Shown in pieces: positions 1 through 64,000 of a stretch of DNA of 64,000 nt. The translations under genes were made by a program, and so were the position numbers. Source of the DNA: a bacterium (lineage in GTDB: Bacteria > Ratteibacteria > UBA8468 > B48-G9 > DTJG01); assembly GCA_029552985.1 (NCBI GenBank), contig JAKPDB010000176.1, forward strand, positions 64,798-128,797. Reading direction: 5' to 3'. Positions within the stretch are counted from its first letter, which is position 1; the number at the start of each line of letters is the position of its first letter. The notes under the pieces were generated by a model. The model searched no databases. It had not been told where the DNA came from and was given only the letters and a program-made list of their open reading frames with translations.

Positions 1-1
1 A

Positions 2-619
2 TTGTGTTATGCAAAACGAGGTTTGAAACCAGTAAAAATTGTCCTTGCTGTTCAAGAAAATTCACCTGTGAAATCCGTGAAAGATCTTAAAGGAAAAATT
101 ATTGCGACAGAACTTGTCAATCTAACCAGGGATTACCTTAAAAAACACAGGGTGAATTGCAATGTGGAATTTTCATGGGGTGCAACAGAAATAAAGGCTG
201 GCCATCTTGTTGATGCAATTGTGGAAATCACAGAAACCGGAGCAACGCTTGCATCTCATGGATTAAGAATCATTGATACCATCATGGAATCAACTCCACG
301 TTTCTTCGCTAATAAAAATTCATGGAAAAATCCCTGGAAAAGAACCAAGATGGAAAACATTTCATTACTTCTCGAAGGCGCACTGAATGCAAGCAGAAAA
401 GTTGGATTGAAGATGAATGCACAGAAAAAAGACATTCCATCGATTTTGAAAAAACTACCGGCAATTAAAAAACCCACCATTGCTCCGCTCGCAGCAAAAG
501 GATGGTATGCCCTTGAAACCATCATTGATAAAAAAGAAGCAAAGGATATCATTCCTGAACTAAAAAAACTTGGTGCGTCTGGAATAGTGGAATACAATCT
601 TAATAAGCTGATTTATTAA
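2..619 (+). CDS. hisG: ATP phosphoribosyltransferase (long form), 5' end cut by window edge
   Basis: The frame is open from base 2. The product has a HisG catalytic-domain tail (VDAIVEITETGATLASHGLRII) and a C-terminal HisG_C-like regulatory domain (LPAIKKPTIAPLAAKGWYALETII...GASGIVEYNLNKLI). Family recognised from memory. Confidence 0.8.
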   Translation: MCYAKRGLKPVKIVLAVQENSPVKSVKDLKGKIIATELVNLTRDYLKKHRVNCNVEFSWGATEIKAGHLVDAIVEITETGATLASHGLRIIDTIMESTPRFFANKNSWKNPWKRTKMENISLLLEGALNASRKVGLKMNAQKKDIPSILKKLPAIKKPTIAPLAAKGWYALETIIDKKEAKDIIPELKKLGASGIVEYNLNKLIY

Positions 620-632
620 AAGGAGAGACAAC

Positions 633-728
633 ATGCCATGTGGAAGGAAACGGAAAAGAAGAAAAATCAAAACACACAAAAGAAAAAAGAGGTTACGCGC
701 CCTTAGGCATAAGAAAAGAAAAAGATAA
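633..728 (+). CDS. Unannotated 31-aa Arg/Lys-rich peptide, bS22 / AURKAIP1-COX24-like (below the ORF-track length cutoff)
   Basis: ATG at 633 is preceded by AGGAGAG (621-627). It reads MPCGRKRKRRKIKTHKRKKRLRALRHKKRKR. TAA at 726-728 abuts the ATG (729) of the next gene. The basic composition and the ...K-x-HKRKKRL-R... pattern resemble the ~30-aa bS22-type small ribosomal proteins as I remember them. Confidence 0.55.
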   Translation: MPCGRKRKRRKIKTHKRKKRLRALRHKKRKR

Positions 729-2084
729 ATGAGAATAATCTTTTTTCTTACTACTGTGCTTTTTCTTGCGGGATGTGCTTCAGTTCCACTGGATACAACG
801 CGGGATGTGGCAAAGAAGTATTATATTCAAGGTCTTCTATATGAATCCGATGGAAATCTGTATGATGCGTTTATCATGTATCAAAAAGCACTTCTGCAAG
901 ATTCTCACAATAGTTTTCTGCTTGGAAAAACTGGTAAAATCTTGTTGAAAGAAAAAAGGTTCAAAGAAGCAGAAAAAGCATTTTTGAAAGCAATCTCTCT
1001 CAATGGAAATGAACCTGAAAACTTCCTTAATCTGGGCTTGACATATTACTATATGAAGTCCTATGATAACGCCATTAAGTGCCTGGAAAAAGGGTTGAAA
1101 ATAAAAGAATTTCCATCATATAGAATGGTCCTGTGTGATTTATATGTTTTAACCAATCGGTACGAGAAAGCCCTAGCATCTTACAAAATTTTGATTGATA
1201 AATTTCCTTCAAATTTTTTACTTTATTTCAACTCAGGTCTACTTCTGGTAAAAATGAATAAGCCAGAAGAAGCTGAAAAATATTTTCTTGAAACGATAAA
1301 ATTACAACCAGCGTTTGAAAAAAGTTATGTGGAACTGGCATCCATCTATTTGCAACGAAACGATACTGAAAATGCTCTAAAATATTATAAAAAGGCAACC
1401 GAAATATCTCCGGAAGACCCTGTACCCTATGAAAAAATGGTTGAGATTTACATGAAGCAAGGTGATTGGAATCAGGTAGAGGTAATTTTGACAAAAGCAA
1501 TCAAAGAAAATCTAAAATCCGCAATGCTCAATCAAATTGTTGGATTCATAAGTTTTCAAAACAAACAATATCAAGAGGCAGAAATTTATTATAAACGCGC
1601 ATTGATGATAAAAGAAACATCTGAAACATGGTTCAACCTTGGAGTTGTTTACGACAAAATGAATAAGAAAGATGAAATGGAAAAGTGTATTAGAAAGGCA
1701 ATACAGATGGACCCCAAAAATCATCTCGCACTTAATTATCTTGGATACTCATTACTACTTGAGGACAAAAACATTGATGAAGCGTTCGAGCTAATCCAGC
1801 AGGCAGTTCATCTTAACCCTGACAATGGTGCGTATCTTGACAGTCTTGGCTGGGCATATTATAAAAAAAACAATTATAAACTTGCAGAAAATTTTTTGCT
1901 AAAGGCGCAAAAAAAGGAATCTGATCCCGAAATCTTTGAACATCTTGGATATCTCTATTACAAAATGAAAAATCCAGTCAAGGCAATTTATTGGTGGGCA
2001 AGGGCCCAGGAATTGTCCCAGAAGCCTGAAATATCAAATATGATAGATGTGGCAAGACAGCAGTTATTGATTCACAAGCAATGA
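729..2084 (+). CDS. TPR-repeat lipoprotein
   Basis: The signal peptide has lipobox LFLAGC. The body is a run of 34-residue TPR-like units, e.g. FLNLGLTYYYMKSYDNAIKCLEKGLKI, WFNLGVVYDKMNKKDEMEKCIRKAIQMDPKN, LDSLGWAYYKKNNYKLAENFLLKAQ. Confidence 0.8.
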   Translation: MRIIFFLTTVLFLAGCASVPLDTTRDVAKKYYIQGLLYESDGNLYDAFIMYQKALLQDSHNSFLLGKTGKILLKEKRFKEAEKAFLKAISLNGNEPENFLNLGLTYYYMKSYDNAIKCLEKGLKIKEFPSYRMVLCDLYVLTNRYEKALASYKILIDKFPSNFLLYFNSGLLLVKMNKPEEAEKYFLETIKLQPAFEKSYVELASIYLQRNDTENALKYYKKATEISPEDPVPYEKMVEIYMKQGDWNQVEVILTKAIKENLKSAMLNQIVGFISFQNKQYQEAEIYYKRALMIKETSETWFNLGVVYDKMNKKDEMEKCIRKAIQMDPKNHLALNYLGYSLLLEDKNIDEAFELIQQAVHLNPDNGAYLDSLGWAYYKKNNYKLAENFLLKAQKKESDPEIFEHLGYLYYKMKNPVKAIYWWARAQELSQKPEISNMIDVARQQLLIHKQ

Positions 2085-3907
2085 GCACACTTCTTGAAAA
2101 AATCAATCAATCACCTGGCGCCATAAAACAGTTTACCAGGCAACAACTGGAACAACTATCTCAGGAAATCAGGAACGAAATTATAAACGTTGTTTCCAGC
2201 AATGGTGGACACCTTGCTTCCAACCTTGGAATCGTGGAAATTACTGTTGCACTTCATTACATTCTGAATATCCCGCCTGATAGAATCATATTTGATGTCG
2301 GCCACCAGACATATTCGCACAAATTACTTACAGGAAGATTCAGTCAATTCAGTACCCTCAGAAAATACAAAGGAGTTTCAGGATTTCCAAACCCCGAAGA
2401 GAGCGAAACAGACCTGTTTTTAATAGGGCACGCGGGCACAGCAATCTCAGCAGCTCTGGGTCTTCAGACCATTGAAGAAAGAAATAAAGGGAAAACGAAA
2501 ACAGTGGTTGTGATTGGAGATGGTAGTTTGACAAATGGAGTAACATTTGAAGGACTGAATAATTTGGGTTCATCCGGGAAAGATATTCTTGTTATACTCA
2601 ATGATAACAATTTTTCAATATCAAGAACTCGCGGAGCTTTATCTTATTATCTGACAAAACTGGTTACCATGCCCGCACTGATAAAATCGAAAGAAGAGAT
2701 AAAAGAAATTATTGAAAAAATTCCTGCTATAGGTGAGCAAATAGTCAAATTGAGCAAGGATCTTGAGCAAAAAACAAAGCATCTCATTATTCCTGGCGTA
2801 TTTTTTGAAAAACTCGGCATTCAATATTTCGGACCCATAGACGGAAATGACATCAATCAAATTTTAGATGTCTTACCAAATCTTTTGAACCAGCAGGGTC
2901 CAAAAATATTACACGCAATAACAAAAAAAGGGAAGGGATATATCCCGGCTGAAAAAAATCCTGAAAAGTATCATAGTATTGGACCTTTTAACATAGAAAC
3001 AGGTGAAGTTCTTATCAACACAACATCCACAGGAACGTTTGTTGGAAAAATTCTTGAAAAGTATGGAGAAAAATATGATTTTTATGTGATTACTTCTGCC
3101 ATGGAATACGGACTCGGGTTCGATGGATTTGCAAAAAAATTTCCAGATCGATTTTTTGACGTCGGTATAGCAGAAAGCCATAGCTTAATTTTTGCTGGAG
3201 GAATTGCAAAAACAGGGAAAAAAGTTTTTGTTGGAATTTACAGCACTTTTTTACAGAGAGCTTATGACCAGGTATTTCATGATGTTTGCCTTCAAAACTT
3301 ACCCGTTGTGATACTGGTTGACAGAGCCGGCATTGTATCTGGTGATGGTCCTACGCACCAGGGTATTTATGACCTTGCCTTCCTCAGAAGCATTCCTGGC
3401 ATTACAATATTTTGCCCATATTCTCTTAAAAATATCGAAGAAGTTCTCCAGCAATCTCTGAATTATCAAACACCTGTTGTAATCAGATATCCGCGCGATT
3501 TATTGCCAGAAGACGTGCAAGAGATAAAAAATAATGGTAAAATTCTTTGTCTCAGTCCAGGTTCAATGGCAGAAATTGCTTATCAGGCATGTATGTTTTT
3601 AAACCAACAAGGACTTCAAATAGATTTTATGCCTGTGAGCAGGATATGTCCGCTGGAGGAAAATGTGGAAAATATGTTACTATCGTATAAAAAAATTATA
3701 ACCTGTGAAGAAACAATGCTTGCCGGAGGTTTCGGCTCATTGATTCTTGAAATATGCAATCAAAAAAAACTGTCGCCTGAAATTTTACGAATAGGAATTC
3801 CTGACACATTTGTTGAAACAGGTTCAAGAGAAGAATTGTTGAAAAATTTCAATCTTGATAAAGGTGGTATCATAGAAAAGGTAAAAAACTTTTATGAAAA
3901 TATCTAA
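2081..3907 (+). CDS. dxs: 1-deoxy-D-xylulose-5-phosphate synthase
   Basis: 608 aa. Motifs: GGHLASNLGIVEITVALHY, GHQTYSHKLLTGR, a thiamine-diphosphate GDGSLTNG motif and transketolase-like central and C-terminal domains. ATGA overlap with the upstream gene. Confidence 0.95.
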   Translation: MSTLLEKINQSPGAIKQFTRQQLEQLSQEIRNEIINVVSSNGGHLASNLGIVEITVALHYILNIPPDRIIFDVGHQTYSHKLLTGRFSQFSTLRKYKGVSGFPNPEESETDLFLIGHAGTAISAALGLQTIEERNKGKTKTVVVIGDGSLTNGVTFEGLNNLGSSGKDILVILNDNNFSISRTRGALSYYLTKLVTMPALIKSKEEIKEIIEKIPAIGEQIVKLSKDLEQKTKHLIIPGVFFEKLGIQYFGPIDGNDINQILDVLPNLLNQQGPKILHAITKKGKGYIPAEKNPEKYHSIGPFNIETGEVLINTTSTGTFVGKILEKYGEKYDFYVITSAMEYGLGFDGFAKKFPDRFFDVGIAESHSLIFAGGIAKTGKKVFVGIYSTFLQRAYDQVFHDVCLQNLPVVILVDRAGIVSGDGPTHQGIYDLAFLRSIPGITIFCPYSLKNIEEVLQQSLNYQTPVVIRYPRDLLPEDVQEIKNNGKILCLSPGSMAEIAYQACMFLNQQGLQIDFMPVSRICPLEENVENMLLSYKKIITCEETMLAGGFGSLILEICNQKKLSPEILRIGIPDTFVETGSREELLKNFNLDKGGIIEKVKNFYENI

Positions 3908-4688
3908 CGTTTCAATAATTGAAAATCCAAAAATCCAAGATATATCTGGCATAAGAGATAATCTTGAAAAGATTATTCAACAGATGGGTGCAAAAGTTAT
4001 TCCATGTTCTATGGACACAGATATTCTTATTTCACTTGGTGGAGATGGAACTGTTCTCAAAGGATTCAAAATGTTGCCATCTTTTGATATCCCACTTCTC
4101 GGACTGAACTTCGGGAAATTTGGTTTTCTTACAATAGATTGTAAAGATATGAAAAAAGTAATGCAGAATGTATTTTCTGGGAGTTTTCGTATTTCACCTC
4201 GTATGTATCTTGAGGGAAATATTATTGCTCCACGGAATGAAATGAAATTTGCTGGAAGGGCTTTGAACGAGATGATATTATTCAGAAAAGACATAAGAAT
4301 GGTTGAATTTGAATTAACTCTTGGCTCCACAGTGTTTTATTTTAGAGCAGATGGAATGATCATTAGTACTCCGACCGGTTCCACCGCACACGCTTTCTCA
4401 GCAGGAGGACCTATCGTCTTTCCAGAATCCAGGTCAATAATAGTTGTTGCATTTGCGCCCTTTACTGCGACATGGAGAAACTGCATATATGAAGGAAGAA
4501 GGTTAACACTTAAACCATCTCGAGATTGTGACATTATTATTGATGGCCAAGAAAGAATAGACCTTCAGAAACAACAATTACTTGAAATCAAACCCGGTCA
4601 AGAATCATTCAAATTAATGGTTCCTGAAAACTGGGATTTCTGGAATACATTAAAGGAAAAATTTTCATGGGGAAAGGGATTAATCTAA
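3894..4688 (+). CDS. nadK: NAD(+) kinase
   Basis: 264 aa. GGDGT motif (ILISLGGDGTVLKG), LGLNFGKFGFL, ISTPTGSTAHAFSAGGPIV. Confidence 0.9.
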   Translation: MKISNVSIIENPKIQDISGIRDNLEKIIQQMGAKVIPCSMDTDILISLGGDGTVLKGFKMLPSFDIPLLGLNFGKFGFLTIDCKDMKKVMQNVFSGSFRISPRMYLEGNIIAPRNEMKFAGRALNEMILFRKDIRMVEFELTLGSTVFYFRADGMIISTPTGSTAHAFSAGGPIVFPESRSIIVVAFAPFTATWRNCIYEGRRLTLKPSRDCDIIIDGQERIDLQKQQLLEIKPGQESFKLMVPENWDFWNTLKEKFSWGKGLI

Positions 4689-4918
4689 AAGTTAATAAAA
4701 ACAGGTGCAAAGGGTGTGGACTGTGTATTGAGGTTTGCCCTCAAAAAATTTTAATAATATCCAGATCATTTAATAAATTTGGCTATCATTTTGTTGAAGT
4801 GGCCAATGGTGATTGCAAAGGATGTAAAAGATGTGCTATTATTTGTCCGGATGCTGCTATTGAAATTTTTCTTGAACAGGATATATTAACAAAAACAATC
4901 TACAAGGAGAATAAATGA
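4667..4918 (+). CDS. Small 2x[4Fe-4S] ferredoxin-type protein
   Basis: 83 aa with two CxxCxxCxxxCP motifs (CKGCGLCIEVCP, CKGCKRCAIICP). Confidence 0.85.
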   Translation: MGKGINLKVNKNRCKGCGLCIEVCPQKILIISRSFNKFGYHFVEVANGDCKGCKRCAIICPDAAIEIFLEQDILTKTIYKENK

Positions 4919-5724
4919 AGATTGGTGTTATTCCAGATTGCTTTAGAATGCCAATAAAACAGGCGATAAGAAAAGCAGCAGAATTAAATCTTGATGGAAT
5001 ACAGCCATATGCGACCAGAGGCGATTTGTCTCCTGAAAATTTATCCAGAACTGGAAGGGATGAGTTGAAAAAATTTGTCTCTGACCTCGGACTGGAAATA
5101 TCAGCCATTGTCGGCGACTTTGGCGGGCACGGATTCACTGATTCAAAAACTGTTGATTGGCGTGTTGAAAAAACAAAAAAGGTCATTGACCTGGCTGTTG
5201 ACATCGGAGTCAATATCGTAACAACTCACATAGGAGTGGTTCCTGAAAATACACAGGCACCTGAATGGAAGATTCTTCTACAATCGTTACCAGAAATTGG
5301 AAGTTACGCATACAACAAAGGTGTTGTCCTTGCTACTGAGACAGGTCCTGAACCAGCTGAAATTTTGAAAAAATTGCTTGATGAATTAAATAATCCTGGA
5401 ATCAAAGTAAATTATGACCCCGCAAACCTTGTGATGGTCGCAGGCGATGACCCTGTAAAAGGCGTGCTTATTTTGAAAGATTATATTGTACACACACACG
5501 CAAAAGATGGCATAAAATTGCCTGACGAAAACGGAAAAAAGAAATGGAAGGAGCTTCCTCTTGGAGAAGGAAATGTAAATTTTCCTGAATATCTGAAAAC
5601 AATGAAAGACGTTGGATATAAAGGTTTTTTTACAATTGAAAGAGAAGTTGGTGATAATCCCGAGGCAGATATTATTAAAGCAATGGATTTCCTGAGAGAC
5701 CTTGGAAGAAAATTGAACTATTAA
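4915..5724 (+). CDS. Sugar phosphate isomerase/epimerase (xylose isomerase-like TIM barrel)
   Basis: 269 aa. The family pattern is spread along the sequence (LDGIQ...VTTHIG...LATETGPEP...VNYDPANLV...HAKD...TIERE). ATGA overlap with the ferredoxin gene. Specific substrate unknown. Confidence 0.7.
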   Translation: MKIGVIPDCFRMPIKQAIRKAAELNLDGIQPYATRGDLSPENLSRTGRDELKKFVSDLGLEISAIVGDFGGHGFTDSKTVDWRVEKTKKVIDLAVDIGVNIVTTHIGVVPENTQAPEWKILLQSLPEIGSYAYNKGVVLATETGPEPAEILKKLLDELNNPGIKVNYDPANLVMVAGDDPVKGVLILKDYIVHTHAKDGIKLPDENGKKKWKELPLGEGNVNFPEYLKTMKDVGYKGFFTIEREVGDNPEADIIKAMDFLRDLGRKLNY

Positions 5725-5725
5725 T

Positions 5726-6544
5726 ATGAAAAAGATCAGAAAACCGTCTGTAAGTGGCTACTTTTACCCTGGTGATAAAAATAAACTTGTGGATAATCTG
5801 AAGCAGTATATTGTTGCTGAAGGAGAGAAAATATCTGCGATTGGTGCAATTTGTCCTCATGCAGGGTACATATATTCAGGTAAAACAGCGGGCAAAGTTT
5901 ATGGCAAAATCATACCTCCTGAAACTGTAATTATCGTGGGGCCCAATCACCATGGATATGGAGAGCCATACGCGATTGACGAGAATGATTACTGGGAAAC
6001 ACCTCTTGGTTTAGTTGAAATTGATAATGAAATAAGAAAACAGTTACTTGCACACAGCAGATACCTGCAAACAGATTCAACTGCTCACATGGCTGAACAC
6101 TCGATAGAAGTCCAGGTTCCATTCCTACAGTATATCAAGCCAGATGTGAAAATTGTTCCTGTGGTGCTCTCAAGTTATCATGATGCAAACCCCTGGTATG
6201 AAATAGGATACACAATTGGCCTTGTACTTAGTGAATGCAAGACACATATAATGGTTATCGCCAGTTCTGATTTTACCCATTATGAACCAGCAGAAGATGC
6301 GGAAAAAAAGGATAAACTTGCAATTGGAGCAATTTTACAACTTGATGCCGATAATTTCTTAACAACAGTTTCGAAAAATGATATCAGTATTTGTGGATTT
6401 GTCCCTATAGTGACTGTAATTACAGCAGCGAAAGTTCTTGGTGCCAGAAAAGGTATACTTGTTGATTATTCGCACAGTGGTCAGGTTTCAGGAGATTTCC
6501 AGCAGGTTGTTGGATACGCAGGTATTATTCTTGACAAAGATTAA
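5726..6544 (+). CDS. MEMO1-family protein (AmmeMemoRadiSam system protein B type)
   Basis: 272 aa. PSVSGYFYPGD near the N-terminus, ICPHAGYIYSG, IVGPNHHG, SSDFTHY. This is the characteristic MEMO1/dioxygenase-like motif set. Confidence 0.85.
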   Translation: MKKIRKPSVSGYFYPGDKNKLVDNLKQYIVAEGEKISAIGAICPHAGYIYSGKTAGKVYGKIIPPETVIIVGPNHHGYGEPYAIDENDYWETPLGLVEIDNEIRKQLLAHSRYLQTDSTAHMAEHSIEVQVPFLQYIKPDVKIVPVVLSSYHDANPWYEIGYTIGLVLSECKTHIMVIASSDFTHYEPAEDAEKKDKLAIGAILQLDADNFLTTVSKNDISICGFVPIVTVITAAKVLGARKGILVDYSHSGQVSGDFQQVVGYAGIILDKD

Positions 6545-6558
6545 GGTAATGTTATAAT
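6531..6558 (+). promoter_or_regulatory. Sigma70-type promoter for the riboswitch-led operon
   Basis: TTGACA (6531-6536), 16-nt spacer, TATAAT (6553-6558). It overlaps the end of the upstream CDS and lies ~15 nt before riboswitch stem P1. Confidence 0.7.
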
Positions 6559-6573
6559 TTTATTTAGAAAATT

Positions 6574-6744
6574 TCGCAGGTGCCTGTAGCGGGCCTAATA
6601 GGGAAGTCTGTGAAAATCAGACACGCTCCCGGCGCTGTGACCTGGTTCACACCCCTTGTGTGAACAACCCGGTCTGCGGTTCCACTGTCCGTAATGGATG
6701 GGAAGGATGACCAGGGCATCAGGAAGTCAGAAGACCTGCCTGCG
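6574..6744 (+). promoter_or_regulatory. Cobalamin (B12) riboswitch aptamer
   Basis: P1 pairs TCGCAGG (6574-6580) with CCTGCGA (6738-6744). Conserved core strings: AATAGGGAAGTCTGTGAAAATCAGACACGCTCCCGGCGCTGT, CCACTGTCC...GGGAAGG, and the B12-box-like AAGTCAGAAGACCTGCC. The block is GC-rich in an AT-rich genome. Confidence 0.9.
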
Positions 6745-6806
6745 AGACGGCGTAACGAATTCCTGCGGAGTTCAGGAATCGTTTAAGGGTGAAGAAATCA
6801 GGGTGC

Positions 6807-6834
6807 AGCCCGCCGAATGGCGGGCTTTACTTTT
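6807..6834 (+). terminator. Intrinsic terminator (riboswitch expression platform)
   Basis: 8-bp GC-rich stem AGCCCGCC / GGCGGGCT with a GAAT loop, then TTACTTTT. It lies between the aptamer and the RBS AAGGAGG (6846-6852). The 3' arm can alternatively pair with GCCCGC (6835-6840). Confidence 0.7.
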
Positions 6835-6856
6835 GCCCGCTTAACAAGGAGGAAGC

Positions 6857-7567
6857 ATGAAAGCAGGTGAGGGCAAAGGTTTTACCCTGATAGAGCTGCT
6901 CGTGGTAATCGCAATCATTGCGATACTGGCAGCAATGTTATTGCCAGCATTGTCAAAGGCAAGGGAAAAGTCAAGAGCTGCTGTCTGTATGGGCAATTTA
7001 AAACAAATTTACCTTGCGTTTTCCATGTATGTTCAGGATAACGACGAATTTTTTCCACCGGCCTATTACTGGTCTTTTACCGGTGAGATTGACTGGGATT
7101 TTGCGACAGATGACTGGATAAACTGGCGGCCTGGAATTATTGGAATTTATCTCAATGAACAGGTGTTTCAGTGCCCTTCAAGATTTAAACTAAAGTCCTA
7201 TGATAAACCCTTTACTGGCTATGCCTATAATGCCACATATATCGGCGGTGGATATTCTGTGTGGGATGGTCAAGCAGATTCTCCAGCAAAACTCAGTAGG
7301 ATTCAGAATCCGTCTCAAACAGTCCTTGTAGCAGATAGCGCTATATGGTCGTCATGGACCATGGAAACAATTGCAAACAATTATCTAAGAGCTCCAGGGG
7401 ACATTTATCATTTTGGTCCAAATGTGCATTTCAGGCATAATGGCAGAGCAAATGTACTTTTCTGTGATGGGCACGTCGAATCAATTGGAACAAAATATAA
7501 CATTGACCCGAACGATAATACACTGGGCGATCTTTCTAAAGACGACTCATTATATGACCTGCAATGA
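6857..7567 (+). CDS. Prepilin-type N-terminal cleavage/methylation domain protein of the H-X9-DG (DUF1559) family
   Basis: The N-terminus [32 protein letters not shown] is a class III signal with Glu at +5. The C-terminal [17 protein letters not shown] gives exactly H-X9-DG. Confidence 0.9.
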
Positions 7568-7573
7568 AATGTA

Positions 7574-8479
7574 ATGTGCTATAATCAACTTATGAGCAAA
7601 AATTTCTATCAATTATTAACAGAAAAAAAGGTACTGGTGGCAGATGGCGCCTGGGGAACAGAAATAGCAAAAAATCAGCAGATAAAATTTGCGTATCCTG
7701 AAATATTGAATTTGACACATCCTGAAATAATAGAAAAATTGGCGGCATCCTATGTGGAAGCAGGCGCTGATATCATACTTACCAATACATTTGGAGCAAA
7801 TATTTTGAAATTAAAAAAATATGGCGCAGAGGATAGATTAAATGAAATTAACAAAAAGGGTGTTGAAATATCACTCAGGGTTGCAGGAAACAAAATTGTT
7901 CTTGCTTCAATGGGACCGACAGGGCAGCTGCTTGAACCGTATGGAAACATCCCTGAAAAGGAAATGATAAATTGCTTCGAACAACAGGCAGAGATACTTA
8001 TTAAATCTGGAGCCGATGGCATAGTGATAGAAACAATGAGCGATGTAAACGAAGCTCTATGCGCTTTAAAAGCGGTAAAAAATATTACCGATAGAACCGT
8101 AGTTGTCTGTATGACATTTAACAAAACTGTAAATGGGTATAGAACATTAATGGGAACACGTGCTGATGAATGCGCAATTCTTCTTAAAAAATATGGAGCA
8201 AGTGTCGTTGGAGCAAATTGTGGTTCAGGAATTGAAGATTTTGTATCCATCGTTAAGGAAATGAACAAAGTCAATCTACCAGTATGGGTGAAACCAAATG
8301 CTGGAATTCCAAAACTGGTAAATGGAAAAACCGTATACCCTCACACTCCTGAACACATGGCAGGTTATGTCCCTGAATTAATAAAGGTAGGTGCTTCAGT
8401 CATTGGTGGCTGCTGTGGAACAACCCCGTTGCACATTCGTGAAATAAAAAAGGCCGTTTCGATTTATTTGAAGCAATGA
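7574..8479 (+). CDS. Homocysteine S-methyltransferase domain protein (stand-alone MetH-N/MmuM-like domain)
   Basis: ~300 aa. LVADGAWGTE, ILTNTFGAN, and zinc-ligand motifs GANCGSG and IGGCCGTTPLHI. No pterin- or B12-binding domain follows. The start may be ATG 7592 (MSKNFYQLL). Confidence 0.85.
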   Translation: MCYNQLMSKNFYQLLTEKKVLVADGAWGTEIAKNQQIKFAYPEILNLTHPEIIEKLAASYVEAGADIILTNTFGANILKLKKYGAEDRLNEINKKGVEISLRVAGNKIVLASMGPTGQLLEPYGNIPEKEMINCFEQQAEILIKSGADGIVIETMSDVNEALCALKAVKNITDRTVVVCMTFNKTVNGYRTLMGTRADECAILLKKYGASVVGANCGSGIEDFVSIVKEMNKVNLPVWVKPNAGIPKLVNGKTVYPHTPEHMAGYVPELIKVGASVIGGCCGTTPLHIREIKKAVSIYLKQ

Positions 8480-9309
8480 AAAAAATTTCCTGTTTTACTA
8501 TTGTGTTAATGTTAATCCTGTTTTCGTCGCAGCAACTGTCGGGAGCAAACGAAAAATATCCTGCACGAGTAGTTTCTCTTGGTCCATATGTAACAGAAAA
8601 CCTTATCTTGCTGGGTGTGAACAAAGAAATTGTTGGTGTCACCATACATGAAAAAGAAGAAATAAAAAAAGATCGCGAAATTATTGGCACTCTGCTTGAT
8701 CCAAATCTTGAAACAATTCTGAAACTAAAGCCAGACATTGTAATAGCCAGCAAGGAAGGAAACCGCAAACAAAGTGTAGAAAAAATTCAGAAACTTGGAA
8801 TCAGGGTAGAAGTTCTTGATGAAGTGATCACGTACAATGATTTGAAAAAAAATTTTTTTACTCTTGCCAGAATATTCGGTAAAGAAAATATTGCCAGAGA
8901 TATTGTTTCAGATATAGAAAAGCAACTTAAACAATATAACAGCCAAAAACAGAAATCAAAAAAGAAAATATTCTGGCAGCTTGGAACAAAACCGCTGGTG
9001 ACTGCAGGCCGTGATACATACTACAATGAATTATCAATTTATGCAGGAGCAAAAAACATTTTCGAAGATATGAAGACCAAATATATCACAATCAATATAG
9101 AAGAAGTGGTCAAAAGAAATCCAGATATCATTATTGCCATGGGCATGGGTGAAAATGAATATGTCATCAATTTTTGGGATAAATTCAAAGATATCGAGGC
9201 AGTCAAAAGAAACAAAATTTTTCGCGTTGATGACTACATGTTTTGCAGTCCAACACCAGCAAGTTTTTTGCAATCAATAAAATTAATAACAAATTTTTTA
9301 AACAATTGA
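8476..9309 (+). CDS. ABC transporter periplasmic binding protein, BtuF/FecB-like (cobalamin/siderophore class)
   Basis: Signal peptide, then RVVSLGPYVTENLILLG...LKPDIVIAS, typical of class 8 binding proteins. Positioned directly before the FecCD permease and ATPase, downstream of a B12 riboswitch. Confidence 0.8.
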   Translation: MKKISCFTIVLMLILFSSQQLSGANEKYPARVVSLGPYVTENLILLGVNKEIVGVTIHEKEEIKKDREIIGTLLDPNLETILKLKPDIVIASKEGNRKQSVEKIQKLGIRVEVLDEVITYNDLKKNFFTLARIFGKENIARDIVSDIEKQLKQYNSQKQKSKKKIFWQLGTKPLVTAGRDTYYNELSIYAGAKNIFEDMKTKYITINIEEVVKRNPDIIIAMGMGENEYVINFWDKFKDIEAVKRNKIFRVDDYMFCSPTPASFLQSIKLITNFLNN

Positions 9310-10286
9310 AAAAAATATCTTTTTTAGCAATTTTTCTTTTTGCGGCAGCATCTGTAATAATTGGTCTCTCCTCAGGCACAGAGAACTATCCACTGACCAA
9401 AATTATAAAAATACTTTTTAACCCCCCGTACAATACATTCGAAAGAACGATACTACTGCAAATCCGATTACCGAGAATATGGTGTGGATTTCTGACTGGC
9501 TCTGGTCTGGCAGTATCTGGTCTCATTTTGCAGGCGATTTTGAAAAATCCACTGGCAGAAAGTTACACGTTGGGCGTGTCAGGTGGCGCAAGTTTAGGAA
9601 TCGCGTTCGGAATCGTATCCGGACATATGATGGTTGTACCGGTTTTTGCGTTCGCTGGCAGTGTCGTTTCTACTTTTATTCTTCTGTTGATTGCGTCTTT
9701 AAGAAAGATGTCATCAGGGACATTACTCTTGCTTGGTATTATGCTCAATTTCATTTTTTCTTCATTTTCACTTTTGATCATCACCCTGTTACAGAAAGAA
9801 AGGTTTATGGAAGCAGTGGTTTGGTTTATGGGAAATCTGAGTAGTTACCATCCAGAGACCCTGAAAAGCGCCCCATTGTTTCTCATACCAGCATATTTAA
9901 TCACATGGTTATACTGGAAGCAACTAAACATATTTTCTCTTGGAGAGGAAAAAGCCATCACGCTTGGCATTGATCCTGAGAAAAAAAGATACATGTGGCT
10001 TACCCTGACAGGACTTATTACAGGATACTGCGTATCGCTGGCAGGACTTGTTGGATTTGTGGGACTTGTGATACCACACACCGTAAGGATTCTGGTTGGT
10101 ACAGACCATAAAAAAACCATTCCGGCTGCGATACTGGCTGGAGGAAGTTTTCTTATCATTGCAGATACTTTGGCAAGAACTATTGTAAAACCTATCGAAA
10201 TTCCTGTCGGCGTAATCAGCGGATTTTTCGGCGGGATATTTTTTGTTTTGATCCTTTTAAAAACCTCAAGAAGACAAAAATGGTAG
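9243..10286 (+). CDS. FecCD-family ABC permease (BtuC-like)
   Basis: Polytopic membrane protein with the motif LQIRLPRIWCGFLTGSGLAVSGLILQAILKNPLAESYTLGVSGGASLG. The true start is possibly TTG 9306 (LKKISFL...), overlapping the upstream TGA. Confidence 0.85.
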   Translation: MQSNTSKFFAINKINNKFFKQLKKISFLAIFLFAAASVIIGLSSGTENYPLTKIIKILFNPPYNTFERTILLQIRLPRIWCGFLTGSGLAVSGLILQAILKNPLAESYTLGVSGGASLGIAFGIVSGHMMVVPVFAFAGSVVSTFILLLIASLRKMSSGTLLLLGIMLNFIFSSFSLLIITLLQKERFMEAVVWFMGNLSSYHPETLKSAPLFLIPAYLITWLYWKQLNIFSLGEEKAITLGIDPEKKRYMWLTLTGLITGYCVSLAGLVGFVGLVIPHTVRILVGTDHKKTIPAAILAGGSFLIIADTLARTIVKPIEIPVGVISGFFGGIFFVLILLKTSRRQKW

Positions 10287-11083
10287 TTCTTGAATTCAAA
10301 AATGTCAGTGCGGGTTATGGTAAAAACATCATCATTCATAACATTAGTTTTCAGATGAAAAAGGGCCGATTTCTTGGAATCATCGGTCCTAACGGAAGTG
10401 GAAAATCCACGCTCTTGAAAACTGCAACAAAAGTGATAAAACATTACACAGGAACAATCCTGTTTAACGGCGCAAACATAAAAAACATTCCAGTCAAGGA
10501 ATTTGCTCAAAATATCTCTTTTTTACCATCAGACATTGAAATTGCTTATCCTTACACAGTTAAAGAACTACTTCTCATGGCTAGATATCCTTTCATATCA
10601 GGTTTTCGTAGTCCAGCATCAAAAGATATCGCAATAGTAAATTCAATAGCCAAACAGATGGGACTGGCACAATTTATGAACAGAACCATTCTTGAAATGT
10701 CAGAAGGAGAAAAACAGAGAGTGCTTTTAGCGCAGTGTCTTGTTCAGGAACCAAGACTCGTGATTTTCGATGAGCCAACTGCGCATCTTGACATTGGTTA
10801 TCAATTTTCATTTCTTGACCTTTTGAAGCAATATCAGGAACATTCATCTCTTTCGATTCTTGCTGTTTTACACGATTTAAATCTCGCTTCGCAATATTGC
10901 GATGAGCTCATACTGCTAAACGAAGGTTCAGTGGTAATTTCGGGAGATCCCCAACAGGTTCTACAGTATAAAATTCTTGAAGAAGTTTATCATACAAATG
11001 TCCTGGTATATCCTCATCCTATTTCAGGTAAGCCCTATGTTTTCGGAGTTCCTGCATCCTGGAAAAATTTGACAAAAAAATAA
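10280..11083 (+). CDS. ABC transporter ATP-binding protein (BtuD/FecE-like)
   Basis: Walker A GPNGSGKST, signature-like MSEGEKQR, Walker B LVIFDEPTAHLD, H-loop VLHDLN. Confidence 0.9.
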   Translation: MVVLEFKNVSAGYGKNIIIHNISFQMKKGRFLGIIGPNGSGKSTLLKTATKVIKHYTGTILFNGANIKNIPVKEFAQNISFLPSDIEIAYPYTVKELLLMARYPFISGFRSPASKDIAIVNSIAKQMGLAQFMNRTILEMSEGEKQRVLLAQCLVQEPRLVIFDEPTAHLDIGYQFSFLDLLKQYQEHSSLSILAVLHDLNLASQYCDELILLNEGSVVISGDPQQVLQYKILEEVYHTNVLVYPHPISGKPYVFGVPASWKNLTKK

Positions 11084-11134
11084 TCATCGTATTTAATATG
11101 CCAGTTCAGATATTGTTTTTAACTGGAGGAAAAC

Positions 11135-11902
11135 ATGAAAATTGCAATTCAACTGTACACAATAAGAGAGCACTTTAGTTCTCAGGAAGAGATTGTAAAA
11201 GCAGCGAAAAAACTATCCGGCATTGGATATAAATACGTAGAAACCGCAGGCACAGCAAATCTGCAGACAAAACAGTTCAAACAAATCATGGATGACGCCG
11301 GACTGACCGTTTGTTCAAGTCATGTGGGTGTTGATGCAATCTTGAAAGAACCAGAATTAGTAATTGAGCAACAATTAATCCTTGATGCACGAACCTGCAA
11401 TGCAAGCTGGCCAGGTGCAGAAACAAAAGACATGGAAGGCATAAAGAAAACAGCAGAAAAAATTGCAAAGGCTGCGGAAATCTTGAAAAAAAATGGACTG
11501 ACACTTGGTTATCATAATCATGGAATAGAATTTGCCAGATGCAATGGCAAAACATGGCTTGAGATAATTATGGAAACAGCAAGCCCGGGAATCCTTACTG
11601 CGCAGATTGACACATACTGGGTCCAATATGGTGGTGGGGACCCTGCCTACTGGATTAGCAAATATTCTCAAAGATTAAACTCAATACACTTTAAGGACAT
11701 GGGGATGTCTGAAGATAATAAGCAAGCTATGGTTCCAGTGGGCACTGGTAATTTGAACTGGACAAAAATTCTTACTGCTGCCAGAGATTCAAGTGCAAAA
11801 TATGCAATTATGGAAATGGATTTTTCACCTCTTGTCCCACTGTGGGACGCAATTAAAATAAGTTTTGAGAATATGAAGAACTGGGGCTTGGAAACTGATT
11901 GA
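11135..11902 (+). CDS. Sugar phosphate isomerase/epimerase (xylose isomerase-like TIM barrel)
   Basis: 255 aa, RBS GGAGG 8 nt upstream. The family pattern (YKYVE...GYHNH...IDTYW...HFKD...MEMD) resembles the 4915-5724 product. Confidence 0.7.
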   Translation: MKIAIQLYTIREHFSSQEEIVKAAKKLSGIGYKYVETAGTANLQTKQFKQIMDDAGLTVCSSHVGVDAILKEPELVIEQQLILDARTCNASWPGAETKDMEGIKKTAEKIAKAAEILKKNGLTLGYHNHGIEFARCNGKTWLEIIMETASPGILTAQIDTYWVQYGGGDPAYWISKYSQRLNSIHFKDMGMSEDNKQAMVPVGTGNLNWTKILTAARDSSAKYAIMEMDFSPLVPLWDAIKISFENMKNWGLETD

Positions 11903-11905
11903 ATT

Positions 11906-12943
11906 TCAGTCAGACGTGAAAATCTTCGAAACGGCAACACATACATCATCTGCTGTAATATCATTCATGCATATAAATCCTTTTTTGCATTTTGACTCCA
12001 CCACACAGGGGAAACAATCTCTTTGAGTATGCAGAACAATATTTTTGTTACCAATTGGTCCATATCTCATCGGATTTCCGGGGCCAAAAATCGCAATCAC
12101 AGGGCATTTCATTGCAGAAGCAAGATGCATTGTGCCAGTGTCATTGGTAATTAATAATGCCGCACAGGAAAGAAGATATGCTAATTGTCTGAAAGTTATT
12201 TTTCCGGCAAGATTAAAAACTTCTGGATTATCAATTGCTCTTCTAATTTCCGCGGCAAGGTCGAACTCTTTATTGTTCCCAACTATCGCAATATTGATAT
12301 GATAATTTTGAATAATACGTTTTCCTACTTCTATAAAATTTTCTTTATCCCATCTTTTCTTCTCAAAAGCCGCACCTGGATTCATCACAACCACCTTCCT
12401 GCTACCATCTATCACCCCGATGTTTTTGAAGAATTCAAAATACGAGTGAATTTCACTATCAGTCAACGGAAAATACAGTTCCACTTTTTCATATTTTCCG
12501 AAAAGTGGTGTAAAAAATCTCAGTGTTCTTTCTGCTTCATGAGTTCTGAATTTATCAGAAAATAATTCTTTTGTAAAAAATGTCAACCTGTATCTACTTT
12601 TAAGAAAAAATGGTATCAGAGAATTCCTGAAATCAACCACAAGATCATATTTTTGATGTCTGAGCATTTTGATAAGCATTATCATACCGGTTTTTTTATC
12701 CCAGACGTAAAAGTGTGAAAACATCGGATTATCTCTTGCAAACTCAATCGCTCTTGGACCAACAACAATGTCAAATTCTGCGTTGTATAGTGCATCACGC
12801 ATCAATTTAATCGCGGGTGTTATAAGAAGGTTATCACCAATGGAACTCAAACCAATAATCAGTCCCCTGTTAATTATTTCCTTTTTGAATTTTCTTCGAA
12901 AAACCAAGTATATCTCCTTTCCTAGTACAGTATAATAACACAA
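11906..12943 (-). CDS. Glycosyltransferase family 9 (LPS heptosyltransferase-like)
   Basis: 345 aa. IGDNLLITPAI near the N-terminus, VVVMNPGAAFEKKRW, and C-terminal LITNDTGTMHLASAMKCPVIAIFGP, typical of RfaF/RfaC-type GT9. Confidence 0.85.
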   Translation of the reverse strand: MCYYTVLGKEIYLVFRRKFKKEIINRGLIIGLSSIGDNLLITPAIKLMRDALYNAEFDIVVGPRAIEFARDNPMFSHFYVWDKKTGMIMLIKMLRHQKYDLVVDFRNSLIPFFLKSRYRLTFFTKELFSDKFRTHEAERTLRFFTPLFGKYEKVELYFPLTDSEIHSYFEFFKNIGVIDGSRKVVVMNPGAAFEKKRWDKENFIEVGKRIIQNYHINIAIVGNNKEFDLAAEIRRAIDNPEVFNLAGKITFRQLAYLLSCAALLITNDTGTMHLASAMKCPVIAIFGPGNPMRYGPIGNKNIVLHTQRDCFPCVVESKCKKGFICMNDITADDVCVAVSKIFTSD

Positions 12944-12946
12944 TTT

Positions 12947-12975
12947 TTGACATTTTGCTTATTTTTCTGTAAAAT
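12947..12975 (+). promoter_or_regulatory. Sigma70-type promoter of tRNA-Lys
   Basis: TTGACA (12947-12952), 17-nt spacer, TAAAAT (12970-12975), 13 nt before the tRNA 5' end. Confidence 0.65.
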
Positions 12976-12988
12976 TAGTTGTCTCAAT

Positions 12989-13061
12989 GGGCCGCTAGCT
13001 CACCCGGCAGAGCACCGCCCTTTTAAGGCGGGGGCAGCAGGTTCGAGTCCTGCGCGGCCTA
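12989..13061 (+). tRNA. tRNA-Lys (anticodon UUU)
   Basis: Hand-folded 73-nt cloverleaf. Acceptor GGGCCGC/GCGGCCT, D arm GCTC-ACCCGGCA-GAGC, anticodon arm CCGCC-CTTTTAA-GGCGG, variable GGGCA, T arm GCAGG-TTCGAGT-CCTGC, discriminator A. CCA is not encoded. Confidence 0.9.
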
Positions 13062-13489
13062 CTTTCTTTCTCCAATCTGAAAGCAGGACGAGAATTGGAG
13101 CGAAGATGTATAGGTCTGAGCAAGCGAAGACCTATGCGGCTGGCCGACCCGAGCCGTTGTGAGAGGCGAGGGCGCCGAGTCCTGCGCGGCCTATCTTTTT
13201 TGCCAATGAAAGCAGGACGAGAATTGGAGCGAAGTCAGGAATTGCGAGCAAGCGTAGCAATTCCAGCGGCTGGCCGACCCGAGCCGTAGTGGGAGGCGAG
13301 GGCGCCGAGTCCTGCGCGGCCTACTTTCTTTCTCCAATCTGAAAGCAGGACGAGAATTGGAGCGAAGTCAGGAATTGCGAGCAAGCGTAGCAATTCCAGC
13401 GGCTGGCCGACCCGAGCCGTTGTGAGAGGCGAGGGCGCCGAGTCCTGCGCGGCCTATCTTTTTTGCCAATGAAAGCAGGACGAGAATTG
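13045..13489 (+). repeat. Tandem ~131-nt repeat array (3.4 units) seeded in the 3' end of tRNA-Lys
   Basis: Unit starts are 13045, 13177, 13307 and 13440 (periods 132/130/133). Each unit begins with an exact copy of the tRNA's last 17 nt, GAGTCCTGCGCGGCCTA. The core GAAAGCAGGACGAGAATTGGAGCGAAG...GGCTGGCCGACCCGAGCCG...GGCGAGGGCGCC is conserved. Details are in the findings. Confidence 0.95.
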
Positions 13490-13546
13490 AAACCAGTGTT
13501 GAGGTATTTTTAAATCTGATTAAGTCCATCGTGTCCAGGTAAAAAG

Positions 13547-13574
13547 TTGAAAAATTCTACGAAACTATTAAAAT
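13547..13574 (+). promoter_or_regulatory. Putative sigma70-type promoter of the ABC exporter gene
   Basis: TTGAAA (13547-13552), 16-nt spacer, TAAAAT (13569-13574), then RBS GAGGAG and ATG 13605. Confidence 0.5.
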
Positions 13575-13604
13575 AGATTTCGAGTTGACTGAGAGGAGAC
13601 ATCC

Positions 13605-15446
13605 ATGTTTCATGGACCTGGCTTTCATAGAGCAGCAAGATTTAAATATGACATCGATGACCAGGTTAAGGGCACAGTCCGCATTACAAGATTGTTTGGA
13701 TATCTTAAGCCATATAAATACCAGATCTCTTTTGCTTTATTCATTTCCATATGTGTCACAGTTTTGAATCTTGTTCCGCCAAGAATTATTGGAATTATCA
13801 TTGATAGGGCGCTTGGCAAAAAAGAACTATCAATACTTGTTAAAATGTGCTTTTCTTTACTTTCTATCTACATTATCGTTAATTTATTAAATGGGGTAAA
13901 AATTTTCCTAATGGGAAAACTCGGTCAAAAAATCACATATGACCTGTGGCAGGAAGTGTATAGAAACATCCAGCGACTTTCTTTTAGATTCTTCGATGAA
14001 AATCAAACTGGTAACATTATGGCACGAATTACCAGCGATATTACAGCTGTTGAAAGAGTTGTTGTTGACGGACTGGATACCACCATTATCGCATCTTTGA
14101 CCCTTGTCGGAATTACCTTCGTACTGTTCTGGATGAACTGGAAACTTGCATTGGTTACAATGATACCCATACCTCTACTTGCTTTTATGGCTTATTTAAT
14201 TACAGTCAAGGCACACGCAATATACAGAGAAGTTAGAAAAAAAATGGGTGAAATAAGTGCGTTATTACAGGATAGTATTTCTGGTGTCAGGGAAACGAGA
14301 AGTTTTGCAAGAGAAGAATATGAAATTCATAGATTAAGCACAAAAAGCAGTGAATATGTGCAGACCAACATTCAGGCAATAAAATTATGGGCAACATTTT
14401 CTCCATCAATTATAATCACAACAACAATCGGAACTTTTCTGGTACTTCTTTTTGGTGGGAAAATGGCTATTATCAATCAGAGTATATCCACAGGAGAAAT
14501 CATTTCATTTCTTTTTTACCTCAATCTTTTCTATCAACCAATTCATCAATTAAACATGGTCAATCACATGCTTCAGCACGCAAGGGCGTCAAGCGAACGA
14601 ATTTTTGAAATCGTTGATGCAGAACCAGATGTCAAAGAAGCAAAAGATGCCGTACCGTTTAGACGACCCATAAAAGGTGAAGTCGTTTTCAAGAATGTTC
14701 TTTTTTCATACAAACCAGGTATAGAAGTTCTACATGGAATAACTTTTAAGGTAAATCCAGGAGAAACCATCGCACTTGTAGGACCAACAGGCGCAGGAAA
14801 AACTACTATTGTCAGTTTGATACCCCGTTTTTACGACGTTGATTCCGGACAAATCTGCATCGATGGGGTAGATATCCGTAAATATAAACTGAAAGAGCTC
14901 AGAGAAGCCATTGGCATCGTAATGCAGGAACCATTTCTATTCAATGGTACCATTTTAGAGAATATCGCCTACGGACGCCTTGACGCAAAAATAGAAGAAA
15001 TCGTTGAAGCAGCAAAGCTTGCGAATGCACACAACTTTATCATAAAGTTACCTGATGGATACCATCACCAAATTGGCGAAAGGGGAGTTAAACTTTCTGT
15101 GGGAGAGAAACAAAGAATTGCTATCGCGCGCGCGATTCTCAAAAATCCTCCTATTCTAATTTTTGATGAAGCCACTTCTTCTGTTGATAATGAAACAGAA
15201 GCATTGATACAGGAAGCAATTTCCAGACTATTAAAAAATAGAACATCCTTCGTCATCGCACACAGGTTATCTACAGTAATGAACGCGCACAAAATACTGG
15301 TTATTAATGAAGGAAACATTGTTGAGACCGGTACTCACAGTGAACTTCTATCAAAAGGTGGCTTATACAAAAAGCTTTACGAAATCCAGTTTAAGAAAAC
15401 AATCTCGAATTTGGAATATTTTAATGTCGTAAATACAAACCAGTAA
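13605..15446 (+). CDS. ABC exporter, fused permease/ATPase (MsbA/lipid or multidrug exporter type)
   Basis: 613 aa. N-terminal 6-TM ABC_membrane domain. NBD with Walker A GPTGAGKTT, signature LSVGEKQR, Walker B ILIFDEATSSVD, H-loop IAHRLS. Confidence 0.9.
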   Translation: MFHGPGFHRAARFKYDIDDQVKGTVRITRLFGYLKPYKYQISFALFISICVTVLNLVPPRIIGIIIDRALGKKELSILVKMCFSLLSIYIIVNLLNGVKIFLMGKLGQKITYDLWQEVYRNIQRLSFRFFDENQTGNIMARITSDITAVERVVVDGLDTTIIASLTLVGITFVLFWMNWKLALVTMIPIPLLAFMAYLITVKAHAIYREVRKKMGEISALLQDSISGVRETRSFAREEYEIHRLSTKSSEYVQTNIQAIKLWATFSPSIIITTTIGTFLVLLFGGKMAIINQSISTGEIISFLFYLNLFYQPIHQLNMVNHMLQHARASSERIFEIVDAEPDVKEAKDAVPFRRPIKGEVVFKNVLFSYKPGIEVLHGITFKVNPGETIALVGPTGAGKTTIVSLIPRFYDVDSGQICIDGVDIRKYKLKELREAIGIVMQEPFLFNGTILENIAYGRLDAKIEEIVEAAKLANAHNFIIKLPDGYHHQIGERGVKLSVGEKQRIAIARAILKNPPILIFDEATSSVDNETEALIQEAISRLLKNRTSFVIAHRLSTVMNAHKILVINEGNIVETGTHSELLSKGGLYKKLYEIQFKKTISNLEYFNVVNTNQ

Positions 15447-15478
15447 AAAAAACGGTTTCCCTGAAACAGGAGGAAGCC

Positions 15479-16042
15479 ATGATTGAAGCAGCAAATCTCA
15501 AAGCAGGAACATTTATAAGGAAGGATAGGGAAATTTTTAAGGTACTGGAAACAGAAATTAAGGCAGGGCCTGCGAGGTTTTCAAGCCACGTACACATCAA
15601 ACTCTTGAATGTAAAAACAGGTAAAATGATTGAAATGAAGATGCCTCCAGAAGAAAAATTGGAAGAGCTTGCCCTTGAACTGGTCGTTCTTGAATATTTG
15701 TATAGCGATGGAAACAACTTTTGTTTCATGAACCCCCAAACATATGAACAATTCGAAATTCCAGGACACATGCTTGAAAATTTCAAAGAATTTTTGAAAG
15801 AAGGCATGGCATTGAAATTTGAGATCTATGAAGGAGTACCAATCAATGTTATGATTCCTGAAACCGTTGAGTTAAAAGTAATAAGTACAGGAAGCGGCGT
15901 AAAAGGCGAAACCGATGCAACTTATAAAAATGCTATTCTTGAAAACAATATGGAAGTCCTTGTACCTCATTTTATCAAAGATGGAGACATCATAAAAGTA
16001 TCCACTTCAACAAGACATTATGTTGAAAGGGTTCATAAGTGA
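15479..16042 (+). CDS. efp: Elongation factor P family protein with Arg33 at the loop tip
   Basis: 187 aa with three-domain EF-P length and pattern (LKAGTFI...KTG...YLYSDGNNFCFMNPQTYEQFEI...VISTGSGVKGETDATYKNAILENNMEVLVPHFIKDGDIIKVSTSTRHYVERV). The beta3-beta4 loop reads IKAGPAR33FSS rather than KPGKG. Confidence 0.85.
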   Translation: MIEAANLKAGTFIRKDREIFKVLETEIKAGPARFSSHVHIKLLNVKTGKMIEMKMPPEEKLEELALELVVLEYLYSDGNNFCFMNPQTYEQFEIPGHMLENFKEFLKEGMALKFEIYEGVPINVMIPETVELKVISTGSGVKGETDATYKNAILENNMEVLVPHFIKDGDIIKVSTSTRHYVERVHK

Positions 16043-16091
16043 TTTGTCAAACTTGCAAATATGCTATGATATATAACGATAAAGGAGGCGC

Positions 16092-16547
16092 ATGATTCAT
16101 GGAGTTAAGGTAAAGAAATTAGCATTCAATGTAGACGAAAGGGGCAGACTTCTTGAAATTTTGAGAAATGATGACGAAATTTTTGAAAGGTTTGGTCAGG
16201 TCTATATAACAACTTGCTATCCGGGTGTCGTAAAAGCGTGGCATCTACATCGTTTACAAAACGACAATATGACTGTCATTTCTGGAATGGCTAAAGTTGT
16301 ACTCTGTGACCTTAGAAATGGTAGTTCTACATATGGTGAAATCAATGAATTTGTAATCGGCGATTTTAATCCAATGTTGGTACATATACCGGCAAATGTG
16401 TATCATGGCTTTATGTGCATATCAACAGAAGAAGCCATAATACTTAACTTACCAACACAACCATACAATCACAGATCGCCTGATGAGTATCGACTTCCTT
16501 TTGATACTGACAAAATTTCATATAAATGGGAAAGGAAAAATCGCTAA
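16092..16547 (+). CDS. rmlC: dTDP-4-dehydrorhamnose 3,5-epimerase family protein (short cupin form)
   Basis: 151 aa cupin. DERGRLLEI, VKAWHLH, VHIPANVYHGF. Sits first in a gene run with rmlA, rmlB and rmlD. Confidence 0.7.
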   Translation: MIHGVKVKKLAFNVDERGRLLEILRNDDEIFERFGQVYITTCYPGVVKAWHLHRLQNDNMTVISGMAKVVLCDLRNGSSTYGEINEFVIGDFNPMLVHIPANVYHGFMCISTEEAIILNLPTQPYNHRSPDEYRLPFDTDKISYKWERKNR

Positions 16548-17272
16548 TGAAAGGAGTGATACTCGCTGGAGGCCTCGGAAGTCGTTTATATCCCCTGACG
16601 AAAGTAACCAATAAGCATCTGTTACCTGTATATAACAAACCAATGATTTATTATCCTCTTGAGACACTTGTAAAAACAGGTATCAAGGATATTATGGTCA
16701 TCACAGGGGGCACTTCTTCAGGAGATTTTCTCAGATTGCTTGAAAACGGAAGAGAATTTGGACTTGAACATCTTACATATGCATATCAGGAAGGAGAAAA
16801 AGGTATTGCCCATGCCCTTGCACTGGCAGAGCATTTTGCGGCAGGGGAAAAGATCGTTGTCATCCTTGGCGACAATATCATAGAAAAGGATATTTCAAAA
16901 GAAGTAGAAATATTTAGTAAACAGGAAAAGGGAGCGCGCATTATCCTCAAAGAAGTTGATGACCCACAGAGATTCGGTGTTGCAGAAATTCGTGAAGGCA
17001 AAATCGTGAAAATCATTGAAAAACCATCTATTCCACCGTCACGGTTCGCTGTCATTGGGATTTATATGTATGACAATCAGGTTTTTGATTTTATTAAAAC
17101 ATTGAAACCTTCTGCACGAGGAGAACTTGAAATCACTGATGTGAACAATATGTACATTGAAAAGGGTCAGATGACTTATGGCATCCTGGATGGATGGTGG
17201 ACAGACGCAGGAACATTTGAATCATTGTTAAAAGCTAACATTCTGGTTGCAAAACAACGAGGGAAAAAATGA
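16547..17272 (+). CDS. rmlA: Glucose-1-phosphate thymidylyltransferase (short form)
   Basis: MKGVILAGGLGSRLYPLTKVTNKHLLPVYNKPMIYYPL; EKP and GIYMYD motifs. ATG 16547 overlaps the upstream TAA (TAATG). The ORF track extends to an upstream in-frame ATG at 16526. Confidence 0.85.
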   Translation: MKGVILAGGLGSRLYPLTKVTNKHLLPVYNKPMIYYPLETLVKTGIKDIMVITGGTSSGDFLRLLENGREFGLEHLTYAYQEGEKGIAHALALAEHFAAGEKIVVILGDNIIEKDISKEVEIFSKQEKGARIILKEVDDPQRFGVAEIREGKIVKIIEKPSIPPSRFAVIGIYMYDNQVFDFIKTLKPSARGELEITDVNNMYIEKGQMTYGILDGWWTDAGTFESLLKANILVAKQRGKK

Positions 17273-18273
17273 AAATTGCCGTTACTGGTGGAGTAGGATT
17301 TATTGGTTCAAACTTTGTCAGGTTTGTTTGCAAAAAATATCCTGAAATACAGGTTATTAATATAGATAAGATGACATATGCCGCAAATCCCCTTACGCTT
17401 GAATTCTTAAGTGAGTTTACCAACCACACATTTATGAAACTTGATATCTGCCATGCGACTGAGATTAAAGAAATCCTGAACGAATGCGATATCATTGTCC
17501 ATTTCGCGGCTGAAACCCATGTGGACAGATCTCTTGCGAACCCCGAAACTTTTTTACTGACTGATATTCTGGGCACTTATCGGATACTGGAAGTGGTAAA
17601 AAATTCAAGGTCAATTACGAAGTACATTCACATTTCAACTGATGAAGTTTATGGAAGTATTGAATCTGGTTCATTCGCAGAGCATTCTCCGTTAAATCCC
17701 ACAAATCCATATGCCGCAAGCAAAGCTTCTGCTGATTTACTGGTAATTTCTTACATTCGGTGCTACAAAATCCCGGCACTCATAGTGAGATTTACAAACA
17801 ATTTTGGCCCATTTCAACATCCTGAAAAGTTCATTCCGCTTGCAATAACAAATGCTCTTGAAAACAAAAAAATTCCATTATATGGAGATGGACAACAAAT
17901 ACGTGACTGGCTATATGTACTTGATACATGCAGAGCAATTGATCTGCTCATTGAAAAGGGAGAACCTGGCCAGATTTACAATGTCTCAGCTTGCCAGGAA
18001 AGAAAAAATATTGATGTGCTCTGTAAAATCCTGAAAGCTCTTGGTAAAGACAAAAATCTGATAATAAACGTTCCTGACCGCATCGCTCACGATAAAAGAT
18101 ACAGTTTATCGTCGGAAAAAATTCAAAAACTTGGATTTTATCCTGTCTATGATTTTGAAAAAGGGATTGATGAAACAATCAGTTGGTATGTAAATAATGA
18201 AAAGTGGTGGAAGTTTATAAAAAATAGTCCTGAATTTCAGAAATATTACAAAAGTAGATATCCTGATTTATGA
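17269..18273 (+). CDS. rmlB: dTDP-glucose 4,6-dehydratase
   Basis: 334 aa SDR. TGGVGFIGSNF, AAETHVDRS, YAASKASAD (YxxxK), and the typical C-terminal region ending in WW. ATGA overlap with rmlA. Confidence 0.9.
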   Translation: MKIAVTGGVGFIGSNFVRFVCKKYPEIQVINIDKMTYAANPLTLEFLSEFTNHTFMKLDICHATEIKEILNECDIIVHFAAETHVDRSLANPETFLLTDILGTYRILEVVKNSRSITKYIHISTDEVYGSIESGSFAEHSPLNPTNPYAASKASADLLVISYIRCYKIPALIVRFTNNFGPFQHPEKFIPLAITNALENKKIPLYGDGQQIRDWLYVLDTCRAIDLLIEKGEPGQIYNVSACQERKNIDVLCKILKALGKDKNLIINVPDRIAHDKRYSLSSEKIQKLGFYPVYDFEKGIDETISWYVNNEKWWKFIKNSPEFQKYYKSRYPDL

Positions 18274-19142
18274 AAATTCTAATTACTGGTGGCACCGGAC
18301 TTGTTGGACGATATCTGTCAGAAATTACTGAATCTGAAAAACCGGTTGTTCTATCAAGAAAAGAATGCAATATCACAGATTTTTTTTCTGTTAGAACCAT
18401 ATTCTATCAAATAAAACCTGATGTTGTATTTCATCTTGCTGCATTTACCAATGTTGACCTTTCAGAAAATGACCCGGTTTCAGCGTTCAGAGTAAATGTT
18501 TCTGGCACAAATAACATTGCGTTTTTTGCAGAAAAAATTAATGCGCATCTTGTTTATCTCAGTACAGATTTTGTCTTTGATGGAATGCAAAAACAACCTT
18601 ATAAAGAACAGGATGTTCCGCATCCGCTTTCAATTTATGGAAAAACAAAATTTGAAGGAGAAAGAATTGTATCCAGTATGTGTTCAAAGTACACCATTGT
18701 ACGAAGTTCAAGAATATTCGGAAAAAATGGAAATAACTTTGCAAGTGCCCTTCCAGGCAAATTACTAAGCGGAGAAAAAACTATAGTCACAACAGACCTT
18801 GTTAACTCTCCCACATACGCAAAAGACCTTGCGACAGCACTGTTTGAAATAGCAAAAAAACAATCTTACGGTCTACTTCATTTCTGTAATAGTGGTTTTT
18901 GTAACTGGCATGAATATGCACTGTACATATGTAATCACCTGCGTATTGATACATCTTTATTAGTTCCTGTGAGTATTAAACATTTTCACCAATCAATAGC
19001 AGAAAGACCTCGATTTTCTGCCCTTGATACAACATTGTTTAGCAAAAATTTTTATCAACCCAGGCCATGGCAGAAGGCTCTTGAGGAATACCTGGAACAT
19101 GAAGTACTCAAAAGAAACACAAACATGATAATGAAACAATGA
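18270..19142 (+). CDS. rmlD: dTDP-4-dehydrorhamnose reductase
   Basis: 290 aa. ILITGGTGLVG, LSTDFVFDG, YGKTKFEGE (YxxxK). ATGA overlap with rmlB. Confidence 0.85.
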   Translation: MKILITGGTGLVGRYLSEITESEKPVVLSRKECNITDFFSVRTIFYQIKPDVVFHLAAFTNVDLSENDPVSAFRVNVSGTNNIAFFAEKINAHLVYLSTDFVFDGMQKQPYKEQDVPHPLSIYGKTKFEGERIVSSMCSKYTIVRSSRIFGKNGNNFASALPGKLLSGEKTIVTTDLVNSPTYAKDLATALFEIAKKQSYGLLHFCNSGFCNWHEYALYICNHLRIDTSLLVPVSIKHFHQSIAERPRFSALDTTLFSKNFYQPRPWQKALEEYLEHEVLKRNTNMIMKQ

Positions 19143-19154
19143 CAGGGGAATAAA

Positions 19155-20624
19155 ATGAAAGAAAAATTCGTCTACAATGAAGGTCAACTGCCAGAACCAG
19201 TATACGAAAAAATGCCTGAATTTATAAATCTTTATTACACCTGCTGGAAAACTGCTTTCCAGAATATCGAGTATCCTGAAAAAGCTAACTGGCTTCCTTT
19301 TGTAAGCTGTATGCCAGGCGTAGGAATTATCTGGCAGTGGGATTCATGTTTTATGGTTTTCTTCCTGAGATACTCCAACGAAACATTGCCAGCGACTAAC
19401 AATCTTGACAATCTTTACAGACTTCAAAGGCAAGATGGTTATATCAGTATGGCTTACAGGATTAAAACAGAAAAGCCCGCCTATGGAGAAAGAATTAATC
19501 CACCACTTTACGCCTGGGCAGAATGGGAATACTATCTTGCTACTGGAGACAAATCACGATTCGAAAAGATTTTCCCTGTTTTGAAAAATTATTATTTATG
19601 GATTAAAAAAAATAGAAGCCGCAGCAGTGGCCTCTACTGGTTTGAAGATACTGGCTCCAGCGGCATGGACAATTCCCCGCGCAGCGGTTATGTTTCACAG
19701 TTTCTCAATGGAAGTGATGTGTGCTGGATAGACCTTGCCTGCCAGCAGGCATTGAGTGCCAATTATATCGCAAAAATTGCCCACTTACTCAATAAAAATA
19801 AGGATGAGGAGTTTTTTCTTTCAGAATTTCAAAATCTTAAAAATCTAATCAATAAATACCACTGGTGTGAAAAACATCAGTTTTATTATGACATTTTCTC
19901 ACGAAACAGTCCCTCCCTCAGGCACAATTTTCTCAATGCAAAAACTGTTGCTTCATTCTGGCCAATGATTAGTCAAGTCGCAGACAACGACCAGATTAAT
20001 GGCATGGTGCAGCATCTTTTAAATCCATGTGAATTCTGGACACTACACCCTGTCCCATCCCTGGCAAAATCTGATCCAAACTACGACCCATTTGGCGCGT
20101 ACTGGCTTGGCGGAGTTTGGGCTCCCACAAATTATATGATTTTATCCGGATTGAAAAAAAATAATAGAGCCAGCATTGCAAAAAAGATTGCCCTGAAACA
20201 TTTGATTGGTATGACTGAAGTTTTCAATGATAAGACGTACTCAGGTATATGGGAAGCATACAGCCCTGAATTTTTTATGCCAGCAACAGTAAAAGAAACC
20301 GGAGCCCTTGTAAGAAATGCATTCGTCGGATGGAGCGGACTCGGACCTATTGCAATGTTAATCGAAAACATTCTTGGCTTTACCCTTGATGCAAGCTCCA
20401 ATACCATTTACTGGAATATATCTGATGAATGTACGCATGGAATCAAAAATCTGAGATTCAATAAAAAATCTGTTTCTCTCGTATGTAACAAAAAAAACGG
20501 TACCCAGAAAAGAAAAATTGTCATTGAAGCAACGGGTACATTAAACATCGAACTCTTTGTCGAAGGAACAAATACTTGTCTCAAAAAAACATTCGGTAAG
20601 GGACATCATCTTTTATGGATTTAA
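19155..20624 (+). CDS. Glycoside hydrolase with (alpha/alpha)6-barrel, GH63/GH37 (MGH1-like) type
   Basis: 489 aa. IIWQWDSCF, NPPLYAWAEWEYY, GMDNSPR, GGVWAPTNYM, all recalled as typical of GH63/trehalase-like barrels. Substrate unknown. Confidence 0.6.
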   Translation: MKEKFVYNEGQLPEPVYEKMPEFINLYYTCWKTAFQNIEYPEKANWLPFVSCMPGVGIIWQWDSCFMVFFLRYSNETLPATNNLDNLYRLQRQDGYISMAYRIKTEKPAYGERINPPLYAWAEWEYYLATGDKSRFEKIFPVLKNYYLWIKKNRSRSSGLYWFEDTGSSGMDNSPRSGYVSQFLNGSDVCWIDLACQQALSANYIAKIAHLLNKNKDEEFFLSEFQNLKNLINKYHWCEKHQFYYDIFSRNSPSLRHNFLNAKTVASFWPMISQVADNDQINGMVQHLLNPCEFWTLHPVPSLAKSDPNYDPFGAYWLGGVWAPTNYMILSGLKKNNRASIAKKIALKHLIGMTEVFNDKTYSGIWEAYSPEFFMPATVKETGALVRNAFVGWSGLGPIAMLIENILGFTLDASSNTIYWNISDECTHGIKNLRFNKKSVSLVCNKKNGTQKRKIVIEATGTLNIELFVEGTNTCLKKTFGKGHHLLWI

Positions 20625-20822
20625 CATCCAACTTAAAAATCTCAGGTCTTTATTAAAAAACGAGCAAAGATTCATTAGTATTTTCTCCCTGCTTTTTAAA
20701 AGAAGAATCGGGGAGATTTGAGTTCATCCTATCCCACAGGGGGAGAAGAAAAAGAAAGAACATGAGAGAAGATGAAACCCAAAGAAATAGAGGATGGATT
20801 TATTGCGGCACAATTCGGTTTC

Positions 20823-20851
20823 TTGACTGAATACAGGTTTGTCCTTATAAT
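20823..20851 (+). promoter_or_regulatory. Consensus sigma70 promoter of tRNA-Glu (and possibly tolQ)
   Basis: TTGACT (20823-20828), 17-nt spacer, TATAAT (20846-20851), 16 nt before the tRNA. Confidence 0.7.
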
Positions 20852-20867
20852 AAATAGGAACTAAATA

Positions 20868-20940
20868 GCCCCCATCGACTAGCGGCCAAGGTCACCACTC
20901 TTTCAAGGTGGTAGCGCCGGTTCGATTCCGGCTGGGGGCG
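20868..20940 (+). tRNA. tRNA-Glu (anticodon UUC)
   Basis: Hand-folded 73-nt cloverleaf. Acceptor GCCCCCA/TGGGGGC, anticodon arm CCACT-CTTTCAA-GGTGG, T arm GCCGG-TTCGATT-CCGGC, discriminator G. Confidence 0.9.
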
Positions 20941-20965
20941 CATAAAATCATAAAGGATACAGACA

Positions 20966-21565
20966 ATGGAAAATATATGGATAGCAAGCTGGAAGCACTG
21001 CGACTGGGTAGGTAAAATAGACCTGGTGGTACTGTTTCTGCTTTCAATTTACAGCTGGGCTATTATGATTGATAAGTTTATACTGATAAAAAGAGTACGT
21101 CGCGCAAATGAAAAGTTTGTTTCGAACTTTTACAATGGAAAGATGTTGAATGTGCCTGGTTCACCATGGTCAAGAATATTATCAAGGATTCTGCAGGAAA
21201 AAACCAGACAGAATCTTTCTGAAGAAAATGCCCTTACTCTGCTCAAAAAATTTGCCAACGAGGAAATATCCTATCTGAATAACAAAATTGACTTCTTGCT
21301 TTCTATCTCTGCTGTCGCTCCATTTATGGGGCTTCTCGGAACAGTGTGGGGAATACTTATGGCTTTTCATAATATCGGACAGACAGGAACATCATCAGTA
21401 TCAATTATTGCTTCAGGCATTTCAGAAGCATTGATTGTTACCTTTGTTGGACTTCTTGTTGCGATACCCGCAGCACTTGGATACAATTACTTAAACGGGC
21501 AGGTACGAAATATACAGACGCAGGGAAACTATATCCTTGAATCATTCTACACAGCCATCAAATGA
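20966..21565 (+). CDS. tolQ: TolQ (MotA/TolQ/ExbB proton-channel family)
   Basis: 199 aa, 3 TM. C-terminal motif LGLLGTVWGILMAF...ISEALIVTFVGLLVAIPA. Followed by tolR, tolA-like, tolB and pal. Confidence 0.85.
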   Translation: MENIWIASWKHCDWVGKIDLVVLFLLSIYSWAIMIDKFILIKRVRRANEKFVSNFYNGKMLNVPGSPWSRILSRILQEKTRQNLSEENALTLLKKFANEEISYLNNKIDFLLSISAVAPFMGLLGTVWGILMAFHNIGQTGTSSVSIIASGISEALIVTFVGLLVAIPAALGYNYLNGQVRNIQTQGNYILESFYTAIK

Positions 21566-21987
21566 AAAACAATATTTTTTTTGAAACAGAACAGAACAGT
21601 GAAAATGCTCTCAGTAGAATCAATATTATTAATTTTATCGATGTAGCTCTTGTTCTCGTCATAATATTGATGATTGTATCTCCAATGATAGAGCAGGGCA
21701 TGGAAGTGAAACTGCCAGTTTCTGGCCCAAGTAAAATGGCTGTCCAGAGAAGTGTTATTCTAACTGTAGCAAAAAATGGAGTAATTTTCTGGGGAAATCA
21801 GCAGGTGCGGATTGAAAACCTTGAAAATATCGTTCGCAGTACGATGTCGCAAAATCCAGAACTTGGAATTGTCATAAAAGGAGATAGATTCATTACATAT
21901 CAGGAATTAATCAGCGTTCTGGATGTTTTGAAACGTGCTGATGTAAAGAAAATAGGTCTTGCCACACAGGCAAAAACTGAAAAATGA
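21562..21987 (+). CDS. tolR: TolR (ExbD/TolR family)
   Basis: 141 aa. Single N-terminal TM (INFIDVALVLVIILMIV) plus an ExbD-like periplasmic domain. ATGA overlap with tolQ. Confidence 0.85.
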   Translation: MKNNIFFETEQNSENALSRINIINFIDVALVLVIILMIVSPMIEQGMEVKLPVSGPSKMAVQRSVILTVAKNGVIFWGNQQVRIENLENIVRSTMSQNPELGIVIKGDRFITYQELISVLDVLKRADVKKIGLATQAKTEK

Positions 21988-22778
21988 AAAAGGCATTACT
22001 GGCTTCAGTATTCATCCATGCACTACCTATTATTCTCATTGTCCATAGTTCAATGAAAACAAAGCAAGTAGTACCAGTATATGTGGTTGATTTAATGAGT
22101 TTACCACCTGCTTTAGAAATTTCAAATCATGTGATATCACCATTCAAACCCGAACATGCTGAAGCATCAATAGTTAGTATACCTCATAAAGATTTTCCAA
22201 TTCAAACAGCCACACATGCGGAAAAAACAGGTGGTGAAGGAATTGTCGGAACGACATCTTCTGTTGAAAAATTTTCGCCTGAGGAATTTATCGCTGACAT
22301 AAACAAAAAATTATCCAGAACCGCATCATCTACTAAATCAGAAGATGCATCATCTTCTGGTAAATCAACATCTGCTCAGAACGTTCCGCAAGGAAAAACT
22401 TCTCTTGCCTCAAAAATTTTTCCACTAACAAATACCGAAGTAGAGACAGGTTCATCCGTGGGCATTCAGACGTCAACATTACCTGCGGATAACATCATAC
22501 CTGTTGAATATCTTGAGAATATTAAATTAATTTTGCAAAGAAAGTGGAAAGTGCCAAAAGGGAAAAGTTATTCTTCAACTTCTGTTGTGTCATTTAAAAT
22601 CAAAAAAGACGGATCAGTTGAAGAAATCATACTTGAAAAAAGTTCGGGATTTAAGGAATTTGACGAGAGCGCTATTAAGGCAGTGAAAGAAGCATCGGGC
22701 ATACCACCACTTCCAAGAACTTATAAATCAGAATATCTTGAAATTGCTGTAAAATTCAACACAAAGGGGATAGAATGA
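21984..22778 (+). CDS. tolA: TolA-like protein with TonB_C-type C-terminal domain
   Basis: N-terminal TM, a low-complexity Ser/Thr-rich linker, and a C-terminal domain (LQRKWKVPKG...VSFKIKKDGSVEEIILEKSSGFKEFDESAIKAVKEA..IPPLP). Sits in the tol cluster. Confidence 0.65.
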   Translation: MKKALLASVFIHALPIILIVHSSMKTKQVVPVYVVDLMSLPPALEISNHVISPFKPEHAEASIVSIPHKDFPIQTATHAEKTGGEGIVGTTSSVEKFSPEEFIADINKKLSRTASSTKSEDASSSGKSTSAQNVPQGKTSLASKIFPLTNTEVETGSSVGIQTSTLPADNIIPVEYLENIKLILQRKWKVPKGKSYSSTSVVSFKIKKDGSVEEIILEKSSGFKEFDESAIKAVKEASGIPPLPRTYKSEYLEIAVKFNTKGIE

Positions 22779-24013
22779 ACAAACATGGAATGATCTTATT
22801 ATTATGCCTTATTACTTTTTCTTTAGTTTACGGACAGAGCAGAATAATCATCGAGATTACCTCGTCCACAGAAATGAAAACCAATGCTGTGATTTTGATA
22901 GGAGAGGAAAAAACAAAATTTCTCGATGAATTTTGCACTCAACTGGTAAAGGACCTGAATCAATCTGATTGGTTAGAAATCAAGAATACCAGTTTCAAGA
23001 AAAGCTTCAACATTCAATCAGAACTGGATGATGGATTGTCAAAAAACAATGCGAGTATTTTAATTCTGTGCAAAACAAACGGAAAACTTGAAACCGTAAT
23101 TTATGATACAATTGAAAAATCTATTTTTTCTCAATTTGTAATTGAAACCAGTAAATCCCCGGTTGAACTTGCCCATACTGTAAGTGACGAAATTGTGTAT
23201 CGCCTAACTGGAAAACCAGGAATTGCCAGAAGTAAAATTCTGTATATGACAAAAAGGGATGGAAAGTATTGTTTAATGACTGCAGGATATGATGGTTCAA
23301 ATGCAACGGCTCTTCTAAAAACTGACTACATCATCAATTATCCGAGATGGTTTCCTGATATGAAAAAGGTTCTTTTTCTTTCATACAGAAAGACCTTTCC
23401 TGCTCTTGAAATGATTGACGTTTCGACAGGTGAAGTGAAAACATTTGTTGCAGAACCCGGGCTCAATGCATGCGCATCGTTTTTTAGAAATCAAAATTGC
23501 GTAGCAGTTGTTTTAAGCAAAAGCGGGAATCCTGATATTTATCTTGTTGACCTGAATGGAATTATTTTGAAACGGCTTACTGAAAAAAAAGGATTGAACG
23601 CATCACCGTCAGTTTCTCCTGAAGGAGAAAACATTGTATTTGTATCTGACAGAGATGGCAAAACAAGGTTATGGGTCATGAATACCTATGGAGTGAATGC
23701 AAGAAAACTGGATATCCCATCAAACTATATCACATCTCCCTGCTGGTCACCAGATGGAAAATATATTGCGTATGCGGTAAGATATGGAACAGAGATGTTC
23801 ATAGAAATATATGAGTGGAAAACAGGCAAAAGAAAAATTCTCACACAATCACTGTCCTGGTGCGATGCACCGTCCTGGGCACCTGATAGTAGACATATAC
23901 TCTTTACCAGACAGGAAAAATTTATCAACTCTTTATGGACGATAGATATATACTCCTTAAAAACGAGAAAAGTCGCAGACAATGCCTGGAGTGGATGCTG
24001 GGACATTCGTTGA
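22775..24013 (+). CDS. tolB: TolB beta-propeller protein
   Basis: 412 aa with signal peptide. Repeated propeller blades contain S-P-D/E-G motifs (ASPSVSPEGENIVFVSDRDG, PCWSPDGKYIAYA, PSWAPDSRHILF). Confidence 0.85.
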   Translation: MNKHGMILLLCLITFSLVYGQSRIIIEITSSTEMKTNAVILIGEEKTKFLDEFCTQLVKDLNQSDWLEIKNTSFKKSFNIQSELDDGLSKNNASILILCKTNGKLETVIYDTIEKSIFSQFVIETSKSPVELAHTVSDEIVYRLTGKPGIARSKILYMTKRDGKYCLMTAGYDGSNATALLKTDYIINYPRWFPDMKKVLFLSYRKTFPALEMIDVSTGEVKTFVAEPGLNACASFFRNQNCVAVVLSKSGNPDIYLVDLNGIILKRLTEKKGLNASPSVSPEGENIVFVSDRDGKTRLWVMNTYGVNARKLDIPSNYITSPCWSPDGKYIAYAVRYGTEMFIEIYEWKTGKRKILTQSLSWCDAPSWAPDSRHILFTRQEKFINSLWTIDIYSLKTRKVADNAWSGCWDIR

Positions 24014-24037
24014 CAAAATACTGGACTTTGATATAAT
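24010..24037 (+). promoter_or_regulatory. Internal consensus sigma70 promoter ahead of pal
   Basis: TTGACA (24010-24015, overlapping the tolB stop), 16-nt spacer, TATAAT (24032-24037). RBS AAGGAGG precedes ATG 24066. Confidence 0.6.
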
Positions 24038-24065
24038 CAAATTAACAAGTTAATAAGGAGGAGAC

Positions 24066-24695
24066 ATGGATAAGAGAATAAAGGTAGGTGTAGTCGCTTG
24101 TATAGCCGTTCTGGTTTTTATTTTTTCAGGATGCTGTCCTTATTCAAAAAAACCTGCTCCATCTTCAAAAATAGAACCAACAAAACCAGAACAGCCCTCA
24201 GTAACAAAGCAACCAACTGTCACTCCACCTGCTGTGACAACCAAGCCAGAACCAGGTACAGCCACACCAGGTGAAAGACTAATCGCTACAACCGGTGGAG
24301 AGATACCACCTGTAAAACCATCAGAAACACCAACATTTGTAGAACCCAGCGAACAGATAAAAACTACCTTCCAGCCCATTTATTTTGACTTTGATAAATA
24401 CAACATAAAAATTTCTGAGCAAGGAAAATTGCAAACCCTTGCTGATTATCTGAAGAAAAATCCGCAGGTTTCTATTTTGATTGAAGGCCATTGTGATGAA
24501 CGCGGAACAGATGAGTATAATCTTGTACTTGGAGAACAAAGGGCGCTGAGCACGAGAAATTTTCTGATAGGGCTTGGCATCTCTCCAAAGAGACTTTACA
24601 CAATCAGTTATGGTGAAGCAAAACCAGCAGATCCTGAGCACAACGAACAAGCATGGGCAAAGAACAGAAGATGCGAATTTAAGATAAAACAATGA
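24066..24695 (+). CDS. pal: Peptidoglycan-associated lipoprotein (OmpA-like C-terminal domain)
   Basis: Lipobox FSGC, a Pro/Thr-rich linker, and an OmpA_C domain (IYFDFDKYNI...LIEGHCDERGTDEYNLVLGEQRA...NRRCEF). Confidence 0.9.
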   Translation: MDKRIKVGVVACIAVLVFIFSGCCPYSKKPAPSSKIEPTKPEQPSVTKQPTVTPPAVTTKPEPGTATPGERLIATTGGEIPPVKPSETPTFVEPSEQIKTTFQPIYFDFDKYNIKISEQGKLQTLADYLKKNPQVSILIEGHCDERGTDEYNLVLGEQRALSTRNFLIGLGISPKRLYTISYGEAKPADPEHNEQAWAKNRRCEFKIKQ

Positions 24696-25522
24696 AGAAC
24701 CGTCAAAATATTCTATTATCTTTCCTTTTGAGCCTTGGATTGTGTGGGTGCACGAGTATTGCAATGAAGGATGATGTTACTTTATTAAAGGAGGAGATTG
24801 AACAGAAATTGGCAACAAGTGAAACAACCAATTCAACTAAATTTCAAGAAGTCGGTGCCAGGATAGAACAGTTACAACAAAGTCAGGAACAGCAGCAAGC
24901 ATCCTTGCTCAAACTGGCAGAAGATTTAAAAACTCAGATTAACGATGTAAAAATTGCATTTGATGACTCTGTTCAAAACCAGAGAAAAGAATTTGAAATT
25001 TTCAGAAAAAATCAGGAAGAAAAAAATAATCAATTTACCCAGGACATTGAAACACTGAGGAAATCTCAAAACGATCTGATAAAAACCTCTGTTTCTCTGA
25101 CAGATTCAATGGTCAATTATCAGAAAGATCTTCTGGGCATAAAAACCTCCATGCAACAGATTGCCACTGCAATGGACTCCTTAAGTACAAAAGATTACAT
25201 TCAAAAAGAAGAATTTGAAAATACAAAGAAAGAGATTTACCAGCAAATAGAGAAAATACAGCAGGTCCTTGTTAGTGAAATCACAAGACAGGAAAGTGAA
25301 ATTTTTGCTCTCAAACAGGCATTAAAATTAGTAGAACCCAGAAAGAATGAAAGTTCCTCCCAGGCCAAAGAATCTGCTGAAAAAGCCTATTATGTTGTCA
25401 AAAAGGGCGATACACTTTCTTCTATTGCAAAAAAATATAGTACAACAAAACAAAAAATAAAAGAAGCGAACAAAATGAAGACCGATAGCGTTAAAATTGG
25501 ACAAAAACTTTTGATACCATGA
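24692..25522 (+). CDS. Coiled-coil lipoprotein with C-terminal LysM domain
   Basis: Lipoprotein-like signal (LSLGLCGC), ~200 aa of Q/E/K-rich heptad-like sequence, and a C-terminal LysM (YVVKKGDTLSSIAKKYSTTKQKIKEANKMKTDSVKIGQKLLIP). Occupies the position held by cpoB/ybgF in classical tol-pal operons. Confidence 0.75.
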   Translation: MKNRQNILLSFLLSLGLCGCTSIAMKDDVTLLKEEIEQKLATSETTNSTKFQEVGARIEQLQQSQEQQQASLLKLAEDLKTQINDVKIAFDDSVQNQRKEFEIFRKNQEEKNNQFTQDIETLRKSQNDLIKTSVSLTDSMVNYQKDLLGIKTSMQQIATAMDSLSTKDYIQKEEFENTKKEIYQQIEKIQQVLVSEITRQESEIFALKQALKLVEPRKNESSSQAKESAEKAYYVVKKGDTLSSIAKKYSTTKQKIKEANKMKTDSVKIGQKLLIP

Positions 25523-26322
25523 AATATTTTCTTGCATTTTTAATTGGCACATGTTTTGGAAGTTTCGCAAATGTTTGTATATACAGATTACCAAGAAATA
25601 AATCAATCATTTTTCCTGGTTCTTTCTGTCCTAAGTGCCGTCATTCCATACCATGGTATTACAATATCCCGATTCTAAGTTATATCATTCTACGGGGTAG
25701 ATGCCACTATTGTAAAAAAGTCATTTCCCCAAGATATCCTGTCATTGAATTCACTATGGGACTTTTAACTCTATTGCTTTACCAGAAGTTCTGGGTGGCA
25801 AATTTTCCATGCGTTTTTTTGTTTTACTTCATTTTTACTCTCGGGCTTGTCATCATAAGTGGCATTGACTTTGAAACTTTTCTTGTGCCAGATGTCATTG
25901 TACTTCCCCTTATACCATTGGGGTTGATAGGAGCCTTATTGTGTGAGAATTTCTTTTTTCCTCAAAGCGGAAATTGGTATATGGCAATAAGGGCATTGTA
26001 TAGCGTTACCGGAATTTTCACAGGAGCACTGCTTGTAGCATTTCTTGCGATCATCGGCAAAATCATATGGAAAAGAGAAGCCATGGGTGGTGGGGACCTT
26101 AAACTTCTTGCAGCAATCGGTGCATTTCTTGGATGGAAAGGAGTATTTTTATCTATTTTCTTTGGTTCGATTCTTGGCACTATCATAAGCCTTATGCTGA
26201 TATACTCAAAAAAGAAAAAATGGGACGATTATGTTCCATTTGGTCCTTATCTGGCAATAGGTGCCATTGTTGCTATGCTGTATAAAGGTAGTTATTTTCT
26301 TTCGCTTTACTTTATTCCCTGA
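25519..26322 (+). CDS. pilD: Prepilin peptidase / N-methyltransferase (A24 family)
   Basis: 267 aa. N-terminal Cys pairs (CPKC...CHYC), polytopic, catalytic-Asp context GISGIDFETFLVPD and GGGDLKLLAAIGAFLGW. Confidence 0.9.
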   Translation: MKYFLAFLIGTCFGSFANVCIYRLPRNKSIIFPGSFCPKCRHSIPWYYNIPILSYIILRGRCHYCKKVISPRYPVIEFTMGLLTLLLYQKFWVANFPCVFLFYFIFTLGLVIISGIDFETFLVPDVIVLPLIPLGLIGALLCENFFFPQSGNWYMAIRALYSVTGIFTGALLVAFLAIIGKIIWKREAMGGGDLKLLAAIGAFLGWKGVFLSIFFGSILGTIISLMLIYSKKKKWDDYVPFGPYLAIGAIVAMLYKGSYFLSLYFIP

Positions 26323-26324
26323 CC

Positions 26325-26864
26325 ATGAGTGAAGTAATTCTGGAACTGGTGGAAGAATTTTTTCAACAAAGGAAATATTTTACCGCAAGAAGTGGAAATC
26401 TTGTCCTTATAAGAAAAACAAAAAACGAAGATAATTCAGACACAGGTTTTATCCTTGATGAAATGTCTGCTGAACACATCTGCACAGCAATCGTCAAACC
26501 AATTGCATGGCACACATGTAAAATCACAACAAGGGTTCTCGAAACATTTCCCGAAATTCTTGAATTCGCAAAAGAAAATCAAGAAAAGAAACTTCTCGAA
26601 TGGTTCAGGGGAGAAAATTTCAAAAAAATTCTGGTCATTCCACAATTGCCGGCTCATATCGACCTAAGGCAGAAGGTGCTGGAAAAACTCCAGGGCACAG
26701 GGATTAATCATTTGATTACTATTCCGGTAATTCTAACAGGCGTTATCAATAAAATAGAACCGAGAAAGGTCTATTCTTCGCCCATCTGCGACCTTTTAAG
26801 GGTATTAAAATTTTATAAACTGATTTCCATTTCACAGGAACAAATGGAATTACCACTTCGGTGA
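26325..26864 (+). CDS. Hypothetical protein
   Basis: 179-aa ORF tightly packed between pilD (3-nt gap) and recG (GTGA-type overlap at 26861-26864; recG starts with GTG). I recognise no motif. Coding is inferred from packing and codon usage. Confidence 0.5.
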   Translation: MSEVILELVEEFFQQRKYFTARSGNLVLIRKTKNEDNSDTGFILDEMSAEHICTAIVKPIAWHTCKITTRVLETFPEILEFAKENQEKKLLEWFRGENFKKILVIPQLPAHIDLRQKVLEKLQGTGINHLITIPVILTGVINKIEPRKVYSSPICDLLRVLKFYKLISISQEQMELPLR

Positions 26865-28900
26865 GTATGTTGACGCCTGAAACTTCAGTTAAAATGATTC
26901 CAGGAGTTGGCCCCCAGAAAGCAGAGTGTTTTCATAAAATGGATATTTTCACAATAAAGGACTTATTATTTCATTTCCCGCGCAAATATCTTGATAGAAG
27001 GCAGATTAAAAAAATCAGTGAAGTAATTCCTGGTGAAACTGTCTCGGTAAAAGGAGATGTCATTGCAGCAGAAGAAAAACGAATAAGAAAACTTTCCCTT
27101 GTCAGAATTGCAATATCCGATGGAACCGGCGTAATCTTCCTGATCTTCTTCAACCAGAATTATATTTTAAACACCCTGAAACCAGGAACAAAGGTGTTTG
27201 TATATGGGAAAATTGATATTTACAAAGAAAATCTTCAAATCAACAATCCGCTTTTTGAAATTCTTGAAAATAAAAAAAGACCTGATTATATTCTTCCTGT
27301 TTATTCGGTTGTCTCTGGTTTAACACAGAACTTTTTGAGAAAGTGCATGCGATATATTTTAAAAAATATACAACAATTCCCCCAGGACATTCTTCCACTG
27401 GAAGATAGAGTTCGATTGAAACTATCAAGCATGAAGCACGCCCTTACAAACATCCACTTTCCAGAAAATCAGATAAATCTTGAAAGAGCTCGACGCCATT
27501 TAATTTTTGATGAATTTTTCAGATTACAGATCGGACTCATTTATAAAAAAATCATAGCCACTGGACAACCCAAAAATATTGATGACAATAGGTTCATAAG
27601 TTCATTAGTTCATAACTTTGAAAAAATGCTTCCGTTTCAAGTTACAAAAGACCAGACGAAGGTGATGGAAGAGATATTGAACGACCTTAATAAGGGTAAG
27701 ATTATCAATCGCCTATTACAGGGAGAAGTGGGTTCAGGAAAAACAGTGGTTGCGATATTTTTTCTCTGGCTTTTTTCAAAAGACGGTGGTCAGGGAGTGT
27801 TTCTTGCTCCAACCGAAATTCTGGCAGAACAACACTATTTGAACTGGAATCCATTTTTTCTTTCGTGTGGAATTGAAAGTGCACTTTTGACAGGAAATCT
27901 CCCTGAAAAAATGAAAAGGGAGATACGGGAAAAAATAGAAAAAAAACAAATCCGGGTGGTATTTGGAACGCATGCACTTCTGAATGAAAGAATTGTATAT
28001 CCAGAACTGAAGGCGATTGTTGTGGATGAACAGCATAAATTTGGGGTTGAGCAGAGAAACCTGTTACAGAAAAAGGGTAGTAGAATTCATTATCTTGCAA
28101 TGAGTGCAACGCCAATTCCAAGAAGTGTGGCTCTCGCTTTTTATGGCAACGTCGACATGTCAACAATCGGACAGTTGCCAAAAGGAAGCCGAAAAATTAT
28201 CAGTTACCTTTTCAAAAACGAAGAAACTGAAAAGGTTTATGAATTTATAAAAAAACAGGTACACGATGGAAAACAGGGATACTTTGTTGCGCCCACCATT
28301 ACAGCCACAGAAGAATCTTCAGTTACCTACCATTTCAATAAAATCTGTCAGGTTGTTGAACCGCATTATGTCGCATTACTTCACGGAAGATTGCCAGGAC
28401 ATGAAAAATCTTCTATTATAGAACATTTTAAAGAAAAAAAGATTCGCATCATTGTTTCTACTACTGTTATTGAGGTTGGCATTGATATTCCTGACGCAAA
28501 TTTTATCATCATTGACCAGGCTGAAAAATTTGGATTATCTCAATTACATCAAATGCGGGGTAGGGTAGGCCGAAGTGGTGAAATTGGATATTGTATTTTG
28601 ATTCACCATACTGATGATCCGGAATCTATTGGCAGGCTTGAATCATTTCTTGAAATTGAAGACGGGCTGAAACTGGCTGAAATAGATCTTTCTTTGAGAG
28701 GACCCGGAGACCTGCTCGGAGTTCGTCAGCACGGAGTACTACCTTTGAAAATAGGCAATATTGTCACAGATATTGAAATCCTCAATGAATCCAGAAAAGA
28801 AGCAGAGAGAATTTTAAGCAACAGATTGTATCTGCAAGAAAAATATGTACAAATTAAAGAGTATCTGGAACACTGTATCCAGAGTGAAATCATTGATTAG
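26861..28900 (+). CDS. recG: ATP-dependent DNA helicase RecG
   Basis: 679 aa. N-terminal wedge/OB region, Walker A GEVGSGKT, VVDEQHKFG (DEQH box), MSATPIPRS, HGRL, QLHQMRGRVGRSG. Confidence 0.95.
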   Translation: MSMLTPETSVKMIPGVGPQKAECFHKMDIFTIKDLLFHFPRKYLDRRQIKKISEVIPGETVSVKGDVIAAEEKRIRKLSLVRIAISDGTGVIFLIFFNQNYILNTLKPGTKVFVYGKIDIYKENLQINNPLFEILENKKRPDYILPVYSVVSGLTQNFLRKCMRYILKNIQQFPQDILPLEDRVRLKLSSMKHALTNIHFPENQINLERARRHLIFDEFFRLQIGLIYKKIIATGQPKNIDDNRFISSLVHNFEKMLPFQVTKDQTKVMEEILNDLNKGKIINRLLQGEVGSGKTVVAIFFLWLFSKDGGQGVFLAPTEILAEQHYLNWNPFFLSCGIESALLTGNLPEKMKREIREKIEKKQIRVVFGTHALLNERIVYPELKAIVVDEQHKFGVEQRNLLQKKGSRIHYLAMSATPIPRSVALAFYGNVDMSTIGQLPKGSRKIISYLFKNEETEKVYEFIKKQVHDGKQGYFVAPTITATEESSVTYHFNKICQVVEPHYVALLHGRLPGHEKSSIIEHFKEKKIRIIVSTTVIEVGIDIPDANFIIIDQAEKFGLSQLHQMRGRVGRSGEIGYCILIHHTDDPESIGRLESFLEIEDGLKLAEIDLSLRGPGDLLGVRQHGVLPLKIGNIVTDIEILNESRKEAERILSNRLYLQEKYVQIKEYLEHCIQSEIID

Positions 28901-28909
28901 GAACTCACG

Positions 28910-29605
28910 ATGAACAAAGGAAGTATCGCAGTGCTGATTCCAGCGCACAATGAAGCCAGAAACATTGGCAAACTGGTTGATGAAATCCTTAAAATCACTG
29001 ATTATGTCTGTGTTGTTGACGATGGCTCAAACGATAATACTGGAAATATTGCAAAACAACATGGGGCGTTTGTAATTAGGCATCCTGTATGTAAAGGAAA
29101 AGGTGCAGCATTAAAAACAGGTTTTCAGCACTTTAAACATCTTCCATACGATACCATTATCACGATGGATGGAGATGGCCAGCATCCTGTTTCTGACCTG
29201 CATCTATTCATTAAAGCCCTTGAAAAAAATAAAACAGCAGGAATTATTGTCGGAAGAAGAAAAATCATCGGTAGTAATATGCCACCCATCAGAAGATTAA
29301 CCAACCTTTCCATGTCAATTTTGATTTCAGTCCTTTGCTTTCAATGGATACCAGATACCCAGAATGGATTCAGGGCAGTCAAAAAAAAGGTACTGGAAAA
29401 TATGCCGATTATCACAGAGCACTTTGAAACAGAAACCGAAATACTTCTGCGGGCTTGCTGGAAAGGAGTAAAAGTCATCTCAATTCCTGTCAGCACAGTT
29501 TACCGGAGTGAAAAAAGTAAAATCAGACCAATAAGAGACACAATAAACTTTTTTTTGATGCTTTTGAAAATATGTGTGTGCCATGGAAGAAAATTTAGAT
29601 TATGA
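28910..29605 (+). CDS. Glycosyltransferase family 2 (polyprenyl-phosphate sugar transferase-like)
   Basis: IAVLIPAHNEARNI, VVDDGSNDNT, ITMDGDGQH (DxD-type), and a C-terminal hydrophobic tail. Confidence 0.85.
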   Translation: MNKGSIAVLIPAHNEARNIGKLVDEILKITDYVCVVDDGSNDNTGNIAKQHGAFVIRHPVCKGKGAALKTGFQHFKHLPYDTIITMDGDGQHPVSDLHLFIKALEKNKTAGIIVGRRKIIGSNMPPIRRLTNLSMSILISVLCFQWIPDTQNGFRAVKKKVLENMPIITEHFETETEILLRACWKGVKVISIPVSTVYRSEKSKIRPIRDTINFFLMLLKICVCHGRKFRL

Positions 29606-30230
29606 AAGATTAAGGAAATTGATGGTGGAACATCAAATCCGCGCAAGAGGTATAAGAAATGAGCGGGTACTCTCTGCATTTCTTAAAGTCCCGCGAGAAC
29701 AATTCGTTCTTGAACAATTCAGGTCTTCTGCGTATGATGACTGTCCGTTGCCAATTGATTATGGTCAAACGATCAGCCAGCCATACATGGTTGCAATTAT
29801 GACAGAACTTGCAGAACCCGAAAAAAACGACAGAGTTCTTGAAATTGGCACAGGTTCGGGTTATCAAACAGCAATATTATGTGAACTTGGTTGCAATGTC
29901 TTCTCAATTGAAAGAATTCCTGAACTTGCAGAAAGAGCGAAAAAAACCCTTGCAAAACTTGGTTATCAGGCGCATATTATCGTTGGAGATGGTACTTTAG
30001 GATTAAAGGAATTTGCTCCATATAAAATCATCATTGTCACAGCAGGCGCACCTGACATTCCCAAATCCTTGATTGAACAACTTGATGAAGGTGGAAGAAT
30101 TATTATTCCTGTTGGAACACTGTATTCACAGGATTTAATTCGCGTAATAAAGAAAAAGGGGAAACTAATAAAAGAAAATCATGGTGGGTGTCAGTTTGTA
30201 CCATTAAAGGGGAAAGAGGGCTGGGAATAA
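29574..30230 (+). CDS. pcm: Protein-L-isoaspartate O-methyltransferase
   Basis: REQFV, GQTISQPYMVAIMTE, and SAM-binding VLEIGTGSGYQTAIL. The start may be the second ATG (29583). Confidence 0.9.
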   Translation: MCAMEENLDYERLRKLMVEHQIRARGIRNERVLSAFLKVPREQFVLEQFRSSAYDDCPLPIDYGQTISQPYMVAIMTELAEPEKNDRVLEIGTGSGYQTAILCELGCNVFSIERIPELAERAKKTLAKLGYQAHIIVGDGTLGLKEFAPYKIIIVTAGAPDIPKSLIEQLDEGGRIIIPVGTLYSQDLIRVIKKKGKLIKENHGGCQFVPLKGKEGWE

Positions 30231-30857
30231 TTATATTCTTTTCTTTTTTACCTTGCTGAAAACAAACCAGAAAATCATCACCACAATGAAAAAGAAAATC
30301 AGATACTCATATTTCCTGTAATAAATCTCAATGCGTGACCAGTTTTTACCAAAGAAAAAGCCAATATAAGAAAGAAAATATGCCCATATTAGTGAACCAA
30401 TAAAGGTAAATATGCAGAATTTACTGAAATTGGTTTTTGCAACACCAGCAGGCAGTGAAATAAATGTCCTGACACCAGGCGTTAATCTTGAAAAGAAAAC
30501 CACAGGGTCTCCGTATTTTCTAAACCATCGTTCAGCCCTGTCGTAATCATCTTCTGAAATTAAAAGAAATTTCCCGCGATTTTTTATCCATTGTCGTATC
30601 AAACGGTCTTCAAGCCAGAAACCAAGGAAATATGCGCCAACTGAGCCCACAAGATTTGCGAGCGCCCCAACCAGAGAAAGAATATGAAGATTCATTTTGT
30701 TAATCGAAACAAGATAACCGGCAAATGGCATTGTAATTTCTGAAGGAATTGGAATCAGCGCTGATTCAAACGTCATCAGAACAAAAACTCCCAGATAACC
30801 AGTTTTTTCAATGATTGTTATTATGATGTTTGCGAGAAAAGAAAGTATGTGTTCCAT
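30231..30857 (-). CDS. DedA-family membrane protein
   Basis: 208 aa polytopic. GYLGVFVLMTFESALIPIPSE and FFSRLTPGVRTFISLPAGVAK motifs. Its stop abuts the pcm stop with no spacer. Confidence 0.85.
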   Translation of the reverse strand: MEHILSFLANIIITIIEKTGYLGVFVLMTFESALIPIPSEITMPFAGYLVSINKMNLHILSLVGALANLVGSVGAYFLGFWLEDRLIRQWIKNRGKFLLISEDDYDRAERWFRKYGDPVVFFSRLTPGVRTFISLPAGVAKTNFSKFCIFTFIGSLIWAYFLSYIGFFFGKNWSRIEIYYRKYEYLIFFFIVVMIFWFVFSKVKKKRI

Positions 30858-31900
30858 TATCTGTCAACAGGTACCTTTAATTTTGAGTCAGGCGTGACAA
30901 TTTTTCCTGATTTAATATCCTGCTCTGTAATGACTGCCATCAAAATTTCTTTTTTCCCATAGCGGTCGTGGTCATATATGATAAAGATTTTCCCATCTTC
31001 AGTTTCAATCGCATCAGGATATGAAACATTTTCCCTTTCATCAAGAAGAAGTTGATAACGCCATGTTCTTCCATCGTCTTCAGAAAGCATAGCAGTCAGG
31101 TGAGAACGAATTTTGTCCTTGAAACCATAGTGGTTTATCAACAACAGGTTGCCAGAGTTTAATCTTCTGCTATGAAATCTTGAACCAGGGCCAGCAATTT
31201 TAGAAGGACATCCCTTTGTCCATGTTCTTCCTCTATCATAAGAATAACTTTCGCCTATTCCATAGGACGTTCTCACAAGCATCCACAAAACACCATTTTT
31301 CAATTCCACTATCATGTGTTCATCACATGTCCTGTCAGGAACATCAGCGCTCCCAAGAAACGTGATCGTTTTTCCGCTGTCAGTTGATACATAAACATTT
31401 GAAAATCTTAAATTGCTCATTTCAGGCAACAATGGCTGCCTGTTCCAGACAGCGATTGGAAATAGCCATTCACCGCTTGAAAGCACAAGTGGCTTATTCA
31501 TCATAATACCGTCAGCAATTCTTCGCGGCTTACTCCATACAAATTCACCAGATACTTTTTCAGCAGTTACTGCCCAGACACCTGCTTTTCCATCCCACCA
31601 GTTTTTACTCATTGCCCAGAATAGCCATAATTTACCAGTTGGGTCAGTCCATAAACACGGGTCAAAGGCGCGTATTTCATCAGGCGGATCAATCACAATT
31701 ACTGGTTCACTCCAGCTACTCCCCTTATCTTTGCTATTGACAACAATCACGTAATTGCAAGGTCCTTCTCCATCTCCACCACTGTACCAGGTTGCCCACA
31801 ACAACCCATCAGGAGTCATTGCAATTCCTGGAATTCCCTGCCACCTTCTGTTTTCTCGTCTGTATTGTGAACCAGGAGACAATAAAATATACTCACACAT
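30857..31900 (-). CDS. BNR/Asp-box repeat sialidase-like beta-propeller protein
   Basis: Four Asp-boxes (SKDKGSSW, STDSGKTI, SYDRGRTW, SEDDGRTW). No obvious signal peptide. Substrate unknown. Confidence 0.7.
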   Translation of the reverse strand: MCEYILLSPGSQYRRENRRWQGIPGIAMTPDGLLWATWYSGGDGEGPCNYVIVVNSKDKGSSWSEPVIVIDPPDEIRAFDPCLWTDPTGKLWLFWAMSKNWWDGKAGVWAVTAEKVSGEFVWSKPRRIADGIMMNKPLVLSSGEWLFPIAVWNRQPLLPEMSNLRFSNVYVSTDSGKTITFLGSADVPDRTCDEHMIVELKNGVLWMLVRTSYGIGESYSYDRGRTWTKGCPSKIAGPGSRFHSRRLNSGNLLLINHYGFKDKIRSHLTAMLSEDDGRTWRYQLLLDERENVSYPDAIETEDGKIFIIYDHDRYGKKEILMAVITEQDIKSGKIVTPDSKLKVPVDR

Positions 31901-31932
31901 AAATTTTTCCTGCTATTTTTTAAAAATAACGG

Positions 31933-33222
31933 TTATTGAAATCTTGCTGACCAGTCGGGTTTTGTCCAACGTACAATAATTCTTGTTCCTGGCCCAGTGC
32001 CCAAACCAGGGTCTTCAGGAAAACTTATCTCTCGTAGCGCCACATCATAATGAACAATTGCATTATTAATCAGAGTAAGATTGTTAGAAACAATACCTCC
32101 AAAAAATTGACTGTTATTAGCAAGGGTAATGCTTGAAGTAGGAGCATAAATTACGCCATTAAATGCCTGCGCATTATTGGCAAGCGTCAAATTGGTGGAA
32201 CTTGCAACATAAATCCTTAAATTTCCTGTTGTCTGTGATGTGTTATTAATCACAGAATTATTTGCAAGAGTTGGAGTAAAAGAAGTGCCCTGATTACCCA
32301 AATACCAGATAACAACACCATTGTTTTGTATAATTACCTGAGTATTATTCGAAAGAGTCAAAGATGATTCAATGTAAAACCTCGTATTTCCTGTAATGTA
32401 CATAATAGAATTATTGTTTAGGGTAATACTTTTAAACCTGAAATCACCACCAGAAATAGTAATAACCTTGTTATTGCCCACAGTCAGTCGACCATTTGAA
32501 ATTGTGTAGTTACCTGTAATTCTTGAATCACCTTGTACAGGATATGGTAAATTCATTAAATCCGACGGCACAGTGACATCTGGTAAGTTGTTAAGTGGGT
32601 CATCGAAACTATGATATAAATCACTATCTGACACAGTAGCACCGTTTCCAAGATACAAATATTGTGGACCATCTTCAACCATTGCAGTTCCATAAATGTG
32701 TGCATTATTATAAAGAGTCATTGTGCCCTTACTGCCAGTATCTCCATGATTTCCTCTATTTGAAGGTCCATATGGACCACGTCGCGAATCATAACTGTCG
32801 ACCCAGGCATTATTATAAATTGTTACTGATTGATGCCCGAATAAACCCTGCCCGAAAGAACCACCTGCACCACCACCTGAACCCATAGGCCGATACGTTG
32901 TAACTGAAATTCTTGTTTCCTGGCTGCCATATCTTCCTGTGGATATAAAAACTATTGTTTCTCCCTGAACTGATTCAGATACAACAAATGTGCCGCCTCC
33001 AAAACTTACAGGGTTTGTTGGTGGATGCCATGACTCATTTGCTCTTTTATTTGCAAATGCCCAGTTTGCACCTGCCTCTGCGATATAAAATGACTTTTCT
33101 TTATGGTACCTCTTCATTGCTGCAATCTGTTCATTGCCACCAAGATATAAAATACCCATTCCCATAATCAATGCCACAATCACAAAAATAATTGCCATTG
33201 GCAAAACATATCCTTTTTTCAT
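31933..33222 (-). CDS. PilX-like N-terminal anchor + Asn-rich beta-helix repeat protein (putative pilus-associated / tip protein)
   Basis: The N-terminal hydrophobic segment (LPMAIIFVIVALIMGMGILYLGG) is followed by YIAEAGANWA, as in PilX_N. The C-terminal half repeats the motif x-T/L-L-A/S-N-N-x (LTLSNNTQV, PTLANNSVI, LTLANNAQAFNGVIYAP, ITLANNSQFFGGIV, LTLINNAIVHYD). Located after the minor pilins. Confidence 0.55.
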   Translation of the reverse strand: MKKGYVLPMAIIFVIVALIMGMGILYLGGNEQIAAMKRYHKEKSFYIAEAGANWAFANKRANESWHPPTNPVSFGGGTFVVSESVQGETIVFISTGRYGSQETRISVTTYRPMGSGGGAGGSFGQGLFGHQSVTIYNNAWVDSYDSRRGPYGPSNRGNHGDTGSKGTMTLYNNAHIYGTAMVEDGPQYLYLGNGATVSDSDLYHSFDDPLNNLPDVTVPSDLMNLPYPVQGDSRITGNYTISNGRLTVGNNKVITISGGDFRFKSITLNNNSIMYITGNTRFYIESSLTLSNNTQVIIQNNGVVIWYLGNQGTSFTPTLANNSVINNTSQTTGNLRIYVASSTNLTLANNAQAFNGVIYAPTSSITLANNSQFFGGIVSNNLTLINNAIVHYDVALREISFPEDPGLGTGPGTRIIVRWTKPDWSARFQ

Positions 33223-33687
33223 CTATGAATTCCTCATATAAACAGAAAAAGAACCTGCAATCAACCTCGTTCCTTTACCAACTTCAATATTTACCACTAC
33301 ACGGTCGTCCTCAATATCAAAAGAAACATCCTGTAATGTCGTAATCACTTTCTCTACTGAATTTCGACTGACATTTTTCCATAGAAGTACTGATGGATTT
33401 GATGGGTCAGGATAAAACTCATGAATCCATGATTGATTCTGTCCGACAGCCCTGATATGGTTTTCACTTAATATTTCCACGTTACTTGCTTCTTCAATAA
33501 CACTTTTCAGCACATGCGATGCAAGGTCGAAATCAACCTGTAAGGATGCAATCTCATTGCTCCTTTTCCATTCCTTATAAGATTCTATAAGAATACTGCT
33601 TGATGCAAATATCGCAAGAGAGCCAAGCACAAGAACCACCGTTAATTCAATAAGCCCAAGCCCTCTTTTATTTCTTGTAAGTTTCAT
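33223..33687 (-). CDS. Minor (pseudo)pilin with prepilin-type N-terminus
   Basis: KRG|LGLIELTVVLVLGSLAIF, a class III signal with Glu+5. 154 aa. Adjacent to the other pilin-like genes. Confidence 0.75.
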   Translation of the reverse strand: MKLTRNKRGLGLIELTVVLVLGSLAIFASSSILIESYKEWKRSNEIASLQVDFDLASHVLKSVIEEASNVEILSENHIRAVGQNQSWIHEFYPDPSNPSVLLWKNVSRNSVEKVITTLQDVSFDIEDDRVVVNIEVGKGTRLIAGSFSVYMRNS

Positions 33688-34046
33688 GGTTGCGCAATCA
33701 TCGTTGAAATACTGACAATTTCTTTACCGTCCGGTACCTGAATTTTTACTGTCACGGTTTTCAATGGCAATGTTTGGTCAGGCACAACATTTGTAATCCT
33801 TTGCACCTGAATGTTTCCAACTCTTATATTTTCAGTTTCGTTTTGAATTTGCGAATAGTCAGCGGATTTTATCATCTCAATTTTTTCAATTGCACACCAA
33901 GTCGCAAGCCGGGTGATATCAGATTGGCTAAGATTTCTGCTACTGGCAAAATAAAAGGCAGATGTTCCTATCAGGGCAATTGCAATAATCACAAAAGCAA
34001 GAAGAAATTCAATAATTGTAAAGCCCGCATGAAACCTTTTTTTCAT
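33684..34046 (-). CDS. Minor (pseudo)pilin with prepilin-type N-terminus
   Basis: HAG|FTIIEFLLAFVIIAIALIG with Glu+5. 120 aa. Overlaps both neighbours by 4 nt. Confidence 0.75.
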   Translation of the reverse strand: MKKRFHAGFTIIEFLLAFVIIAIALIGTSAFYFASSRNLSQSDITRLATWCAIEKIEMIKSADYSQIQNETENIRVGNIQVQRITNVVPDQTLPLKTVTVKIQVPDGKEIVSISTMIAQP

Positions 34047-35740
34047 TGCTCACCTTTATCAACGCCTGTGCGAGATTTTTCTTCTTCTGCGATTCTTTTG
34101 CCAAGTTGTTCTGTAATAATACGGGGGGTGAGAAATATCACAAGGTCTGTCTTTTTCATCTGCCTGTTCTTATTACTGAACAAAAACGGCAAAACATTTC
34201 CCAAAACCGGCACTTTGTTTTCTCCCTTGATATTTTCTGTACTCAAAAGACCGCCAATCACAATTGTTTCACCATTTTTTACATTCACCTTTGTAAGGGT
34301 TGACCTTTCTGATGTTTCCACTGCATCTTTGAAAAACGCTGACTGCTTTGCTGAAATTACCTTTGGCATAACTTCCATTGTCACTGTATTATTATTACCC
34401 ACATAGGGCACTGCAACAAGAATAATGCCAATATCCCTGTATTCGTATTCAGTTACAGTGGTACCTGTTCCACCTGTGCTTGTTGTCGTAACCTTTGGAG
34501 CCACAGGAATGTTGCTTGTAATACGGATTGTTGCTGGAGTCCCGTTTAATGTTGTCACCCTGGGATTTGCAAGGATATTGGCTTCTCCCTTTGTTTGAAG
34601 TGCTTTTATATTTACCACGAGATTTGACCATGCTATCGTTCCACTGGTATCCCATCCAGGAATAGATGTTGTCAATGTTCCTGTAATAGTTGCAAGATTG
34701 CCAGAATTGTCTGTCCATGTTATTCCTAAGTTTTTCGTGGCATCTTCTGTTAATTCCACTATCATTGCCTCAATTGAAACCTGAACAGCAGGTGTATCAA
34801 GTGAAGAAATAATGGATGTCACCTCATCAAGAAAATCCTGTGTTCCCACGAGAATTAAACTGTTGGTTCTTTCATCTGGAAGGATAGAAAAACCAGTTGA
34901 AATATCAGTGGAAATCTGGACCTTGCCACTGATATTTTTTTCTTTCTGTCCTGTAAGAGTAGGGTAGGTACCCGTTGTACCAGTGCCTGTACCGGTTGTT
35001 GTCCCTGAAGAAGTGGTGCCTGTTGTTCCAGAGGTAGTAGCTGAACTTACGCCAGCAGACGCTGTTCCAAGGTCTCCTGTTTCTTTTGTATTTGTACCAA
35101 TTGTAATTTCTGCCTTTGACTGAGTATCCTTATCACCTTTGTTTTTCTTAACCACAGATAAAACCACTGGCCAGATGTCTCCTGCTGTCACATATTTCAA
35201 AGAATATACAGTGGTTTTTACTGGTAGGTTTTTGTGCTCAACATCAAGATTTTCAACAATTGCTTTAATAATTTCCACATTTGCCGGAGTATCTTTTACA
35301 ACAATGGTATTTGTCCGATTATCAACAGCAATGCTTTTTTCAAAACCAATATTTTTCAACTCAGTAGCAATATCAGAAGCAAAGGCATGCTTCAGTTGAA
35401 AACAGGCACTTACAGGTTTTTGCGGAGACAGTTTTTTTTGTTCTGAATACACGATGTAAACATCAGAATCAGGCAATTTTTGTCGATACAAACCATTTGC
35501 AGCAAGAATACTTTCTATTGCCTGTTCTGCAGAGACGTTTTCAAGATATGCTGTGATGGGCTTATCTGCAATGTCAGAACCCGGAATAAGTTTTGAACCT
35601 GTTTTCTTGCTCAAAATCTCAAGGACAAGCGACAGTTTTGTCTGGTTGAATGTTAATGATTCTATTTTCTGGGATGCAAAGCAACTGAAAGAAAGTATAA
35701 AGACGCTCAAAACAATGATTTTCAAAAGTAACCTTTTCAT
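34043..35740 (-). CDS. pilQ: Type IV pilus secretin
   Basis: 565 aa with signal peptide and N-domains. Secretin C-domain strings ILANPRVTTLNGTPATI, VPVLGNVLPFLFSNKN, DLVIFLTPRII. It contains a Thr/Gly/Ser-rich insert (aa ~226-264, nt 34949-35065). Confidence 0.9.
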   Translation of the reverse strand: MKRLLLKIIVLSVFILSFSCFASQKIESLTFNQTKLSLVLEILSKKTGSKLIPGSDIADKPITAYLENVSAEQAIESILAANGLYRQKLPDSDVYIVYSEQKKLSPQKPVSACFQLKHAFASDIATELKNIGFEKSIAVDNRTNTIVVKDTPANVEIIKAIVENLDVEHKNLPVKTTVYSLKYVTAGDIWPVVLSVVKKNKGDKDTQSKAEITIGTNTKETGDLGTASAGVSSATTSGTTGTTSSGTTTGTGTGTTGTYPTLTGQKEKNISGKVQISTDISTGFSILPDERTNSLILVGTQDFLDEVTSIISSLDTPAVQVSIEAMIVELTEDATKNLGITWTDNSGNLATITGTLTTSIPGWDTSGTIAWSNLVVNIKALQTKGEANILANPRVTTLNGTPATIRITSNIPVAPKVTTTSTGGTGTTVTEYEYRDIGIILVAVPYVGNNNTVTMEVMPKVISAKQSAFFKDAVETSERSTLTKVNVKNGETIVIGGLLSTENIKGENKVPVLGNVLPFLFSNKNRQMKKTDLVIFLTPRIITEQLGKRIAEEEKSRTGVDKGEQ

Positions 35741-35753
35741 AGTTGCCTCTCTG

Positions 35754-36815
35754 TTAAATGTTCATATCGTTCTGTGGGGGAAAAACTATTCTTTTCTGAA
35801 TATAAAATGCTGTTCGCACAAACGATGTTTCTGAATATTTTTTTAGATTTTCGCACAATGGAATCAAAGTATCTGTATCAGAAGCCACTCCGATCCGAAC
35901 TGTATACATATTTTTAATTTTTTCAACTCTCACATTTTCGTAACCTTCTGAAAGAAGTGTTTTTGCAAATTCAATTGCCTGCGTCTTTTTATTCCCTGCA
36001 AATGAAGCCACCTGAACAGTAAGAATTTTCTGGGTTCTATCAATGGTATCAGAAATTGCAACTGCTTGATTTTTTGTTGTATTATTCTGATTGATAGCTA
36101 ATTGTGAGGCAATAATTTCCGTTTTTTTACTGGATTGGTAATTTGCCGAACTATCTTTCAAAATAGACCGATATGTATTTGCTTTTGTAATAAAAATGTC
36201 TGTGTCTCCTGTTTCAATTGCATCAGATAATTTCACTTCACTGCCTCCAGCATTTTCGATAGAATCAGAGTTAACATAAAGAACAAATTGTTTATCCTTA
36301 TATTTTAAAATCACTCTGTCTGGAAGAATTTTTTGAACAAGATACCCCGATTTTATTTCATTTTCTGCCTTGATTTCGTCATCAAGAATCACCATTGGTT
36401 TTTCTTTATCATACACAATTCCAGAGATCTTGAAATCCGGTGCAGGGATTTCCTGAACAAGGATACTGGTATATTCTGAAGGTCTGGTTCCAGTAGATAT
36501 TTGTTTTGCTCCTGGTTTTACAAACGGGTCTCTTGATACAGAAACAGACGAAACCCGATGTTCCTCCTCTATGGATTTTACAAGAGATTGCACCTTACTG
36601 ATTGACTGGTCTATTTCCTGAAAACTGAATATTCTGTCCTGTTTAGACGACGAAGTTTCACCCTTCTGTATGTTTATTTTCTCAGCTTTTCCATCAGGAG
36701 ATGAAATTGTTATTGTTTTTAGTTTCACTGGCTTTAATGCCCGCACAAGAGTAAAGATAAAAATCACAAGTAACACCAGAAGCAGAATTACATTTTTCTT
36801 ATTTTTTTTGTCCAT
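35754..36815 (-). CDS. PilP/GspC-like protein fused to a C-terminal SPOR domain
   Basis: N-terminal TM. The central segment FKISGIVYDKEKPMVILDDEI...YLVQKILPDRVILKYKDKQFVLY is like the PilP/GspC beta-sandwich. The C-terminal ~75 aa (LTVQVASFAGNKKTQAIEFAKTLLSEGYENVRVEKIKNMYTVRIGVASDTD) has a SPOR-like pattern. Confidence 0.55.
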   Translation of the reverse strand: MDKKNKKNVILLLVLLVIFIFTLVRALKPVKLKTITISSPDGKAEKINIQKGETSSSKQDRIFSFQEIDQSISKVQSLVKSIEEEHRVSSVSVSRDPFVKPGAKQISTGTRPSEYTSILVQEIPAPDFKISGIVYDKEKPMVILDDEIKAENEIKSGYLVQKILPDRVILKYKDKQFVLYVNSDSIENAGGSEVKLSDAIETGDTDIFITKANTYRSILKDSSANYQSSKKTEIIASQLAINQNNTTKNQAVAISDTIDRTQKILTVQVASFAGNKKTQAIEFAKTLLSEGYENVRVEKIKNMYTVRIGVASDTDTLIPLCENLKKYSETSFVRTAFYIQKRIVFPPQNDMNI

Positions 36816-36818
36816 GGC

Positions 36819-37343
36819 TTACTCCAGTTTTTTAATACCTGAAACTTTTAAACTCACTGATATTCCATCTTCGAAACTAGTAATTTCTACAGAATCTATT
36901 TTAAGAAATTTCTGCGAAGTTTCTATTCCATTTATGAAACTGAGAATACCAGAGAAATTCCCCTTGCAGGATACATTCCAGGTGTAATATTTCTCATCGA
37001 CCTTTTCAGCCGGCTGGAAACCTGTAATCTCTAAGTTCAATCTTTCTGCAATTGAAGATATGTGCTGAAAAACCATTAAATTTGGATCGTATCCAGTGTT
37101 AATCCAGAGAAATTGGTTGAGTTTATTTCCTGCATTATTAATGGTTTTTCTTATCGTATTAACATAGTCAGGATAGTTTTTCAGTTTCATATAGTCGTAT
37201 TCAAGAGATGTTTTCTCATTCCTGTATTGCTGCAAAATTGTTTGCTGCTGCCTTATCACGATATTATTGATAATCAACCAGGTGCTACCGTAAAGAACAA
37301 GCATAATCACAAAATGAGTTCTTATTGATGATACCTTTTCCAT
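36819..37343 (-). CDS. pilO: PilO-like pilus assembly protein
   Basis: 174 aa with a single N-terminal TM. Size and position between the PilN-like and PilP-like genes. No strong motif. Confidence 0.5.
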   Translation of the reverse strand: MEKVSSIRTHFVIMLVLYGSTWLIINNIVIRQQQTILQQYRNEKTSLEYDYMKLKNYPDYVNTIRKTINNAGNKLNQFLWINTGYDPNLMVFQHISSIAERLNLEITGFQPAEKVDEKYYTWNVSCKGNFSGILSFINGIETSQKFLKIDSVEITSFEDGISVSLKVSGIKKLE

Positions 37344-37934
37344 TCACTTTTCCTTTAGCATACATTCAATTCTAAATGTCGTTATTTGCTCTTTTGGCGA
37401 TTTGCCTGTGTTTTTAATTTCCGCAAGAGAAATGCTTGAAAATTCTGCACCTGAATTTTTTTTCAGATTATCCATAAAATCTGCAAGATACTTCCTTGTG
37501 CCTGAAATTTCGGAATTGATGTATCCTTCAATCACAAAAACCTTTGAAGCATCTTTATTTGCCTGATTGAGTGAGATTTTTCCCAACCATATTTTTTCTG
37601 GAAGAGAGCCAATCACAATGCTAAATTTCTTTCCCCACAGTATTCTTTTTTTGCACTCTTCTTGGGCAAGAAATAATTTTTTTGCAATTTCATCCATCTG
37701 GTTTTTGTATTTTTCAAGTTCCTGAACAACGCCATATTCACTTTTAATCTTTTGATTGTACTGTTCAATACTTGTGAGTATCGAGTTAATCGCAATCCGG
37801 TTTGACAAAAATGAAATTCCTGCAAGTATCAAAACACATACAAAACCAATGATGTAGATTAAAATCACTCTTATCAGAAACACCCTTTGATAATATTGTT
37901 GCTGCCGCTTTTTCAATAAATTTATTTCTATCAT
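37344..37934 (-). CDS. pilN: PilN-like pilus assembly protein
   Basis: Starts MIEINLLKKRQQ (canonical PilN N-terminus) at ATG 37934, overlapping the pilM stop as ATGA. TM helix, then coiled-coil. The ORF track extends 14 codons further upstream. Confidence 0.7.
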   Translation of the reverse strand: MIEINLLKKRQQQYYQRVFLIRVILIYIIGFVCVLILAGISFLSNRIAINSILTSIEQYNQKIKSEYGVVQELEKYKNQMDEIAKKLFLAQEECKKRILWGKKFSIVIGSLPEKIWLGKISLNQANKDASKVFVIEGYINSEISGTRKYLADFMDNLKKNSGAEFSSISLAEIKNTGKSPKEQITTFRIECMLKEK

Positions 37935-38935
37935 ATCAGTTTCCTTGCCACCAGCCCCAGTGCCTGGCTGAAACATACTTCAAGGCATCTGGACTGGTCT
38001 GTTTTGCAGTACTGATATAATCCTTCCATTGGTTTCCAGATATTTCCAGAAATTCCAAGATTTTCTTCCACAATTTTTATAAACCCTGGAAGTAAGCTTG
38101 AGCCACCTGTCAACAGAAATTTTTCTATTTTTTTTTGCGTTCGTGTTTCAAAATACCTGATCGATGTTAATATTTCCTGTAAAACATCAGCCGAAGCACT
38201 TTGTAAAATTTTTTCAACATCCTGCTGAAAATCCGGATTTTTTTTGAATTGCTCTGCTTCTGACACAGAAATTTTTTTTAATTTACTGATTTCAACATTA
38301 ATATTGTCGCCGCCAAAATCAATGTCCCTGACAAAAACAAATCCATTTTTTTCAACGATTGCAAGGACTGTATGGCCTGCTCCCACATCAATAATCGCAA
38401 CATTACCATAAGAATTATTACTCAGGGTTTTGTAACAATTTACAAGAGCAAGTCCACCCACGTCCATAATAACTGGCCTTAAACCGCTCATCAAAAGCGT
38501 ATTGACAAAAAAGTCACATTTTGGCTTTGAAAGCCCCACAAGCATCACAGTGTGTTTTCCTGAAGTAGAAGGTAAAACAGTGTAATCATATTCAATCTTT
38601 TCCACTCCACCAGGAATGACTTGAAGAACCTCAAGTTCAACAACGCTTTTGATTTCTTCAGGAGGAATATCAGGGATGTCAAAATAGTGGATTATCAAGC
38701 CATCGCCACTGATACCGCAAACAGTTTCTTTTTTTCTGATATCAATTTTTTTTAAAAATTCTTTCAAAAAACCAGAAAACTGTTTCTGGCTATTTTCATT
38801 CAGATTAATATGAGCATGTGGCAAAGGATTACGAATTATCCCTGCTGTTTTGATGAAAAATTTCCCTTTTTTCGCATAACCTTCAATCACCTTAATGTAA
38901 TGCGACCCAATGTCCAGCCCAAGGCAAACATTCAT
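37931..38935 (-). CDS. pilM: Type IV pilus assembly ATPase-fold protein PilM
   Basis: 334 aa with an actin/FtsA-like fold pattern (LGLDIGSHYIKVIE...IIDVGAGHTVLAI...LLTGGSSLLPGF). Confidence 0.85.
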   Translation of the reverse strand: MNVCLGLDIGSHYIKVIEGYAKKGKFFIKTAGIIRNPLPHAHINLNENSQKQFSGFLKEFLKKIDIRKKETVCGISGDGLIIHYFDIPDIPPEEIKSVVELEVLQVIPGGVEKIEYDYTVLPSTSGKHTVMLVGLSKPKCDFFVNTLLMSGLRPVIMDVGGLALVNCYKTLSNNSYGNVAIIDVGAGHTVLAIVEKNGFVFVRDIDFGGDNINVEISKLKKISVSEAEQFKKNPDFQQDVEKILQSASADVLQEILTSIRYFETRTQKKIEKFLLTGGSSLLPGFIKIVEENLGISGNIWKPMEGLYQYCKTDQSRCLEVCFSQALGLVARKLI

Positions 38936-38958
38936 ATTAACCTGATAGCCCTCTGGCT

Positions 38959-39357
38959 TTATAACCCAGAATAACTTATTGTTGCACCACCGGCATTAGT
39001 ATAGGTCATTGTCACTGTTACACCTGCTGCTGTTCCGGTTCCAGTGGTTGTTGCAGTAAATCCTGAGGCAGAAACCCCACTTAATGTATAATCCGTAAAA
39101 TATTTATTACCTGCAGTCTCAACATTGAGGTCTGACTTGTTGCTTGTATAGGTGTTATTTTCAGCATAATAAACCTTCTGAGCAGTAAGAACCGAACCAA
39201 GAAGCGCTGCGCCTTCTGATGCTGCTGCCTTCTTAATATTGCTTCTGTAAATTGGAATCGCAACAGCAGCCAGAATCCCAACAATAATCACCACCACCAT
39301 CAGCTCAATGAGAGTAAAACCCTTTTTTGAATTTTTTGATTTCCTCACTTCAATCAC
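38959..39357 (-). CDS. pilA: Type IV major pilin
   Basis: GTG start. The 13-aa leader ends KKG|[24 protein letters not shown]. 132 aa. The C-terminal part is Thr/Gly-rich ([20 protein letters not shown]). Confidence 0.9.
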
Positions 39358-39378
39358 CCCCTTTCTATTATTAAATAA

Positions 39379-39408
39379 ATTCTACTTCATCAAGACCCTT
39401 GCTGTCAA
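39379..39408 (-). promoter_or_regulatory. Putative sigma70-type promoter of pilA
   Basis: On the minus strand: TTGACA (39408-39403), 18-nt spacer, TAGAAT (39384-39379). No sigma54 GG-N10-GC element noticed. Confidence 0.45.
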
Positions 39409-39432
39409 ATCAATTAACAGAATCTAAATTCC

Positions 39433-41256
39433 GTGATAAACTATCCAAAAAGCAAAATGACTTCCAATAAATATAAATTTTGCGCGTCAGTTTCAGCATT
39501 GATAATTTTTTTTGCTACATTCCTTGCCTATTCAAATACTTTTTCTGTCCCATTTCAATTTGACGACATTGCATGCATTGCAAACAACTGGAGAATTTTG
39601 CATCTTGAAAAGATTGGTGAACTGTTCAGATACTGGCCAACAAGATTTATCACTTATTTAACTTTTGCCATTAATTACAAAATTCACAATTTCAACGTTA
39701 CAGGTTACCACATTGTTAATTTACTTATTCATATCGGCTGCGGTCTTCTGATATGGCGAATCGCAAAAAAAATTTTTTCTGGTATGTTTGAAAATAATAT
39801 GACAACGGTTGTTGCGCTTTTTTCATCCCTAATATTTGTTCTGCATCCTGTACAAACTCAGGCAGTCACTTATATCTACCAGCGTCATACATGCCTTGCA
39901 ACGCTTTTTGTTCTTTCTGGTTTCATGTGCTGGATTAAGGTATTGGAACGCAAAGAAAACAGGTGGTTCTGGCTTATTATGTGTTCTATTTTCGCAATTT
40001 TAGGTATGTTTACAAAAGAAATTGCAATAATTTTCCCATTTCTTATCTTAATGTATTTTTTCTGGTTCAGAAATCGATTAAATTGTGTAATAAAAACATG
40101 GAAGGTCATCTTTTATTCTGCGTTTTTGTTTTCTATCATCCCGGCAACGCTTTTACTTGCTCATGGAATAAATATTTCTGAACTTCAATCAGTAAGTTCC
40201 ATGCAGGGCCCACCTGGTGAAATTATTACACGGAAGGATTATTTTCTTACTCAGGGACAGGCATTTTTAATCTATTTCAAACTGATTTTTCTGCCACTGA
40301 AACAAAATCTTGATTATGATATCAGTATTTCGAAATCCTTCTTTTCACCACCTGAAACCCTTGTAGGTTTTACGTTAATGCTTGCAGTCACACTTTTTTG
40401 TCTCTTACTTTTCAAGAAAAACAAAATTCTCTCTTTCTCTCTTGCCATTTATATTATATCAATATTACCGCAATCAAGTCTTATTCCAAAACCAGACCTC
40501 GTCGTAGAACACAGGTTATATCTCCCTTTAACAGGTTTTGCTCTTTTCCTGCCATCTTTCCTTTATTATATTGCAAGAAAAACGTCTGTTGTAACAGTAT
40601 TTTTGATAGTACTTTTATGCTTCTATGGTATTGCCACATATCAAAGAAATAATACATGGAAAGACGCCTTGACCCTCTGGAATGATACAGTGAGTAAATC
40701 ACCAAACAAAGCAAGACCATATTTGAATCGCGGTCTTGCCTATGCAGAAAAGTCTGATATTCAAAACGCTCTCAGAGATTACACAATGGCAATAAAAATT
40801 AATCCCTGGTATGTTGAGGCATATAACAACAGAGGAATCCTTTTTGCGTCAATAAAAAACTATCAACAGGCCCTTTCAGATTTTAATAAAGCCATTGAAT
40901 TGAAAGTTGATTATGCAACTGCCTATAACAATCGCGCAGTACTATACTCATCCCTCAACAAATGGGACACTGCCATTAAGGATTTTGATACAGCATTGAA
41001 ATTGAACCCCATGTATGTTGACGCTCTGAAAAATCGTGGTATCGCTTTTCTGGTTAACAAGAACATTGAAAGGGCTATTCAGGACTTTTCTACTGCAATT
41101 AAAATCTATCCTGAAAATGGACAATTATATTTTTACAGAGCTGTCGCATTGCTCAACAGAGGAGACAAAAAATCTGCGACGAAAGATATTATGTATGCTA
41201 TGAAACTTGGTTATCCAGTACCGCAGGCATTGAAAAAGATTCTTAACGAACAGTAG
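39433..41256 (+). CDS. Polytopic GT-C-like membrane protein with C-terminal TPR domain (TMTC/PMT-like, DUF1736-type)
   Basis: 607 aa, ~11 TM helices. The first loop has FQFDD (SVPFQFDDIACIANN) as in TMTC-type O-mannosyltransferases. The C-terminal ~190 aa has 5-6 TPR units (AYNNRGILF..., AYNNRAVLY..., ALKNRGIAF...). Divergent from pilA. Confidence 0.65.
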   Translation: MINYPKSKMTSNKYKFCASVSALIIFFATFLAYSNTFSVPFQFDDIACIANNWRILHLEKIGELFRYWPTRFITYLTFAINYKIHNFNVTGYHIVNLLIHIGCGLLIWRIAKKIFSGMFENNMTTVVALFSSLIFVLHPVQTQAVTYIYQRHTCLATLFVLSGFMCWIKVLERKENRWFWLIMCSIFAILGMFTKEIAIIFPFLILMYFFWFRNRLNCVIKTWKVIFYSAFLFSIIPATLLLAHGINISELQSVSSMQGPPGEIITRKDYFLTQGQAFLIYFKLIFLPLKQNLDYDISISKSFFSPPETLVGFTLMLAVTLFCLLLFKKNKILSFSLAIYIISILPQSSLIPKPDLVVEHRLYLPLTGFALFLPSFLYYIARKTSVVTVFLIVLLCFYGIATYQRNNTWKDALTLWNDTVSKSPNKARPYLNRGLAYAEKSDIQNALRDYTMAIKINPWYVEAYNNRGILFASIKNYQQALSDFNKAIELKVDYATAYNNRAVLYSSLNKWDTAIKDFDTALKLNPMYVDALKNRGIAFLVNKNIERAIQDFSTAIKIYPENGQLYFYRAVALLNRGDKKSATKDIMYAMKLGYPVPQALKKILNEQ

Positions 41257-42469
41257 CCGCAAGTTTGAAAATTGGAAGGTAAATTGCAAGCACAACCGTG
41301 CCAACAATCACACCCAGCCCGATAATTAACACTGGCTCAAGTATTGATGAAAGTATATTCAGAGTTACATCAACCTCGTCCCTGAAAAATCTTGAAACCC
41401 TGTTCAGCATATCATCGGTTCTTCCTGTTTCTTCACCCACCCTTACCATTCTCACCATCATTGCTGGAAACAATCTGTATTTTTTCATTTCGTCGCCCAG
41501 TAATTCTCCATTTATAACACCCTGCCTGATTCTGCCAATGTGATCCTCCAGTATTGTATTACCAGCAGTTCTGGCAACAATATCAAGGGCTGAAACAATA
41601 CTGACTCCTCCCTGAAGAAGAGTCGCAAGTGAACGGGAAAATCTTGCCAAACTAACCTTGAGAAAAAGGTCTCCAAAAACCGGCAGCTTCAATTTCAGAC
41701 CATCAATTTTTCTGCTGCCTGATTTTGTTCTCCTGTACCAAGAAAGAAAAACCCCCAGTAAAATCAGCCCCACTAACAAAAATGGAAAAAACTTCAGTGA
41801 AAACCTGCTTATCTGCAAAATAATTCTTGTAAATAGTGGTAGTTGTGCACCGAAACTTTCAAAAATTTCCTGAAATTTTGGCACAAGATATAAAAAAACA
41901 AATGCAACCACAGATACAAAAAATACCAGTATCACAGCAGGATAACTCACTGCCTGACGAACCTTTCTCAAAAGAGTCAACTGATCTTCAAGTTCTGACG
42001 AAAGGTCTTTCAAAACCTCTACAAGATTACCGCTTTCTTCGCCTGAAACCACAAGAGCCACATACAATGGGCTGAAAACCTTTGGATACTTTGAAAGCGC
42101 CTGGGAAAAACTGGTTCCTTCTCTGATATTACTTGCTATATCTGAAAGCACAGAAGAAAAAAACCTGTTCGACGTCTGAGAAGCAAGATCTCCAACAGCA
42201 TCAAGGATAGGAATTCCTGCTTCAAGCATTGTGGAAAGTTGCCTCGAAAACAAAGCCATTTCTGGAAGAGAAACCTTGCCTCTCTGTTTAATCTGTCTTT
42301 TTTCTGTAATGGCAACCAAACTTCCCTTTTCGCTTACAAGCCTTACTTCAACAGGCAAAAGTTGCTGTTTTCTTAAAATATTCATCACAGCAGTGTTTGA
42401 TTCAGCTTCCAGCATACCCTGAAGCCGTTTTCCTGACGAATCCCGTGCAACATAAAAATATTTTGCCAT
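41243..42469 (-). CDS. pilC: Type IV pilus platform protein (GspF/PilC family)
   Basis: 408 aa with two GspF-type repeats (LSTMLEAGIPILDAV..., LATLLQGGVSIVSAL...) and 3 TM segments. Confidence 0.9.
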   Translation of the reverse strand: MAKYFYVARDSSGKRLQGMLEAESNTAVMNILRKQQLLPVEVRLVSEKGSLVAITEKRQIKQRGKVSLPEMALFSRQLSTMLEAGIPILDAVGDLASQTSNRFFSSVLSDIASNIREGTSFSQALSKYPKVFSPLYVALVVSGEESGNLVEVLKDLSSELEDQLTLLRKVRQAVSYPAVILVFFVSVVAFVFLYLVPKFQEIFESFGAQLPLFTRIILQISRFSLKFFPFLLVGLILLGVFLSWYRRTKSGSRKIDGLKLKLPVFGDLFLKVSLARFSRSLATLLQGGVSIVSALDIVARTAGNTILEDHIGRIRQGVINGELLGDEMKKYRLFPAMMVRMVRVGEETGRTDDMLNRVSRFFRDEVDVTLNILSSILEPVLIIGLGVIVGTVVLAIYLPIFKLAATVR

Positions 42470-42472
42470 TTT

Positions 42473-44157
42473 TTACAAAGAAAGGGTTGAAGAAAGAGCT
42501 TCACGAATCGTAGTAATTCCAGCAATTGCCTTTTTGATTGCAGCTTCTCTTAATGTAACAAGACCCTGCTGTTTTGCAAGTTCCCTGATTTCATCATCGG
42601 ATGCGTTTTCAACAATCATTTTCCTAATGGGCTTTGAAATATTCAAAATTTCATAAATTGCAACTCTACCATGGTAGCCCGTATTATCGCAATCACTACA
42701 ACCTTTGCCCCTGTAAAGAATGATATTTTTGCCCAGCGAGAGACCATGCTTGTTAATAAATTCCTCTGCTTCAGGGTCTTCTTCCTTGCAATTCGGGCAT
42801 ATTTTTCTTACCAGTCGTTGCGCAAGGATAATGTTCAGGGAATCAGCGAGCAAGTATGGCTCAACACCCATATAGGAAAGACGGGTAATAGAAGATACTG
42901 TATCATTTGTGTGAAGCGTGGATATGACAAGATGCCCGGTCAAAGATGCCTGGACTGCGATCTGCGCTGTTTCGAGGTCTCTTATTTCACCAACCATAAT
43001 CACATCAGGGTCCTGTCTGAGAAGAGTACGCAATACTGCGGGAAAAGTCAGCCCGATTTTTGGTTTCACCTGAACCTGATTAATTCCTGGAATTGCATAT
43101 TCAACAGGGTCTTCAATTGTGATTATGTTGATATCAGGAGAATTAATGTAACTCAAACCCGCATACAATGTTGTGGTCTTTCCACTACCTGTTGGACCAG
43201 TCACAATAATCATCCCATACGGTTTCATAAGGGCTTCCTGAAAAATTTTCAAATCTTCTGGTTCAAAACCTAGTTGTTCCATTCCAAGAAGCACTGTTTC
43301 TCTATCGAGTATACGCATTACAATTTTTTCTCCAAAAATTGTTGGAAGCGTTGAAACCCTGATATCAAGTTCTTTTGAACCAACAAGAATTCTGATGCGT
43401 CCATCCTGTGGCAATCTCCTTTCACCAATGTCAAGTGAAGCCATAATCTTGAGCCGTGTAACAATCCCGGGATAAGAAGTTTTTGGGGGCCCTTGCATCT
43501 GGTGTAGCACCCCATCGATTCTGAACCTGAGAGACACCCCGTCCTGCATTGGTTCAAGGTGTATATCAGTCGCCTTTTTTCAACTGCCTGAAAAAAGATA
43601 GTATTGACGAATTTCACTATCGGCGCATCCTCAGCAGCGATTTTTAATTGATTGACATCTATTTCTTCTTCTGTTGACTCCTTAACATCTCCCAGCGCAG
43701 CTATTGTTTCCGTAAGGTCCCCTGTATTGGTGTAAAATCTATCTATTCTTTCAAGTATTTCCTTTTCATCGGCTTTAACCACCTTGACTTTTTTGTCTGT
43801 AATTCTTTTTATTGTATCAATTGCGACAATATCTGTGGGGTCCTTCATGGCAACTACGAGAACATCTTCAGAAAGAGCAATGGCAACAACAGTATACCTG
43901 CGCGCTATTACTTCAGGAATAAGTTTTACAACCTCTGGTTTAATACCCTTTACCCTTGATAATCTTATAAAGTCAGCCTTTTTTTGCTCAGTCAAACACT
44001 CAAGAAGTGCTTCTCGTGAAACATATCCGTTTTCGACAAGGATCTCTCCCAGAAACTTCTTTGTCTTCTTCTGAAGAGCAAGAGCTTCCTCAAGTTGCTC
44101 CTGTGTAATCACACCCTTCATTATCAGTAACTGGCCAAGTTCGTATCTCTCTGCCAT
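42473..44157 (-). pseudogene. pilB: Type IV pilus extension ATPase PilB/GspE, reading frame broken once (fragments 43318-44157 and 42473-43549)
   Basis: The N-terminal fragment has a GSPII_E_N-type domain (MAERYELGQLLIMKGVITQEQLEEAL...). The C-terminal fragment has Walker A GPTGSGKTT, DPDVIMVGEIRD, the His box TGHLVISTLHTND and the Cys cluster CPNC...CSDC. The frames join if the A6 run (T6 at 43575-43580 on +) were A7, giving ...AVEKKATDIHLEPMQDGVSLRFRIDGVL. Confidence 0.85.
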
Positions 44158-44180
44158 CTTTTACTCCTTTTCAATTCTGA

Positions 44181-46223
<2,043 letters not shown>

Positions 46224-46226
46224 ATT

Positions 46227-46874
46227 ATGAACTTCTTAAATTCTGAAGTTAAGATTGAAAAATTTACGGTCGGACAGATGGCAACAAATTGTTACATCGT
46301 ACATGATGACGATAAAAATGCGCTAATTATTGACCCGGGTGCCAATGCAGACCTGATTTTAACCCATATTGAAAAAAGAAAACTCAATGTCAGATACATC
46401 ATTAATACACACGGACATTATGACCACATCGGCGCAAATTATATAAAAAACATGCTGAACAGTCGTCCTTTGCTTGGAATACACCTCAGTGATGAAACGT
46501 TTTTAAAAAACCCAGAACTTAACCTTTCGATATTATCAGGAAATGATTTTGTTGCGGATTCTCCTGACTTTTTTCTTGAAGAAAATCAACTGATTAAAGT
46601 CACAGAAAAATTTCTTCTCTCTGTGATACATACTCCCGGACACACTCCTGGAAGTGTATGTTTGAAACTTGGTAATTGTCTTTTTTCAGGAGATCTGCTA
46701 TTTTGCGGCGGAGTAGGAAGAACAGACCTTCCAGGTGGAAATGAATACTTGCTATTCAAATCATTGCACAGGATTTTACAACTTGATAGGAATATGATAG
46801 TACTACCGGGACACGGACCTAAAACAACCATTGGCACTGAAATAGAAACAAACCCATTTTTAGTTTCTACATGA
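46227..46874 (+). CDS. MBL-fold metallo-hydrolase (glyoxalase II-like)
   Basis: HTHGHYDHIG (HxHxDH), TPGHTPGS, GDLLF, PGHGP. Confidence 0.85.
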   Translation: MNFLNSEVKIEKFTVGQMATNCYIVHDDDKNALIIDPGANADLILTHIEKRKLNVRYIINTHGHYDHIGANYIKNMLNSRPLLGIHLSDETFLKNPELNLSILSGNDFVADSPDFFLEENQLIKVTEKFLLSVIHTPGHTPGSVCLKLGNCLFSGDLLFCGGVGRTDLPGGNEYLLFKSLHRILQLDRNMIVLPGHGPKTTIGTEIETNPFLVST

Positions 46875-46878
46875 CATT

Positions 46879-47754
46879 ATGGAACATAAGCAATTTCGTG
46901 AAATTGGCGAAAATTTTTTGATTTTTCTGTCTGTCGAGAAAAATCTGTCGCACAATACGTTACAGGCATACAATCAGGACTTGAAAAATTTTTTTGAATT
47001 TTTGGCTGCTAATCGCATTTCTTATAAATACATCAAGGCAAAAAATCTCCTGGATTTCATAATTTTTTTGAAAAGAAAAAATTTTTCATCTACAACAATA
47101 GCAAGAAACATTTCTGCTATCAGGGGACTTTACAGATATCTGGCAAGCAAAGGAGACATTAGTCCTTCTGTCCTCAATCTGTTTGAAAGTCCGAAAATTG
47201 AAAGAAAAATACCGTCTGTAATCGGGAAACAGGATGTTGATAAAATTATTTCAACGAAAATTTCAAAAAGGGACGACGTACACAAAAGAAATTTGGCAAT
47301 TCTTGGATTGCTTGTCACCACCGGCTTACGTATTTCAGAACTTGCCGGATTAAAAAAAACAGACATTAATCTTAAAGAAAACTGGATACGGGTCACTGGA
47401 AAAGGGAAAAAAGAAAGAATTGTTTTCTTTCCTCAAGAAATTACTCCTTTTGTTGAACATTGTATGAATGGACCAGGACAATTTATATTCGGTACGAAAA
47501 CAGGAAAACCAATGAGTCGTCAGAATATCTGGAAAATTGTTCATAAAGCAGGTAAAACGGCAGGGCTCCAGATTAATTTGAAGCCCCACATGCTCAGACA
47601 TACATTTGCTACGCGACTACTGGAAGCAGGAATGGATATTAGAGTAATTCAGGAGTTACTTGGTCATAAAAGCATCAGCACCACAAAAATTTACACGCAG
47701 GTAACAACAACACAGTTGAAAACCGTACATAAAAAATTTCATCCACGAGCATAA
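46879..47754 (+). CDS. Tyrosine site-specific recombinase, XerC/XerD family
   Basis: 291 aa. N-terminal SAM-like domain. C-terminal catalytic residues in the context GLRISEL...HMLRHTFATRLLEAGMDIRVIQELLGHKSISTTKIYT. Confidence 0.85.
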   Translation: MEHKQFREIGENFLIFLSVEKNLSHNTLQAYNQDLKNFFEFLAANRISYKYIKAKNLLDFIIFLKRKNFSSTTIARNISAIRGLYRYLASKGDISPSVLNLFESPKIERKIPSVIGKQDVDKIISTKISKRDDVHKRNLAILGLLVTTGLRISELAGLKKTDINLKENWIRVTGKGKKERIVFFPQEITPFVEHCMNGPGQFIFGTKTGKPMSRQNIWKIVHKAGKTAGLQINLKPHMLRHTFATRLLEAGMDIRVIQELLGHKSISTTKIYTQVTTTQLKTVHKKFHPRA

Positions 47755-47824
47755 AATTGACATATGTCAAATATGATGTAATAATAAATTAAACACTTGA
47801 ACGTGATGCAAAAAAGGAGGATGA

Positions 47825-48061
47825 ATGGGCGCATTAATAGGAGGGATAATAGCGGTAATCGTGGGGCTGATAGGTATTGTAAAGTGGTGGACATTGTTTG
47901 TGAAAGGACTCCAGGCAGCAGTCCCATTTTTTATTTTGCTTGTAGGGATTATAGCGATCGCAGCAGGCATTAGTGATATTAAAGACAGAATAGAAGAAAA
48001 AAAGGAAAAAGAAAAAGCAAAGCAGGAAACAGAAAAACCACAGCAGGCCGAACAAAAGTAA
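47825..48061 (+). CDS. Small membrane protein (two hydrophobic helices, Lys/Glu-rich tail)
   Basis: 78 aa. RBS AAGGAGG 5 nt before the ATG. GALIGGIIAVIVGLIGIV and VPFFILLVGIIAIAAGI helices, then EEKKEKEKAKQETEK. No family recognised. Confidence 0.55.
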   Translation: MGALIGGIIAVIVGLIGIVKWWTLFVKGLQAAVPFFILLVGIIAIAAGISDIKDRIEEKKEKEKAKQETEKPQQAEQK

Positions 48062-48080
48062 ACAAATTCAAAAACAGATA

Positions 48081-48116
48081 AGGAGCCGGTTCAAATTGCC
48101 GGCTCCTATTTTTTTT
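48081..48116. terminator. Bidirectional intrinsic terminator between the small membrane protein gene and leuS
   Basis: 9-bp stem AGGAGCCGG (48081-48089) / CCGGCTCCT (48099-48107). It is followed by T8 on the + strand and preceded by an A-rich run (T-rich on the - strand). The 3' arm overlaps the leuS stop codon. Confidence 0.75.
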
Positions 48117-50571
48117 CTGTTTCAGTCACGAAATTAACAATTTTTCCGGGGATATATATTTTTTTGATAATCTTTTTACCGTTTAAGAATTTTGAAATAC
48201 TTTGATTTTTCAGCACCGAGTCGAAAACTTTTTCAGCGGTTGCGAGATTATCAATTGAAATTGTTCCACGAAACCTGCCATCTACCTGTACTGGAATCGT
48301 GATGATTTCATCGGAAATGATGGCACTATCAAATTCAGGCCACTTAGCATTAAAAACTGTATCAGGATATCCCAGAACTTCCCGCCATAGTTCTTCGCTA
48401 AAATGAGGCACAAAAGGAGAAAGAAGCACAACAAATTTTGCAATATCTTGTTTTGAATAACAGGCAGTTTCAGGTAAATCCTTTATAAATTCCATAAAGG
48501 CACTGATAGCTGTATTAAGCTTGAAATCTTCTATTCTTTCACTAACCATTTTGATAAGAATGTGCAACTGTTTTTTTGAAATATCGTCAGTAGCACGGTT
48601 TTTCTCCACCTGCAAAACCACAAAATCCCATGCCCTTTTCAAGAATCTATAACAACCCTCTATTCCAGCATCATTCCATTCAGAATCCAGTTCAGGCGGA
48701 CCAATGAATAGTTCGTATAGCCTCACAGTATCAGTACCATATTTCTTAACAAGTGGGTCAGGATTGACAACATTTCCTTTAGATTTTGACATCTTCTCAA
48801 GTTTCCCTGTTTTCTCGCTAAATTTTGTTACCATTCCCTGATTGAAAAGTTTCAAAAATGGTTCATCAAATCCGATCGCACCGATATCAAAAAGAAACTT
48901 TGTAAAAAATCTCGCATAAAGCAAATGAAGAATCGCATGTTCAACCCCACCAATATAACAATCAACTGGCAACCATCTGTCAACAATAGTGCGGTCAAAA
49001 GGCGCCGTATTAAGATGAGGGTTTGGATATCTCAAAAAATACCATGAAGAACCAGCCCATTGAGGCATTGTATCTGTTTCTCGTTCAGCATGACCTGCAC
49101 ACTTCGGGCACACAGTATGAACGAATTTATCAATCGCTGCAAGAGGTGACTTACCGGTTCCTGTTGGTTTATATGATTCAACATCAGGAAGAACAACAGG
49201 CAAATCCTTTTCGTCCACAGGTACTGTACCACATTTATCACAGTATACTATTGGTATCGGTTCTCCCCAGTATCTCTGACGAGAAAACACCCAGTCCCTT
49301 AACTTATAGGTAATCTTGAAAGACCCATAGCCCTTTTCTTCAAGCCACCTGGTAATTGCATGTTTCGCTTCATCTGAATTCATTCCAGTAAATTGTCCGG
49401 AGTTAATGAGAACTCCAGAACCCTCATAAGCAGTAGCAAGGGAACCGTCGGCATTTCTTTTAGCCATTTCGCTATGAATCACTTCTATTACTGGCAATCC
49501 AAATTTCTTAGCAAATTCAAAATCTCTCTGGTCGTGAGCTGGCACTGACATAATTGCCCCAGAACCATAATGGGCAAGCACATAGTCAGCCACCCATACA
49601 GGAACTTTTTTACCGTTTACCGGATTAATAGCATAGCAGCCAGTAAAAACCCCTGTTTTTTCACAAGCCATCTGGGTTCTTTCAAGTTCTGACTTCGTTG
49701 TTGCTTCTTCAACGTATTTTTTAACCTCAGACATTTTTTCCGACGAAGTAATCTCAAACGTCAATGGATGTTCTGGTGCAAGCACGACATACGTAGCGCC
49801 AAAAAGAGTATCAGGTCTTGTAGTGAAAACTTCAAGCTTGATATTTTTGTTTTTTTTGTCATCGATGACAAATAAAATACTCGCTCCTTCGCTCTTGCCA
49901 ATCCAGTTTCTTTGCATGGTCTTGACCTTCTCTGGCCAATCAAGGCGGTCAAGGTCAGTAAGCAGTCTCTCTGCGTATGCAGTAATTTTAAGCATCCATT
50001 GCATTAACCTTTTTCGGGTTACTGGGCTTCCACATCTTTCACAAGAACCACTGATCACTTCTTCATTTGCCAGACCCGTCTTGCAATTGGGGCACCAGTT
50101 GATTGGCATCTCTGCCCTGTATGCAAGACCCCTGTGATACATCTGAAGAAAAATCCACTGTGTCCACCGATAATACTCAGGGTCACTGGTATTGATTTCC
50201 TTGGTCCAGTCATACATTGCACCAATTTCCTTTAACTGCCTGCGTATATTATCTATATTATTCTTTGTACTTATCCTGGGATGTATGCCCTTTTTTATTG
50301 CATCATTTTCTGCAGGCAGCCCAAATGAATCCCAACCCATTGGGTGGAGAACATGATATCCCTGAAGTCTCTTGTATCGCGCCCATACATCAGAAAGAAC
50401 ATAGCCTCTCCAGTGACCAACGTGCAACCCTGACCCAGAAGGATATGGAAACATATCAAGGCAATAGTATTTCTTTACAGCGGTATTGTTCACGTCAGTA
50501 TAATTGACCTTTGTCTCTTCCCATATCCTTCGCCATTTCTCCTCTATTGAGGATGGATCGTATTTCCTCAT
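48106..50571 (-). CDS. leuS: Leucyl-tRNA synthetase
   Basis: 821 aa. HIGH-type motif [12 protein letters not shown]1 editing domain, KMSKS ([10 protein letters not shown]). Confidence 0.97.
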
Positions 50572-50824
50572 ATCACTCCCGGCAAAATAAGCTTAGAAAC
50601 TGCATAATATTAAAATATACATCAAGATTTAATATTTTTCAATTTATGTTAAAATTGTACTGTCTACTTCAAGATTTATTTTGATAAAATATACCAAGAA
50701 AAATTTAAATGGTAATATCAAAAGAGCATAGTCTCTTGTCTGACATGAAAAGGGGCAATCAGTTTTCTTAATCAACCAATATCTTTCAAAATTTTTGACA
50801 GACAAAAAATGCGAGGGAGGAAAA

Positions 50825-51886
50825 ATGAAAAAATTAAAAATAGGTATTATAGGAGCAGGAGGTATTTCTCATGCCCATATTGAAGCATTCCGGCAGTTAC
50901 CCGATGTTGAAGTTGCAGCAATCAGTGACCCAAATGAAATGAAACTTTCATTCGTAGCGGAAAAATATGGAATTCTAAAAAGATTTACTAACTGGGAAGA
51001 TCTGCTCAAAGAACAAATTGATATTGTTAGTATATGTTCCCCAAATGCATTTCACGCTCAGCAGGCAATTTCAGCATTGAAAGCACAAAAACACGTAATT
51101 TGTGAAAAACCAGTAGCAATGAGCGTTGAAGAGGCACAAAATATTCTGGAAACAGCAAAACAAACTGGTAATAAATTCATGGTGGCATTCTGTCATAGAT
51201 TCGCACCTCACAGCCAGTTTATCAAAAAAATGGTCGATACAGGACACATGGGTGAGGTATACTATGCAAAAGCGTCATGTTTAAGAAGAAGAGGTATTCC
51301 AGGACTTGGTACCTGGTTTACCACGAAAAAACTCGCTGGAGGCGGACCTTTAATTGATATAGGTGTTCATATTCTTGACCTCGCGATATATTTTATGGGA
51401 TGCCCTGAACCAAAACTGATTGTTGGAGTCACATACAATAAATTTAAAAATCAGGCAGTAGATGGAGGATGGCCACCTGTATGGAGTAGAGTAGGCGATA
51501 AACCAACCGGCACATTTGATGTTGAAGACCTTGCTGCAGGATTTATCAGATTTAAAAACAATACAACTTTGTTTCTCGAAGCAAGCTGGGCTGGAAATTC
51601 AGAAACAGGTCTGAAAATTTCTCTCTTTGGAACAAAATCAGGTGTACAGTACTGGACAGAAGCAAAACCTCCATTGAAAATTTTTAGTGAAATTAATGGA
51701 GTTGTAACAGATGCAACAGCTGAATTTCCTTCAGTCAATGTTTATCAGGCTGAAATTGAACACTTTGTTAATTGCGTGAGAAATAACACCCAGCCAATCA
51801 CTACGCCTGAAGAAATTATTACTGTGATAAAAATCATTCAGAATATTTATAAATCCGCAGAGACAGGTAAACCAGTAGAGTTTTGA
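50825..51886 (+). CDS. Gfo/Idh/MocA-family oxidoreductase
   Basis: Rossmann KIGIIGAGGISHAH and ICEKPVA motifs. ATG 50825 with GAGGGAGG upstream is preferred to the TTG at 50795. Confidence 0.85.
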   Translation: MKKLKIGIIGAGGISHAHIEAFRQLPDVEVAAISDPNEMKLSFVAEKYGILKRFTNWEDLLKEQIDIVSICSPNAFHAQQAISALKAQKHVICEKPVAMSVEEAQNILETAKQTGNKFMVAFCHRFAPHSQFIKKMVDTGHMGEVYYAKASCLRRRGIPGLGTWFTTKKLAGGGPLIDIGVHILDLAIYFMGCPEPKLIVGVTYNKFKNQAVDGGWPPVWSRVGDKPTGTFDVEDLAAGFIRFKNNTTLFLEASWAGNSETGLKISLFGTKSGVQYWTEAKPPLKIFSEINGVVTDATAEFPSVNVYQAEIEHFVNCVRNNTQPITTPEEIITVIKIIQNIYKSAETGKPVEF

Positions 51887-52413
51887 TGGGAAAGGGACTT
51901 GTGATTGTTTTTTCTGGAGATGGGAAGGGGAAAACGTCTGCTGCTATAGGATGTGCAATAAGAATGTTGGGATGGGGGAAAAAGGTTGTGTATTGTACCT
52001 TTTTTAAGAAAAACTCAGGAGAATTTAAAATACTGAAATCTATCGAAGGATGTAAATTTCTTATGTTCTGCCGGGAATATCCTGTTTACCCATCGCTATC
52101 GAGAAAAAAACAATTTCACACCCTTTTTACGAACGAATGGAATAAGTTTCTAAAAATGTTTCAAAATGTAAAGGAATGTGATCTGGTTGTGCTGGATGAA
52201 ATTCTTATCGCACTAAGAGACAGAATATTAGCAGATCGAGATATTATTTCTTTCATTGAATCAGCAACAGAACGCATGCCAGAACTTAATATCATCCTTA
52301 CAGGACGAGGTACCACTAAATTAATCAATAAAAGGGCAAGCGTTGTTACAAAAATGCGGTGTGTAAAACACCCATATCCATGTATTCCTGCACAAAAAGG
52401 GATTGACTACTGA
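51883..52413 (+). CDS. cobO: Cob(I)yrinic acid a,c-diamide / cob(I)alamin adenosyltransferase (CobA/CobO/BtuR type)
   Basis: 176 aa. P-loop GLVIVFSGDGKGKTSAAIG, LVVLDEI, ILTGR. ATGA overlap with the upstream oxidoreductase. Confidence 0.75.
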   Translation: MMGKGLVIVFSGDGKGKTSAAIGCAIRMLGWGKKVVYCTFFKKNSGEFKILKSIEGCKFLMFCREYPVYPSLSRKKQFHTLFTNEWNKFLKMFQNVKECDLVVLDEILIALRDRILADRDIISFIESATERMPELNIILTGRGTTKLINKRASVVTKMRCVKHPYPCIPAQKGIDY

Positions 52414-52475
52414 TATGAAACAGATTGGAAACCGACAGAATGTTTTCTTTTTGAAGTTTAAAGGGAGGAAAAAAT

Positions 52476-52979
52476 ATGGTGAACAACAACGAACTCCTAA
52501 GGGTTATAAAAAGCAGGAGAAGCGTCAGGAATTTCATACAAAAAGAGATTCCTGAAAATATTGTCAAAGATATCGTTGACTGTGGCAGGCTTGCACCCAC
52601 TGCGAGAAACTTACAACCCTGGACATTTGTCGTCATAAGAAAAAAAGAAACACTTGCTGAACTGGCAGACATTACCGACTATGGCAAGTTTCTTGCGGAT
52701 GCTTCCTGTTGCATTCTTGTCTTCTGCCAGGATACAAAATATTATCTTGAGGATGGTTGTGCGGCAACAGAAAATATCCTTATTGCGGCGCAAGCCCATG
52801 GGATTGGTGGCTGCTGGATAGCAGGTGATAAAAAGCCGTATGCATCAAGAATTGCTAAAATGGTAAAAGCACCTGATGGAGTGAAACTTGTATCAATTAT
52901 TGCTATGGGATATCCTGCTGAAATACCAAACCCTCCAAAAAAATCCCTGGAAGACGTTATTAAGTGGGAACACTGGTAA
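52476..52979 (+). CDS. Nitroreductase-family protein
   Basis: 167 aa. RRSVRNF, APTARNLQPW, GIGGCW. Confidence 0.85.
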   Translation: MVNNNELLRVIKSRRSVRNFIQKEIPENIVKDIVDCGRLAPTARNLQPWTFVVIRKKETLAELADITDYGKFLADASCCILVFCQDTKYYLEDGCAATENILIAAQAHGIGGCWIAGDKKPYASRIAKMVKAPDGVKLVSIIAMGYPAEIPNPPKKSLEDVIKWEHW

Positions 52980-52980
52980 G

Positions 52981-53009
52981 TTGACGAACATAGTGTTTTT
53001 AATTACAAT
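52981..53009 (+). promoter_or_regulatory. Putative sigma70-type promoter of the aminopeptidase gene
   Basis: TTGACG (52981-52986), 17-nt spacer, TACAAT (53004-53009). Confidence 0.5.
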
Positions 53010-53056
53010 ACAGGAAAGACAATATCTGATATTCGCATTTCAATACTGGAGGAGGC

Positions 53057-54427
53057 ATGTTAAAAACAAATGCATGGAAATCCTGGAAAGAGGAGGAAAT
53101 AGACAAAGTGCTTCAGTTCGCAGAAGACTACAGGTTGTTTATATCAATAAATAAGACCGAACGAAAATTTGTGGACGCAGTGGTGGAGTTAGCAAGAAAA
53201 ACAGGTTTCAGCGACATTTCAACAAAAAAAGGAACACTGGTACCAGGGGATAAAATTTATAAAATCAACAAGGGCAAGCAAATCATATTAGGTACCATTG
53301 GGAAACAACCTATGGACCAGGGCGCAAGGTTTATTGTGGCACACATAGACGCGCCAAGATTGGACCTTAAGCCAAGCCCTGTATATGAAGATGAGGGTAT
53401 GGGATATTTCAAAACATGTTATTATGGTGGAATAAAAAAGTATCAGTGGCTAACAATACCGTTGGCGCTTTATGGGATAGCGGTTTTAAAAACGGGAGAA
53501 ATCAAAAAAATTGAAATAGGAGACAATGAGAATGACCCGGTTTTCACCATCACAGACCTTTTACCACACCTTGCAAAAGACCAGGTGAAAAAAACGATAG
53601 AAGAGGGATTCCCTGGAGAAAATCTCAATATTCTTGCTGCTACAATTCCAGAGAGAGAAGAAGAAAAGGAACCTGTAAAAAGAAATATTTTTTCTATCTT
53701 GAACAAGAAATACGGAATTACTGAAGAAGACATTATAAGCAGTGAGTTTGAAATAGTGCCGGCTGGGCCAGCAAAGGACCTTGGTATTGATAGAAGCATG
53801 ATTCTGGGATATGGACAGGACGACAGAGTTTGTGCATACACAAGTTTCAGAGCCCTTATAGAAAATAACAACCCGGAAAAAAGCATTTTCTGTATACTTG
53901 TTGACCAGGAAGAAATAGGTAGTTACGGAACTACATCAGCTCAATCCACATTCTTTCAGTTTTTTCTTGAAGAAATTACAGAGAAAACAGGATGCAAGCA
54001 ACCCCTGAGATATATTTATGAAAACTCGAAAGCAATATCTGCAGATGTATCTTCCTTGCTTGATCCTGGATATAAAGAAGCGTATGACCCAAAAAACTCA
54101 GCTAGAATCGGACATGGAGTTTGTGTAGAAAGAACTACTGGTGGCAGAGGCAAATCAGGAAGTACTGAACCTGCTGCCGAATATATCGCGTGGATAAGAA
54201 AAATTTTTGATGAAAATCAGGTACACTGGCAACCATCAGAAATTGGAAAAGTAGAGCAGGGTGGAGGTGGAACAGTTGCAACGTTTTTTGCCCGACTTAA
54301 CATCCCAACGATTGATTGTGGAACTGGAGTAATATCCATGCACGCACCATTTGAGGTCACAAGTAAAGCCGACATATATTCGACATATATGGCTTACAAA
54401 ACTTTTTACACCGCAGGCGAAAAATGA
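53057..54427 (+). CDS. M18-family aminopeptidase
   Basis: 456 aa. AHIDAPRLDLKP, GYGQDDRVCAY, DQEEIGS, ISMHAP. This is the metal-ligand pattern recalled for M18/M42 aminopeptidases. Confidence 0.75.
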   Translation: MLKTNAWKSWKEEEIDKVLQFAEDYRLFISINKTERKFVDAVVELARKTGFSDISTKKGTLVPGDKIYKINKGKQIILGTIGKQPMDQGARFIVAHIDAPRLDLKPSPVYEDEGMGYFKTCYYGGIKKYQWLTIPLALYGIAVLKTGEIKKIEIGDNENDPVFTITDLLPHLAKDQVKKTIEEGFPGENLNILAATIPEREEEKEPVKRNIFSILNKKYGITEEDIISSEFEIVPAGPAKDLGIDRSMILGYGQDDRVCAYTSFRALIENNNPEKSIFCILVDQEEIGSYGTTSAQSTFFQFFLEEITEKTGCKQPLRYIYENSKAISADVSSLLDPGYKEAYDPKNSARIGHGVCVERTTGGRGKSGSTEPAAEYIAWIRKIFDENQVHWQPSEIGKVEQGGGGTVATFFARLNIPTIDCGTGVISMHAPFEVTSKADIYSTYMAYKTFYTAGEK

Positions 54428-54816
54428 TTAAGATACAGGTCAGAACAGCAAAACGTAAGGAAATGATTGATATTACACAAATAATTTCCGACGTGGTAAA
54501 GAAAAATTCAGTTAACAGCGGTATATGTATGGTTTTCGTCCCGCATACAACCTGCGGTCTCACAATTAATGAAAACGCAGATCCATCAGTACAAGCAGAC
54601 ATTCTATCAAGCACGAAACGATTGGTTCCAGAAAATGCCACATACAGTCATCTGGAAGGGAATTCTGACGCCCATATACAATCCACACTAGTCGGGCATT
54701 CAATCTTACTTATCATTGAAAAAGGAACTATACAGCTCGGGACATGGCAGGGTGTGTTTTTATGCGAATTTGACGGTCCGCGAACAAGAGAAGTATGGAT
54801 ACAGATTCTGAAATGA
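54424..54816 (+). CDS. YjbQ/UPF0047 family (secondary thiamine-phosphate synthase-type) protein
   Basis: 130 aa. VFVPHTTCGLTINENADPSV and GTWQGVFLCEFDGPR motifs. Confidence 0.8.
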   Translation: MIKIQVRTAKRKEMIDITQIISDVVKKNSVNSGICMVFVPHTTCGLTINENADPSVQADILSSTKRLVPENATYSHLEGNSDAHIQSTLVGHSILLIIEKGTIQLGTWQGVFLCEFDGPRTREVWIQILK

Positions 54817-54831
54817 TTAACTTAATAAGTT

Positions 54832-55689
54832 ATGAAGTTAATAAACTATGACCTTAGTAATATGGAAAAAAATTGTTTTTTTATATCCGACAAAATTATT
54901 GAAATATCATATACCAGACAGAAACCTTTCAACACAGGGAAAACTGTAAAAGGCCAGGCGTTTGCCATTACCCACAACTCAAAAAGCAAGAAATCACCGG
55001 ATGCAATAATAATCTTGCCAGGGTTTAAAAAAGAAAAAATGTTCAAAATGGCATTAAAGAGAATTTTTTATCATCAAACGAAGCAACCTTACAAAGCCAC
55101 ATTTTTTATACCTGGTAACGAAGAAAAAAAATCTACTTCAACAAATGCTGGTTGTGTCATTATTGAGGAAGTGATTTGTGAATTTTTGAAAAACACACCA
55201 ACAAAGGAATTCAAGCTAGTATTTACTGACAAACACGATATGGACATATGTCTTAAAATTGCAGGACCATTGCTAACCAATCTTGCTTCAAAAACATTCA
55301 AAAATCCATATCCTGCTGCAGATGTCATCATCAGCAAAGAGAAAGGGGTGGTGTTGGTATACAGAAAAAACCCACCACAAGGATGGGCAATACCTGGTGG
55401 ATTTATCAATTGCGGAGAAAGTGCCGAGGAGGCCGCAATCCGCGAAGCAAAAGAAGAAACAGGCCTTGACATAGATCATCTCACACTATTTGGCGTGTTT
55501 TCAGACCCTGACAGGGACCCAAGATTTCATACAATATCGATTGTCTATACAGGTCAGGGAAAAGGCACACTCAAATCAGGCGATGACGCATCAAAGGTTG
55601 CAATTTTCTCAAAGAGCAATCTGCCACAAAATATTGCATTTGATCACAGGAAAATTTTAAAACAATATTTCCAAAAAGGGAGAGTATGA
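54832..55689 (+). CDS. NUDIX hydrolase with ~150-aa N-terminal domain of unknown function
   Basis: Perfect Nudix box GGFINCGESAEEAAIREAKEETGL in the C-terminal half. The N-terminal half matches nothing I recognise. Confidence 0.8.
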   Translation: MKLINYDLSNMEKNCFFISDKIIEISYTRQKPFNTGKTVKGQAFAITHNSKSKKSPDAIIILPGFKKEKMFKMALKRIFYHQTKQPYKATFFIPGNEEKKSTSTNAGCVIIEEVICEFLKNTPTKEFKLVFTDKHDMDICLKIAGPLLTNLASKTFKNPYPAADVIISKEKGVVLVYRKNPPQGWAIPGGFINCGESAEEAAIREAKEETGLDIDHLTLFGVFSDPDRDPRFHTISIVYTGQGKGTLKSGDDASKVAIFSKSNLPQNIAFDHRKILKQYFQKGRV

Positions 55690-55693
55690 AATT

Positions 55694-56695
55694 ATGAACT
55701 TAAAAACTTCATATAAAGGAAGGGTTTTAAGCGGAATGAGACCAACCGGACCGCTTCACATCGGACATCTTTTTGGTGCGTTATCTAACTGGAAAAAGCT
55801 TCAGGATGAAGGATATCAATGTTTTTACATGATTGCGGACTGGCACGCCTTAAGCACAGAATATCAAAATCCATCAGAAATAAAAAATTATATTCTTGAA
55901 ATCGCTCTTGATTTTCTATCATGCGGACTTGACCATGAAAAATCTGTAATATTTATACAGTCAAAGGTAAAGGAACATGCCGAATTAAACCTTGTTTTAT
56001 CAATGATTGTGCCTGTCAGCTGGCTTGAAAGAAATCCAGTTTATAAAGAACAGGTTCAGGAACTGAAGGAAAAAGACCTGACCACACATGGTTTCCTTGG
56101 TTATCCGGTTCTTCAGGCAGCTGATATTCTTGTTTACCGTGCTGAATACGTGCCCATTGGGGTGGATCAATTGCCACATCTGGAACTAACGAGAGAAATC
56201 GTACGCAGATTCAACTATTTCTATGGAAATTATTTCCCAGAACCCAAGGAAATACTGGGCCAGACCCCAAAAATTCCTGGAATAGATGGCAGGAAAATGA
56301 GTAAATCGTATGGAAATGCGATTTTTTTAAAAGACTCGGATGATGAAATTTTATCAAAGGTTTCAAAAATGTTTACTGACCAAAAAAGATTGTATAGAAA
56401 AGACCCGGGGCACCCGGATGAGTGCGCAGTATTTGCATATAGAAAACTGGTGTCAGAAAATTATATGGAAATTAAGCAAAAGTGCCTTAATGCAGAAATA
56501 GGATGCGTGGAATGTAAGAAGCAAATGGGACAGGATTTAATTGAATACTTGAGACCTTTGAAAGAAAAAAGAAAGACACTTTCTGAAAGTCCTGAAAAGG
56601 TATGGGGATTTTTGCTAAATGGCTCAGAAAAAGCCAGTTCAGTGGCAAAACAAACAATGAAAGATGTAAAAAAACTTATCGGTCTGGAGTTTTGA
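55694..56695 (+). CDS. trpS: Tryptophanyl-tRNA synthetase
   Basis: 333 aa. HIGH-type PTGPLHIGHL and KMSKS (GRKMSKSYGN). Confidence 0.95.
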   Translation: MNLKTSYKGRVLSGMRPTGPLHIGHLFGALSNWKKLQDEGYQCFYMIADWHALSTEYQNPSEIKNYILEIALDFLSCGLDHEKSVIFIQSKVKEHAELNLVLSMIVPVSWLERNPVYKEQVQELKEKDLTTHGFLGYPVLQAADILVYRAEYVPIGVDQLPHLELTREIVRRFNYFYGNYFPEPKEILGQTPKIPGIDGRKMSKSYGNAIFLKDSDDEILSKVSKMFTDQKRLYRKDPGHPDECAVFAYRKLVSENYMEIKQKCLNAEIGCVECKKQMGQDLIEYLRPLKEKRKTLSESPEKVWGFLLNGSEKASSVAKQTMKDVKKLIGLEF

Positions 56696-57807
56696 TGGAA
56701 AGCAAAATCTCAACTCTTGCAAAAAAAAGTCTTGCATTTATTGAACCATATATACCAGGAAAACCTGCTGAAGTCCTTTTCAGAGAGAGGAAATTAGCAA
56801 AAATTGTGAAACTGGCTTCAAATGAAAACCCCCTTGGACCTTCTCCTGCAGCTGTTAAAGCACTGAAAAAAAGAATTTATGACATCAATCGGTATCCAGA
56901 AGGTTCTGCGTATCTTTTGAAAGAAAAACTTGCAGGAATGTTGAAGGTAAAAAGTAGCAATATCATTGTCGGAAGTGGTTCCAGTGAAATCATCAGTATG
57001 ACAATCCAGTCATTTTGCGAACCAGAAGATGAAATTATTTTCCCGCATCCTTCCTTTATCATTTATAAAATTCTCGCATACGCATTTGGAGTAAGGCCAG
57101 TACCAATCAACCTTAATAATAGTGACTTCTCATATAATCTTGATGCCTTTTTTAACAAAATTACGCCCAGGACAAAACTTATTATCCTTTGTAATCCCAA
57201 TAATCCCACAGGTTCTCACATAAGAAAAACACAGCTTGAACGTTTTTTAAGAAATATTCCGGATAGAATTCTTGTGCTATCAGATGAGGCATATATTGAA
57301 TATGCTGAAGACCCGGATTTTGGAAGTGCCCTGAAATGGATTAATAGAAAAAATGTCATAGTTGCCAGGACCTTTTCAAAAATATACGGACTTGCCGGAT
57401 TGAGAATCGGATACGGAATCTCTTCAGAAGACATCGTCGGAATTATGGAAAAAATCAGGCCCCCATTTAATACCAGTAGTTGCGCCCAACATGCAGCGCT
57501 TGCCGCATTAGACGATACCGAATTTGTAAGAAAATCTATCGAAAACAACAGAAAACAGAAACAATATCTGCTCAAACATTTAACAGAGATTGGATTTAGG
57601 GTATTTCCAAGTGAAGCAAATTTCTTATTTTGCAAATCCACTTATAATGCGGAACTTCTATGCAAAGAACTTGAAAAAAGGGGAATTATTATTCGTCCAA
57701 TGTCAGGATTTGGAATAAAAGACAATTTCCTACGAATAACAATTGGAAAACCTTCAGAAAATCGATTGTTGGTCAAGAATTTAAAAGAAATACTGGGAGG
57801 TGGATAA
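56695..57807 (+). CDS. hisC: Histidinol-phosphate aminotransferase
   Basis: Starts MESKISTLAK at ATG 56695, overlapping the trpS TGA. LASNENPLGPSP, NPNNPTG, and the PLP-Lys motif RTFSKIYGLAGLRIGY. The track ORF extends upstream inside trpS. Confidence 0.9.
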   Translation: MESKISTLAKKSLAFIEPYIPGKPAEVLFRERKLAKIVKLASNENPLGPSPAAVKALKKRIYDINRYPEGSAYLLKEKLAGMLKVKSSNIIVGSGSSEIISMTIQSFCEPEDEIIFPHPSFIIYKILAYAFGVRPVPINLNNSDFSYNLDAFFNKITPRTKLIILCNPNNPTGSHIRKTQLERFLRNIPDRILVLSDEAYIEYAEDPDFGSALKWINRKNVIVARTFSKIYGLAGLRIGYGISSEDIVGIMEKIRPPFNTSSCAQHAALAALDDTEFVRKSIENNRKQKQYLLKHLTEIGFRVFPSEANFLFCKSTYNAELLCKELEKRGIIIRPMSGFGIKDNFLRITIGKPSENRLLVKNLKEILGGG

Positions 57808-58550
57808 TGAAAAAACTTGGTGTAAACATCGACCATATTGCCACGCTAAGACAGGCAAGAAAAGGGCATTTCCCTGACCCTGTATTTGCTGCTGGAATAT
57901 GTGAAATAGCAGGGTGTGATTCAATTGTCTGCCATTTAAGAGAAGATAGGAGACACATCCAGGATAGGGATGTTTTTGCACTAAAGAATACAGTAAGAAG
58001 ACTGAATCTTGAAATGGCAATAAGCGAAGAAATCGTAAAAATTGCCATGCAAGTCCAGCCGGCCCAAGTAACGCTCGTACCTGAAAAAAGGGAAGAATTA
58101 ACAACTGAAGGTGGCCTTGATGTGTCATCGCACTTGAAAAGGGTCAAGGAAGTAATAGAACTTTTTCACGAAAAAGGAATCATTGTCAGCTTGTTTATAG
58201 AACCTGATTTTCAGCAGATCGAAGCCTCGAAAGAAGCAGGCACAGACGCTATAGAACTACATACTGGTAGATATGCAGAGTATTTTGAAAAAGACCAAGA
58301 CTGGGCATGGAACGAAGAACTTCAAAAAATTCGCAAAGCAGCTGAATTTGCAACTTCAACGGGTATAAAAACACACGCAGGCCACGGCCTCGACTACAGA
58401 AACATTTACCCGATATTAAACATCAAGCATATAGAGGAGTTCAATATTGGTTACAGCATCATATGCAGGGCTGTATTCACAGGTCTTCACCAGGCAGTAC
58501 GAGACATGGTAGAAATAATAAAAACAGGACAGAAACCCGATTTTCATTGA
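57807..58550 (+). CDS. pdxJ: Pyridoxine 5'-phosphate synthase
   Basis: LGVNIDHIATLRQAR, HLREDRRHI, VTLVPEKREELTTEGGLD, ELHTG, HAGHGL. Confidence 0.95.
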   Translation: MKKLGVNIDHIATLRQARKGHFPDPVFAAGICEIAGCDSIVCHLREDRRHIQDRDVFALKNTVRRLNLEMAISEEIVKIAMQVQPAQVTLVPEKREELTTEGGLDVSSHLKRVKEVIELFHEKGIIVSLFIEPDFQQIEASKEAGTDAIELHTGRYAEYFEKDQDWAWNEELQKIRKAAEFATSTGIKTHAGHGLDYRNIYPILNIKHIEEFNIGYSIICRAVFTGLHQAVRDMVEIIKTGQKPDFH

Positions 58551-58791
58551 ACCGAAAAACGATCTATCCCTAACCGGTAAAAGCAAAGCCAGCAAATCCC
58601 TCTAACAGGGAATTTATCAAATATAAGCACACAAGATATTGACAAAACGAGACATATGAAATCTAATGTCGCATAAGATATATTATGTTAACTTTTTATA
58701 CTGCTTAGGTTGCATGACTTTCAAAAGATGTCCACGAATTACGAAAAACTGAAAACGGAACTTGACTTAATACTTAATGTAAATTAAATAA

Positions 58792-59532
58792 TCATAACTT
58801 TTTGTCTTCCAGTATCTTATGTTTTAAGAAAAATCCCAAAAAAATCAGGGTAATCTCATAAAGAAAAATAAGAACACCAGCAATAATAGTCTGGGTTATC
58901 GCGTCTGTGGTTGGGGTAATGATTGCAGAAATTATAAAAGCACCCACATAGACAAATTTCCTCAATTTCTTCATTTGATCAATACTGATGATTCCAGAAA
59001 TTCCAAAAAAAGCCAGAACAACAGGCATCTGAAAAACAATACCAAGTGCAAGGACTATCCAAATAAAAAATGAAAGATAATATCCTATGGTCACCAGGGG
59101 AACCATCAAATTTTCTCCAAAAGCCAGGAGTATTTTTAGCCCCACAGGCACAATAAAATAATATCCTAATAGAATACCCACATAAAATAGTAATAATCCA
59201 GCACTCAAGGAAAATAAGAACAATTTTGCTTGTTCATTGCTAAGTGCTGGTTTTACAAATACATAGATTTGAAAAAACACAAAAGGACAGCTTAAAAGGA
59301 ACCCAAAAAAAAGCGTAAGTTTTATAACCGAGAAAAATGGCTCAACTGGAGAGACAAACACCGGGTTTTTTTGAAATATGCTCAGGGGCCTTATAACAAA
59401 CTTAAGTATTTGATTATTAAATACATAAACAATGATACAGCACAGAAAAAACCACAAAAGAATAAAAAGAATCCTACGCCTGAGCTCTTCAAGATGGTCA
59501 AAAAATGTCGCATCATGAGAATTCATTTTCAA
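58792..59532 (-). CDS. tatC: Twin-arginine translocase subunit TatC
   Basis: 246 aa, 6 TM. N-terminal FFDHLEELRRR motif. 4-nt overlap with tatA. Confidence 0.9.
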   Translation of the reverse strand: MKMNSHDATFFDHLEELRRRILFILLWFFLCCIIVYVFNNQILKFVIRPLSIFQKNPVFVSPVEPFFSVIKLTLFFGFLLSCPFVFFQIYVFVKPALSNEQAKLFLFSLSAGLLLFYVGILLGYYFIVPVGLKILLAFGENLMVPLVTIGYYLSFFIWIVLALGIVFQMPVVLAFFGISGIISIDQMKKLRKFVYVGAFIISAIITPTTDAITQTIIAGVLIFLYEITLIFLGFFLKHKILEDKKL

Positions 59533-59714
59533 TGCTCGCTCTTATCTTCTTTTTCCTCTTTTTCCTCAACTGCCTTTTCAACTTCCTTTAATCCTTTTCT
59601 GAACTCACCTATGGCTTTCCCAAATGCTCTTCCAATTTCAGGCAATCTTTTCGCACCAAACAAAAGTAAAATAATCAACCCTATCAGAACCAGTTCCTGA
59701 ACTCCAAGGTTCAT
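59529..59714 (-). CDS. tatA: Twin-arginine translocase subunit TatA/E
   Basis: 61 aa. LVLIGLIILLLFGAKRLPEIGRAFGKAIGEFRKG, then an acidic tail. Confidence 0.95.
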   Translation of the reverse strand: MNLGVQELVLIGLIILLLFGAKRLPEIGRAFGKAIGEFRKGLKEVEKAVEEKEEKEDKSEH

Positions 59715-59734
59715 AAAATCCTCCTTGTGAAGGT

Positions 59735-60325
59735 TTAATAATATTTGCCGTCTACTATATGAAACCTTCTTTCACCTGCTGTTGACACCCTAATTGCAGC
59801 ATCCTTTTTTGGCACAGGACAATTTTGTTCGCAGAGCCCGCATCCAACACAAATTCCAGGGTTAACAATCGGCCTGCCCTTTTCATCAAGGTATATAGCC
59901 TGAACCGGACAGAACTCGAGACATACAAGACATTCCTTTTTATGAGTCCACACAAGGCACTCCTGCTTATATATCATGGCTGTACCAATTTTTATTCTAT
60001 CCTGGTCCACAGTTCTTATTGCACCTGTAGGACATACCTTTGAGCAATTCTGACATAAAATACATCCCTTTTGTCTTGGAATGATCTCTGGTGTTGCCCA
60101 ATGATTTAGGGATTTTTTAATTTCCACCTGTTTCAGGCATCTCGATGGACACGTCCTTATACATTGTCCACATCTGATGCAAAACAAAGAAAATTTGTCC
60201 TCTTCAAGAGAACCAGGCGGACGTATGATTAATGATGAATTATTTCTCCCTGGTTTCATGAACCCCGGCAAAATAGCAAAAAAAATCGCGGAGCCGAGAG
60301 AAACAAGAAACTCCTTCCTATTCAT
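59735..60325 (-). CDS. NapG-like periplasmic polyferredoxin (four [4Fe-4S] motifs) with Tat-like signal
   Basis: N-terminus MNRKEFLVSLGSAIFFAIL. Cys clusters CIRCGQCIRTCP, CILCQNCSKVCP, CLVCLEFCP, CVGCGLCEQNCP. Confidence 0.75.
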   Translation of the reverse strand: MNRKEFLVSLGSAIFFAILPGFMKPGRNNSSLIIRPPGSLEEDKFSLFCIRCGQCIRTCPSRCLKQVEIKKSLNHWATPEIIPRQKGCILCQNCSKVCPTGAIRTVDQDRIKIGTAMIYKQECLVWTHKKECLVCLEFCPVQAIYLDEKGRPIVNPGICVGCGLCEQNCPVPKKDAAIRVSTAGERRFHIVDGKYY

Positions 60326-60944
60326 GCCTTTTCTTTGTTAACTTCCCTGTAAGTTTCTTTAATCTTATTTTTGTACCAGTAAGCGTGTAAAGCCTGCCAA
60401 GAGGGCAAAAACAATTACACCATAGTCGAGGAACCATAATAGCAGTGACAATGATAATTCCAAAAAACCCAACCCACAATTTCAATCTTGTTGCGGCCTG
60501 ACCCATAATGACAAAGGGATCAAAGACAAAACCTATAAAAGGTAATGAGAGAAAACCAGAAAATATAGCAGATAAAATCACAATCATTAAAATTATTAGG
60601 CCTCCATTCCTCAACCACTTTGGTATCAACAAGGTAATCTTCCATTGCTTTCTCAATGTAACCAGATTAAGATAATCAATGATGCCACCTAATGGGCAAA
60701 CCCACCAGCAAAAAAAGTTTCCAATTATCCCTATAAATAACAGAAATAGTATCCCGGGAAGCATGAGTAAACCAATAGTCCCTGTCATTATTATCACTGA
60801 AATTGTCAACAATCCATCTAACTGATAATAGATACTCAGTGGCAATTTTTCAGAGACAGGAAATGCCCCTGTTTTTTTCAAAAAGAAAAAAAACAAGAAA
60901 ATACTCAAAAACTGAACAAGTCTTCGTACAATGTTTTTTTTCAT
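60318..60944 (-). CDS. NapH/NosR/CcoG-type membrane protein with two CX3CP motifs (no C-terminal ferredoxin domain)
   Basis: 208 aa, ~5 TM. CWWVCPLG and CFCPLGRL motifs. Overlaps the downstream polyferredoxin gene by 8 nt. Confidence 0.7.
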   Translation of the reverse strand: MKKNIVRRLVQFLSIFLFFFFLKKTGAFPVSEKLPLSIYYQLDGLLTISVIIMTGTIGLLMLPGILFLLFIGIIGNFFCWWVCPLGGIIDYLNLVTLRKQWKITLLIPKWLRNGGLIILMIVILSAIFSGFLSLPFIGFVFDPFVIMGQAATRLKLWVGFFGIIIVTAIMVPRLWCNCFCPLGRLYTLTGTKIRLKKLTGKLTKKRHE

Positions 60945-60961
60945 AAAGTGACCTTGAAATT

Positions 60962-61858
60962 TTATACATAATTGACCTTTACCTTTGAAAGGTCTGATTC
61001 GCCAAGTCCCATTTTTCCCGCAATCTGAATGTGTCTGACCTCTAATGGATTGACCCCGAGAAGTGTCGCACCAAAGGCATCAAGAGCAACAAAATCAAAT
61101 CCTCCAAAGACCATTTTTGTTTCCTTCACTTCGCCAGGGCCCTGAGGTCCCCTTGTAAGAAGAATTCTTGTAGCATCAACAATTGTAATGGTAGGTTTTA
61201 AAAAAGATGAGATATCAGCAATACATTGATTAAGGTCTGTTCTATGAAAATATCCCCTATCTCTTACAGCACCCATCCAGTTTTTCATAGAAATTGTTAC
61301 TTTCGCCTCAGAGCCATGAACCTTTACAACCGGTACGTTAATAAGAACATCTGCGTCAAGGATATCCTCAAGGACATCTGCTTCTTTCAATACCACACCA
61401 GAAGGAATTGATACCTTCCTGAATTTTTCAGGACCATTCATAATGCCCCCGGCAGTTTCTACTGCTTGTCTAATTCCACTTTTCGTATAAGTTACCTGCC
61501 ATGGATTACAGGTAACATCAGTAACGATTACAGTTGATGCGCCTGCCTTTTTACTAAGATTAACAATTGTTCCAACAACATCTGGATGTGTGTTTGCTGC
61601 CTGCTCCGGACTTCTATTCCATGCTATATTCGGCTTTACTACAACCCTTGCGCCCTTTCTTACAAACCTCTCTATCCCACCAAGGGATTTTATAACTCTT
61701 GCAGTCAACTCTGAAGGACTTGCGTCCCTTGCAACAAAAATTTCTGACTTTTGCTCACTAGATTTTACTGGTCTGCCAGAAACTTTTGAGTACTTGGCCA
61801 GTATCAGTCCAGCAGCAGCGACAAGACTGGTTTTCAAAAATTCTTTTCTATCCATCAT
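60962..61858 (-). CDS. DUF362-domain protein with Tat-like signal peptide
   Basis: N-terminus MMDRKEFLKTSLVAAAGLILA. VVVKPNIAWNRSPEQAANTHPDVVGTIV is the pattern I associate with DUF362. RBS AAGGAG upstream. Confidence 0.65.
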   Translation of the reverse strand: MMDRKEFLKTSLVAAAGLILAKYSKVSGRPVKSSEQKSEIFVARDASPSELTARVIKSLGGIERFVRKGARVVVKPNIAWNRSPEQAANTHPDVVGTIVNLSKKAGASTVIVTDVTCNPWQVTYTKSGIRQAVETAGGIMNGPEKFRKVSIPSGVVLKEADVLEDILDADVLINVPVVKVHGSEAKVTISMKNWMGAVRDRGYFHRTDLNQCIADISSFLKPTITIVDATRILLTRGPQGPGEVKETKMVFGGFDFVALDAFGATLLGVNPLEVRHIQIAGKMGLGESDLSKVKVNYV

Positions 61859-61938
61859 TGCTCCTTTTTTATGATTATCAAATACTTACGTATTGAATAT
61901 TCAACCTTTTTCTTATCATGATAAACCGGCCGAAAAAC

Positions 61939-61967
61939 ATTATAACCGGCTTTTATGTACCTTGCAA
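61939..61967 (-). promoter_or_regulatory. Putative sigma70-type promoter of the DUF362-napH-napG-like-tatAC operon
   Basis: On the minus strand: TTGCAA (61967-61962), 17-nt spacer, TATAAT (61944-61939). This leaves a ~75-nt leader that carries three AT-rich palindromes. Confidence 0.5.
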
Positions 61968-62542
61968 GTTTTATTTTACAGAATCATACTTACAAGGACT
62001 TTTGAAATTAGACGATGATAACAGGTGATATATTTATCTATAAAGCTCGTAACATATCACAAAATTTAAACCCTCATTTTTATGAAAGCAGGGACAACCT
62101 TTTGTTCAGGGCCTTTTCAGTTTTTATTTTTTAATGCGTGCCTTTTTATTAAAAATAATAGTCAAGATACCTTGGTTGTTGATGACTGAAAACAGACCTT
62201 ATAGACATCGAAACTAAATGACATTTATAAATCACTTTTACAACAGGGCTAGACGCCCTGCCCTTTGGATAATTGGTTAGTGTTGGACTGTCTGTACATT
62301 TACGGAACATGGGCTCACAAAATCTCACCTGTACAATTTTAAGTCTTGCGATAAACAAAATATTCCAAATTCCCATTCGTTGTACCTTCCAGGGTACAAA
62401 AAGATTTGAAAATCAAAATAAGGATTCTGGAGGTTAAAAAGCAGGAGCCCATAATACAGGAAAAACAGAAGGCATAAACATCAATTCAAGAAAGGGTTCT
62501 TTCTACGCCATCTGTTATTAACTTCATAATTTCATAACTCCA

Positions 62543-64000
62543 TTATTTATTACGTGTCTTCTTTTTCCTGTGCTGTATACTTTTTATCTTCTCTTCCACC
62601 ACAGCTTGAGCGGCGGCATGTCTTGCAATACACACTCTGAATGGAGAACAGGATACATAGTCCATGCCAGCTCTGTGGCAGAATTTTACAGAATCAGGGT
62701 CTCCTCCATGTTCACCACAAATACCAACCTTTAGATTCTCACGTGTTGCCCTTCCCCTCTGTATGCCGATAGAAATCAATTCACCAATTCCCTCCTGGTC
62801 AATGGTCTGAAACGGGTCCGCAGGAAGAATTTTACCTGCAATATAGTCAGGAAGAAAACTTCCGATGTCATCTCTTGAAAAACCAAATCCCATTTGAGTA
62901 AGGTCATTTGTACCAAAAGAGAAAAATTCAGCAACTTCAGCCATTCTATCAGCAGTGAGGGCAGCCCTTGGAATCTCAATCATTGTACCAAACATATGCG
63001 GTATTTTCTTCATCCCAAATTTTGCACAAACCTCCTGATAAATACGGTCAAAAATTCTCTTTTGATGTGTAAGTTCTTCGACCGTACATGTTACTGGAAT
63101 CATGATTTCTGGCATTGCCTTTTTTCCATCTTTTATCAGCTCCGCCGCTGCCTCAAGGATAGATCTAAACTGCATTTCAGAGATTTCAGGATAAGTAATA
63201 CCGAGTCTGACCCCTCTATGGCCGAGCATTGGGTTGTTTTCTCGTAAAGATTCTGCCCTCCTCTTTAATTCACTGGCATCCACGTTCAGATCTTTTCCAA
63301 GAGCAAGTAGTTTTTCCTCGTCGTGGGGAACAAATTCATGAAGTGGCGGGTCAAGCAGGCGAATCGTGACCGGATATCCATTCATCACCTCAAGCGTGGC
63401 TTTTATATCATTCTTCATGTACGGGAATAATTCTTCCAGGGCAGCTCTTCGCTCTTCTTCTGTTTTGCTCATAATCATCTTTCTAAGCAAAAACAAAGGC
63501 TTATCGCTGCCTTCGCCATAAAACATGTGTTCTGTACGAAACAGCCCAATCCCTTCTGCGCCAAACTTGAGGGCTTTTTTTGCATCCTCAGGAGTGTCTG
63601 CATTAGCACGTACCTTCAATTTTCTTACCTTATCAACAATTTTCATAAAATATTGATAGGACTCGTTGTGGTCAAGATCTACATCAACAAGTGGCAAACT
63701 TCCCTGATACACAAGCCCTTTTGTGCCATTTAACGAAATCCAGCCTCCTTCATTGACCACTACACCACTCTTTGTTCGAAAAGATTTATTATCAGATGCA
63801 ATCTCAATATCTGAACATCCCACGATGCAACACTTCCCCCATCCTCTCGCTACAAGTGCTGCATGTGATGTCATACCTCCTTTGCTGGTAAGAATCGCCT
63901 CTGCCTTGTGCATACCATCCACATCTTCAGGTGAGGTCTCTTCCCTGACCAGAATCACCTTTTCACCACGTTGAGCCCATTCAACAGCATCTTTTGAAGT
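62543..64000 (-). CDS. ppdK: Pyruvate, phosphate dikinase, C-terminal ~480 aa (N-terminus lies beyond the window)
   Basis: Phosphohistidine domain EETSPEDVDGMHKAEAILTSKGGMTSHAALVARGWGKCCIVG and PEP/pyruvate TIM-barrel domain (GLFRTEHMF...FFSFGTNDLTQM...GICGEHGGDPDSV...YVSCSPFRV). The frame stays open upstream of the internal Met at 63958. Confidence 0.92.
   Translation of the reverse strand, partial: TSKDAVEWAQRGEKVILVREETSPEDVDGMHKAEAILTSKGGMTSHAALVARGWGKCCIVGCSDIEIASDNKSFRTKSGVVVNEGGWISLNGTKGLVYQGSLPLVDVDLDHNESYQYFMKIVDKVRKLKVRANADTPEDAKKALKFGAEGIGLFRTEHMFYGEGSDKPLFLLRKMIMSKTEEERRAALEELFPYMKNDIKATLEVMNGYPVTIRLLDPPLHEFVPHDEEKLLALGKDLNVDASELKRRAESLRENNPMLGHRGVRLGITYPEISEMQFRSILEAAAELIKDGKKAMPEIMIPVTCTVEELTHQKRIFDRIYQEVCAKFGMKKIPHMFGTMIEIPRAALTADRMAEVAEFFSFGTNDLTQMGFGFSRDDIGSFLPDYIAGKILPADPFQTIDQEGIGELISIGIQRGRATRENLKVGICGEHGGDPDSVKFCHRAGMDYVSCSPFRVCIARHAAAQAVVEEKIKSIQHRKKKTRNK

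Follow-up and report, generated by a model that had tools for sequence, protein, structure and literature searches.

An operon of five closely packed genes on the forward strand of the window (the whole 64,000-nt stretch of Ratteibacteria DNA analysed here, to which all coordinates refer) lies behind a cobalamin riboswitch. The sigma-70-type promoter predicted at 6531-6558, TTGACA-16 nt-TATAAT, agrees with the consensus at 12/12 positions and has an extended -10 TG. The aptamer (6561-6757) matches RF00174 over the entire model (1-189/189) with 91 bits and E = 3.2e-21, against a gathering score of 31.5 bits for this family of clan CL00101; the B12-box core AGUCAGAAGACCUGCC is aligned within this full-length covariance-model match. 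The expression platform, located between the aptamer and the lead gene, is of the intrinsic-terminator type (6807-6836): an 8-bp stem with 7 GC pairs, AGCCCGCC / GGCGGGCT, occupies 6807-6826 and is followed by a T-rich tail that extends to ~6836. The hairpin CAGCCCGCC...GGCGGGCTTTTT is kept in orthologous loci L016-L025; in other lineages, the aptamer lies within ~50 nt of the Shine-Dalgarno sequence. A Shine-Dalgarno GGAGG, read from the sequence at 6848-6852, is 4 nt 5' of the ATG at 6857. The gap between the terminator and the start codon is only 30 nt and thus has no space for a separate promoter, which argues against a B12-independent transcript of the lead gene, named in the first-pass annotation as an outcome that would undo its reading. 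The operon is almost certainly B12-regulated.

The lead gene (6857-7567, + strand) encodes a 236-aa prepilin-type DUF1559/H-X9-DG protein recognized by PF07963, PF07596, TIGR02532 and TIGR04294. Its class III signal consists of a short, basic, Gly-ended leader, MKAGEGKG, followed by FTLIE, whose Glu is residue +5, and then a hydrophobic helix; the N_methyl profiles score 31.3 bits (PF07963) and 32.4 bits (TIGR02532, cut-off 16.3). TIGR04294 (31.3 bits, cut-off 19) covers residues 191-210, which include H194-X9-D204-G205. PF07596 scores 45.8 bits (gathering threshold 23.3) and spans only profile positions 2-53 of 268, marking the protein as a short, divergent family member. The AF2 model (pLDDT 90.1, pTM 0.81) has the pilin architecture, an alpha-1 helix of ~50 residues (11-61, 51 residues) and a beta-rich globular head of ~175 residues containing 13 strands. 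Two cysteines are near-invariant in the riboswitch-linked clade and fit an extracytoplasmic location; WD[FY], RP[FY]... and LxDLSxDDxxYDL are conserved motifs specific to the clade. In a PDB profile search with the lead protein, only the pilin helix matched solved structures, and the head had no match; Foldseek returned nothing at E <= 1e-3 for the full-length and head-only models, the best head-only matches all having TM < 0.2. Neither Pfam, NCBIfam, PDB profiles nor Foldseek revealed similarity to known B12 binders (BtuF, BtuG, BtuH, BtuJ/DUF4465, BtuM or transcobalamin-type proteins). One trait is shared with the accessory B12 binders: the gene belongs to a B12-riboswitch-regulated uptake locus.

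The second gene (7574-8479, with an alternative start at 7592 in independent gene calls) encodes a stand-alone homocysteine S-methyltransferase module that resembles the N-terminal domain of MetH (PF02574, 243 bits). It is followed by genes for a BtuF-like periplasmic binding protein of the Peripla_BP_2 family (8476-9309), a BtuC-like FecCD permease (9243-10286) and a BtuD/FecE-class ABC ATPase assigned by profile matches (10280-11083), all on the + strand. The permease may in fact start at ~9306, giving a 326-aa product as called in L097. The three components, encoded in a single operon, make up a BtuFCD-type (type II) importer. The best NCBIfam matches are BtuF PRK03379 (111 bits, curated equivalog cut-off 234) and BtuC PRK03784 (211 bits, curated cut-off 334); with both below their cut-offs, it is the riboswitch that suggests specificity for cobalamin.

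Pilus and secretion genes are found elsewhere in the window. A prepilin peptidase, PilD/GspO (25519-26322, +; PF06750 and PF01478), is the presumed processing enzyme of the lead protein. On the - strand, a GspD/PilQ-type secretin (34043-35740) is a candidate outer-membrane conduit, and PilO, PilN, PilM and a major-pilin-like gene (36819-39321; the latter, of 125 aa, at 38959-39321) may supply the platform and the fibre subunit. A PilC/GspF platform protein and a PilB/GspE-type assembly ATPase (41243-44157, -) would complete the set; in the window sequence, the ATPase gene is broken into two overlapping frames, with a 358-aa T2SSE ORF representing its C-terminal part. No retraction ATPase is encoded in the window. 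TonB-dependent receptor domains are missing from the five operon genes and from the seven window ORFs of >=560 aa, all of which are annotated. A TonB_C-domain protein at 21984-22778 belongs to a Tol-Pal-type cluster. The pilin-like protein was also considered as a BtuB homolog and rejected: it has no TonB-dependent receptor domain, and if it replaces BtuB, it would do so in function only.

The first-pass annotation had described most of this arrangement, and its description holds: the promoter at 6531-6558 and the five packed genes (pilin-like, methyltransferase, BtuF-, BtuC- and BtuD-like) are recovered, the latter by independent gene calls, the lead protein is confirmed by its N_methyl, DUF1559 and TIGR04294 matches, PilD by its two domains, and the absence of a TonB-dependent receptor from operon and window by the annotation of all large ORFs. 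The aptamer proposed at 6574-6744 is enclosed by the RF00174 match, and the terminator proposed at 6807-6834 corresponds to the GC-rich stem and T-rich tail.

The pairing of riboswitch and pilin-like gene extends far beyond the window. Relatives of the window head domain are encoded at 76 species-representative loci that could be assessed; these form the survey set, and all data are from metagenome-assembled genomes. An aptamer of the cobalamin clan, at or above threshold, on the same strand and just upstream, is present at 61 of the 76 loci; four more have sub-threshold aptamers and one a truncated aptamer. Counting these weaker cases, the linkage becomes more frequent the closer a relative is to the window protein: an aptamer is found at 10/10 loci with >=60% identity to the window head domain, 17/17 with 45-59%, 23/24 with 38-44% (hence 50/51 at >=38%), and 16/25 with <38%, the remaining nine distant relatives having none upstream. 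Omnitrophota QZM4.bins.109 serves as a same-genome control: its copy with 69% identity (L019) has a riboswitch and its paralog with 36% identity (L091) has none. The linkage spans at least five phyla, many rearrangements and three aptamer models (RF00174, RF01689 and RF01482-like); clade members linked to riboswitches occur in Planctomycetaceae and Pirellulales (L083, L086, L088, L092, L095). In 7/7 metagenomic contexts with unrelated flanks, the aptamer is directly upstream of the pilin-like gene, which in some of them is the sole regulated gene. This is often so across the linked loci; where the next gene is far away or on the opposite strand, as in L004, L033, L036, L044 and L084, no other target is plausible. 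All 16 sampled aptamer calls made by nhmmer only also score 75-127 bits with Rfam, which confirms them. When 637.6 kb were scanned with the aptamer profile, 55 matches fell at the expected site and one elsewhere, which excludes chance linkage. The earlier reading was to fall if the linkage were unique to this genome; the survey shows the opposite.

The partners of the pilin-like gene point in the same direction. Recurrent among them are btuFCD, cobU, cobT, cobQ, cobA (CobA/BtuR) and pduO-type genes, and BtuF or BtuC partners are present in 23 loci. An adjacent transporter is found in 21 of the 59 loci with enough downstream sequence and ~2/3 show none, so that coupling to BtuFCD, where it exists, would often have to act in trans. 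In L050 and L053, the pilin-like gene is co-operonic with a gene for a BtuJ-like DUF4465 protein (E = 1e-31 to PDB 9HMU); B12 binding by DUF4465 proteins has been validated (PMC13398666, PMC13616437). In Armatimonadota loci, genes for PEP-CTERM proteins, including a DUF4465 protein, start 4-73 nt downstream of the pilin-like gene. Operons of the Omnitrophota/Ratteibacteria clade contain only btuFCD, cobU, cobT, cobQ or methyltransferase genes, with no candidate cargo, and many pilin-like loci are monocistronic. Neither BtuB nor any other TonB-dependent receptor is encoded in any related operon examined or among the recurrent neighbours.

This context, riboswitch linkage and partners together, strongly supports a role of the lead protein in corrinoid acquisition; a part in acquisition or salvage is very probable. 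Our preferred explanation, which we favour modestly, is that the locus is a B12-repressed corrinoid-acquisition operon with a prepilin-type capture protein. When cobalamin is plentiful, the aptamer would let the terminator form and transcription would stop; under B12 scarcity, all five genes would be transcribed. The disulfide-containing head would then bind corrinoids outside the cytoplasm, whether cobalamin or incomplete forms like cobinamide, and pass them to the BtuF-like protein and on to the BtuCD-like importer; that the head itself is the binder is, on balance, plausible. PilD would cut the prepilin leader, and a T2SS/T4P-type (pseudo)pilus working via the secretin would then incorporate the protein, probably at its tip or as a minor subunit. 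Corrinoids, which exceed the size limit of ordinary porins, would thereby gain a path across the outer membrane that needs no TonB-dependent receptor. This last step, a fibre-mounted crossing in place of BtuB, is put forward tentatively and is doubtful. The first-pass annotation had assigned the pseudopilin to corrinoid capture: cross-phylum linkage and the salvage and transport partners uphold the acquisition part, whereas corrinoid binding, pilus display and replacement of BtuB are what we infer, and the interpretation is therefore partly supported. Among the papers searched, none links the DUF1559/H-X9-DG family to B12, consistent with the annotation's view that the link is undescribed. With the riboswitch pairing recurring in dozens of species of several phyla, B12 capture is the first testable role for this family.

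The genomic context would equally suit a protein that never polymerizes: a periplasmic helper, tethered to the inner membrane by its N-terminal helix, in which the head binds corrinoids, hands them over or acts as a chaperone on behalf of BtuF/BtuCD or salvage, and the outer membrane is crossed via an unlinked receptor, e.g., a BtuB encoded elsewhere. Tuwongella proteins with N_methyl and SBP_bac_10 domains are recovered in detergent-soluble membrane fractions (PMC8567305), and the lack of a retraction ATPase in the window is likewise compatible with an anchored protein. The protein, however, retains the pilin assembly signature in full (G-1, F+1, E+5), more than a simple anchor would require, and no linked operon encodes a TonB-dependent receptor. 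The surface-sorted PEP-CTERM proteins co-operonic with the pilin-like gene in Armatimonadota, including the BtuJ-like binder, also speak against a purely periplasmic role and point to a relay outside the cell in which the step across the outer membrane is still to be filled. We consider such a helper rather unlikely.

The PEP-CTERM genes are open to another reading, in which the lead protein is a minor pseudopilin that is induced by B12 starvation, does not bind corrinoids itself and adapts a T2SS-type machine for the export or display of PEP-CTERM proteins that scavenge corrinoids, the BtuJ-like ones included. T2SS minor pseudopilins contact cargo, and the close spacing of the Armatimonadota genes, that for DUF4465 included, would fit such an adaptor. 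PEP-CTERM proteins are normally handled by Sec and exosortase, however, and neither the window nor the Omnitrophota/Ratteibacteria operons offer a cargo; together with the many monocistronic loci, this makes an adaptor improbable. Least probable of all is that the gene has no specific part in B12 acquisition, being either a passenger kept by descent or the determinant of an envelope or adhesion property coupled to B12 status: the DUF1559 family is hugely expanded and adjoins many kinds of genes (PMC8567305), but a linkage that persists across phyla, unrelated flanks and three aptamer models, is tighter among closer relatives of the window protein, involves specifically corrinoid transport and salvage genes, and exceeds chance at 55 on-site matches to one leaves little room for it.

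The locus shares elements with several known systems. The lead protein has the N_methyl leader, the N-terminal part of PF07596 and the TIGR04294 motif in common with the generic DUF1559/SBP_bac_10/H-X9-DG proteins of the PVC group; by contrast, it matches only 53 of the 268 PF07596 positions, has motifs of its own clade and belongs to a clade with a riboswitch upstream, which distant paralogs lack. As in the E. coli-type BtuB-TonB and BtuFCD pathway, a cobalamin riboswitch, a Peripla_BP_2 protein, a FecCD permease and an ABC ATPase are present, whereas the TonB-dependent beta-barrel is missing from the window and related operons and a prepilin-type protein leads the operon instead.

Bacteroides BtuG, BtuH and BtuJ are extracytoplasmic proteins induced by B12 limitation from riboswitch-regulated loci beside btuFCD (PMC13398666, PMC13616437). 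Like them, the pilin-like gene is an accessory-type gene of riboswitch loci, joined by a BtuJ homolog in L050 and L053. Unlike them, lipoproteins with beta-propeller or beta-jelly-roll folds and demonstrated B12 binding that feed BtuB, the window protein combines a prepilin leader and pilin-type helix with a head that has no structural relative, and its corrinoid binding is proposed. In Planctomycetes, pili-like fibres of the crateriform structures bind dextran and are proposed to mediate uptake (PMC5394234), the players still being unknown (PMC12673574). Planctomycetaceae and Pirellulales carry riboswitch-linked clade members, but no protein of these fibres is tied to DUF1559 and no small-molecule ligand is proposed.

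With PilA, GspG and ComGC, the lead protein shares the G-FTLIE class III signal, Glu+5, an N-terminal helix of ~50 residues, a globular head, and PilD and assembly genes nearby. Its head, at ~175 aa, is larger and without a match among solved pilin heads, and its gene is controlled by a vitamin riboswitch and resides in a transporter/salvage operon rather than a pilus operon. In DNA-uptake competence, a pilus and secretin act first, followed by a periplasmic binding protein and then an inner-membrane channel. The proposed route would follow an analogous order: a fibre subunit would capture a porin-excluded substrate, which would pass through a secretin and reach first a periplasmic binder and then a transporter of the inner membrane. 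Here, the substrate would be a 1.3-kDa cofactor, and the window encodes no retraction ATPase.

The five-gene operon headed by the pilin-like gene (6857-7567) sits behind a promoter, a cobalamin aptamer and a terminator, as the first-pass annotation had described it. The promoter (6531-6558, + strand) is a perfect match to the consensus, TTGACA-16-TG-TATAAT, and ends 3 bases 5' of the aptamer (6561-6757, +), which Rfam recognizes as a full-length RF00174 element with a score of 91 bits (gathering score 31.5, E = 3e-21). A GC-rich, 8-bp terminator hairpin (6807-6826, +) with a T-rich tail follows, and GGAGG (6848-6852, +) precedes the ATG at 6857. Since 30 nt separate the terminator from the start codon, the first gene has no room for a promoter of its own 3' of the switch, which argues against a B12-independent transcript. 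The five genes are spaced by at most 6 nt or overlap, and the same layout is found in the gene calls of public contigs that encode an identical pilin-like protein. The first product, 236 aa long, has the leader MKAGEGKG followed by FTLIE, a DUF1559 N-terminal region and an H-X9-DG motif (H194...D204-G205); behind it come a stand-alone homocysteine S-methyltransferase module, a Peripla_BP_2 protein with BtuF as its top match, a FecCD permease with BtuC as its top match, and an ABC ATPase.

The operon is flanked on both sides by genes for AP_endonuc_2 (xylose-isomerase-like TIM-barrel) proteins (4915-5724 and 11135-11902), the second of which starts 51 nt past btuD and may share its transcript; on the 5' side, 17 nt lie between the end of a Memo-like gene and the aptamer. 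Among the surveyed loci that encode relatives of the pilin-like protein (handles beginning with L, locus-internal coordinates), this arrangement is conserved in synteny in L001-L003, and shared gene clusters place it in L016-L017 as well.

Relatives of the pilin-like protein number in the thousands in Omnitrophota, Ratteibacteria and Armatimonadota. In seven of seven homolog contexts, at 83% to 52% identity, an aptamer scoring 70-111 bits lies directly upstream on the same strand, and the flanking genes of the seven are completely different. The pilin-like gene stands alone behind the switch in L004; in L007 cobA/btuR comes between the aptamer and the pilin-like gene, with btuFCD last; and btuFCD of L009 is preceded by another DUF1559 gene, a methyltransferase module and a pterin-binding module. 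An Armatimonadota homolog that adjoins a GH36 melibiase (L013, 52% identity) was considered as a non-B12 paralog and negative control and was ruled out by its 87-bit aptamer.

For a wider survey, an alignment of the head domain only (A1) served as the query, so that the generic pilin helix was not matched. One genome per species was sampled, giving 80 loci at 84% to 28% identity, 76 of them with enough upstream sequence; all come from metagenome-assembled genomes, with start codons set by a simple rule. Aptamers were sought with an nhmmer profile seeded from Rfam-confirmed examples and iterated once, Rfam was run on every weak or negative locus, and 16 nhmmer-only positives were submitted to Rfam, which confirmed all 16 at 75-127 bits; this combination replaced a custom covariance model because the MAFFT aptamer alignment was too ragged. 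The first-pass annotation had staked its proposal on a linkage extending beyond one genome, and the outcome is clearly in its favour: an aptamer at or above threshold was found at 61 of the 76 loci. Four more (L026, L053, L068 and L073) have a sub-threshold cobalamin-clan match exactly at the expected position, one aptamer is cut by a contig end (L018), one locus has a weak match 1.2 kb upstream (L082), and nine have none. The frequency rises with similarity to the head domain of the window protein: counting the four sub-threshold and the one truncated aptamer, 16/25 loci below 38% identity are positive, 23/24 at 38-44%, 17/17 at 45-59% and 10/10 at 60% or more. Six of the nine clear negatives match over the first ~170-180 residues only, the C-terminal tail of the riboswitch-linked clade being absent.

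The aptamer ends a median of 113 nt before the start codon, and the long gaps examined (L027, L046) hold a cobA- or pduO-type gene. When the aptamer profile was run over 637.6 kb on both strands, 55 matches fell at the expected place and one elsewhere. By record title the loci belong to Omnitrophota, Ratteibacteria, a TA06 bin, many Armatimonadota, Zipacnadia, WS1, Planctomycetaceae, Pirellulales and Victivallaceae; the labels are the records' own, and two (Clostridiaceae, Bacillota) may be binning errors. The linked aptamers fall under three Rfam models (RF00174, RF01689 and RF01482-like). Given the variety of phyla, flanks and aptamer models, common descent of one arrangement does not account for the linkage. 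Within one Omnitrophota genome, the switch is present at a 69%-identical copy (L019) and absent at a 36%-identical paralog (L091), and some genomes have two switched copies (L013 plus L062).

The sub-threshold elements (L026 4595-4735, L053 4690-4786, L068 4700-4796 and L073 4743-4884) score 31-34 bits against a gathering threshold of 36.5 for RF01689, or 39-41 against 50 for RF01482, and many Armatimonadota aptamers lie just under the Rfam thresholds; standard annotation would thus miss B12 regulation in those lineages. The Ratteibacteria locus L073 contains two tandem aptamer-gene units (3199-10433), in the order aptamer-like element, H-X9-DG gene (as two ORFs), cobA, second aptamer-like element, second H-X9-DG gene, cobQ, PF01902 gene, btuFCD.

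Judged from sequence, regulation is by an OFF switch. The terminator is kept throughout the Omnitrophota/Ratteibacteria clade; overall, a terminator-like platform is present in 32 of 56 loci, and in most of the others the aptamer lies within ~50 nt of the Shine-Dalgarno sequence. The window methyltransferase (7574-8479) is a MetH-type homocysteine-binding module with intact zinc-binding cysteine motifs. In L009 (7637-9350) such a module is followed by a separate pterin-binding module, and L023 (2848-4576), where the neighbour is unannotated, probably has the same pair, which resembles a split MetH lacking the B12-binding and reactivation domains and yet lies beneath a B12 OFF switch.

Genes next to the pilin-like gene point to corrinoid metabolism. 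In 23 loci a BtuF or BtuC homolog is encoded on the same strand and within operon range; among the 59 loci with 2.5 kb or more of sequence downstream, 21 have one. CobU is encoded 1-3 nt downstream in L019, L021 and L022; other directly adjacent partners are CobT (L021), CobQ (L073), CobA/BtuR (L020, L027, L073) and a PduO-type adenosyltransferase (L046). With CobU, CobT and CobQ as partners, the ligands may include incomplete corrinoids. Riboswitch loci of Ratteibacteria, Planctomycetaceae and an unclassified bacterium repeatedly contain a gene of PF01902 (Diphthami_syn_2, ATP-pyrophosphatase-type; L029 6705-7391, L073 7153-7806, L083 6145-6888, L086 6199-6864), a family to which, as far as we know, no function in cobamide metabolism has been assigned. 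In loci of Planctomycetaceae, the gene for a small conserved protein of 103-141 aa (neighbour cluster c13; L083 5829-6182, L086 5761-6186, L092 1982-2293) begins 27-115 nt past the switched pilin-like gene; the one member searched, from L086, has no significant Pfam match. A group II intron catalytic-domain match (RF00029, 46 bits) lies just past the btuD-like gene in L007/L008 (9534-9617), overlapping the first 13 nt of a 539-aa ORF (9605-11224) without a Pfam match.

In Armatimonadota, PEP-CTERM surface proteins come after the pilin-like gene, and one of these neighbours (L050, L053), a DUF4465 protein, is a homolog of B12 binders with known structures (9HMU, E = 1e-31; BtuJ2 9I2L, E = 8e-12). 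Extracellular B12 binding by DUF4465/BtuJ proteins has been validated by experiment (PMC13398666, PMC13616437). Other PEP-CTERM neighbours, of clusters c1 and c3, lie 4-73 nt after the pilin-like gene (L057 5682-7163, L052 5616-6470, L056 7180-7779), sometimes accompanied by a BtuJ-like DUF4465 protein; they have no PDB sequence match and no Pfam match beyond the PEP-CTERM anchor (none whatever in L057), and are candidates for further B12-capture proteins.

The AlphaFold2 model of the pilin-like protein, built with 81 homologs (pLDDT 90.1, pTM 0.81), has a 51-residue N-terminal helix and then a beta-rich head; the predicted fold is the type IV pilin plan. C44 and C106 are near-invariant in the clade, which fits an extracytoplasmic disulfide, and the clade has conserved motifs of its own: WD[FY], RP[FY] followed by 21 further residues not shown, and LxDLSxDDxxYDL. 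Residues invariant in the clade include Y58, W80/D81, G121-Y122-x-Y124-N125, R193-H194 and Y233. Only D81, L177, L226 and L235 split riboswitch-positive from riboswitch-negative relatives, and as the negatives are few and mixed, these residues are not taken as a signature. A profile search of the PDB matched the helix and nothing more, as did a Foldseek comparison of the full-length model with PDB structures; with the head folded separately (pLDDT 87.6, pTM 0.86), Foldseek found no relative (best E = 0.95, TM <0.2). Corrinoid binding by the head, if real, would thus use a fold without a solved relative.

The window encodes machinery on which such a protein could be mounted: PilD (25519-26322), placed there also by the first-pass annotation, a secretin, PilM, PilN, PilO, a SPOR/T2SSB-like protein, a minor pilin, a 125-aa major-pilin-like protein, PilC/GspF and a PilB/GspE-type ATPase. 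A Tol-Pal-type cluster indicates a diderm envelope. A 358-aa T2SSE ORF (42473-43549) was considered as a PilT retraction motor and rejected: by NCBIfam it makes up the C-terminal two thirds of an assembly ATPase of GspE/PilB type, the N-terminal part being encoded by an overlapping ORF in a different frame. No retraction ATPase was found in the window. The split ATPase (42473-44157, - strand) has an MshE-type c-di-GMP-binding domain in its N-terminal part, and the split may reflect a frameshift, an error of sequencing or a gene that is truly in two parts. The pilus/T2SS-type cluster ends (30857-33687, -) with a minor pilin, a DUF7305 protein and a BNR-repeat (sialidase-like) protein; a BNR protein also follows the pilin-like gene in L069.

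The best-supported role for the pilin-like protein is that of an extracytoplasmic accessory in corrinoid acquisition, made under B12 scarcity and acting ahead of BtuF-BtuCD. From its pilin signature, the machinery in the window, the bulk of B12 compared with porins and the lack of a receptor, we infer further that it may bind corrinoid directly, be mounted on a (pseudo)pilus and pass its ligand through the secretin in place of BtuB. The main rival keeps the protein as a periplasmic helper tethered to the inner membrane by its N-terminal helix, with an outer-membrane receptor encoded at an unlinked site. A TonB-dependent receptor is absent, as the first-pass annotation had held for the window, from all seven window ORFs of at least 560 aa and also from the riboswitch-linked operons examined. 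A secretion-adaptor role is less likely, and so is a function unrelated to B12, in view of the aptamer linkage. Even among riboswitch-negative relatives, several (L072, L073, L075, L085) adjoin btuFCD-type genes.

DUF1559/H-X9-DG proteins are among the largest families without an assigned function in PVC-group bacteria and neighbouring phyla, a single genome holding from dozens to hundreds of copies. In the literature they are described as expanded, expressed and membrane-fractionating, with function unassigned (PMC8567305). Fibre-mediated nutrient uptake has been described in Planctomycetes (PMC5394234), its players not being identified (PMC12673574), and reviews still leave unnamed the players of large-nutrient uptake in the PVC group and neighbouring phyla. 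With the clade linked to a single specific ligand that is coloured and simple to assay, the question of how such nutrients are taken up is opened to direct tests. A bolder reading, which we hold only tentatively and think rather doubtful, is that the family overall supplies interchangeable ligand-binding subunits for (pseudo)pilus nutrient import via secretins, which would give Planctomycetota, Armatimonadota, Omnitrophota and relatives an alternative to TonB-dependent receptors, with the riboswitch clade as the cobamide-specific member and the first with an assignable ligand. Genes annotated "DUF1559 domain-containing protein" behind a cobalamin aptamer may be flagged as corrinoid-acquisition candidates. 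If the proposed capture role is true, the B12 field would gain a further kind of uptake component, novel in both fold and export route, and a suggestion of how diderm bacteria might import cobamides without BtuB.

A search of literature outside subscription journals, where an earlier description is possible, found no link of DUF1559/H-X9-DG proteins to B12, in agreement with the first-pass annotation. The pilin-like protein belongs to no known B12-binder family, since the defining similarity in sequence or fold to a solved B12-binding protein was looked for and not found. The operon is a case of an already known kind, and its pilin-like gene has the defining features of both the prepilin and the DUF1559/H-X9-DG families.

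Follow-up and report, generated by a model that had tools for sequence, protein, structure and literature searches.

The window analysed here, a stretch of 64,000 nucleotides, carries a tRNA-Lys(UUU) gene that is followed by a tandem array, reported by Tandem Repeats Finder at 13044-13489 with a period of 133, 3.4 copies and a score of 675, in keeping with the original prediction of an array behind this gene. The parts of a unit follow one another as a pyrimidine-rich and poorly conserved leader, a 10-12-nt guide, a core and a direct repeat of the tRNA 3' end. The features of the locus, with P1 to P4 denoting predicted helices, are as follows.

12947-12975, plus strand: sigma-70-like promoter upstream of tRNA-Lys, TTGACA-17-TAAAAT
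12989-13061/2, plus strand: tRNA-Lys(UUU), called by ARAGORN and by the Rfam tRNA model (61.9 bits)
13062-13193, plus strand: unit 1, 132 nt, covariance model score 105.1 bits
13062-13082, plus strand: unit 1 leader, pyrimidine-rich
13083-13089, plus strand: unit 1 guide and P1 5' strand, GCAGGAC, extended as GCAGGACGAGAA to 13094
13097-13176, plus strand: unit 1 core
13110-13135, plus strand: unit 1 P2 hairpin, allele A, ATAGGTCT, loop GAGCAAGCGA, AGACCTAT
13142-13176, plus strand: unit 1 irregular P3-P4 hairpin, GGCCGACCC-GA-GCC, loop GTTGTGAGA, GGC-GA-GGGCGCC
13177-13193, plus strand: unit 1 repeat of the tRNA 3' end, with the P1 3' strand GTCCTGC at 13179-13185
13194-13323, plus strand: unit 2, 130 nt, leader flavour 2, covariance model score 74.5 bits
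13212-13218, 13226-13306 and 13307-13323, plus strand: unit 2 guide (GCAGGAC), core and repeat
13238-13264, plus strand: unit 2 P2 hairpin, allele B, GGAATTGC/GCAATTCC
13324-13456, plus strand: unit 3, 133 nt, leader flavour 1, covariance model score 70.2 bits
13345-13351, 13359-13439 and 13440-13456, plus strand: unit 3 guide, core and repeat
13371-13397, plus strand: unit 3 P2 hairpin, allele B, GGAATTGC/GCAATTCC
13457-13489, plus strand: terminal partial unit, leader flavour 2 and guide

The 17-mer GAGTCCTGCGCGGCCTA at the end of the tRNA recurs exactly, at 13045, 13177, 13307 and 13440, with 0 occurrences in 100 shuffles, and GAAAGCAGGACGAGAATTG is present four times in the array. The GC-richness noted earlier was borne out (0.57-0.60 versus 0.30-0.40 in the surroundings), as were the two alternating leader/tail flavours. 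The P2 alleles run in the order A, B, B, which is not in step with the alternation of flavours, and unit 3 is a mosaic of units 1 and 2 in that it joins P2 allele B to the P4 loop of unit 1. In unit 1 the P3-P4 hairpin directly adjoins the 3' strand of P1 with a spacer of 0 nt. The terminal partial unit stops exactly where a core would start (between GAATTG and AAACC), an ending resembling that of locus L027, and locus L062 possibly carries a degenerate version of the same leader and guide ending. Copy number in the array is perhaps dependent on assembly, with 1.4 units in another assembly of the same species (L001) and two contigs that break within the array.

Both the consensus promoter (TTGACA-17-TAAAAT at 12947-12975) and the want of a canonical terminator noted originally were confirmed, and no promoter-like site was seen within the array, the next one after 12947-12975 being the msbA promoter at 13547-13574. 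Co-transcription with the tRNA from the tRNA promoter is plausible from the sequence. The gene downstream of the array encodes an MsbA-type ABC exporter and the neighbours at other loci are unrelated housekeeping genes, on which grounds a type III toxin-antitoxin array of the ToxI kind was rejected. A CRISPR array was likewise rejected, as a unit is constant over approximately 115 of its 131 nt, what varies is a self-complementary stem of which the whole family shows only 4-5 variants, and cas genes are absent from the loci.

Pfam searches of the neighbours of L001-L008, L033, L040 and L056 together with 21 ORFs of the window returned housekeeping genes only. No transposase, integrase, reverse transcriptase or HUH gene was found within 5-10 kb of copies or in the 64-kb window, and no autonomous ORF-bearing version of the element was found among the loci collected. 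In agreement with the earlier statement that no RNA family fits, an Rfam search (E <= 10) of positions 12500-14000 gave no overlap with the short-form units, and with Rfam 15 the long-form locus L041 gave only chance-level matches to Ms_AS-1 (12.9 bits, E = 8.3) and permuted tmRNA (11.7 bits, E = 4.6), scores well short of the gathering thresholds. The Rfam 15 ribozymes (hammerhead, twister, pistol, hatchet and HDV-like) gave no covariance-model match to the element, and group I and group II introns, tmRNA, RNase P and the retron or RT-associated RNAs gave no credible one. Searches of phage and plasmid collections with blastn in distant mode returned only chance GC-rich matches of 30-40 nt, 18 of 18 matches from a pattern scan of IMG/VR were unrelated, and full-text literature searches found no description of such an element.

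The array is one locus of a multi-copy family that the original prediction had not described. Pattern scans recovered 18 true loci from metagenomes and 7 from GTDB genomes, so that the conservation in relatives which had been called for is now documented at approximately 25 loci behind at least nine different tRNAs in three or more species, the hosts being uncultivated and Omnitrophota- or Ratteibacteria-like. The nine tRNA species are Ala-GGC, Arg-CCG, His-GTG, Leu-CAG, Leu-TAG, Lys-CTT, Lys-TTT, Ser-TGA and Tyr-GTA, and tRNA genes lacking the element include Met, Gly-CCC, Arg-TCT and the Glu-TTC of the window. The family is tied exclusively to tRNA genes in one orientation, with the core directly 3' of a same-strand tRNA in every locus whose contig reaches upstream. 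In L037, the exception, the contig begins inside the tRNA.

Occupancy is patchy among relatives. The element follows the msbA-adjacent tRNA-Lys(UUU) in the window species and in two relatives, AMR_MDS_3664 with an msbA 92% identical and GCA_029564245.1 with one 77% identical, and the site is empty in GCA_964532995.1 (msbA 81%) and SRR31359994 (84%). Loci hold from 1 to 3 or more copies, single copies being common, and short and long forms alternate at one locus (L037 versus L046). Contigs frequently end inside the element, as expected of a dispersed repeat. Copies in one genome have derived stem variants in common, such as AGGUUC at three tRNAs in AMR_MDS_3664 and AAGUCC at two tRNAs in a Ratteibacteria genome. 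A plain minisatellite, that is a functionless local tandem duplication of the tRNA 3' flank, would fit the near-identity of the tandem units in the window, but the number of loci, tRNAs and species, the common single-copy occurrences and the covariation described below refute it and we regard it as untenable.

A copy measures approximately 110-130 bp, or 175-195 bp in a long form, with a conserved core of approximately 80 nt (145 nt in the long form). Core and closing helix P1 are predicted to fold as a three-way junction with the P2 hairpin, whose loop GAGCAAGCG is invariant, and the P3-P4 hairpin, which has a tandem G-A internal loop; the long form has an optional 64-nt expansion with two hairpins at the P3 bulge. 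The swapped-stem hairpin reported originally is the P2 hairpin, in which GAGCAAGCG is constant and the 8-bp stem is exchanged throughout (ATAGGTCT/AGACCTAT versus GGAATTGC/GCAATTCC). Relatives add the compensatory variants AGGUCU/AGACCU, AGGUUC/GAACCU, AAGUCC/GGACUU and GGAAUUGC/GCAAUUCC, and judged by these P2 is a real helix under selection. The second hairpin proposed earlier (GCGGCT/AGCCGT) is compatible with the relatives but shows no compensatory changes, which are found instead in an overlapping longer hairpin, GGC(C)G(A)CCC-GA-GCC...GGC-GA-GGGCGCC, including a C-G to U-A change in P3 of L072 and L062. Hairpin Pb of the long form shows C-G to U-A and C-G to U-G to U-A changes.

The predicted fold is backed by covariation. 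In alignment A6 95.1% of cells were paired compared with 81.0% in shuffles, 0 of 500 shuffles reaching 95.1%, and 15 pairs were altered on both sides; slid controls were 36-44% paired and alignment A5 gave similar fold statistics. Only three GTDB species fitted the strict pattern, therefore the phylogeny is shallow and the covariation partly reflects shared ancestry. Alignment was by covariance model, as MAFFT/RNAalifold on mixed alleles put both the two hairpin alleles and the guide out of register. There were 37 G-U cells against 11 A-C cells (27 against 3 within P2), an excess from which the tRNA-sense strand is taken to be the folded one. Folding energies of the whole array and of single units were weakly or not significant (z -0.7 to -2.6) with the minus strand at z of approximately -0.1 to -0.2, so thermodynamics alone is uninformative. 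The proposal that the units are a conserved structured non-coding element on the tRNA strand is upheld.

Several other pairings were considered and rejected. The leader pairs with GGAGCGAAG in the window and other loci do not conserve this. A pseudoknot between the loop GGCCG and the acceptor CGGCC, which would mimic an acceptor stem, conflicts with the constancy of the loop across tRNAs with unrelated acceptor stems. The likeness of GAGCCGU to group II domain V fails since the 3' strand needed is missing and there is no Rfam match.

The guide complements positions 54-65 (T-loop and T-stem 3' strand) of the tRNA directly upstream, with Watson-Crick matches at 10-12 of the 12 positions when compared with the reverse complement of the cognate tRNA. 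In the window the complemented segment of tRNA-Lys is 13042-13053, TTCGAGTCCTGC. The AGCAGG reported in every unit is present within the longer GCAGGAC(GAGAA) but is not a copy of the T-stem 5' strand as first thought, for the longer motif matches, in reverse complement, the T-loop and T-stem 3' strand. The repeated tRNA end starts at T-loop position 57, and helix P1, which is 6-13 bp across all copies, arises from pairing between the guide and the opening 7-9 nt of the repeat. Terminal direct repeats were 19, 19, 20, 21, 21 and 30 nt long. In each copy the two flanks derived from a tRNA correspond to the tRNA that lies next to it; a matrix pairing all guides with all repeats was non-discriminating once G-U was admitted, the T-arms being too alike.

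P1 is selected in its own right, independently of the match to the tRNA, because in unit 2 of L062 guide and repeat change in concert away from the tRNA sequence and because the acceptor part of the repeat is decayed with the P1 part intact in L028 and in unit 2 of L040. By sequence comparison the Leu-TAG and Arg-CCG copies are sister copies in which the guide change is best read as retargeting, since the leaders are alike (CACTCTTCTCTGAAAGGGAGTTGAA versus CACTTCTCTGAAGGAGTCGAA) and the guides differ by a C/T change at the T-loop difference plus two bases of length at the T-stem-paired end. The proposal of a tRNA-like, minihelix-bearing or CCA-processed RNA is contradicted by these flanks. The guide pairs with T-loop nucleotides 57-60 and leaves no T-loop, the acceptor 3' strand is unpartnered and has decayed in L028 and in the second units of L040 and L062, and ARAGORN and Rfam call nothing beyond the tRNA itself. 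An intron in the T-loop, made up of the element and the first 3'-end copy, was rejected on the ground that in all cases the intact tRNA end is the proximal copy, decay affecting the distal one, and a primer-binding site on the ground that the repeat runs on into the genomic trailer and not into CCA. A MITE was discarded too, the only end-to-end inverted repeat being P1, which varies with the tRNA, and the duplication being 19-21 nt or longer and variable.

Direct repeats running from the T-loop to the tRNA end are a classic signature of tRNA-integrating islands, and the repeats of 17-21 nt observed here have that geometry. The units could accordingly be scars or cis-mobilisable remnants (CIME-like) of integrase-driven islands, with the repeat as the att core left when a P4-type tyrosine integrase recombined in the T-loop, the core as attL and attR arms fused after deletion of the interior and the array as tandem accretion. 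Tandem accretion is known in streptococcal ICE and CIME elements at tRNA-Lys 3' ends, and like islands the element lies at the 3' side of an intact tRNA; the 64-nt insert of the long form sits at a single point of the core, possibly the former position of an island body. The att-scar idea raised at the outset thus stands as regards a repeat starting in the T-loop but not otherwise. The element is approximately 110-190 bp and without cargo, no integrase was found at any examined locus or in the window, and phage, plasmid and IMG/VR collections gave no matches. One core is found at nine tRNAs with cognate repeats in place of a single att specificity, where an attP of fixed specificity would make chimeric tRNAs. 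Unlike such islands the element carries a target-complementary segment. Conserved-loop hairpins with compensatory stems and a strand-specific G-U excess would not be expected of double-stranded protein-binding arms, and we consider island remnants very unlikely.

A different reading is that of a host-retained functional RNA module, not mobile now, which would ride tRNA promoters and be freed by tRNA 3' processing. The conserved loops GGAGCGAAG, GAGCAAGCG and GUAGUGGGA would serve as binding sites for a protein or an RNA, the T-arm closing helix would merely reflect an origin beside tRNAs, and gene conversion would keep the copies alike. At orthologous Arg-CCG, Leu-CAG and Ser-TGA loci of different species the core is nearly invariant with compensatory stems and the leaders and flanks are approximately 20-30% diverged, as such a module would predict, and the maintenance of P1 by compensatory change even where it is off the tRNA sequence, the G-U excess pointing to RNA on the tRNA strand, the absence of mobility genes near the loci examined and a promoter solely upstream of the tRNA all favour it. 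It has to contend with the occupancy of only some tRNAs, the empty tRNA-Lys locus in two close relatives, the range in copy number per locus and the 19-21-nt direct repeats that nine unrelated loci each carry of their own tRNA, which require an insertion-like origin. We hold a host RNA to be a possible but less likely account.

On balance we favour reading the array as three and a half tandem copies of a tRNA-homing non-coding element that is non-autonomous and mobile now or was so recently. Homing would occur through base pairing of the guide with the T-arm sequence of a tRNA gene, with insertion a few nt beyond the tRNA end and duplication of the target from position 57 on (19-21 nt), such that the tRNA would be left intact and the duplicated half of the T-arm would become the closing helix of the element itself. 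Expression would be by read-through from the tRNA promoter. Arrays may grow by repeated insertion at one tRNA, by unequal crossover between repeats or by both, and gene conversion may mix the units. The duplication of the target at insertion is deduced from the geometry of the repeats. Counting against the homing element are the arrays cut exactly at the core boundary after repeat, leader and guide (the window, L027 and L062), which a simple model of insertion with duplication does not predict, and the leaders that at orthologous loci have diverged about as much as the flanks next to a near-invariant core, which also fits a functional RNA retained by the host and homogenised by gene conversion. 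Machinery for mobility that can be named was found at none of the loci examined.

A bolder version of events, which we think improbable, is that the 80-nt core is a catalytic or guide-bearing RNA and the element a miniature that inserts itself. The 5' guide would pair with the T-arm of the tRNA, either in RNA or in single-stranded tDNA, the 3' end of the core would be joined at the C56/R57 bond within the guide-target duplex in the manner of reverse splicing, and repair synthesis or reverse transcription would restore the tRNA 3' end.

If homing is correct these elements would form a new family of bacterial non-coding elements of unusual design. The folded core would take one strand of its closing helix from a copy of the T-arm that it targets and carry a matching complementary segment of 10-12 nt, and base pairing with a feature universal to this class of RNA gene would select the target and leave the gene undisrupted. 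This would bear on how small non-autonomous elements find safe harbours, on the reason why tRNA 3' ends are universal integration hot spots and on whether compact RNA-guided insertion systems await discovery. Self-insertion would imply a new class of RNA-guided mobile element or ribozyme, much smaller than group I or II introns, with a programmable guide of 10-12 nt, and a host RNA would be a new multi-copy class of structured RNA in a phylum without cultured representatives. The element also explains assembly breaks at tRNA genes in these organisms and cautions that repeats of tRNA 3' ends are not always integrase scars.

Among other known systems the guide of group I introns (P1/P10 logic) is comparable in that a 5'-proximal guide pairs with both sides of a break point lying inside the duplex, here with UUC of the T-loop upstream and positions 57-65 downstream, and in that the element would lie within a tRNA transcript as bacterial tRNA introns do. 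A group I intron was nevertheless rejected, as the core is an 80-nt, three-helix structure without P3-P9, the junction C56/R57 involves a C-G pair, the element ends in ...GGGCGCC with no terminal G, there is no Rfam intron match and the tRNA is uninterrupted; the distal copy of the supposed exon decays, therefore splicing is not needed to make the tRNA. Casposons and Cas1 integration give long target duplications and prefer tRNA-gene 3' ends, two features met with here, but casposons are kilobase-sized elements with terminal inverted repeats and a Cas1 gene of their own, and no cas gene accompanies the element. IS200/IS605 elements and their ORF-less PATEs are single-strand transposons that have hairpins of conserved shape, one active strand and non-autonomous copies in common with the element, as well as targeting by guide complementarity of the kind proposed for it, but they use guides of 4-5 nt, make no target duplication and require a TnpA gene in the genome, whereas here the guide is 10-12 nt and the repeat 19-21 nt. 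The repeat disfavours membership of the PATEs unless the element itself carries the tRNA end, and no TnpA or TnpB was seen in approximately 300 kb of loci from incomplete genomes. R2-type site-specific retroelements and SINEs, which are co-transcribed with a host RNA gene and insert by target-primed reverse transcription, differ in that no reverse transcriptase was found at the loci, the hosts are bacteria, the element is very short and the host gene is undisrupted. The likenesses to them are specificity for one class of RNA gene, the orientation of the host gene, an apparent lack of an own promoter, a precise 3' junction with a variable 5' junction or duplication length and a target-homologous 3' tail. 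Set beside these systems, our analysis suggests that the family in the window is an apparently undescribed kind of tRNA-homing non-coding element.

The tRNA-Lys(UUU) gene in the window is directly followed by a tandem array, for which Tandem Repeats Finder gives a period of 133 nt and 3.4 copies.

12989-13061/2: tRNA-Lys(UUU), found by both ARAGORN and Rfam
13044-13489: tandem array
13062-13193, 13194-13323, 13324-13456: units 1, 2 and 3
13457-13489: terminal partial unit

The original prediction of a repeat of about 131 nt carrying copies of the tRNA end proved real, as the final 17 nt of the tRNA, GAGTCCTGCGCGGCCTA, recur exactly at 13177, 13307 and 13440 with a chance expectation of none. 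GAAAGCAGGACGAGAATTG is invariant among the units, and all share a hairpin in which, as predicted, the loop GAGCAAGCG is constant while the 8-bp stem of unit 1 is wholly different from that of units 2-3; unit 3 is mosaic, combining sequence from units 1 and 2. Also as predicted, the array is GC-rich (57-60% versus 30-40% in the background) and the tRNA is preceded, at a distance of 14 nt, by a near-consensus promoter, with no promoter-like or terminator-like sites found within the array. Among same-species assemblies one (L001) has 1.4 units and the contigs of two others (L002, L003) start inside the array, so the copy number of 3.4 may depend on the assembly; the difference could reflect either true copy-number variation or short-read collapse.

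The organism and local context are ordinary. The best named relatives of the adjoining MsbA-type exporter come from Candidatus Omnitrophota and Ratteibacteria MAGs. Housekeeping genes surround the locus and make up the set tested across the 64-kb window; they include heptosyltransferase, EF-P, dTDP-sugar enzymes, DXP synthase, RecG, LigA, LeuRS and type IV pilus/secretion genes. The predicted absence of an adjacent integrase, cas or reverse transcriptase gene was borne out, and no transposase was found among these genes either.

The unit is not confined to this array: it belongs to a family that is dispersed and linked to tRNA genes. Metagenomes were searched with a gapped pattern made from three conserved unit pieces and genomes with a slightly relaxed version, giving 18 real loci out of 22 and 7 out of 20 respectively, the remainder being chance matches in GC-rich DNA. 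The genomes of three GTDB species account for the real genome matches: 'bacterium AMR_MDS_3664', a Ca. Omnitrophota MAG from Tibet and a Ca. Ratteibacteria MAG. At every real locus extending far enough upstream a tRNA gene immediately precedes the core on the same strand, and nine tRNA species carry the element (Ala-GGC, Arg-CCG, His-GTG, Leu-CAG, Leu-TAG, Lys-CTT, Lys-TTT, Ser-TGA and Tyr-GTA). A covariance model based on four copies picks up all copies at 43-136 bits and nothing else; in the 64-kb window it matches the three array units only, leaving the second tRNA gene, tRNA-Glu(UUC) at 20868-20941, without an element, as are tRNA-Met, tRNA-Gly and tRNA-Arg(TCT) genes at other loci. Nothing similar was found in Rfam, in keeping with the predicted lack of a known RNA family, nor in INPHARED phages, PLSDB plasmids or IMG/VR, and literature searches found no description of such an element.

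Following the tRNA, each copy consists of a leader, a guide segment, the core and a direct repeat of the tRNA 3' end. The leader (12-25 nt) is usually pyrimidine-rich and poorly conserved. The guide (10-12 nt) is the reverse complement of the T-loop and T-stem 3' strand of the adjacent tRNA, with a cognate match of 10-12 out of 12 in all nine tRNA cases (13083-13094 versus 13042-13053 in the window; AGGGGATTTGAA versus TTCAAATCCCCT for the His copy). The core measures 80-82 nt; a long form, which contains a 64-nt insert, reaches 144-145 nt. The repeat always starts at T-loop position 57 (TTC|RANYCC...) and in terminal copies spans 19-21 nt, once 30 nt, ending 2-4 nt, or 13 nt, beyond the discriminator base; because it copies genomic sequence beyond the tRNA end, it derives from the tRNA gene or precursor and not from the mature tRNA. 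The Leu-CAG tRNA (L035/L059) appears to encode CCA (GGCACCAA), which its element's repeat includes; in most other targeted tRNAs here CCA is not clearly encoded. In L001 (2648-2890, against 12989-13489 in the window) the terminal guide carries an A-to-G change. In unit 1 the leader sequence CTCCAAT (13070-13076) is able to pair with ATTGGAG (13094-13100) at the core start, looping out the guide, a pairing that is weaker in leader flavour 2 and not conserved at other loci.

The fold was examined on a covariance-model alignment of short forms, using four helices.

P1: closing helix, guide paired with the first 6-13 nt of the direct repeat
P2: swapped-stem hairpin
P3: GGC(C)G(A)CCC/GGGCGCC
P4: GCC/GGC, beyond a tandem G-A internal loop

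Since the guide pairs with the repeat as P1, what had been taken for a T-stem 5' strand is a complement that also covers T-loop nucleotides, and the units have no T-loop. Comparison supports the predicted structured unit: 95.1% of cells pair versus 81.0% in column shuffles, a value reached by none of 500 shuffles, and 15 of 30 pairs are altered on both sides, with slid controls at 36-44%; a larger alignment gave the same result. At least four compensatory variants of P2 exist (AGGUCU/AGACCU, AGGUUC/GAACCU, AAGUCC/GGACUU and GGAAUUGC/GCAAUUCC), one P4 pair is seen as C-G, U-A and G-C, and P3 changes from C-G to U-A in L062 and L072. The second hairpin originally proposed, GCGGCT/AGCCGT, pairs in 95.5% of cells, though with no double change and without exceeding shuffles; it overlaps P4, which does covary. 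The invariant single-stranded motifs are GGAGCGAAG, GAGCAAGCG and GUAGUGGGA.

G-U cells exceed A-C cells (37 versus 11 overall, 27 versus 3 in P2), and therefore the folded strand is the tRNA-sense strand, which fits an RNA made by read-through from the tRNA promoter; the folded form may alternatively be that strand as single-stranded DNA. The bulged C of P3 is where the 64-nt expansion is inserted, and this expansion folds into two hairpins; in one of them C-G has changed to U-A, and elsewhere in that hairpin C-G to U-G to U-A.

L027, L031, L040, L041, L046: long-form units with the two-hairpin expansion (alignment A7 of element copies, columns 9-73)

The first expansion hairpin holds GCGATGA...CTGA, resembling box C/D or kink-turn signatures, and tandem G-A motifs recur between P3 and P4 and also in the window's P1, which together hint at a kink-turn-binding protein partner.

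Across copies the P1-forming part of the repeat is kept and the acceptor-strand tail is not. The tRNA match is limited to the first 9 nt of the repeat in L028 and in L040 unit 2, and the L062 unit 2 repeat now reads CCTTTTC in place of CCTCCCC, a drift that the guide has followed, so that a 12-bp helix remains. The proximal copy of the tRNA end is intact in every case. We therefore rejected both the tRNA-like minihelix with a CCA-processable end, which the original prediction had raised as a possibility, and a distal repeat copy acting as an exon that requires splicing.

At the tRNA-Lys(UUU)-msbA locus the window species carries the element, and so do AMR_MDS_3664, whose msbA is 92% identical (L037 has the short form and L046 the long one), and GCA_029564245.1 (77%), in which the copy is divergent. 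The locus is empty in GCA_964532995.1 (81%) and SRR31359994 (84%), where a near-identical tRNA is immediately followed by its own trailer and the msbA promoter. A relative with a 79% identical MsbA (L006 1100-2760, L007, L008) lacks tRNA-Lys upstream of msbA and has in its place a series of small ORFs (59-83 aa) without Pfam matches; neither tandem repeats nor a tRNA were found in that region. The derived P2 stem is common to copies at different tRNAs within one genome and differs between genomes. The leaders of the Leu-TAG and Arg-CCG copies can be recognised as homologous, and the guides of these two copies differ by a C/T change where the T-loops differ and by two bases in length at the T-stem-paired end. 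The Arg-CCG, Leu-CAG and Ser-TGA loci are each occupied in two species. There the core has hardly changed, whereas the leaders have diverged about as far as the flanks, which means that the copies have either been under purifying selection in place for a long time or been continually homogenised. The arrays in the window, L027 and probably L062 end with repeat, leader and guide, cut at most 2 nt from the guide|core boundary, which may be a processing or recombination point; other arrays end immediately after the repeat. Downstream of several tRNA-element loci we also observed a second repeat family of clustered short palindromic units, of the types CCCCCTTT(G/T)TAAA(A)GGGGG or CCTTCCTTTACAAAGGAAGG, with several copies per intergenic region.

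L031, about 2387-2530, minus strand: second repeat family
L035, about 1874-2080, minus strand: second repeat family
L039, 1-180, minus strand: second repeat family
L072, 150-470: second repeat family

The array is thus a real finding, of considerably greater interest than a sequence repeated at one place only: it belongs to a family of structured elements that has not been described before, is specific to tRNA 3' flanks and has a closing helix derived from its target. We hold the family and its fold with high confidence and an insertion-type origin with good confidence, and the element most likely behaves as a non-autonomous, tRNA-homing insertion. Homing directed by the guide is a more tentative proposal, in which the 10-12-nt guide would pick the T-arm through base pairing and the element would land a few nucleotides beyond the tRNA end, duplicating the target from position 57 so as to leave the tRNA intact and supply the 3' strand of its own closing helix. 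Target duplication is favoured over an att core borne by the element because both copies are cognate at nine tRNAs, where a fixed attP would need chimeric tRNAs. Further insertions at one tRNA, as well as unequal crossover between the 17-50-nt repeats, could lengthen an array. Our confidence in any particular insertion chemistry is low. While no feature that defines known introns or ribozymes is present in the core, one junction, C56|R57, is fixed inside the guide-target duplex and the other is variable, formally resembling the P1/P10 arrangement of group I introns in the former respect and, in the pairing of a precise 3' with a variable 5' junction, target-primed insertion.

Follow-up and report, generated by a model that had tools for sequence, protein, structure and literature searches.

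Gene organization of the locus

The window that we analyzed is a stretch of 64,000 nucleotides from the genome of an uncultivated Omnitrophota bacterium. It carries a five-gene cassette, which encodes a TatA/TatC machine for the export of folded proteins, its only two recognizable cargo proteins and a membrane partner. The genes and the upstream features are as follows.

61939..61967, minus strand: promoter-like site TTGCAA-N17-TATAAT (10 of 12 consensus positions, best in the region; same register in 8 of the 12 genus-level relatives compared)
61859..61938, minus strand: 5' leader, conserved over about 60-80 nt ahead of the ribosome-binding site (12 upstream regions aligned within the genus)
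60962..61858, minus strand: DUF362 protein of 298 aa, or 297 aa if translation starts at the second ATG, with an N-terminal Tat-type signal and a predicted LarA-like fold (Pfam PF04015 and AF2 model)
60318..60944, minus strand: NapH-like membrane protein with four helices, 208 aa, lacking the C-terminal NapH ferredoxin domain (Fer4_5, E 5e-9; two matches)
59735..60325, minus strand: NapG-like polyferredoxin, 196 aa, with four [4Fe-4S] motifs and an N-terminal Tat-type signal or anchor (NapG model and sequence)
59529..59714, minus strand: tatA, 61 aa; no other TatA/B/E-family gene in the genome (TatA/E model TIGR01411, 69.5 bits; cut-off 53.9)
58792..59532, minus strand: tatC, 246 aa, sole copy in the genome (TIGR00945, 176.1 bits; cut-off 132.7)

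All five open reading frames were found again on the minus strand at these coordinates. The tight packing described in the earlier note was borne out: a gap of 17 nt separates the DUF362 gene from the NapH-like gene, the latter overlaps the NapG-like gene by 8 nt, a gap of 20 nt follows before tatA, and tatA overlaps tatC by 4 nt. The two downstream genes read as tatA and tatC both exceed their family cut-offs, and TatC also aligns to the E. coli and Aquifex TatC structures. The promoter-like site described earlier is present, and the total count of such sites in the region showed no excess over the shuffled expectation. The leader contains blocks that are conserved in the 12 genus-level upstream regions (AAAAAGGTTGAA ... 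TAAGTA.TTGA.AATCA ... AGGAG) and had no match in Rfam.

A DUF362 orthologue is carried by 33 of 65 related genomes. The gene-neighborhood comparison showed that the DUF362-napH-napG genes and tatAC stand in the same five-gene order in every fully recovered cassette region, and the arrangement is far from chance. Within the genus, every cassette that was recovered in full has all five genes intact, and the dN/dS values were about 0.03-0.2 for the five genes (about 0.13-0.23 for tatC and about 0.03-0.07 for tatA). These low values indicate that all five genes are under purifying selection and that the system is functional. As had been noted, the cassette contains no molybdoenzyme or cytochrome gene, and no partner of the NapA, NosZ or MauB type was found in it.

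The NapH-like and NapG-like subunits

The second gene had been described as encoding a 208-aa membrane protein with two CX3CP motifs. We found both motifs, in a protein that matches Fer4_5.

60693..60710, minus strand: first CX3CP motif, CWWVCP, residues 79-84 of the NapH-like protein (sequence)
60402..60419, minus strand: second CX3CP motif, CNCFCP, residues 176-181 of the NapH-like protein (sequence)

Since each motif is followed by a basic stretch, the positive-inside rule suggests that both lie at the cytoplasmic side. The protein scored 48-49 bits against the NapH and MauN models (TIGR02163 and NF007013), and did not reach their cut-offs of 213 and 234. It ends 27 residues past the second CX3CP motif with no more cysteines; that is, the C-terminal two-[4Fe-4S] domain is absent.

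The four-cluster nature of the third protein was confirmed by four complete cysteine motifs at residues 49-60, 88-99, 123-140 and 159-170. Its best NCBIfam match was NapG (E 7e-28), although the scores against the NapG and MauM models (TIGR00397 and NF007012) were 82.6 bits (cut-off 178.85) and 97.4 bits (cut-off 269).

The two subunits resemble NapGH, and also MauMN and NosGH, in combining a four-helix, two-CX3CP membrane protein with a Tat-exported, periplasm-facing ferredoxin of four clusters encoded by an adjacent gene. The cassette differs from NapGH, however, in that its proteins score far below the NapH and NapG cut-offs, its membrane subunit has no two-cluster domain in the cytoplasm, its partner is DUF362 instead of NapA, NosZ or MauB, and its host genus has no recognizable quinone synthesis.

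The last point bears on the earlier reading of the cassette as a quinol-linked, periplasm-facing electron-transfer module. According to that reading, the NapH-like protein would oxidize membrane quinol as a NapGH-type quinol dehydrogenase, and the electrons would pass through the NapG-like ferredoxin to DUF362. The top named matches of the two subunits are indeed NapH and NapG, and many other phyla that bear the module, such as Bacteroidota and Desulfobacterota, make quinones. NapGH is also established as a quinol dehydrogenase, as restated in PMC5449189. However, searches of all 12 genomes of the genus gave no gene for a UbiA-family prenyltransferase and none of the MqnA type, whereas the UbiA search was positive in all 14 reference genomes used as a control. 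In the wider group, 29 of the 33 genomes with the cassette were also without a UbiA match. Thus, the periplasm-facing Fe-S part of the earlier reading is supported, but the quinol part is not supported, since quinone synthesis genes were not found in the genus; the low model scores and the missing NapH ferredoxin domain also speak against it. We therefore regard a quinol dehydrogenase here as improbable. As a caveat for the non-quinol view, quinones could be scavenged.

Pairing of DUF362 with polyferredoxin in other phyla

Loci with the Tat-DUF362 gene were compared in many phyla, and in about 72 of 80 the very next gene encodes a NapH-NapG-type polyferredoxin. That is, the pair of an exported DUF362 protein and a NapH/NapG-type polyferredoxin is conserved in many phyla, in which the latter is usually one fused Sec/Tat-inserted protein. 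This pairing supports the earlier view of DUF362 as the partner of a periplasm-facing Fe-S module. Most of the loci scanned have an internal Arg-Arg ahead of the fifth helix of the polyferredoxin.

Tooke et al. 2017 (eLife; PMC5449189) described the polytopic polyferredoxin (PFD) as a dual Sec/Tat-inserted NapH-NapG fusion, and DUF362 has 0 occurrences in the text of that paper. In most phyla, DUF362 is accompanied by a fusion of this kind, with the same internal Arg-Arg, and the two halves of PFD correspond to the NapH-like and NapG-like genes of the cassette. In contrast to PFD, the polyferredoxin of the cassette is split into two genes (overlapping by 8 nt here), as it also is in the related Omnitrophota cassettes in which the membrane subunit was recovered, so that the ferredoxin half bears an N-terminal signal. 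The cassette also has no cytoplasmic ferredoxin domain.

The DUF362 protein and its predicted fold

The assignment of the first gene to DUF362 was upheld by Pfam: the protein matched PF04015 with an E-value of 2e-48 and 165.4 bits (cut-off 24), over positions 1-199 of the 200 of the model, and 2954 homologues were found. When the AF2 model (pLDDT 90) was compared with the PDB by Foldseek, all of the top 19 matches belonged to the LarA family (E from 4e-6, probability 1.0), at a query TM-score of about 0.45-0.5. As modeled, the DUF362 protein has the lactate-racemase (LarA) fold, which is the fold of the nickel-pincer nucleotide enzymes (LarA superfamily; Pfam clan CL0471). DUF362 and LarA_N are placed in one Pfam clan (PMC11770544).

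Pfam gave only DUF362 for this protein and not Lar_N, and the comparisons with LarA sequences by hhalign and hmmsearch were not significant. The invariant polar residues of DUF362 include Lys75, His181, Lys192, Asp200, Arg201 and His205, and in a non-significant HMMER alignment His181, Lys192 and His205 fall on a His, a Lys and a His of a LarA homologue. The latter would correspond to the His174, Lys184 and His200 positions of L. plantarum LarA, a family in which a Lys tethers the cofactor, one His binds nickel and another His is catalytic. Compared to LarA, the DUF362 protein is about 160 residues shorter, and it appears to be exported and wired to Fe-S clusters, whereas the LarA enzymes are cytoplasmic racemases. 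Both cytoplasmic DUF362 paralogues in the genome are fused to two-cluster ferredoxin domains.

DUF362 might instead be an accessory protein that, for instance, carries a cofactor, acts in maturation or serves to dock the polyferredoxin, with the substrate-converting site located elsewhere. No DUF362 protein has a known substrate, activity or solved structure, and the neighbors beyond the polyferredoxin are not conserved, both of which would suit such a role. However, the strict two-gene pairing across many phyla involves no third conserved partner, fusions of DUF362 with ferredoxin domains recur, and the fold is enzyme-like and carries the invariant polar residues listed above. We thus consider an accessory role to be rather unlikely.

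Arg-Lys signals of the two cargo proteins

Both N-termini were confirmed: MMDRKEFLK in the DUF362 protein and MNRKEFLV in the NapG-like protein, with a hydrophobic stretch behind each. The positions of the motifs, and those of the TatC residues discussed below, are as follows.

61832..61852, minus strand: Tat motif D-R-K-E-F-L-K, residues 3-9 of the DUF362 protein (homologue alignment)
60302..60322, minus strand: Tat motif N-R-K-E-F-L-V, residues 2-8 of the NapG-like protein (related cassettes)
59485..59487, minus strand: codon of TatC Glu16, conserved, aligned to E. coli TatC Glu15 (alignment and related cassettes)
59230..59232, minus strand: codon of TatC Gln101, aligned to E. coli TatC Glu103 (HMMER alignment to PDB 9dzz_A)

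The best match of the genome to the Tat-signal model PF10518 was this DUF362 protein, at 14 bits (the cut-off of 22.7 was not reached), and TIGR01409 gave no match. At the motif position, 93 of 120 DUF362 homologues possess Arg-Arg and the 12 closest possess Arg-Lys, which among the related genomes is confined to the genus of the studied genome. Similarly, the NapG-like signal is Arg-Lys in all genus-level cassettes with the gene recovered and Arg-Arg in the sister clades, with the sole exception of the sister genome L150. Both N-termini have a weakly hydrophobic helix and basic residues, and because the orthologues carry the canonical Arg-Arg at exactly the same, homologous positions, we regard both as true Tat signals. 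Throughout the genus, the motif R-K-E-F-[LI] is strictly conserved, and Arg-Lys is invariant on both signals although synonymous divergence is saturated. Judging from these alignments, Arg-Lys is the derived state of one genus. The two proteins had been called soluble, but it is more likely that uncleaved signals anchor them in the membrane.

The changed receptor residue of TatC

Among the signal-binding residues of E. coli TatC (Glu15, Phe94 and Glu103), the first two are kept as Glu16 and Phe92, and the position of the third is occupied by Gln101; in the HMMER alignment of the two TatC proteins, 'fvkpalsneq' pairs with 'fiapalykhe'. The cassettes of the genus, 11 of 11, have Gln or His here, and every sister cassette has Glu; apart from the NapG-like protein of L150, the sister cassettes have Arg-Arg on both signals. 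In the cryo-EM structure of E. coli TatBC-MdoD, the second arginine is salt-bridged to Glu103, and the first is joined to Glu15 via water (PMC13323110). Compared to this recognition, the genus has kept the first arginine with its Glu15 partner, as well as the consensus Phe, the Leu/Ile and the F94-equivalent Phe, but it has Lys as the second residue and Gln or His at the Glu103 position. The Tyr100 equivalent is conserved in neither clade.

The comparison shows that both signals and the matching contact residue of TatC apparently changed together in the genus, although this covariation amounts to one evolutionary event and so is no statistical proof. Export by the co-encoded Tat system despite Arg-Lys, as proposed earlier, is supported by the Arg-Arg of the orthologues and by the loss from the genus TatC of the Glu that pairs with the second arginine.

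It could be argued that Arg-Lys is a neutral, tolerated variant that arose from A+T mutation pressure in a lysine-rich lineage, and that the Gln or His of TatC is coincidental. A single G-to-A change (AGA to AAA) yields Arg-Lys, and single Arg-to-Lys changes in E. coli Tat signals are partly tolerated. Arg-Lys also occurs sporadically elsewhere (L150, P0059 and P0091); in L150 TatC still has Glu, which means that Arg-Lys can arise without the TatC change. In addition, Glu is also missing at this position from further TatC proteins within the same phylum-level group (g3 and G074), in different gene contexts. On the other hand, sister lineages at much lower G+C (26-31%) retain Arg-Arg in the signals of both substrates as well as the TatC Glu, and the invariance of both motifs in the genus despite saturated synonymous divergence does not suit neutrality. 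Moreover, the changed TatC residue is the exact structural partner of the changed signal residue, and the step from Glu to Gln takes a G-to-C change that is not favored by A+T pressure. We therefore think that a neutral origin is unlikely.

Another explanation is that the Tat system of the genus is inactive or decaying and that the DUF362 and NapG-like proteins stay in the cytoplasm or use Sec. The E103A mutant of E. coli TatC is transport-inactive and binding-negative (PMC13323110), and a 2026 review takes the loss of F94/E103 as the mark of an inactive binding site (PMC13673990). However, the intact genes, the purifying selection on all five of them and the strict conservation of R-K-E-F-[LI] argue against decay. 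Furthermore, a four-cluster ferredoxin cannot be assembled once it has been transported by Sec. Inactivity of this system is thus very improbable.

A Tat system with few clients

The genome has one tatA and one tatC, and a search of it with the Tat-signal model and our own motif scan gave no convincing substrate candidate beyond the cassette. Among the 65 related genomes, tatC is present in all 33 that bear the cassette and absent from 27 of the 32 that do not, and most matches to the Tat-signal model in long open frames come from the two cassette proteins. The studied genome is 86% complete, and for it alone Tat substrates or quinone genes could be missing, but the result from 12 genomes of the genus makes this unlikely. 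Taken comprehensively, these sequence comparisons suggest that the Tat system is apparently private to the cassette cargo. The TatAdCd system of Bacillus subtilis, which is encoded beside its cargo PhoD, is reportedly also a minimal TatAC with few substrates. The cassette differs from it in that the cargo consists of two redox proteins of the same operon and that the recognition pair (second Arg and TatC Glu103) is altered.

Proposed mechanism

We consider, with a probability of about 0.7, that the locus is a self-contained five-gene cassette for a membrane-bound, periplasm-facing Fe-S redox module, which would have its own minimal TatA/TatC, a genus-specific re-setting of Tat recognition and a partner other than quinol. 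The NapH-like protein would be inserted by Sec, with its four CX3CP cysteines at the cytoplasmic face. The NapG-like ferredoxin and DUF362 would fold and acquire their cofactors in the cytoplasm, be exported by the TatAC of the cassette, and probably remain anchored via their uncleaved signal helices. DUF362 would be the catalytic or terminal subunit, which trades electrons with the polyferredoxin. Because the lineage appears to lack quinone synthesis, the electron partner on the cytoplasmic side is presumably not quinol, and a low-potential donor or acceptor such as ferredoxin is more likely. The passage of electrons across the membrane via a 208-aa protein with four cysteines is not accounted for by this proposal.

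As for Tat recognition, the comparison shows that in the genus the second arginine of both signals has been replaced by lysine and the Glu103 equivalent of TatC by glutamine or histidine. Such re-setting was likely possible because the translocase serves just two clients.

Possible nickel-pincer chemistry

A nickel-pincer cofactor in DUF362 is possible. We speculate further, and only tentatively, that DUF362 may be an extracytoplasmic nickel-pincer-type enzyme, which is loaded in the cytoplasm, exported in the folded state by Tat and wired to electron flow by the polyferredoxin, and that the private Tat system may represent a re-coding of signal and receptor. If this were true, DUF362 would be the first nickel-pincer-type enzyme tied to electron transport and not to racemization, and the Tat system of the genus would be a natural case in which signal and receptor were re-coded jointly (Arg-Lys signals and a TatC with Gln or His in place of Glu103).

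The genes larB, larC and larE are all present in the genome, alongside two true LarA homologues. LarC was found in 25 of 40 other module-bearing genomes and gave no match in the remaining 15, including that of the isolate Parabacteroides faecis. LarC and LarB adjoin the module in four Bacteroidales loci, and in one Competibacteraceae locus LarC comes after the polyferredoxin gene.

Composition and identity of the cassette

The five minus-strand open reading frames claimed in the earlier note were all found. Their positions in the window are as follows.

60962-61858, minus strand, DUF362 protein; 17-nt gap to the next gene
60318-60944, minus strand, NapH-like membrane protein; 8-nt overlap with the next gene
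59735-60325, minus strand, NapG-like polyferredoxin; 20-nt gap to the next gene
59529-59714, minus strand, tatA; 4-nt overlap with the next gene
58792-59532, minus strand, tatC; last gene of the cassette

In the family search, the first protein scored 165 bits against a cut-off of 24, which bears out its proposed identity as DUF362, and TatA/E and TatC exceeded the curated cut-offs. The membrane protein was a Fer4_5 protein with CWWVCP and CNCFCP, and the polyferredoxin (196 aa) had four complete [4Fe-4S] motifs with NapG as its top named match. The NapH model scored 48-49 bits against cut-offs of 213-234, and the NapG models 83-97 bits against 179-269. These scores are far under the cut-offs, and therefore the two proteins are NapH-like and NapG-like and stand outside those families. 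Unlike NapH, moreover, the membrane subunit has no cytoplasmic ferredoxin domain.

The cassette is real and conserved. It is a module of the type of NapGH and of the polytopic polyferredoxin PFD (a NapH-NapG fusion), joined to an uncharacterised partner of LarA fold and served by a minimal Tat system in which the recognition pair is altered. Judging from the names of the nearest database homologues, the window belongs to bacteria of the Candidatus Omnitrophota/Ratteibacteria type. The assembly of the window's own genome, G000, is 2.2 Mb in 178 contigs and 86% complete.

Arg-Lys signals and the Glu103 position of TatC

The DUF362 protein begins with MMDRKEFLK and the NapG-like protein with MNRKEFLV, and the earlier note regarded both as Tat-like in spite of the Arg-Lys pair. 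Among the 120 best DUF362 homologues, 93 carried a textbook motif whose aligned position reads Arg-Arg (e.g. MKRREFLK or SRRDFLK), and the 12 closest (identity at least 68%) had D/N-R-K-E-F-L/I. Since the orthologues carry Arg-Arg at the aligned positions, both N-termini are homologous to canonical Tat signals, and the claim holds in this sense. The comparison drew on cassettes recovered from four metagenomic contigs belonging to the Arg-Lys clade, together with 31 genomes that share its phylum-level group. Arg-Lys was present on both proteins, where recovered, in every genus-level cassette, and Arg-Arg on both proteins in the other genera with a single exception. The Arg-Lys pair is thus a derived state of one genus. 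The exception is a sister-clade locus (L150, G022:C13), of which the NapG-like protein has K-R-K-E-F-L, the DUF362 signal has Arg-Arg, and TatC keeps its Glu. This mixed state means that Arg-Lys can arise singly.

The HMMER alignment to the E. coli TatC PDB sequence places fvkpalsneq on fiapalykhe, and therefore Phe94 and Glu103 of E. coli TatC pair with Phe92 and Gln101 of the cassette TatC. The position of Glu103 was occupied by Gln in 9 and by His in 2 of the 11 genus-level cassettes, and by Glu in all sister cassettes. A 2026 cryo-EM study of TatBC with a bound signal showed that Glu103 forms a salt bridge with the second arginine, that a water molecule mediates the contact of the first arginine with Glu15, and that E103A abolishes binding (PMC13323110). 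A review of the same year lists F94 and E103 as highly conserved key residues (PMC13673990). Compared with recognition in E. coli, the cassette keeps the first arginine and the Glu15 equivalent, and the change is limited to the second arginine and the residue that pairs with it.

The Tat system of the genus is not in decay, judging from the within-genus dN/dS (about 0.1 for DUF362, 0.13-0.23 for tatC and 0.03-0.07 for tatA). A+T pressure was considered as a cause of Arg-Lys and judged unlikely, for sisters of 26-31% G+C keep Arg-Arg and Glu and the genus has about 37%. All Arg-Lys cassettes come from one genus, so the covariation counts as one evolutionary event, and Glu is also absent from the Glu103 position in some TatC proteins of the same group in other gene contexts, namely beside nuo in genus g3 and beside rnf in G074. 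In Tat transport, near-invariance is ascribed to the twin arginine and to TatC Glu103, and this genus has altered both sides of the salt bridge at once, in a two-client system. Its cassette is therefore a natural test of how Tat signals are read, directly comparable with the 2026 cryo-EM structure.

In the two g3 loci, which belong to the window's family (L159 5161-6144 and L163 5155-6314), a nuoA-F operon directly follows tatA-tatC, and TatC has Thr at the Glu103 position; no Tat-signal protein was recognised in these g3 genomes. In G074 (L162 2579-5854), tatC has Phe there and lies directly upstream of rnfC- and rnfD-looking genes, the former backed by a tblastn match in the window's genome and the latter assigned by eye alone.

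A Tat system apparently private to the cassette

G000 has one tatC and one tatA, and its top genome-wide match to the Tat-signal model was the cassette DUF362 protein. Our own scan of G000 for a further R/K-R/K-x-F/L-L motif followed by an uncharged stretch gave no convincing candidate. Among the 65 related genomes, tatC was present in all 33 with a DUF362 orthologue and absent from 27 of the 32 without one. Assembly gaps could produce such a joint loss because the genes are adjacent, yet several genomes that are at least 90% complete have neither. The Tat-signal matches in long frames of the related genomes were mostly the two cassette proteins. From these genome comparisons, the Tat system seems to be private to the cassette, with two clients.

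Distribution of the DUF362-polyferredoxin pair

The scan, with one genome per species, gave about 600 related loci, of which the best 80 were examined. In about 72 of these 80, a 380-600-aa protein directly follows the Tat-signal DUF362 gene; most of the remaining ones are cut by contig ends. In the examples scanned, this protein joins a NapH-like to a NapG-like domain, the long forms add a cytoplasmic ferredoxin domain, and the NapG-like part is preceded in most loci by an internal Arg-Arg and a helix of weak hydrophobicity. The fusion matches the polytopic polyferredoxin of Tooke et al. that needs both Sec and Tat, a paper in which DUF362 is not mentioned (PMC5449189).

These loci belong to many phyla, including Bacteroidota, Desulfobacterota, Ignavibacteriota, Armatimonadota, Verrucomicrobiota and Nitrospirota. 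Among the loci examined, the split form followed by tatA-tatC was confined to the Omnitrophota group, and three loci (L023, L046, L073) had tatA-tatC just upstream of the module. Neighbouring genes were also examined as a clue to function, and none was conserved across phyla apart from the polyferredoxin and, in five loci, LarB/LarC.

The two other DUF362 genes of G000 encode cytoplasmic paralogues without a signal, each carrying a two-cluster ferredoxin domain that is fused C-terminally in one and inserted mid-protein in the other.

G000:C108:14637-15233 (L006 1105-2202), cytoplasmic DUF362 paralogue
G000:C7:3376-4158 (L007 1327-2406), cytoplasmic DUF362 paralogue

Taken together, the pairing with polyferredoxin and the ferredoxin fusion argue for an exchange of electrons between DUF362 and Fe-S clusters. 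Both DUF362 and the polytopic polyferredoxins are large families of unassigned function. They co-occur across numerous anaerobic phyla, gut Bacteroidales among them, and their obligate pairing, together with the LarA fold and the route of export, makes them a defined, testable redox module.

Two related loci had other proteins beside the polyferredoxin. In G073 (L161 1163-5429), a block of NapH-like, NapG-like, tatA and tatC genes is without DUF362, which is replaced by two paralogous 357-aa genes upstream that by eye look like the uroporphyrinogen-decarboxylase/methyltransferase type. In G063 (L160 326-4140), the order is a polyferredoxin with internal Arg-Arg, tatA, tatC, a 296-aa protein and lastly one of 367 aa, which has a Tat-type N-terminus (MDRREFLKW) and, by eye, the look of an AmmeMemoRadiSam-type radical SAM protein.

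DUF362 as a possible nickel-pincer enzyme

The papers found to mention DUF362 give no function for it. The AF2 model was confident, with a pLDDT of 90, and its top 19 PDB fold matches were all LarA-family nickel-pincer enzymes. One Pfam clan holds both DUF362 and LarA_N (PMC11770544). The DUF362 profile gave only noise against PDB chain sequences, and neither the profile-profile nor the HMM comparison with LarA sequences reached significance. In one non-significant HMMER alignment, the invariant His181, Lys192 and His205 fall on residues of the same types in a LarA homologue, which in the numbering of L. plantarum LarA would be the catalytic His, the Lys that tethers the cofactor and the His that binds nickel, respectively. 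These equivalences remain inferential because the sequence and profile comparisons were without significant match.

LarB and LarC (NCBIfam equivalogs) adjoin the module in four Bacteroidales loci, and larC in one further locus.

L039 4832-6846, L050, L051 and L086, larC and larB, divergent, beside the DUF362-polyferredoxin pair; four Bacteroidales genomes
L064 10086-11300, larC directly after the polyferredoxin gene; Competibacteraceae genome, where the search gave no LarA homologue

New nickel-pincer enzyme families currently emerge through gene linkage of this kind (PMC13524815). G000 has larB, larC and larE, and also two true LarA homologues. LarC was found in 25 of the 40 module-bearing genomes and in 6 of the 14 control genomes, an enrichment that is not strong and a presence that is not universal; on these counts, LarC co-occurrence was dropped as a test of nickel-pincer dependence. 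The other 15 of the 40, one of them an isolate, had no LarC match, which counts against the nickel-pincer reading. We give about one chance in three to DUF362 being a nickel-pincer enzyme.

Quinones and the electron route

A UbiA-family prenyltransferase was absent from all 12 genus genomes (all 14 reference genomes were positive in the control), as was an MqnA-type gene, and the UbiA match was also missing in 29 of 33 cassette-bearing relatives. It follows that the genus probably makes no quinones of its own. NuoB/D-like and RnfC-like genes are present in it. The quinol link proposed in the earlier note is thus not upheld: with these genes not found and the ferredoxin domain of NapH missing, a soluble low-potential carrier is the more likely partner on the cytoplasmic side. 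A periplasmic Fe-S module in Omnitrophota cells without quinone synthesis hints at a yet-undescribed transmembrane electron route.

Promoter, leader and flanks

TTGCAA-N17-TATAAT at 61967-61939, which had been called the promoter, was the top promoter-like site in the region, and its register was kept in 8 of 12 genus-level relatives. Between this site and the ribosome-binding site, the 5' leader (61859-61938, minus strand) has conserved blocks across the 12 relatives and may act as an operator or as an RNA element. Neither the operon nor the leader had a credible Rfam match, and the terminator scan gave no terminator-like site 3' of tatC. About 575 bp (61968-62542), from the operon promoter to the pyruvate phosphate dikinase gene, is without a convincing ORF. 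This stretch had been flagged separately in the first reading, in which another note called parts of the 5' leader Fur-box-like.
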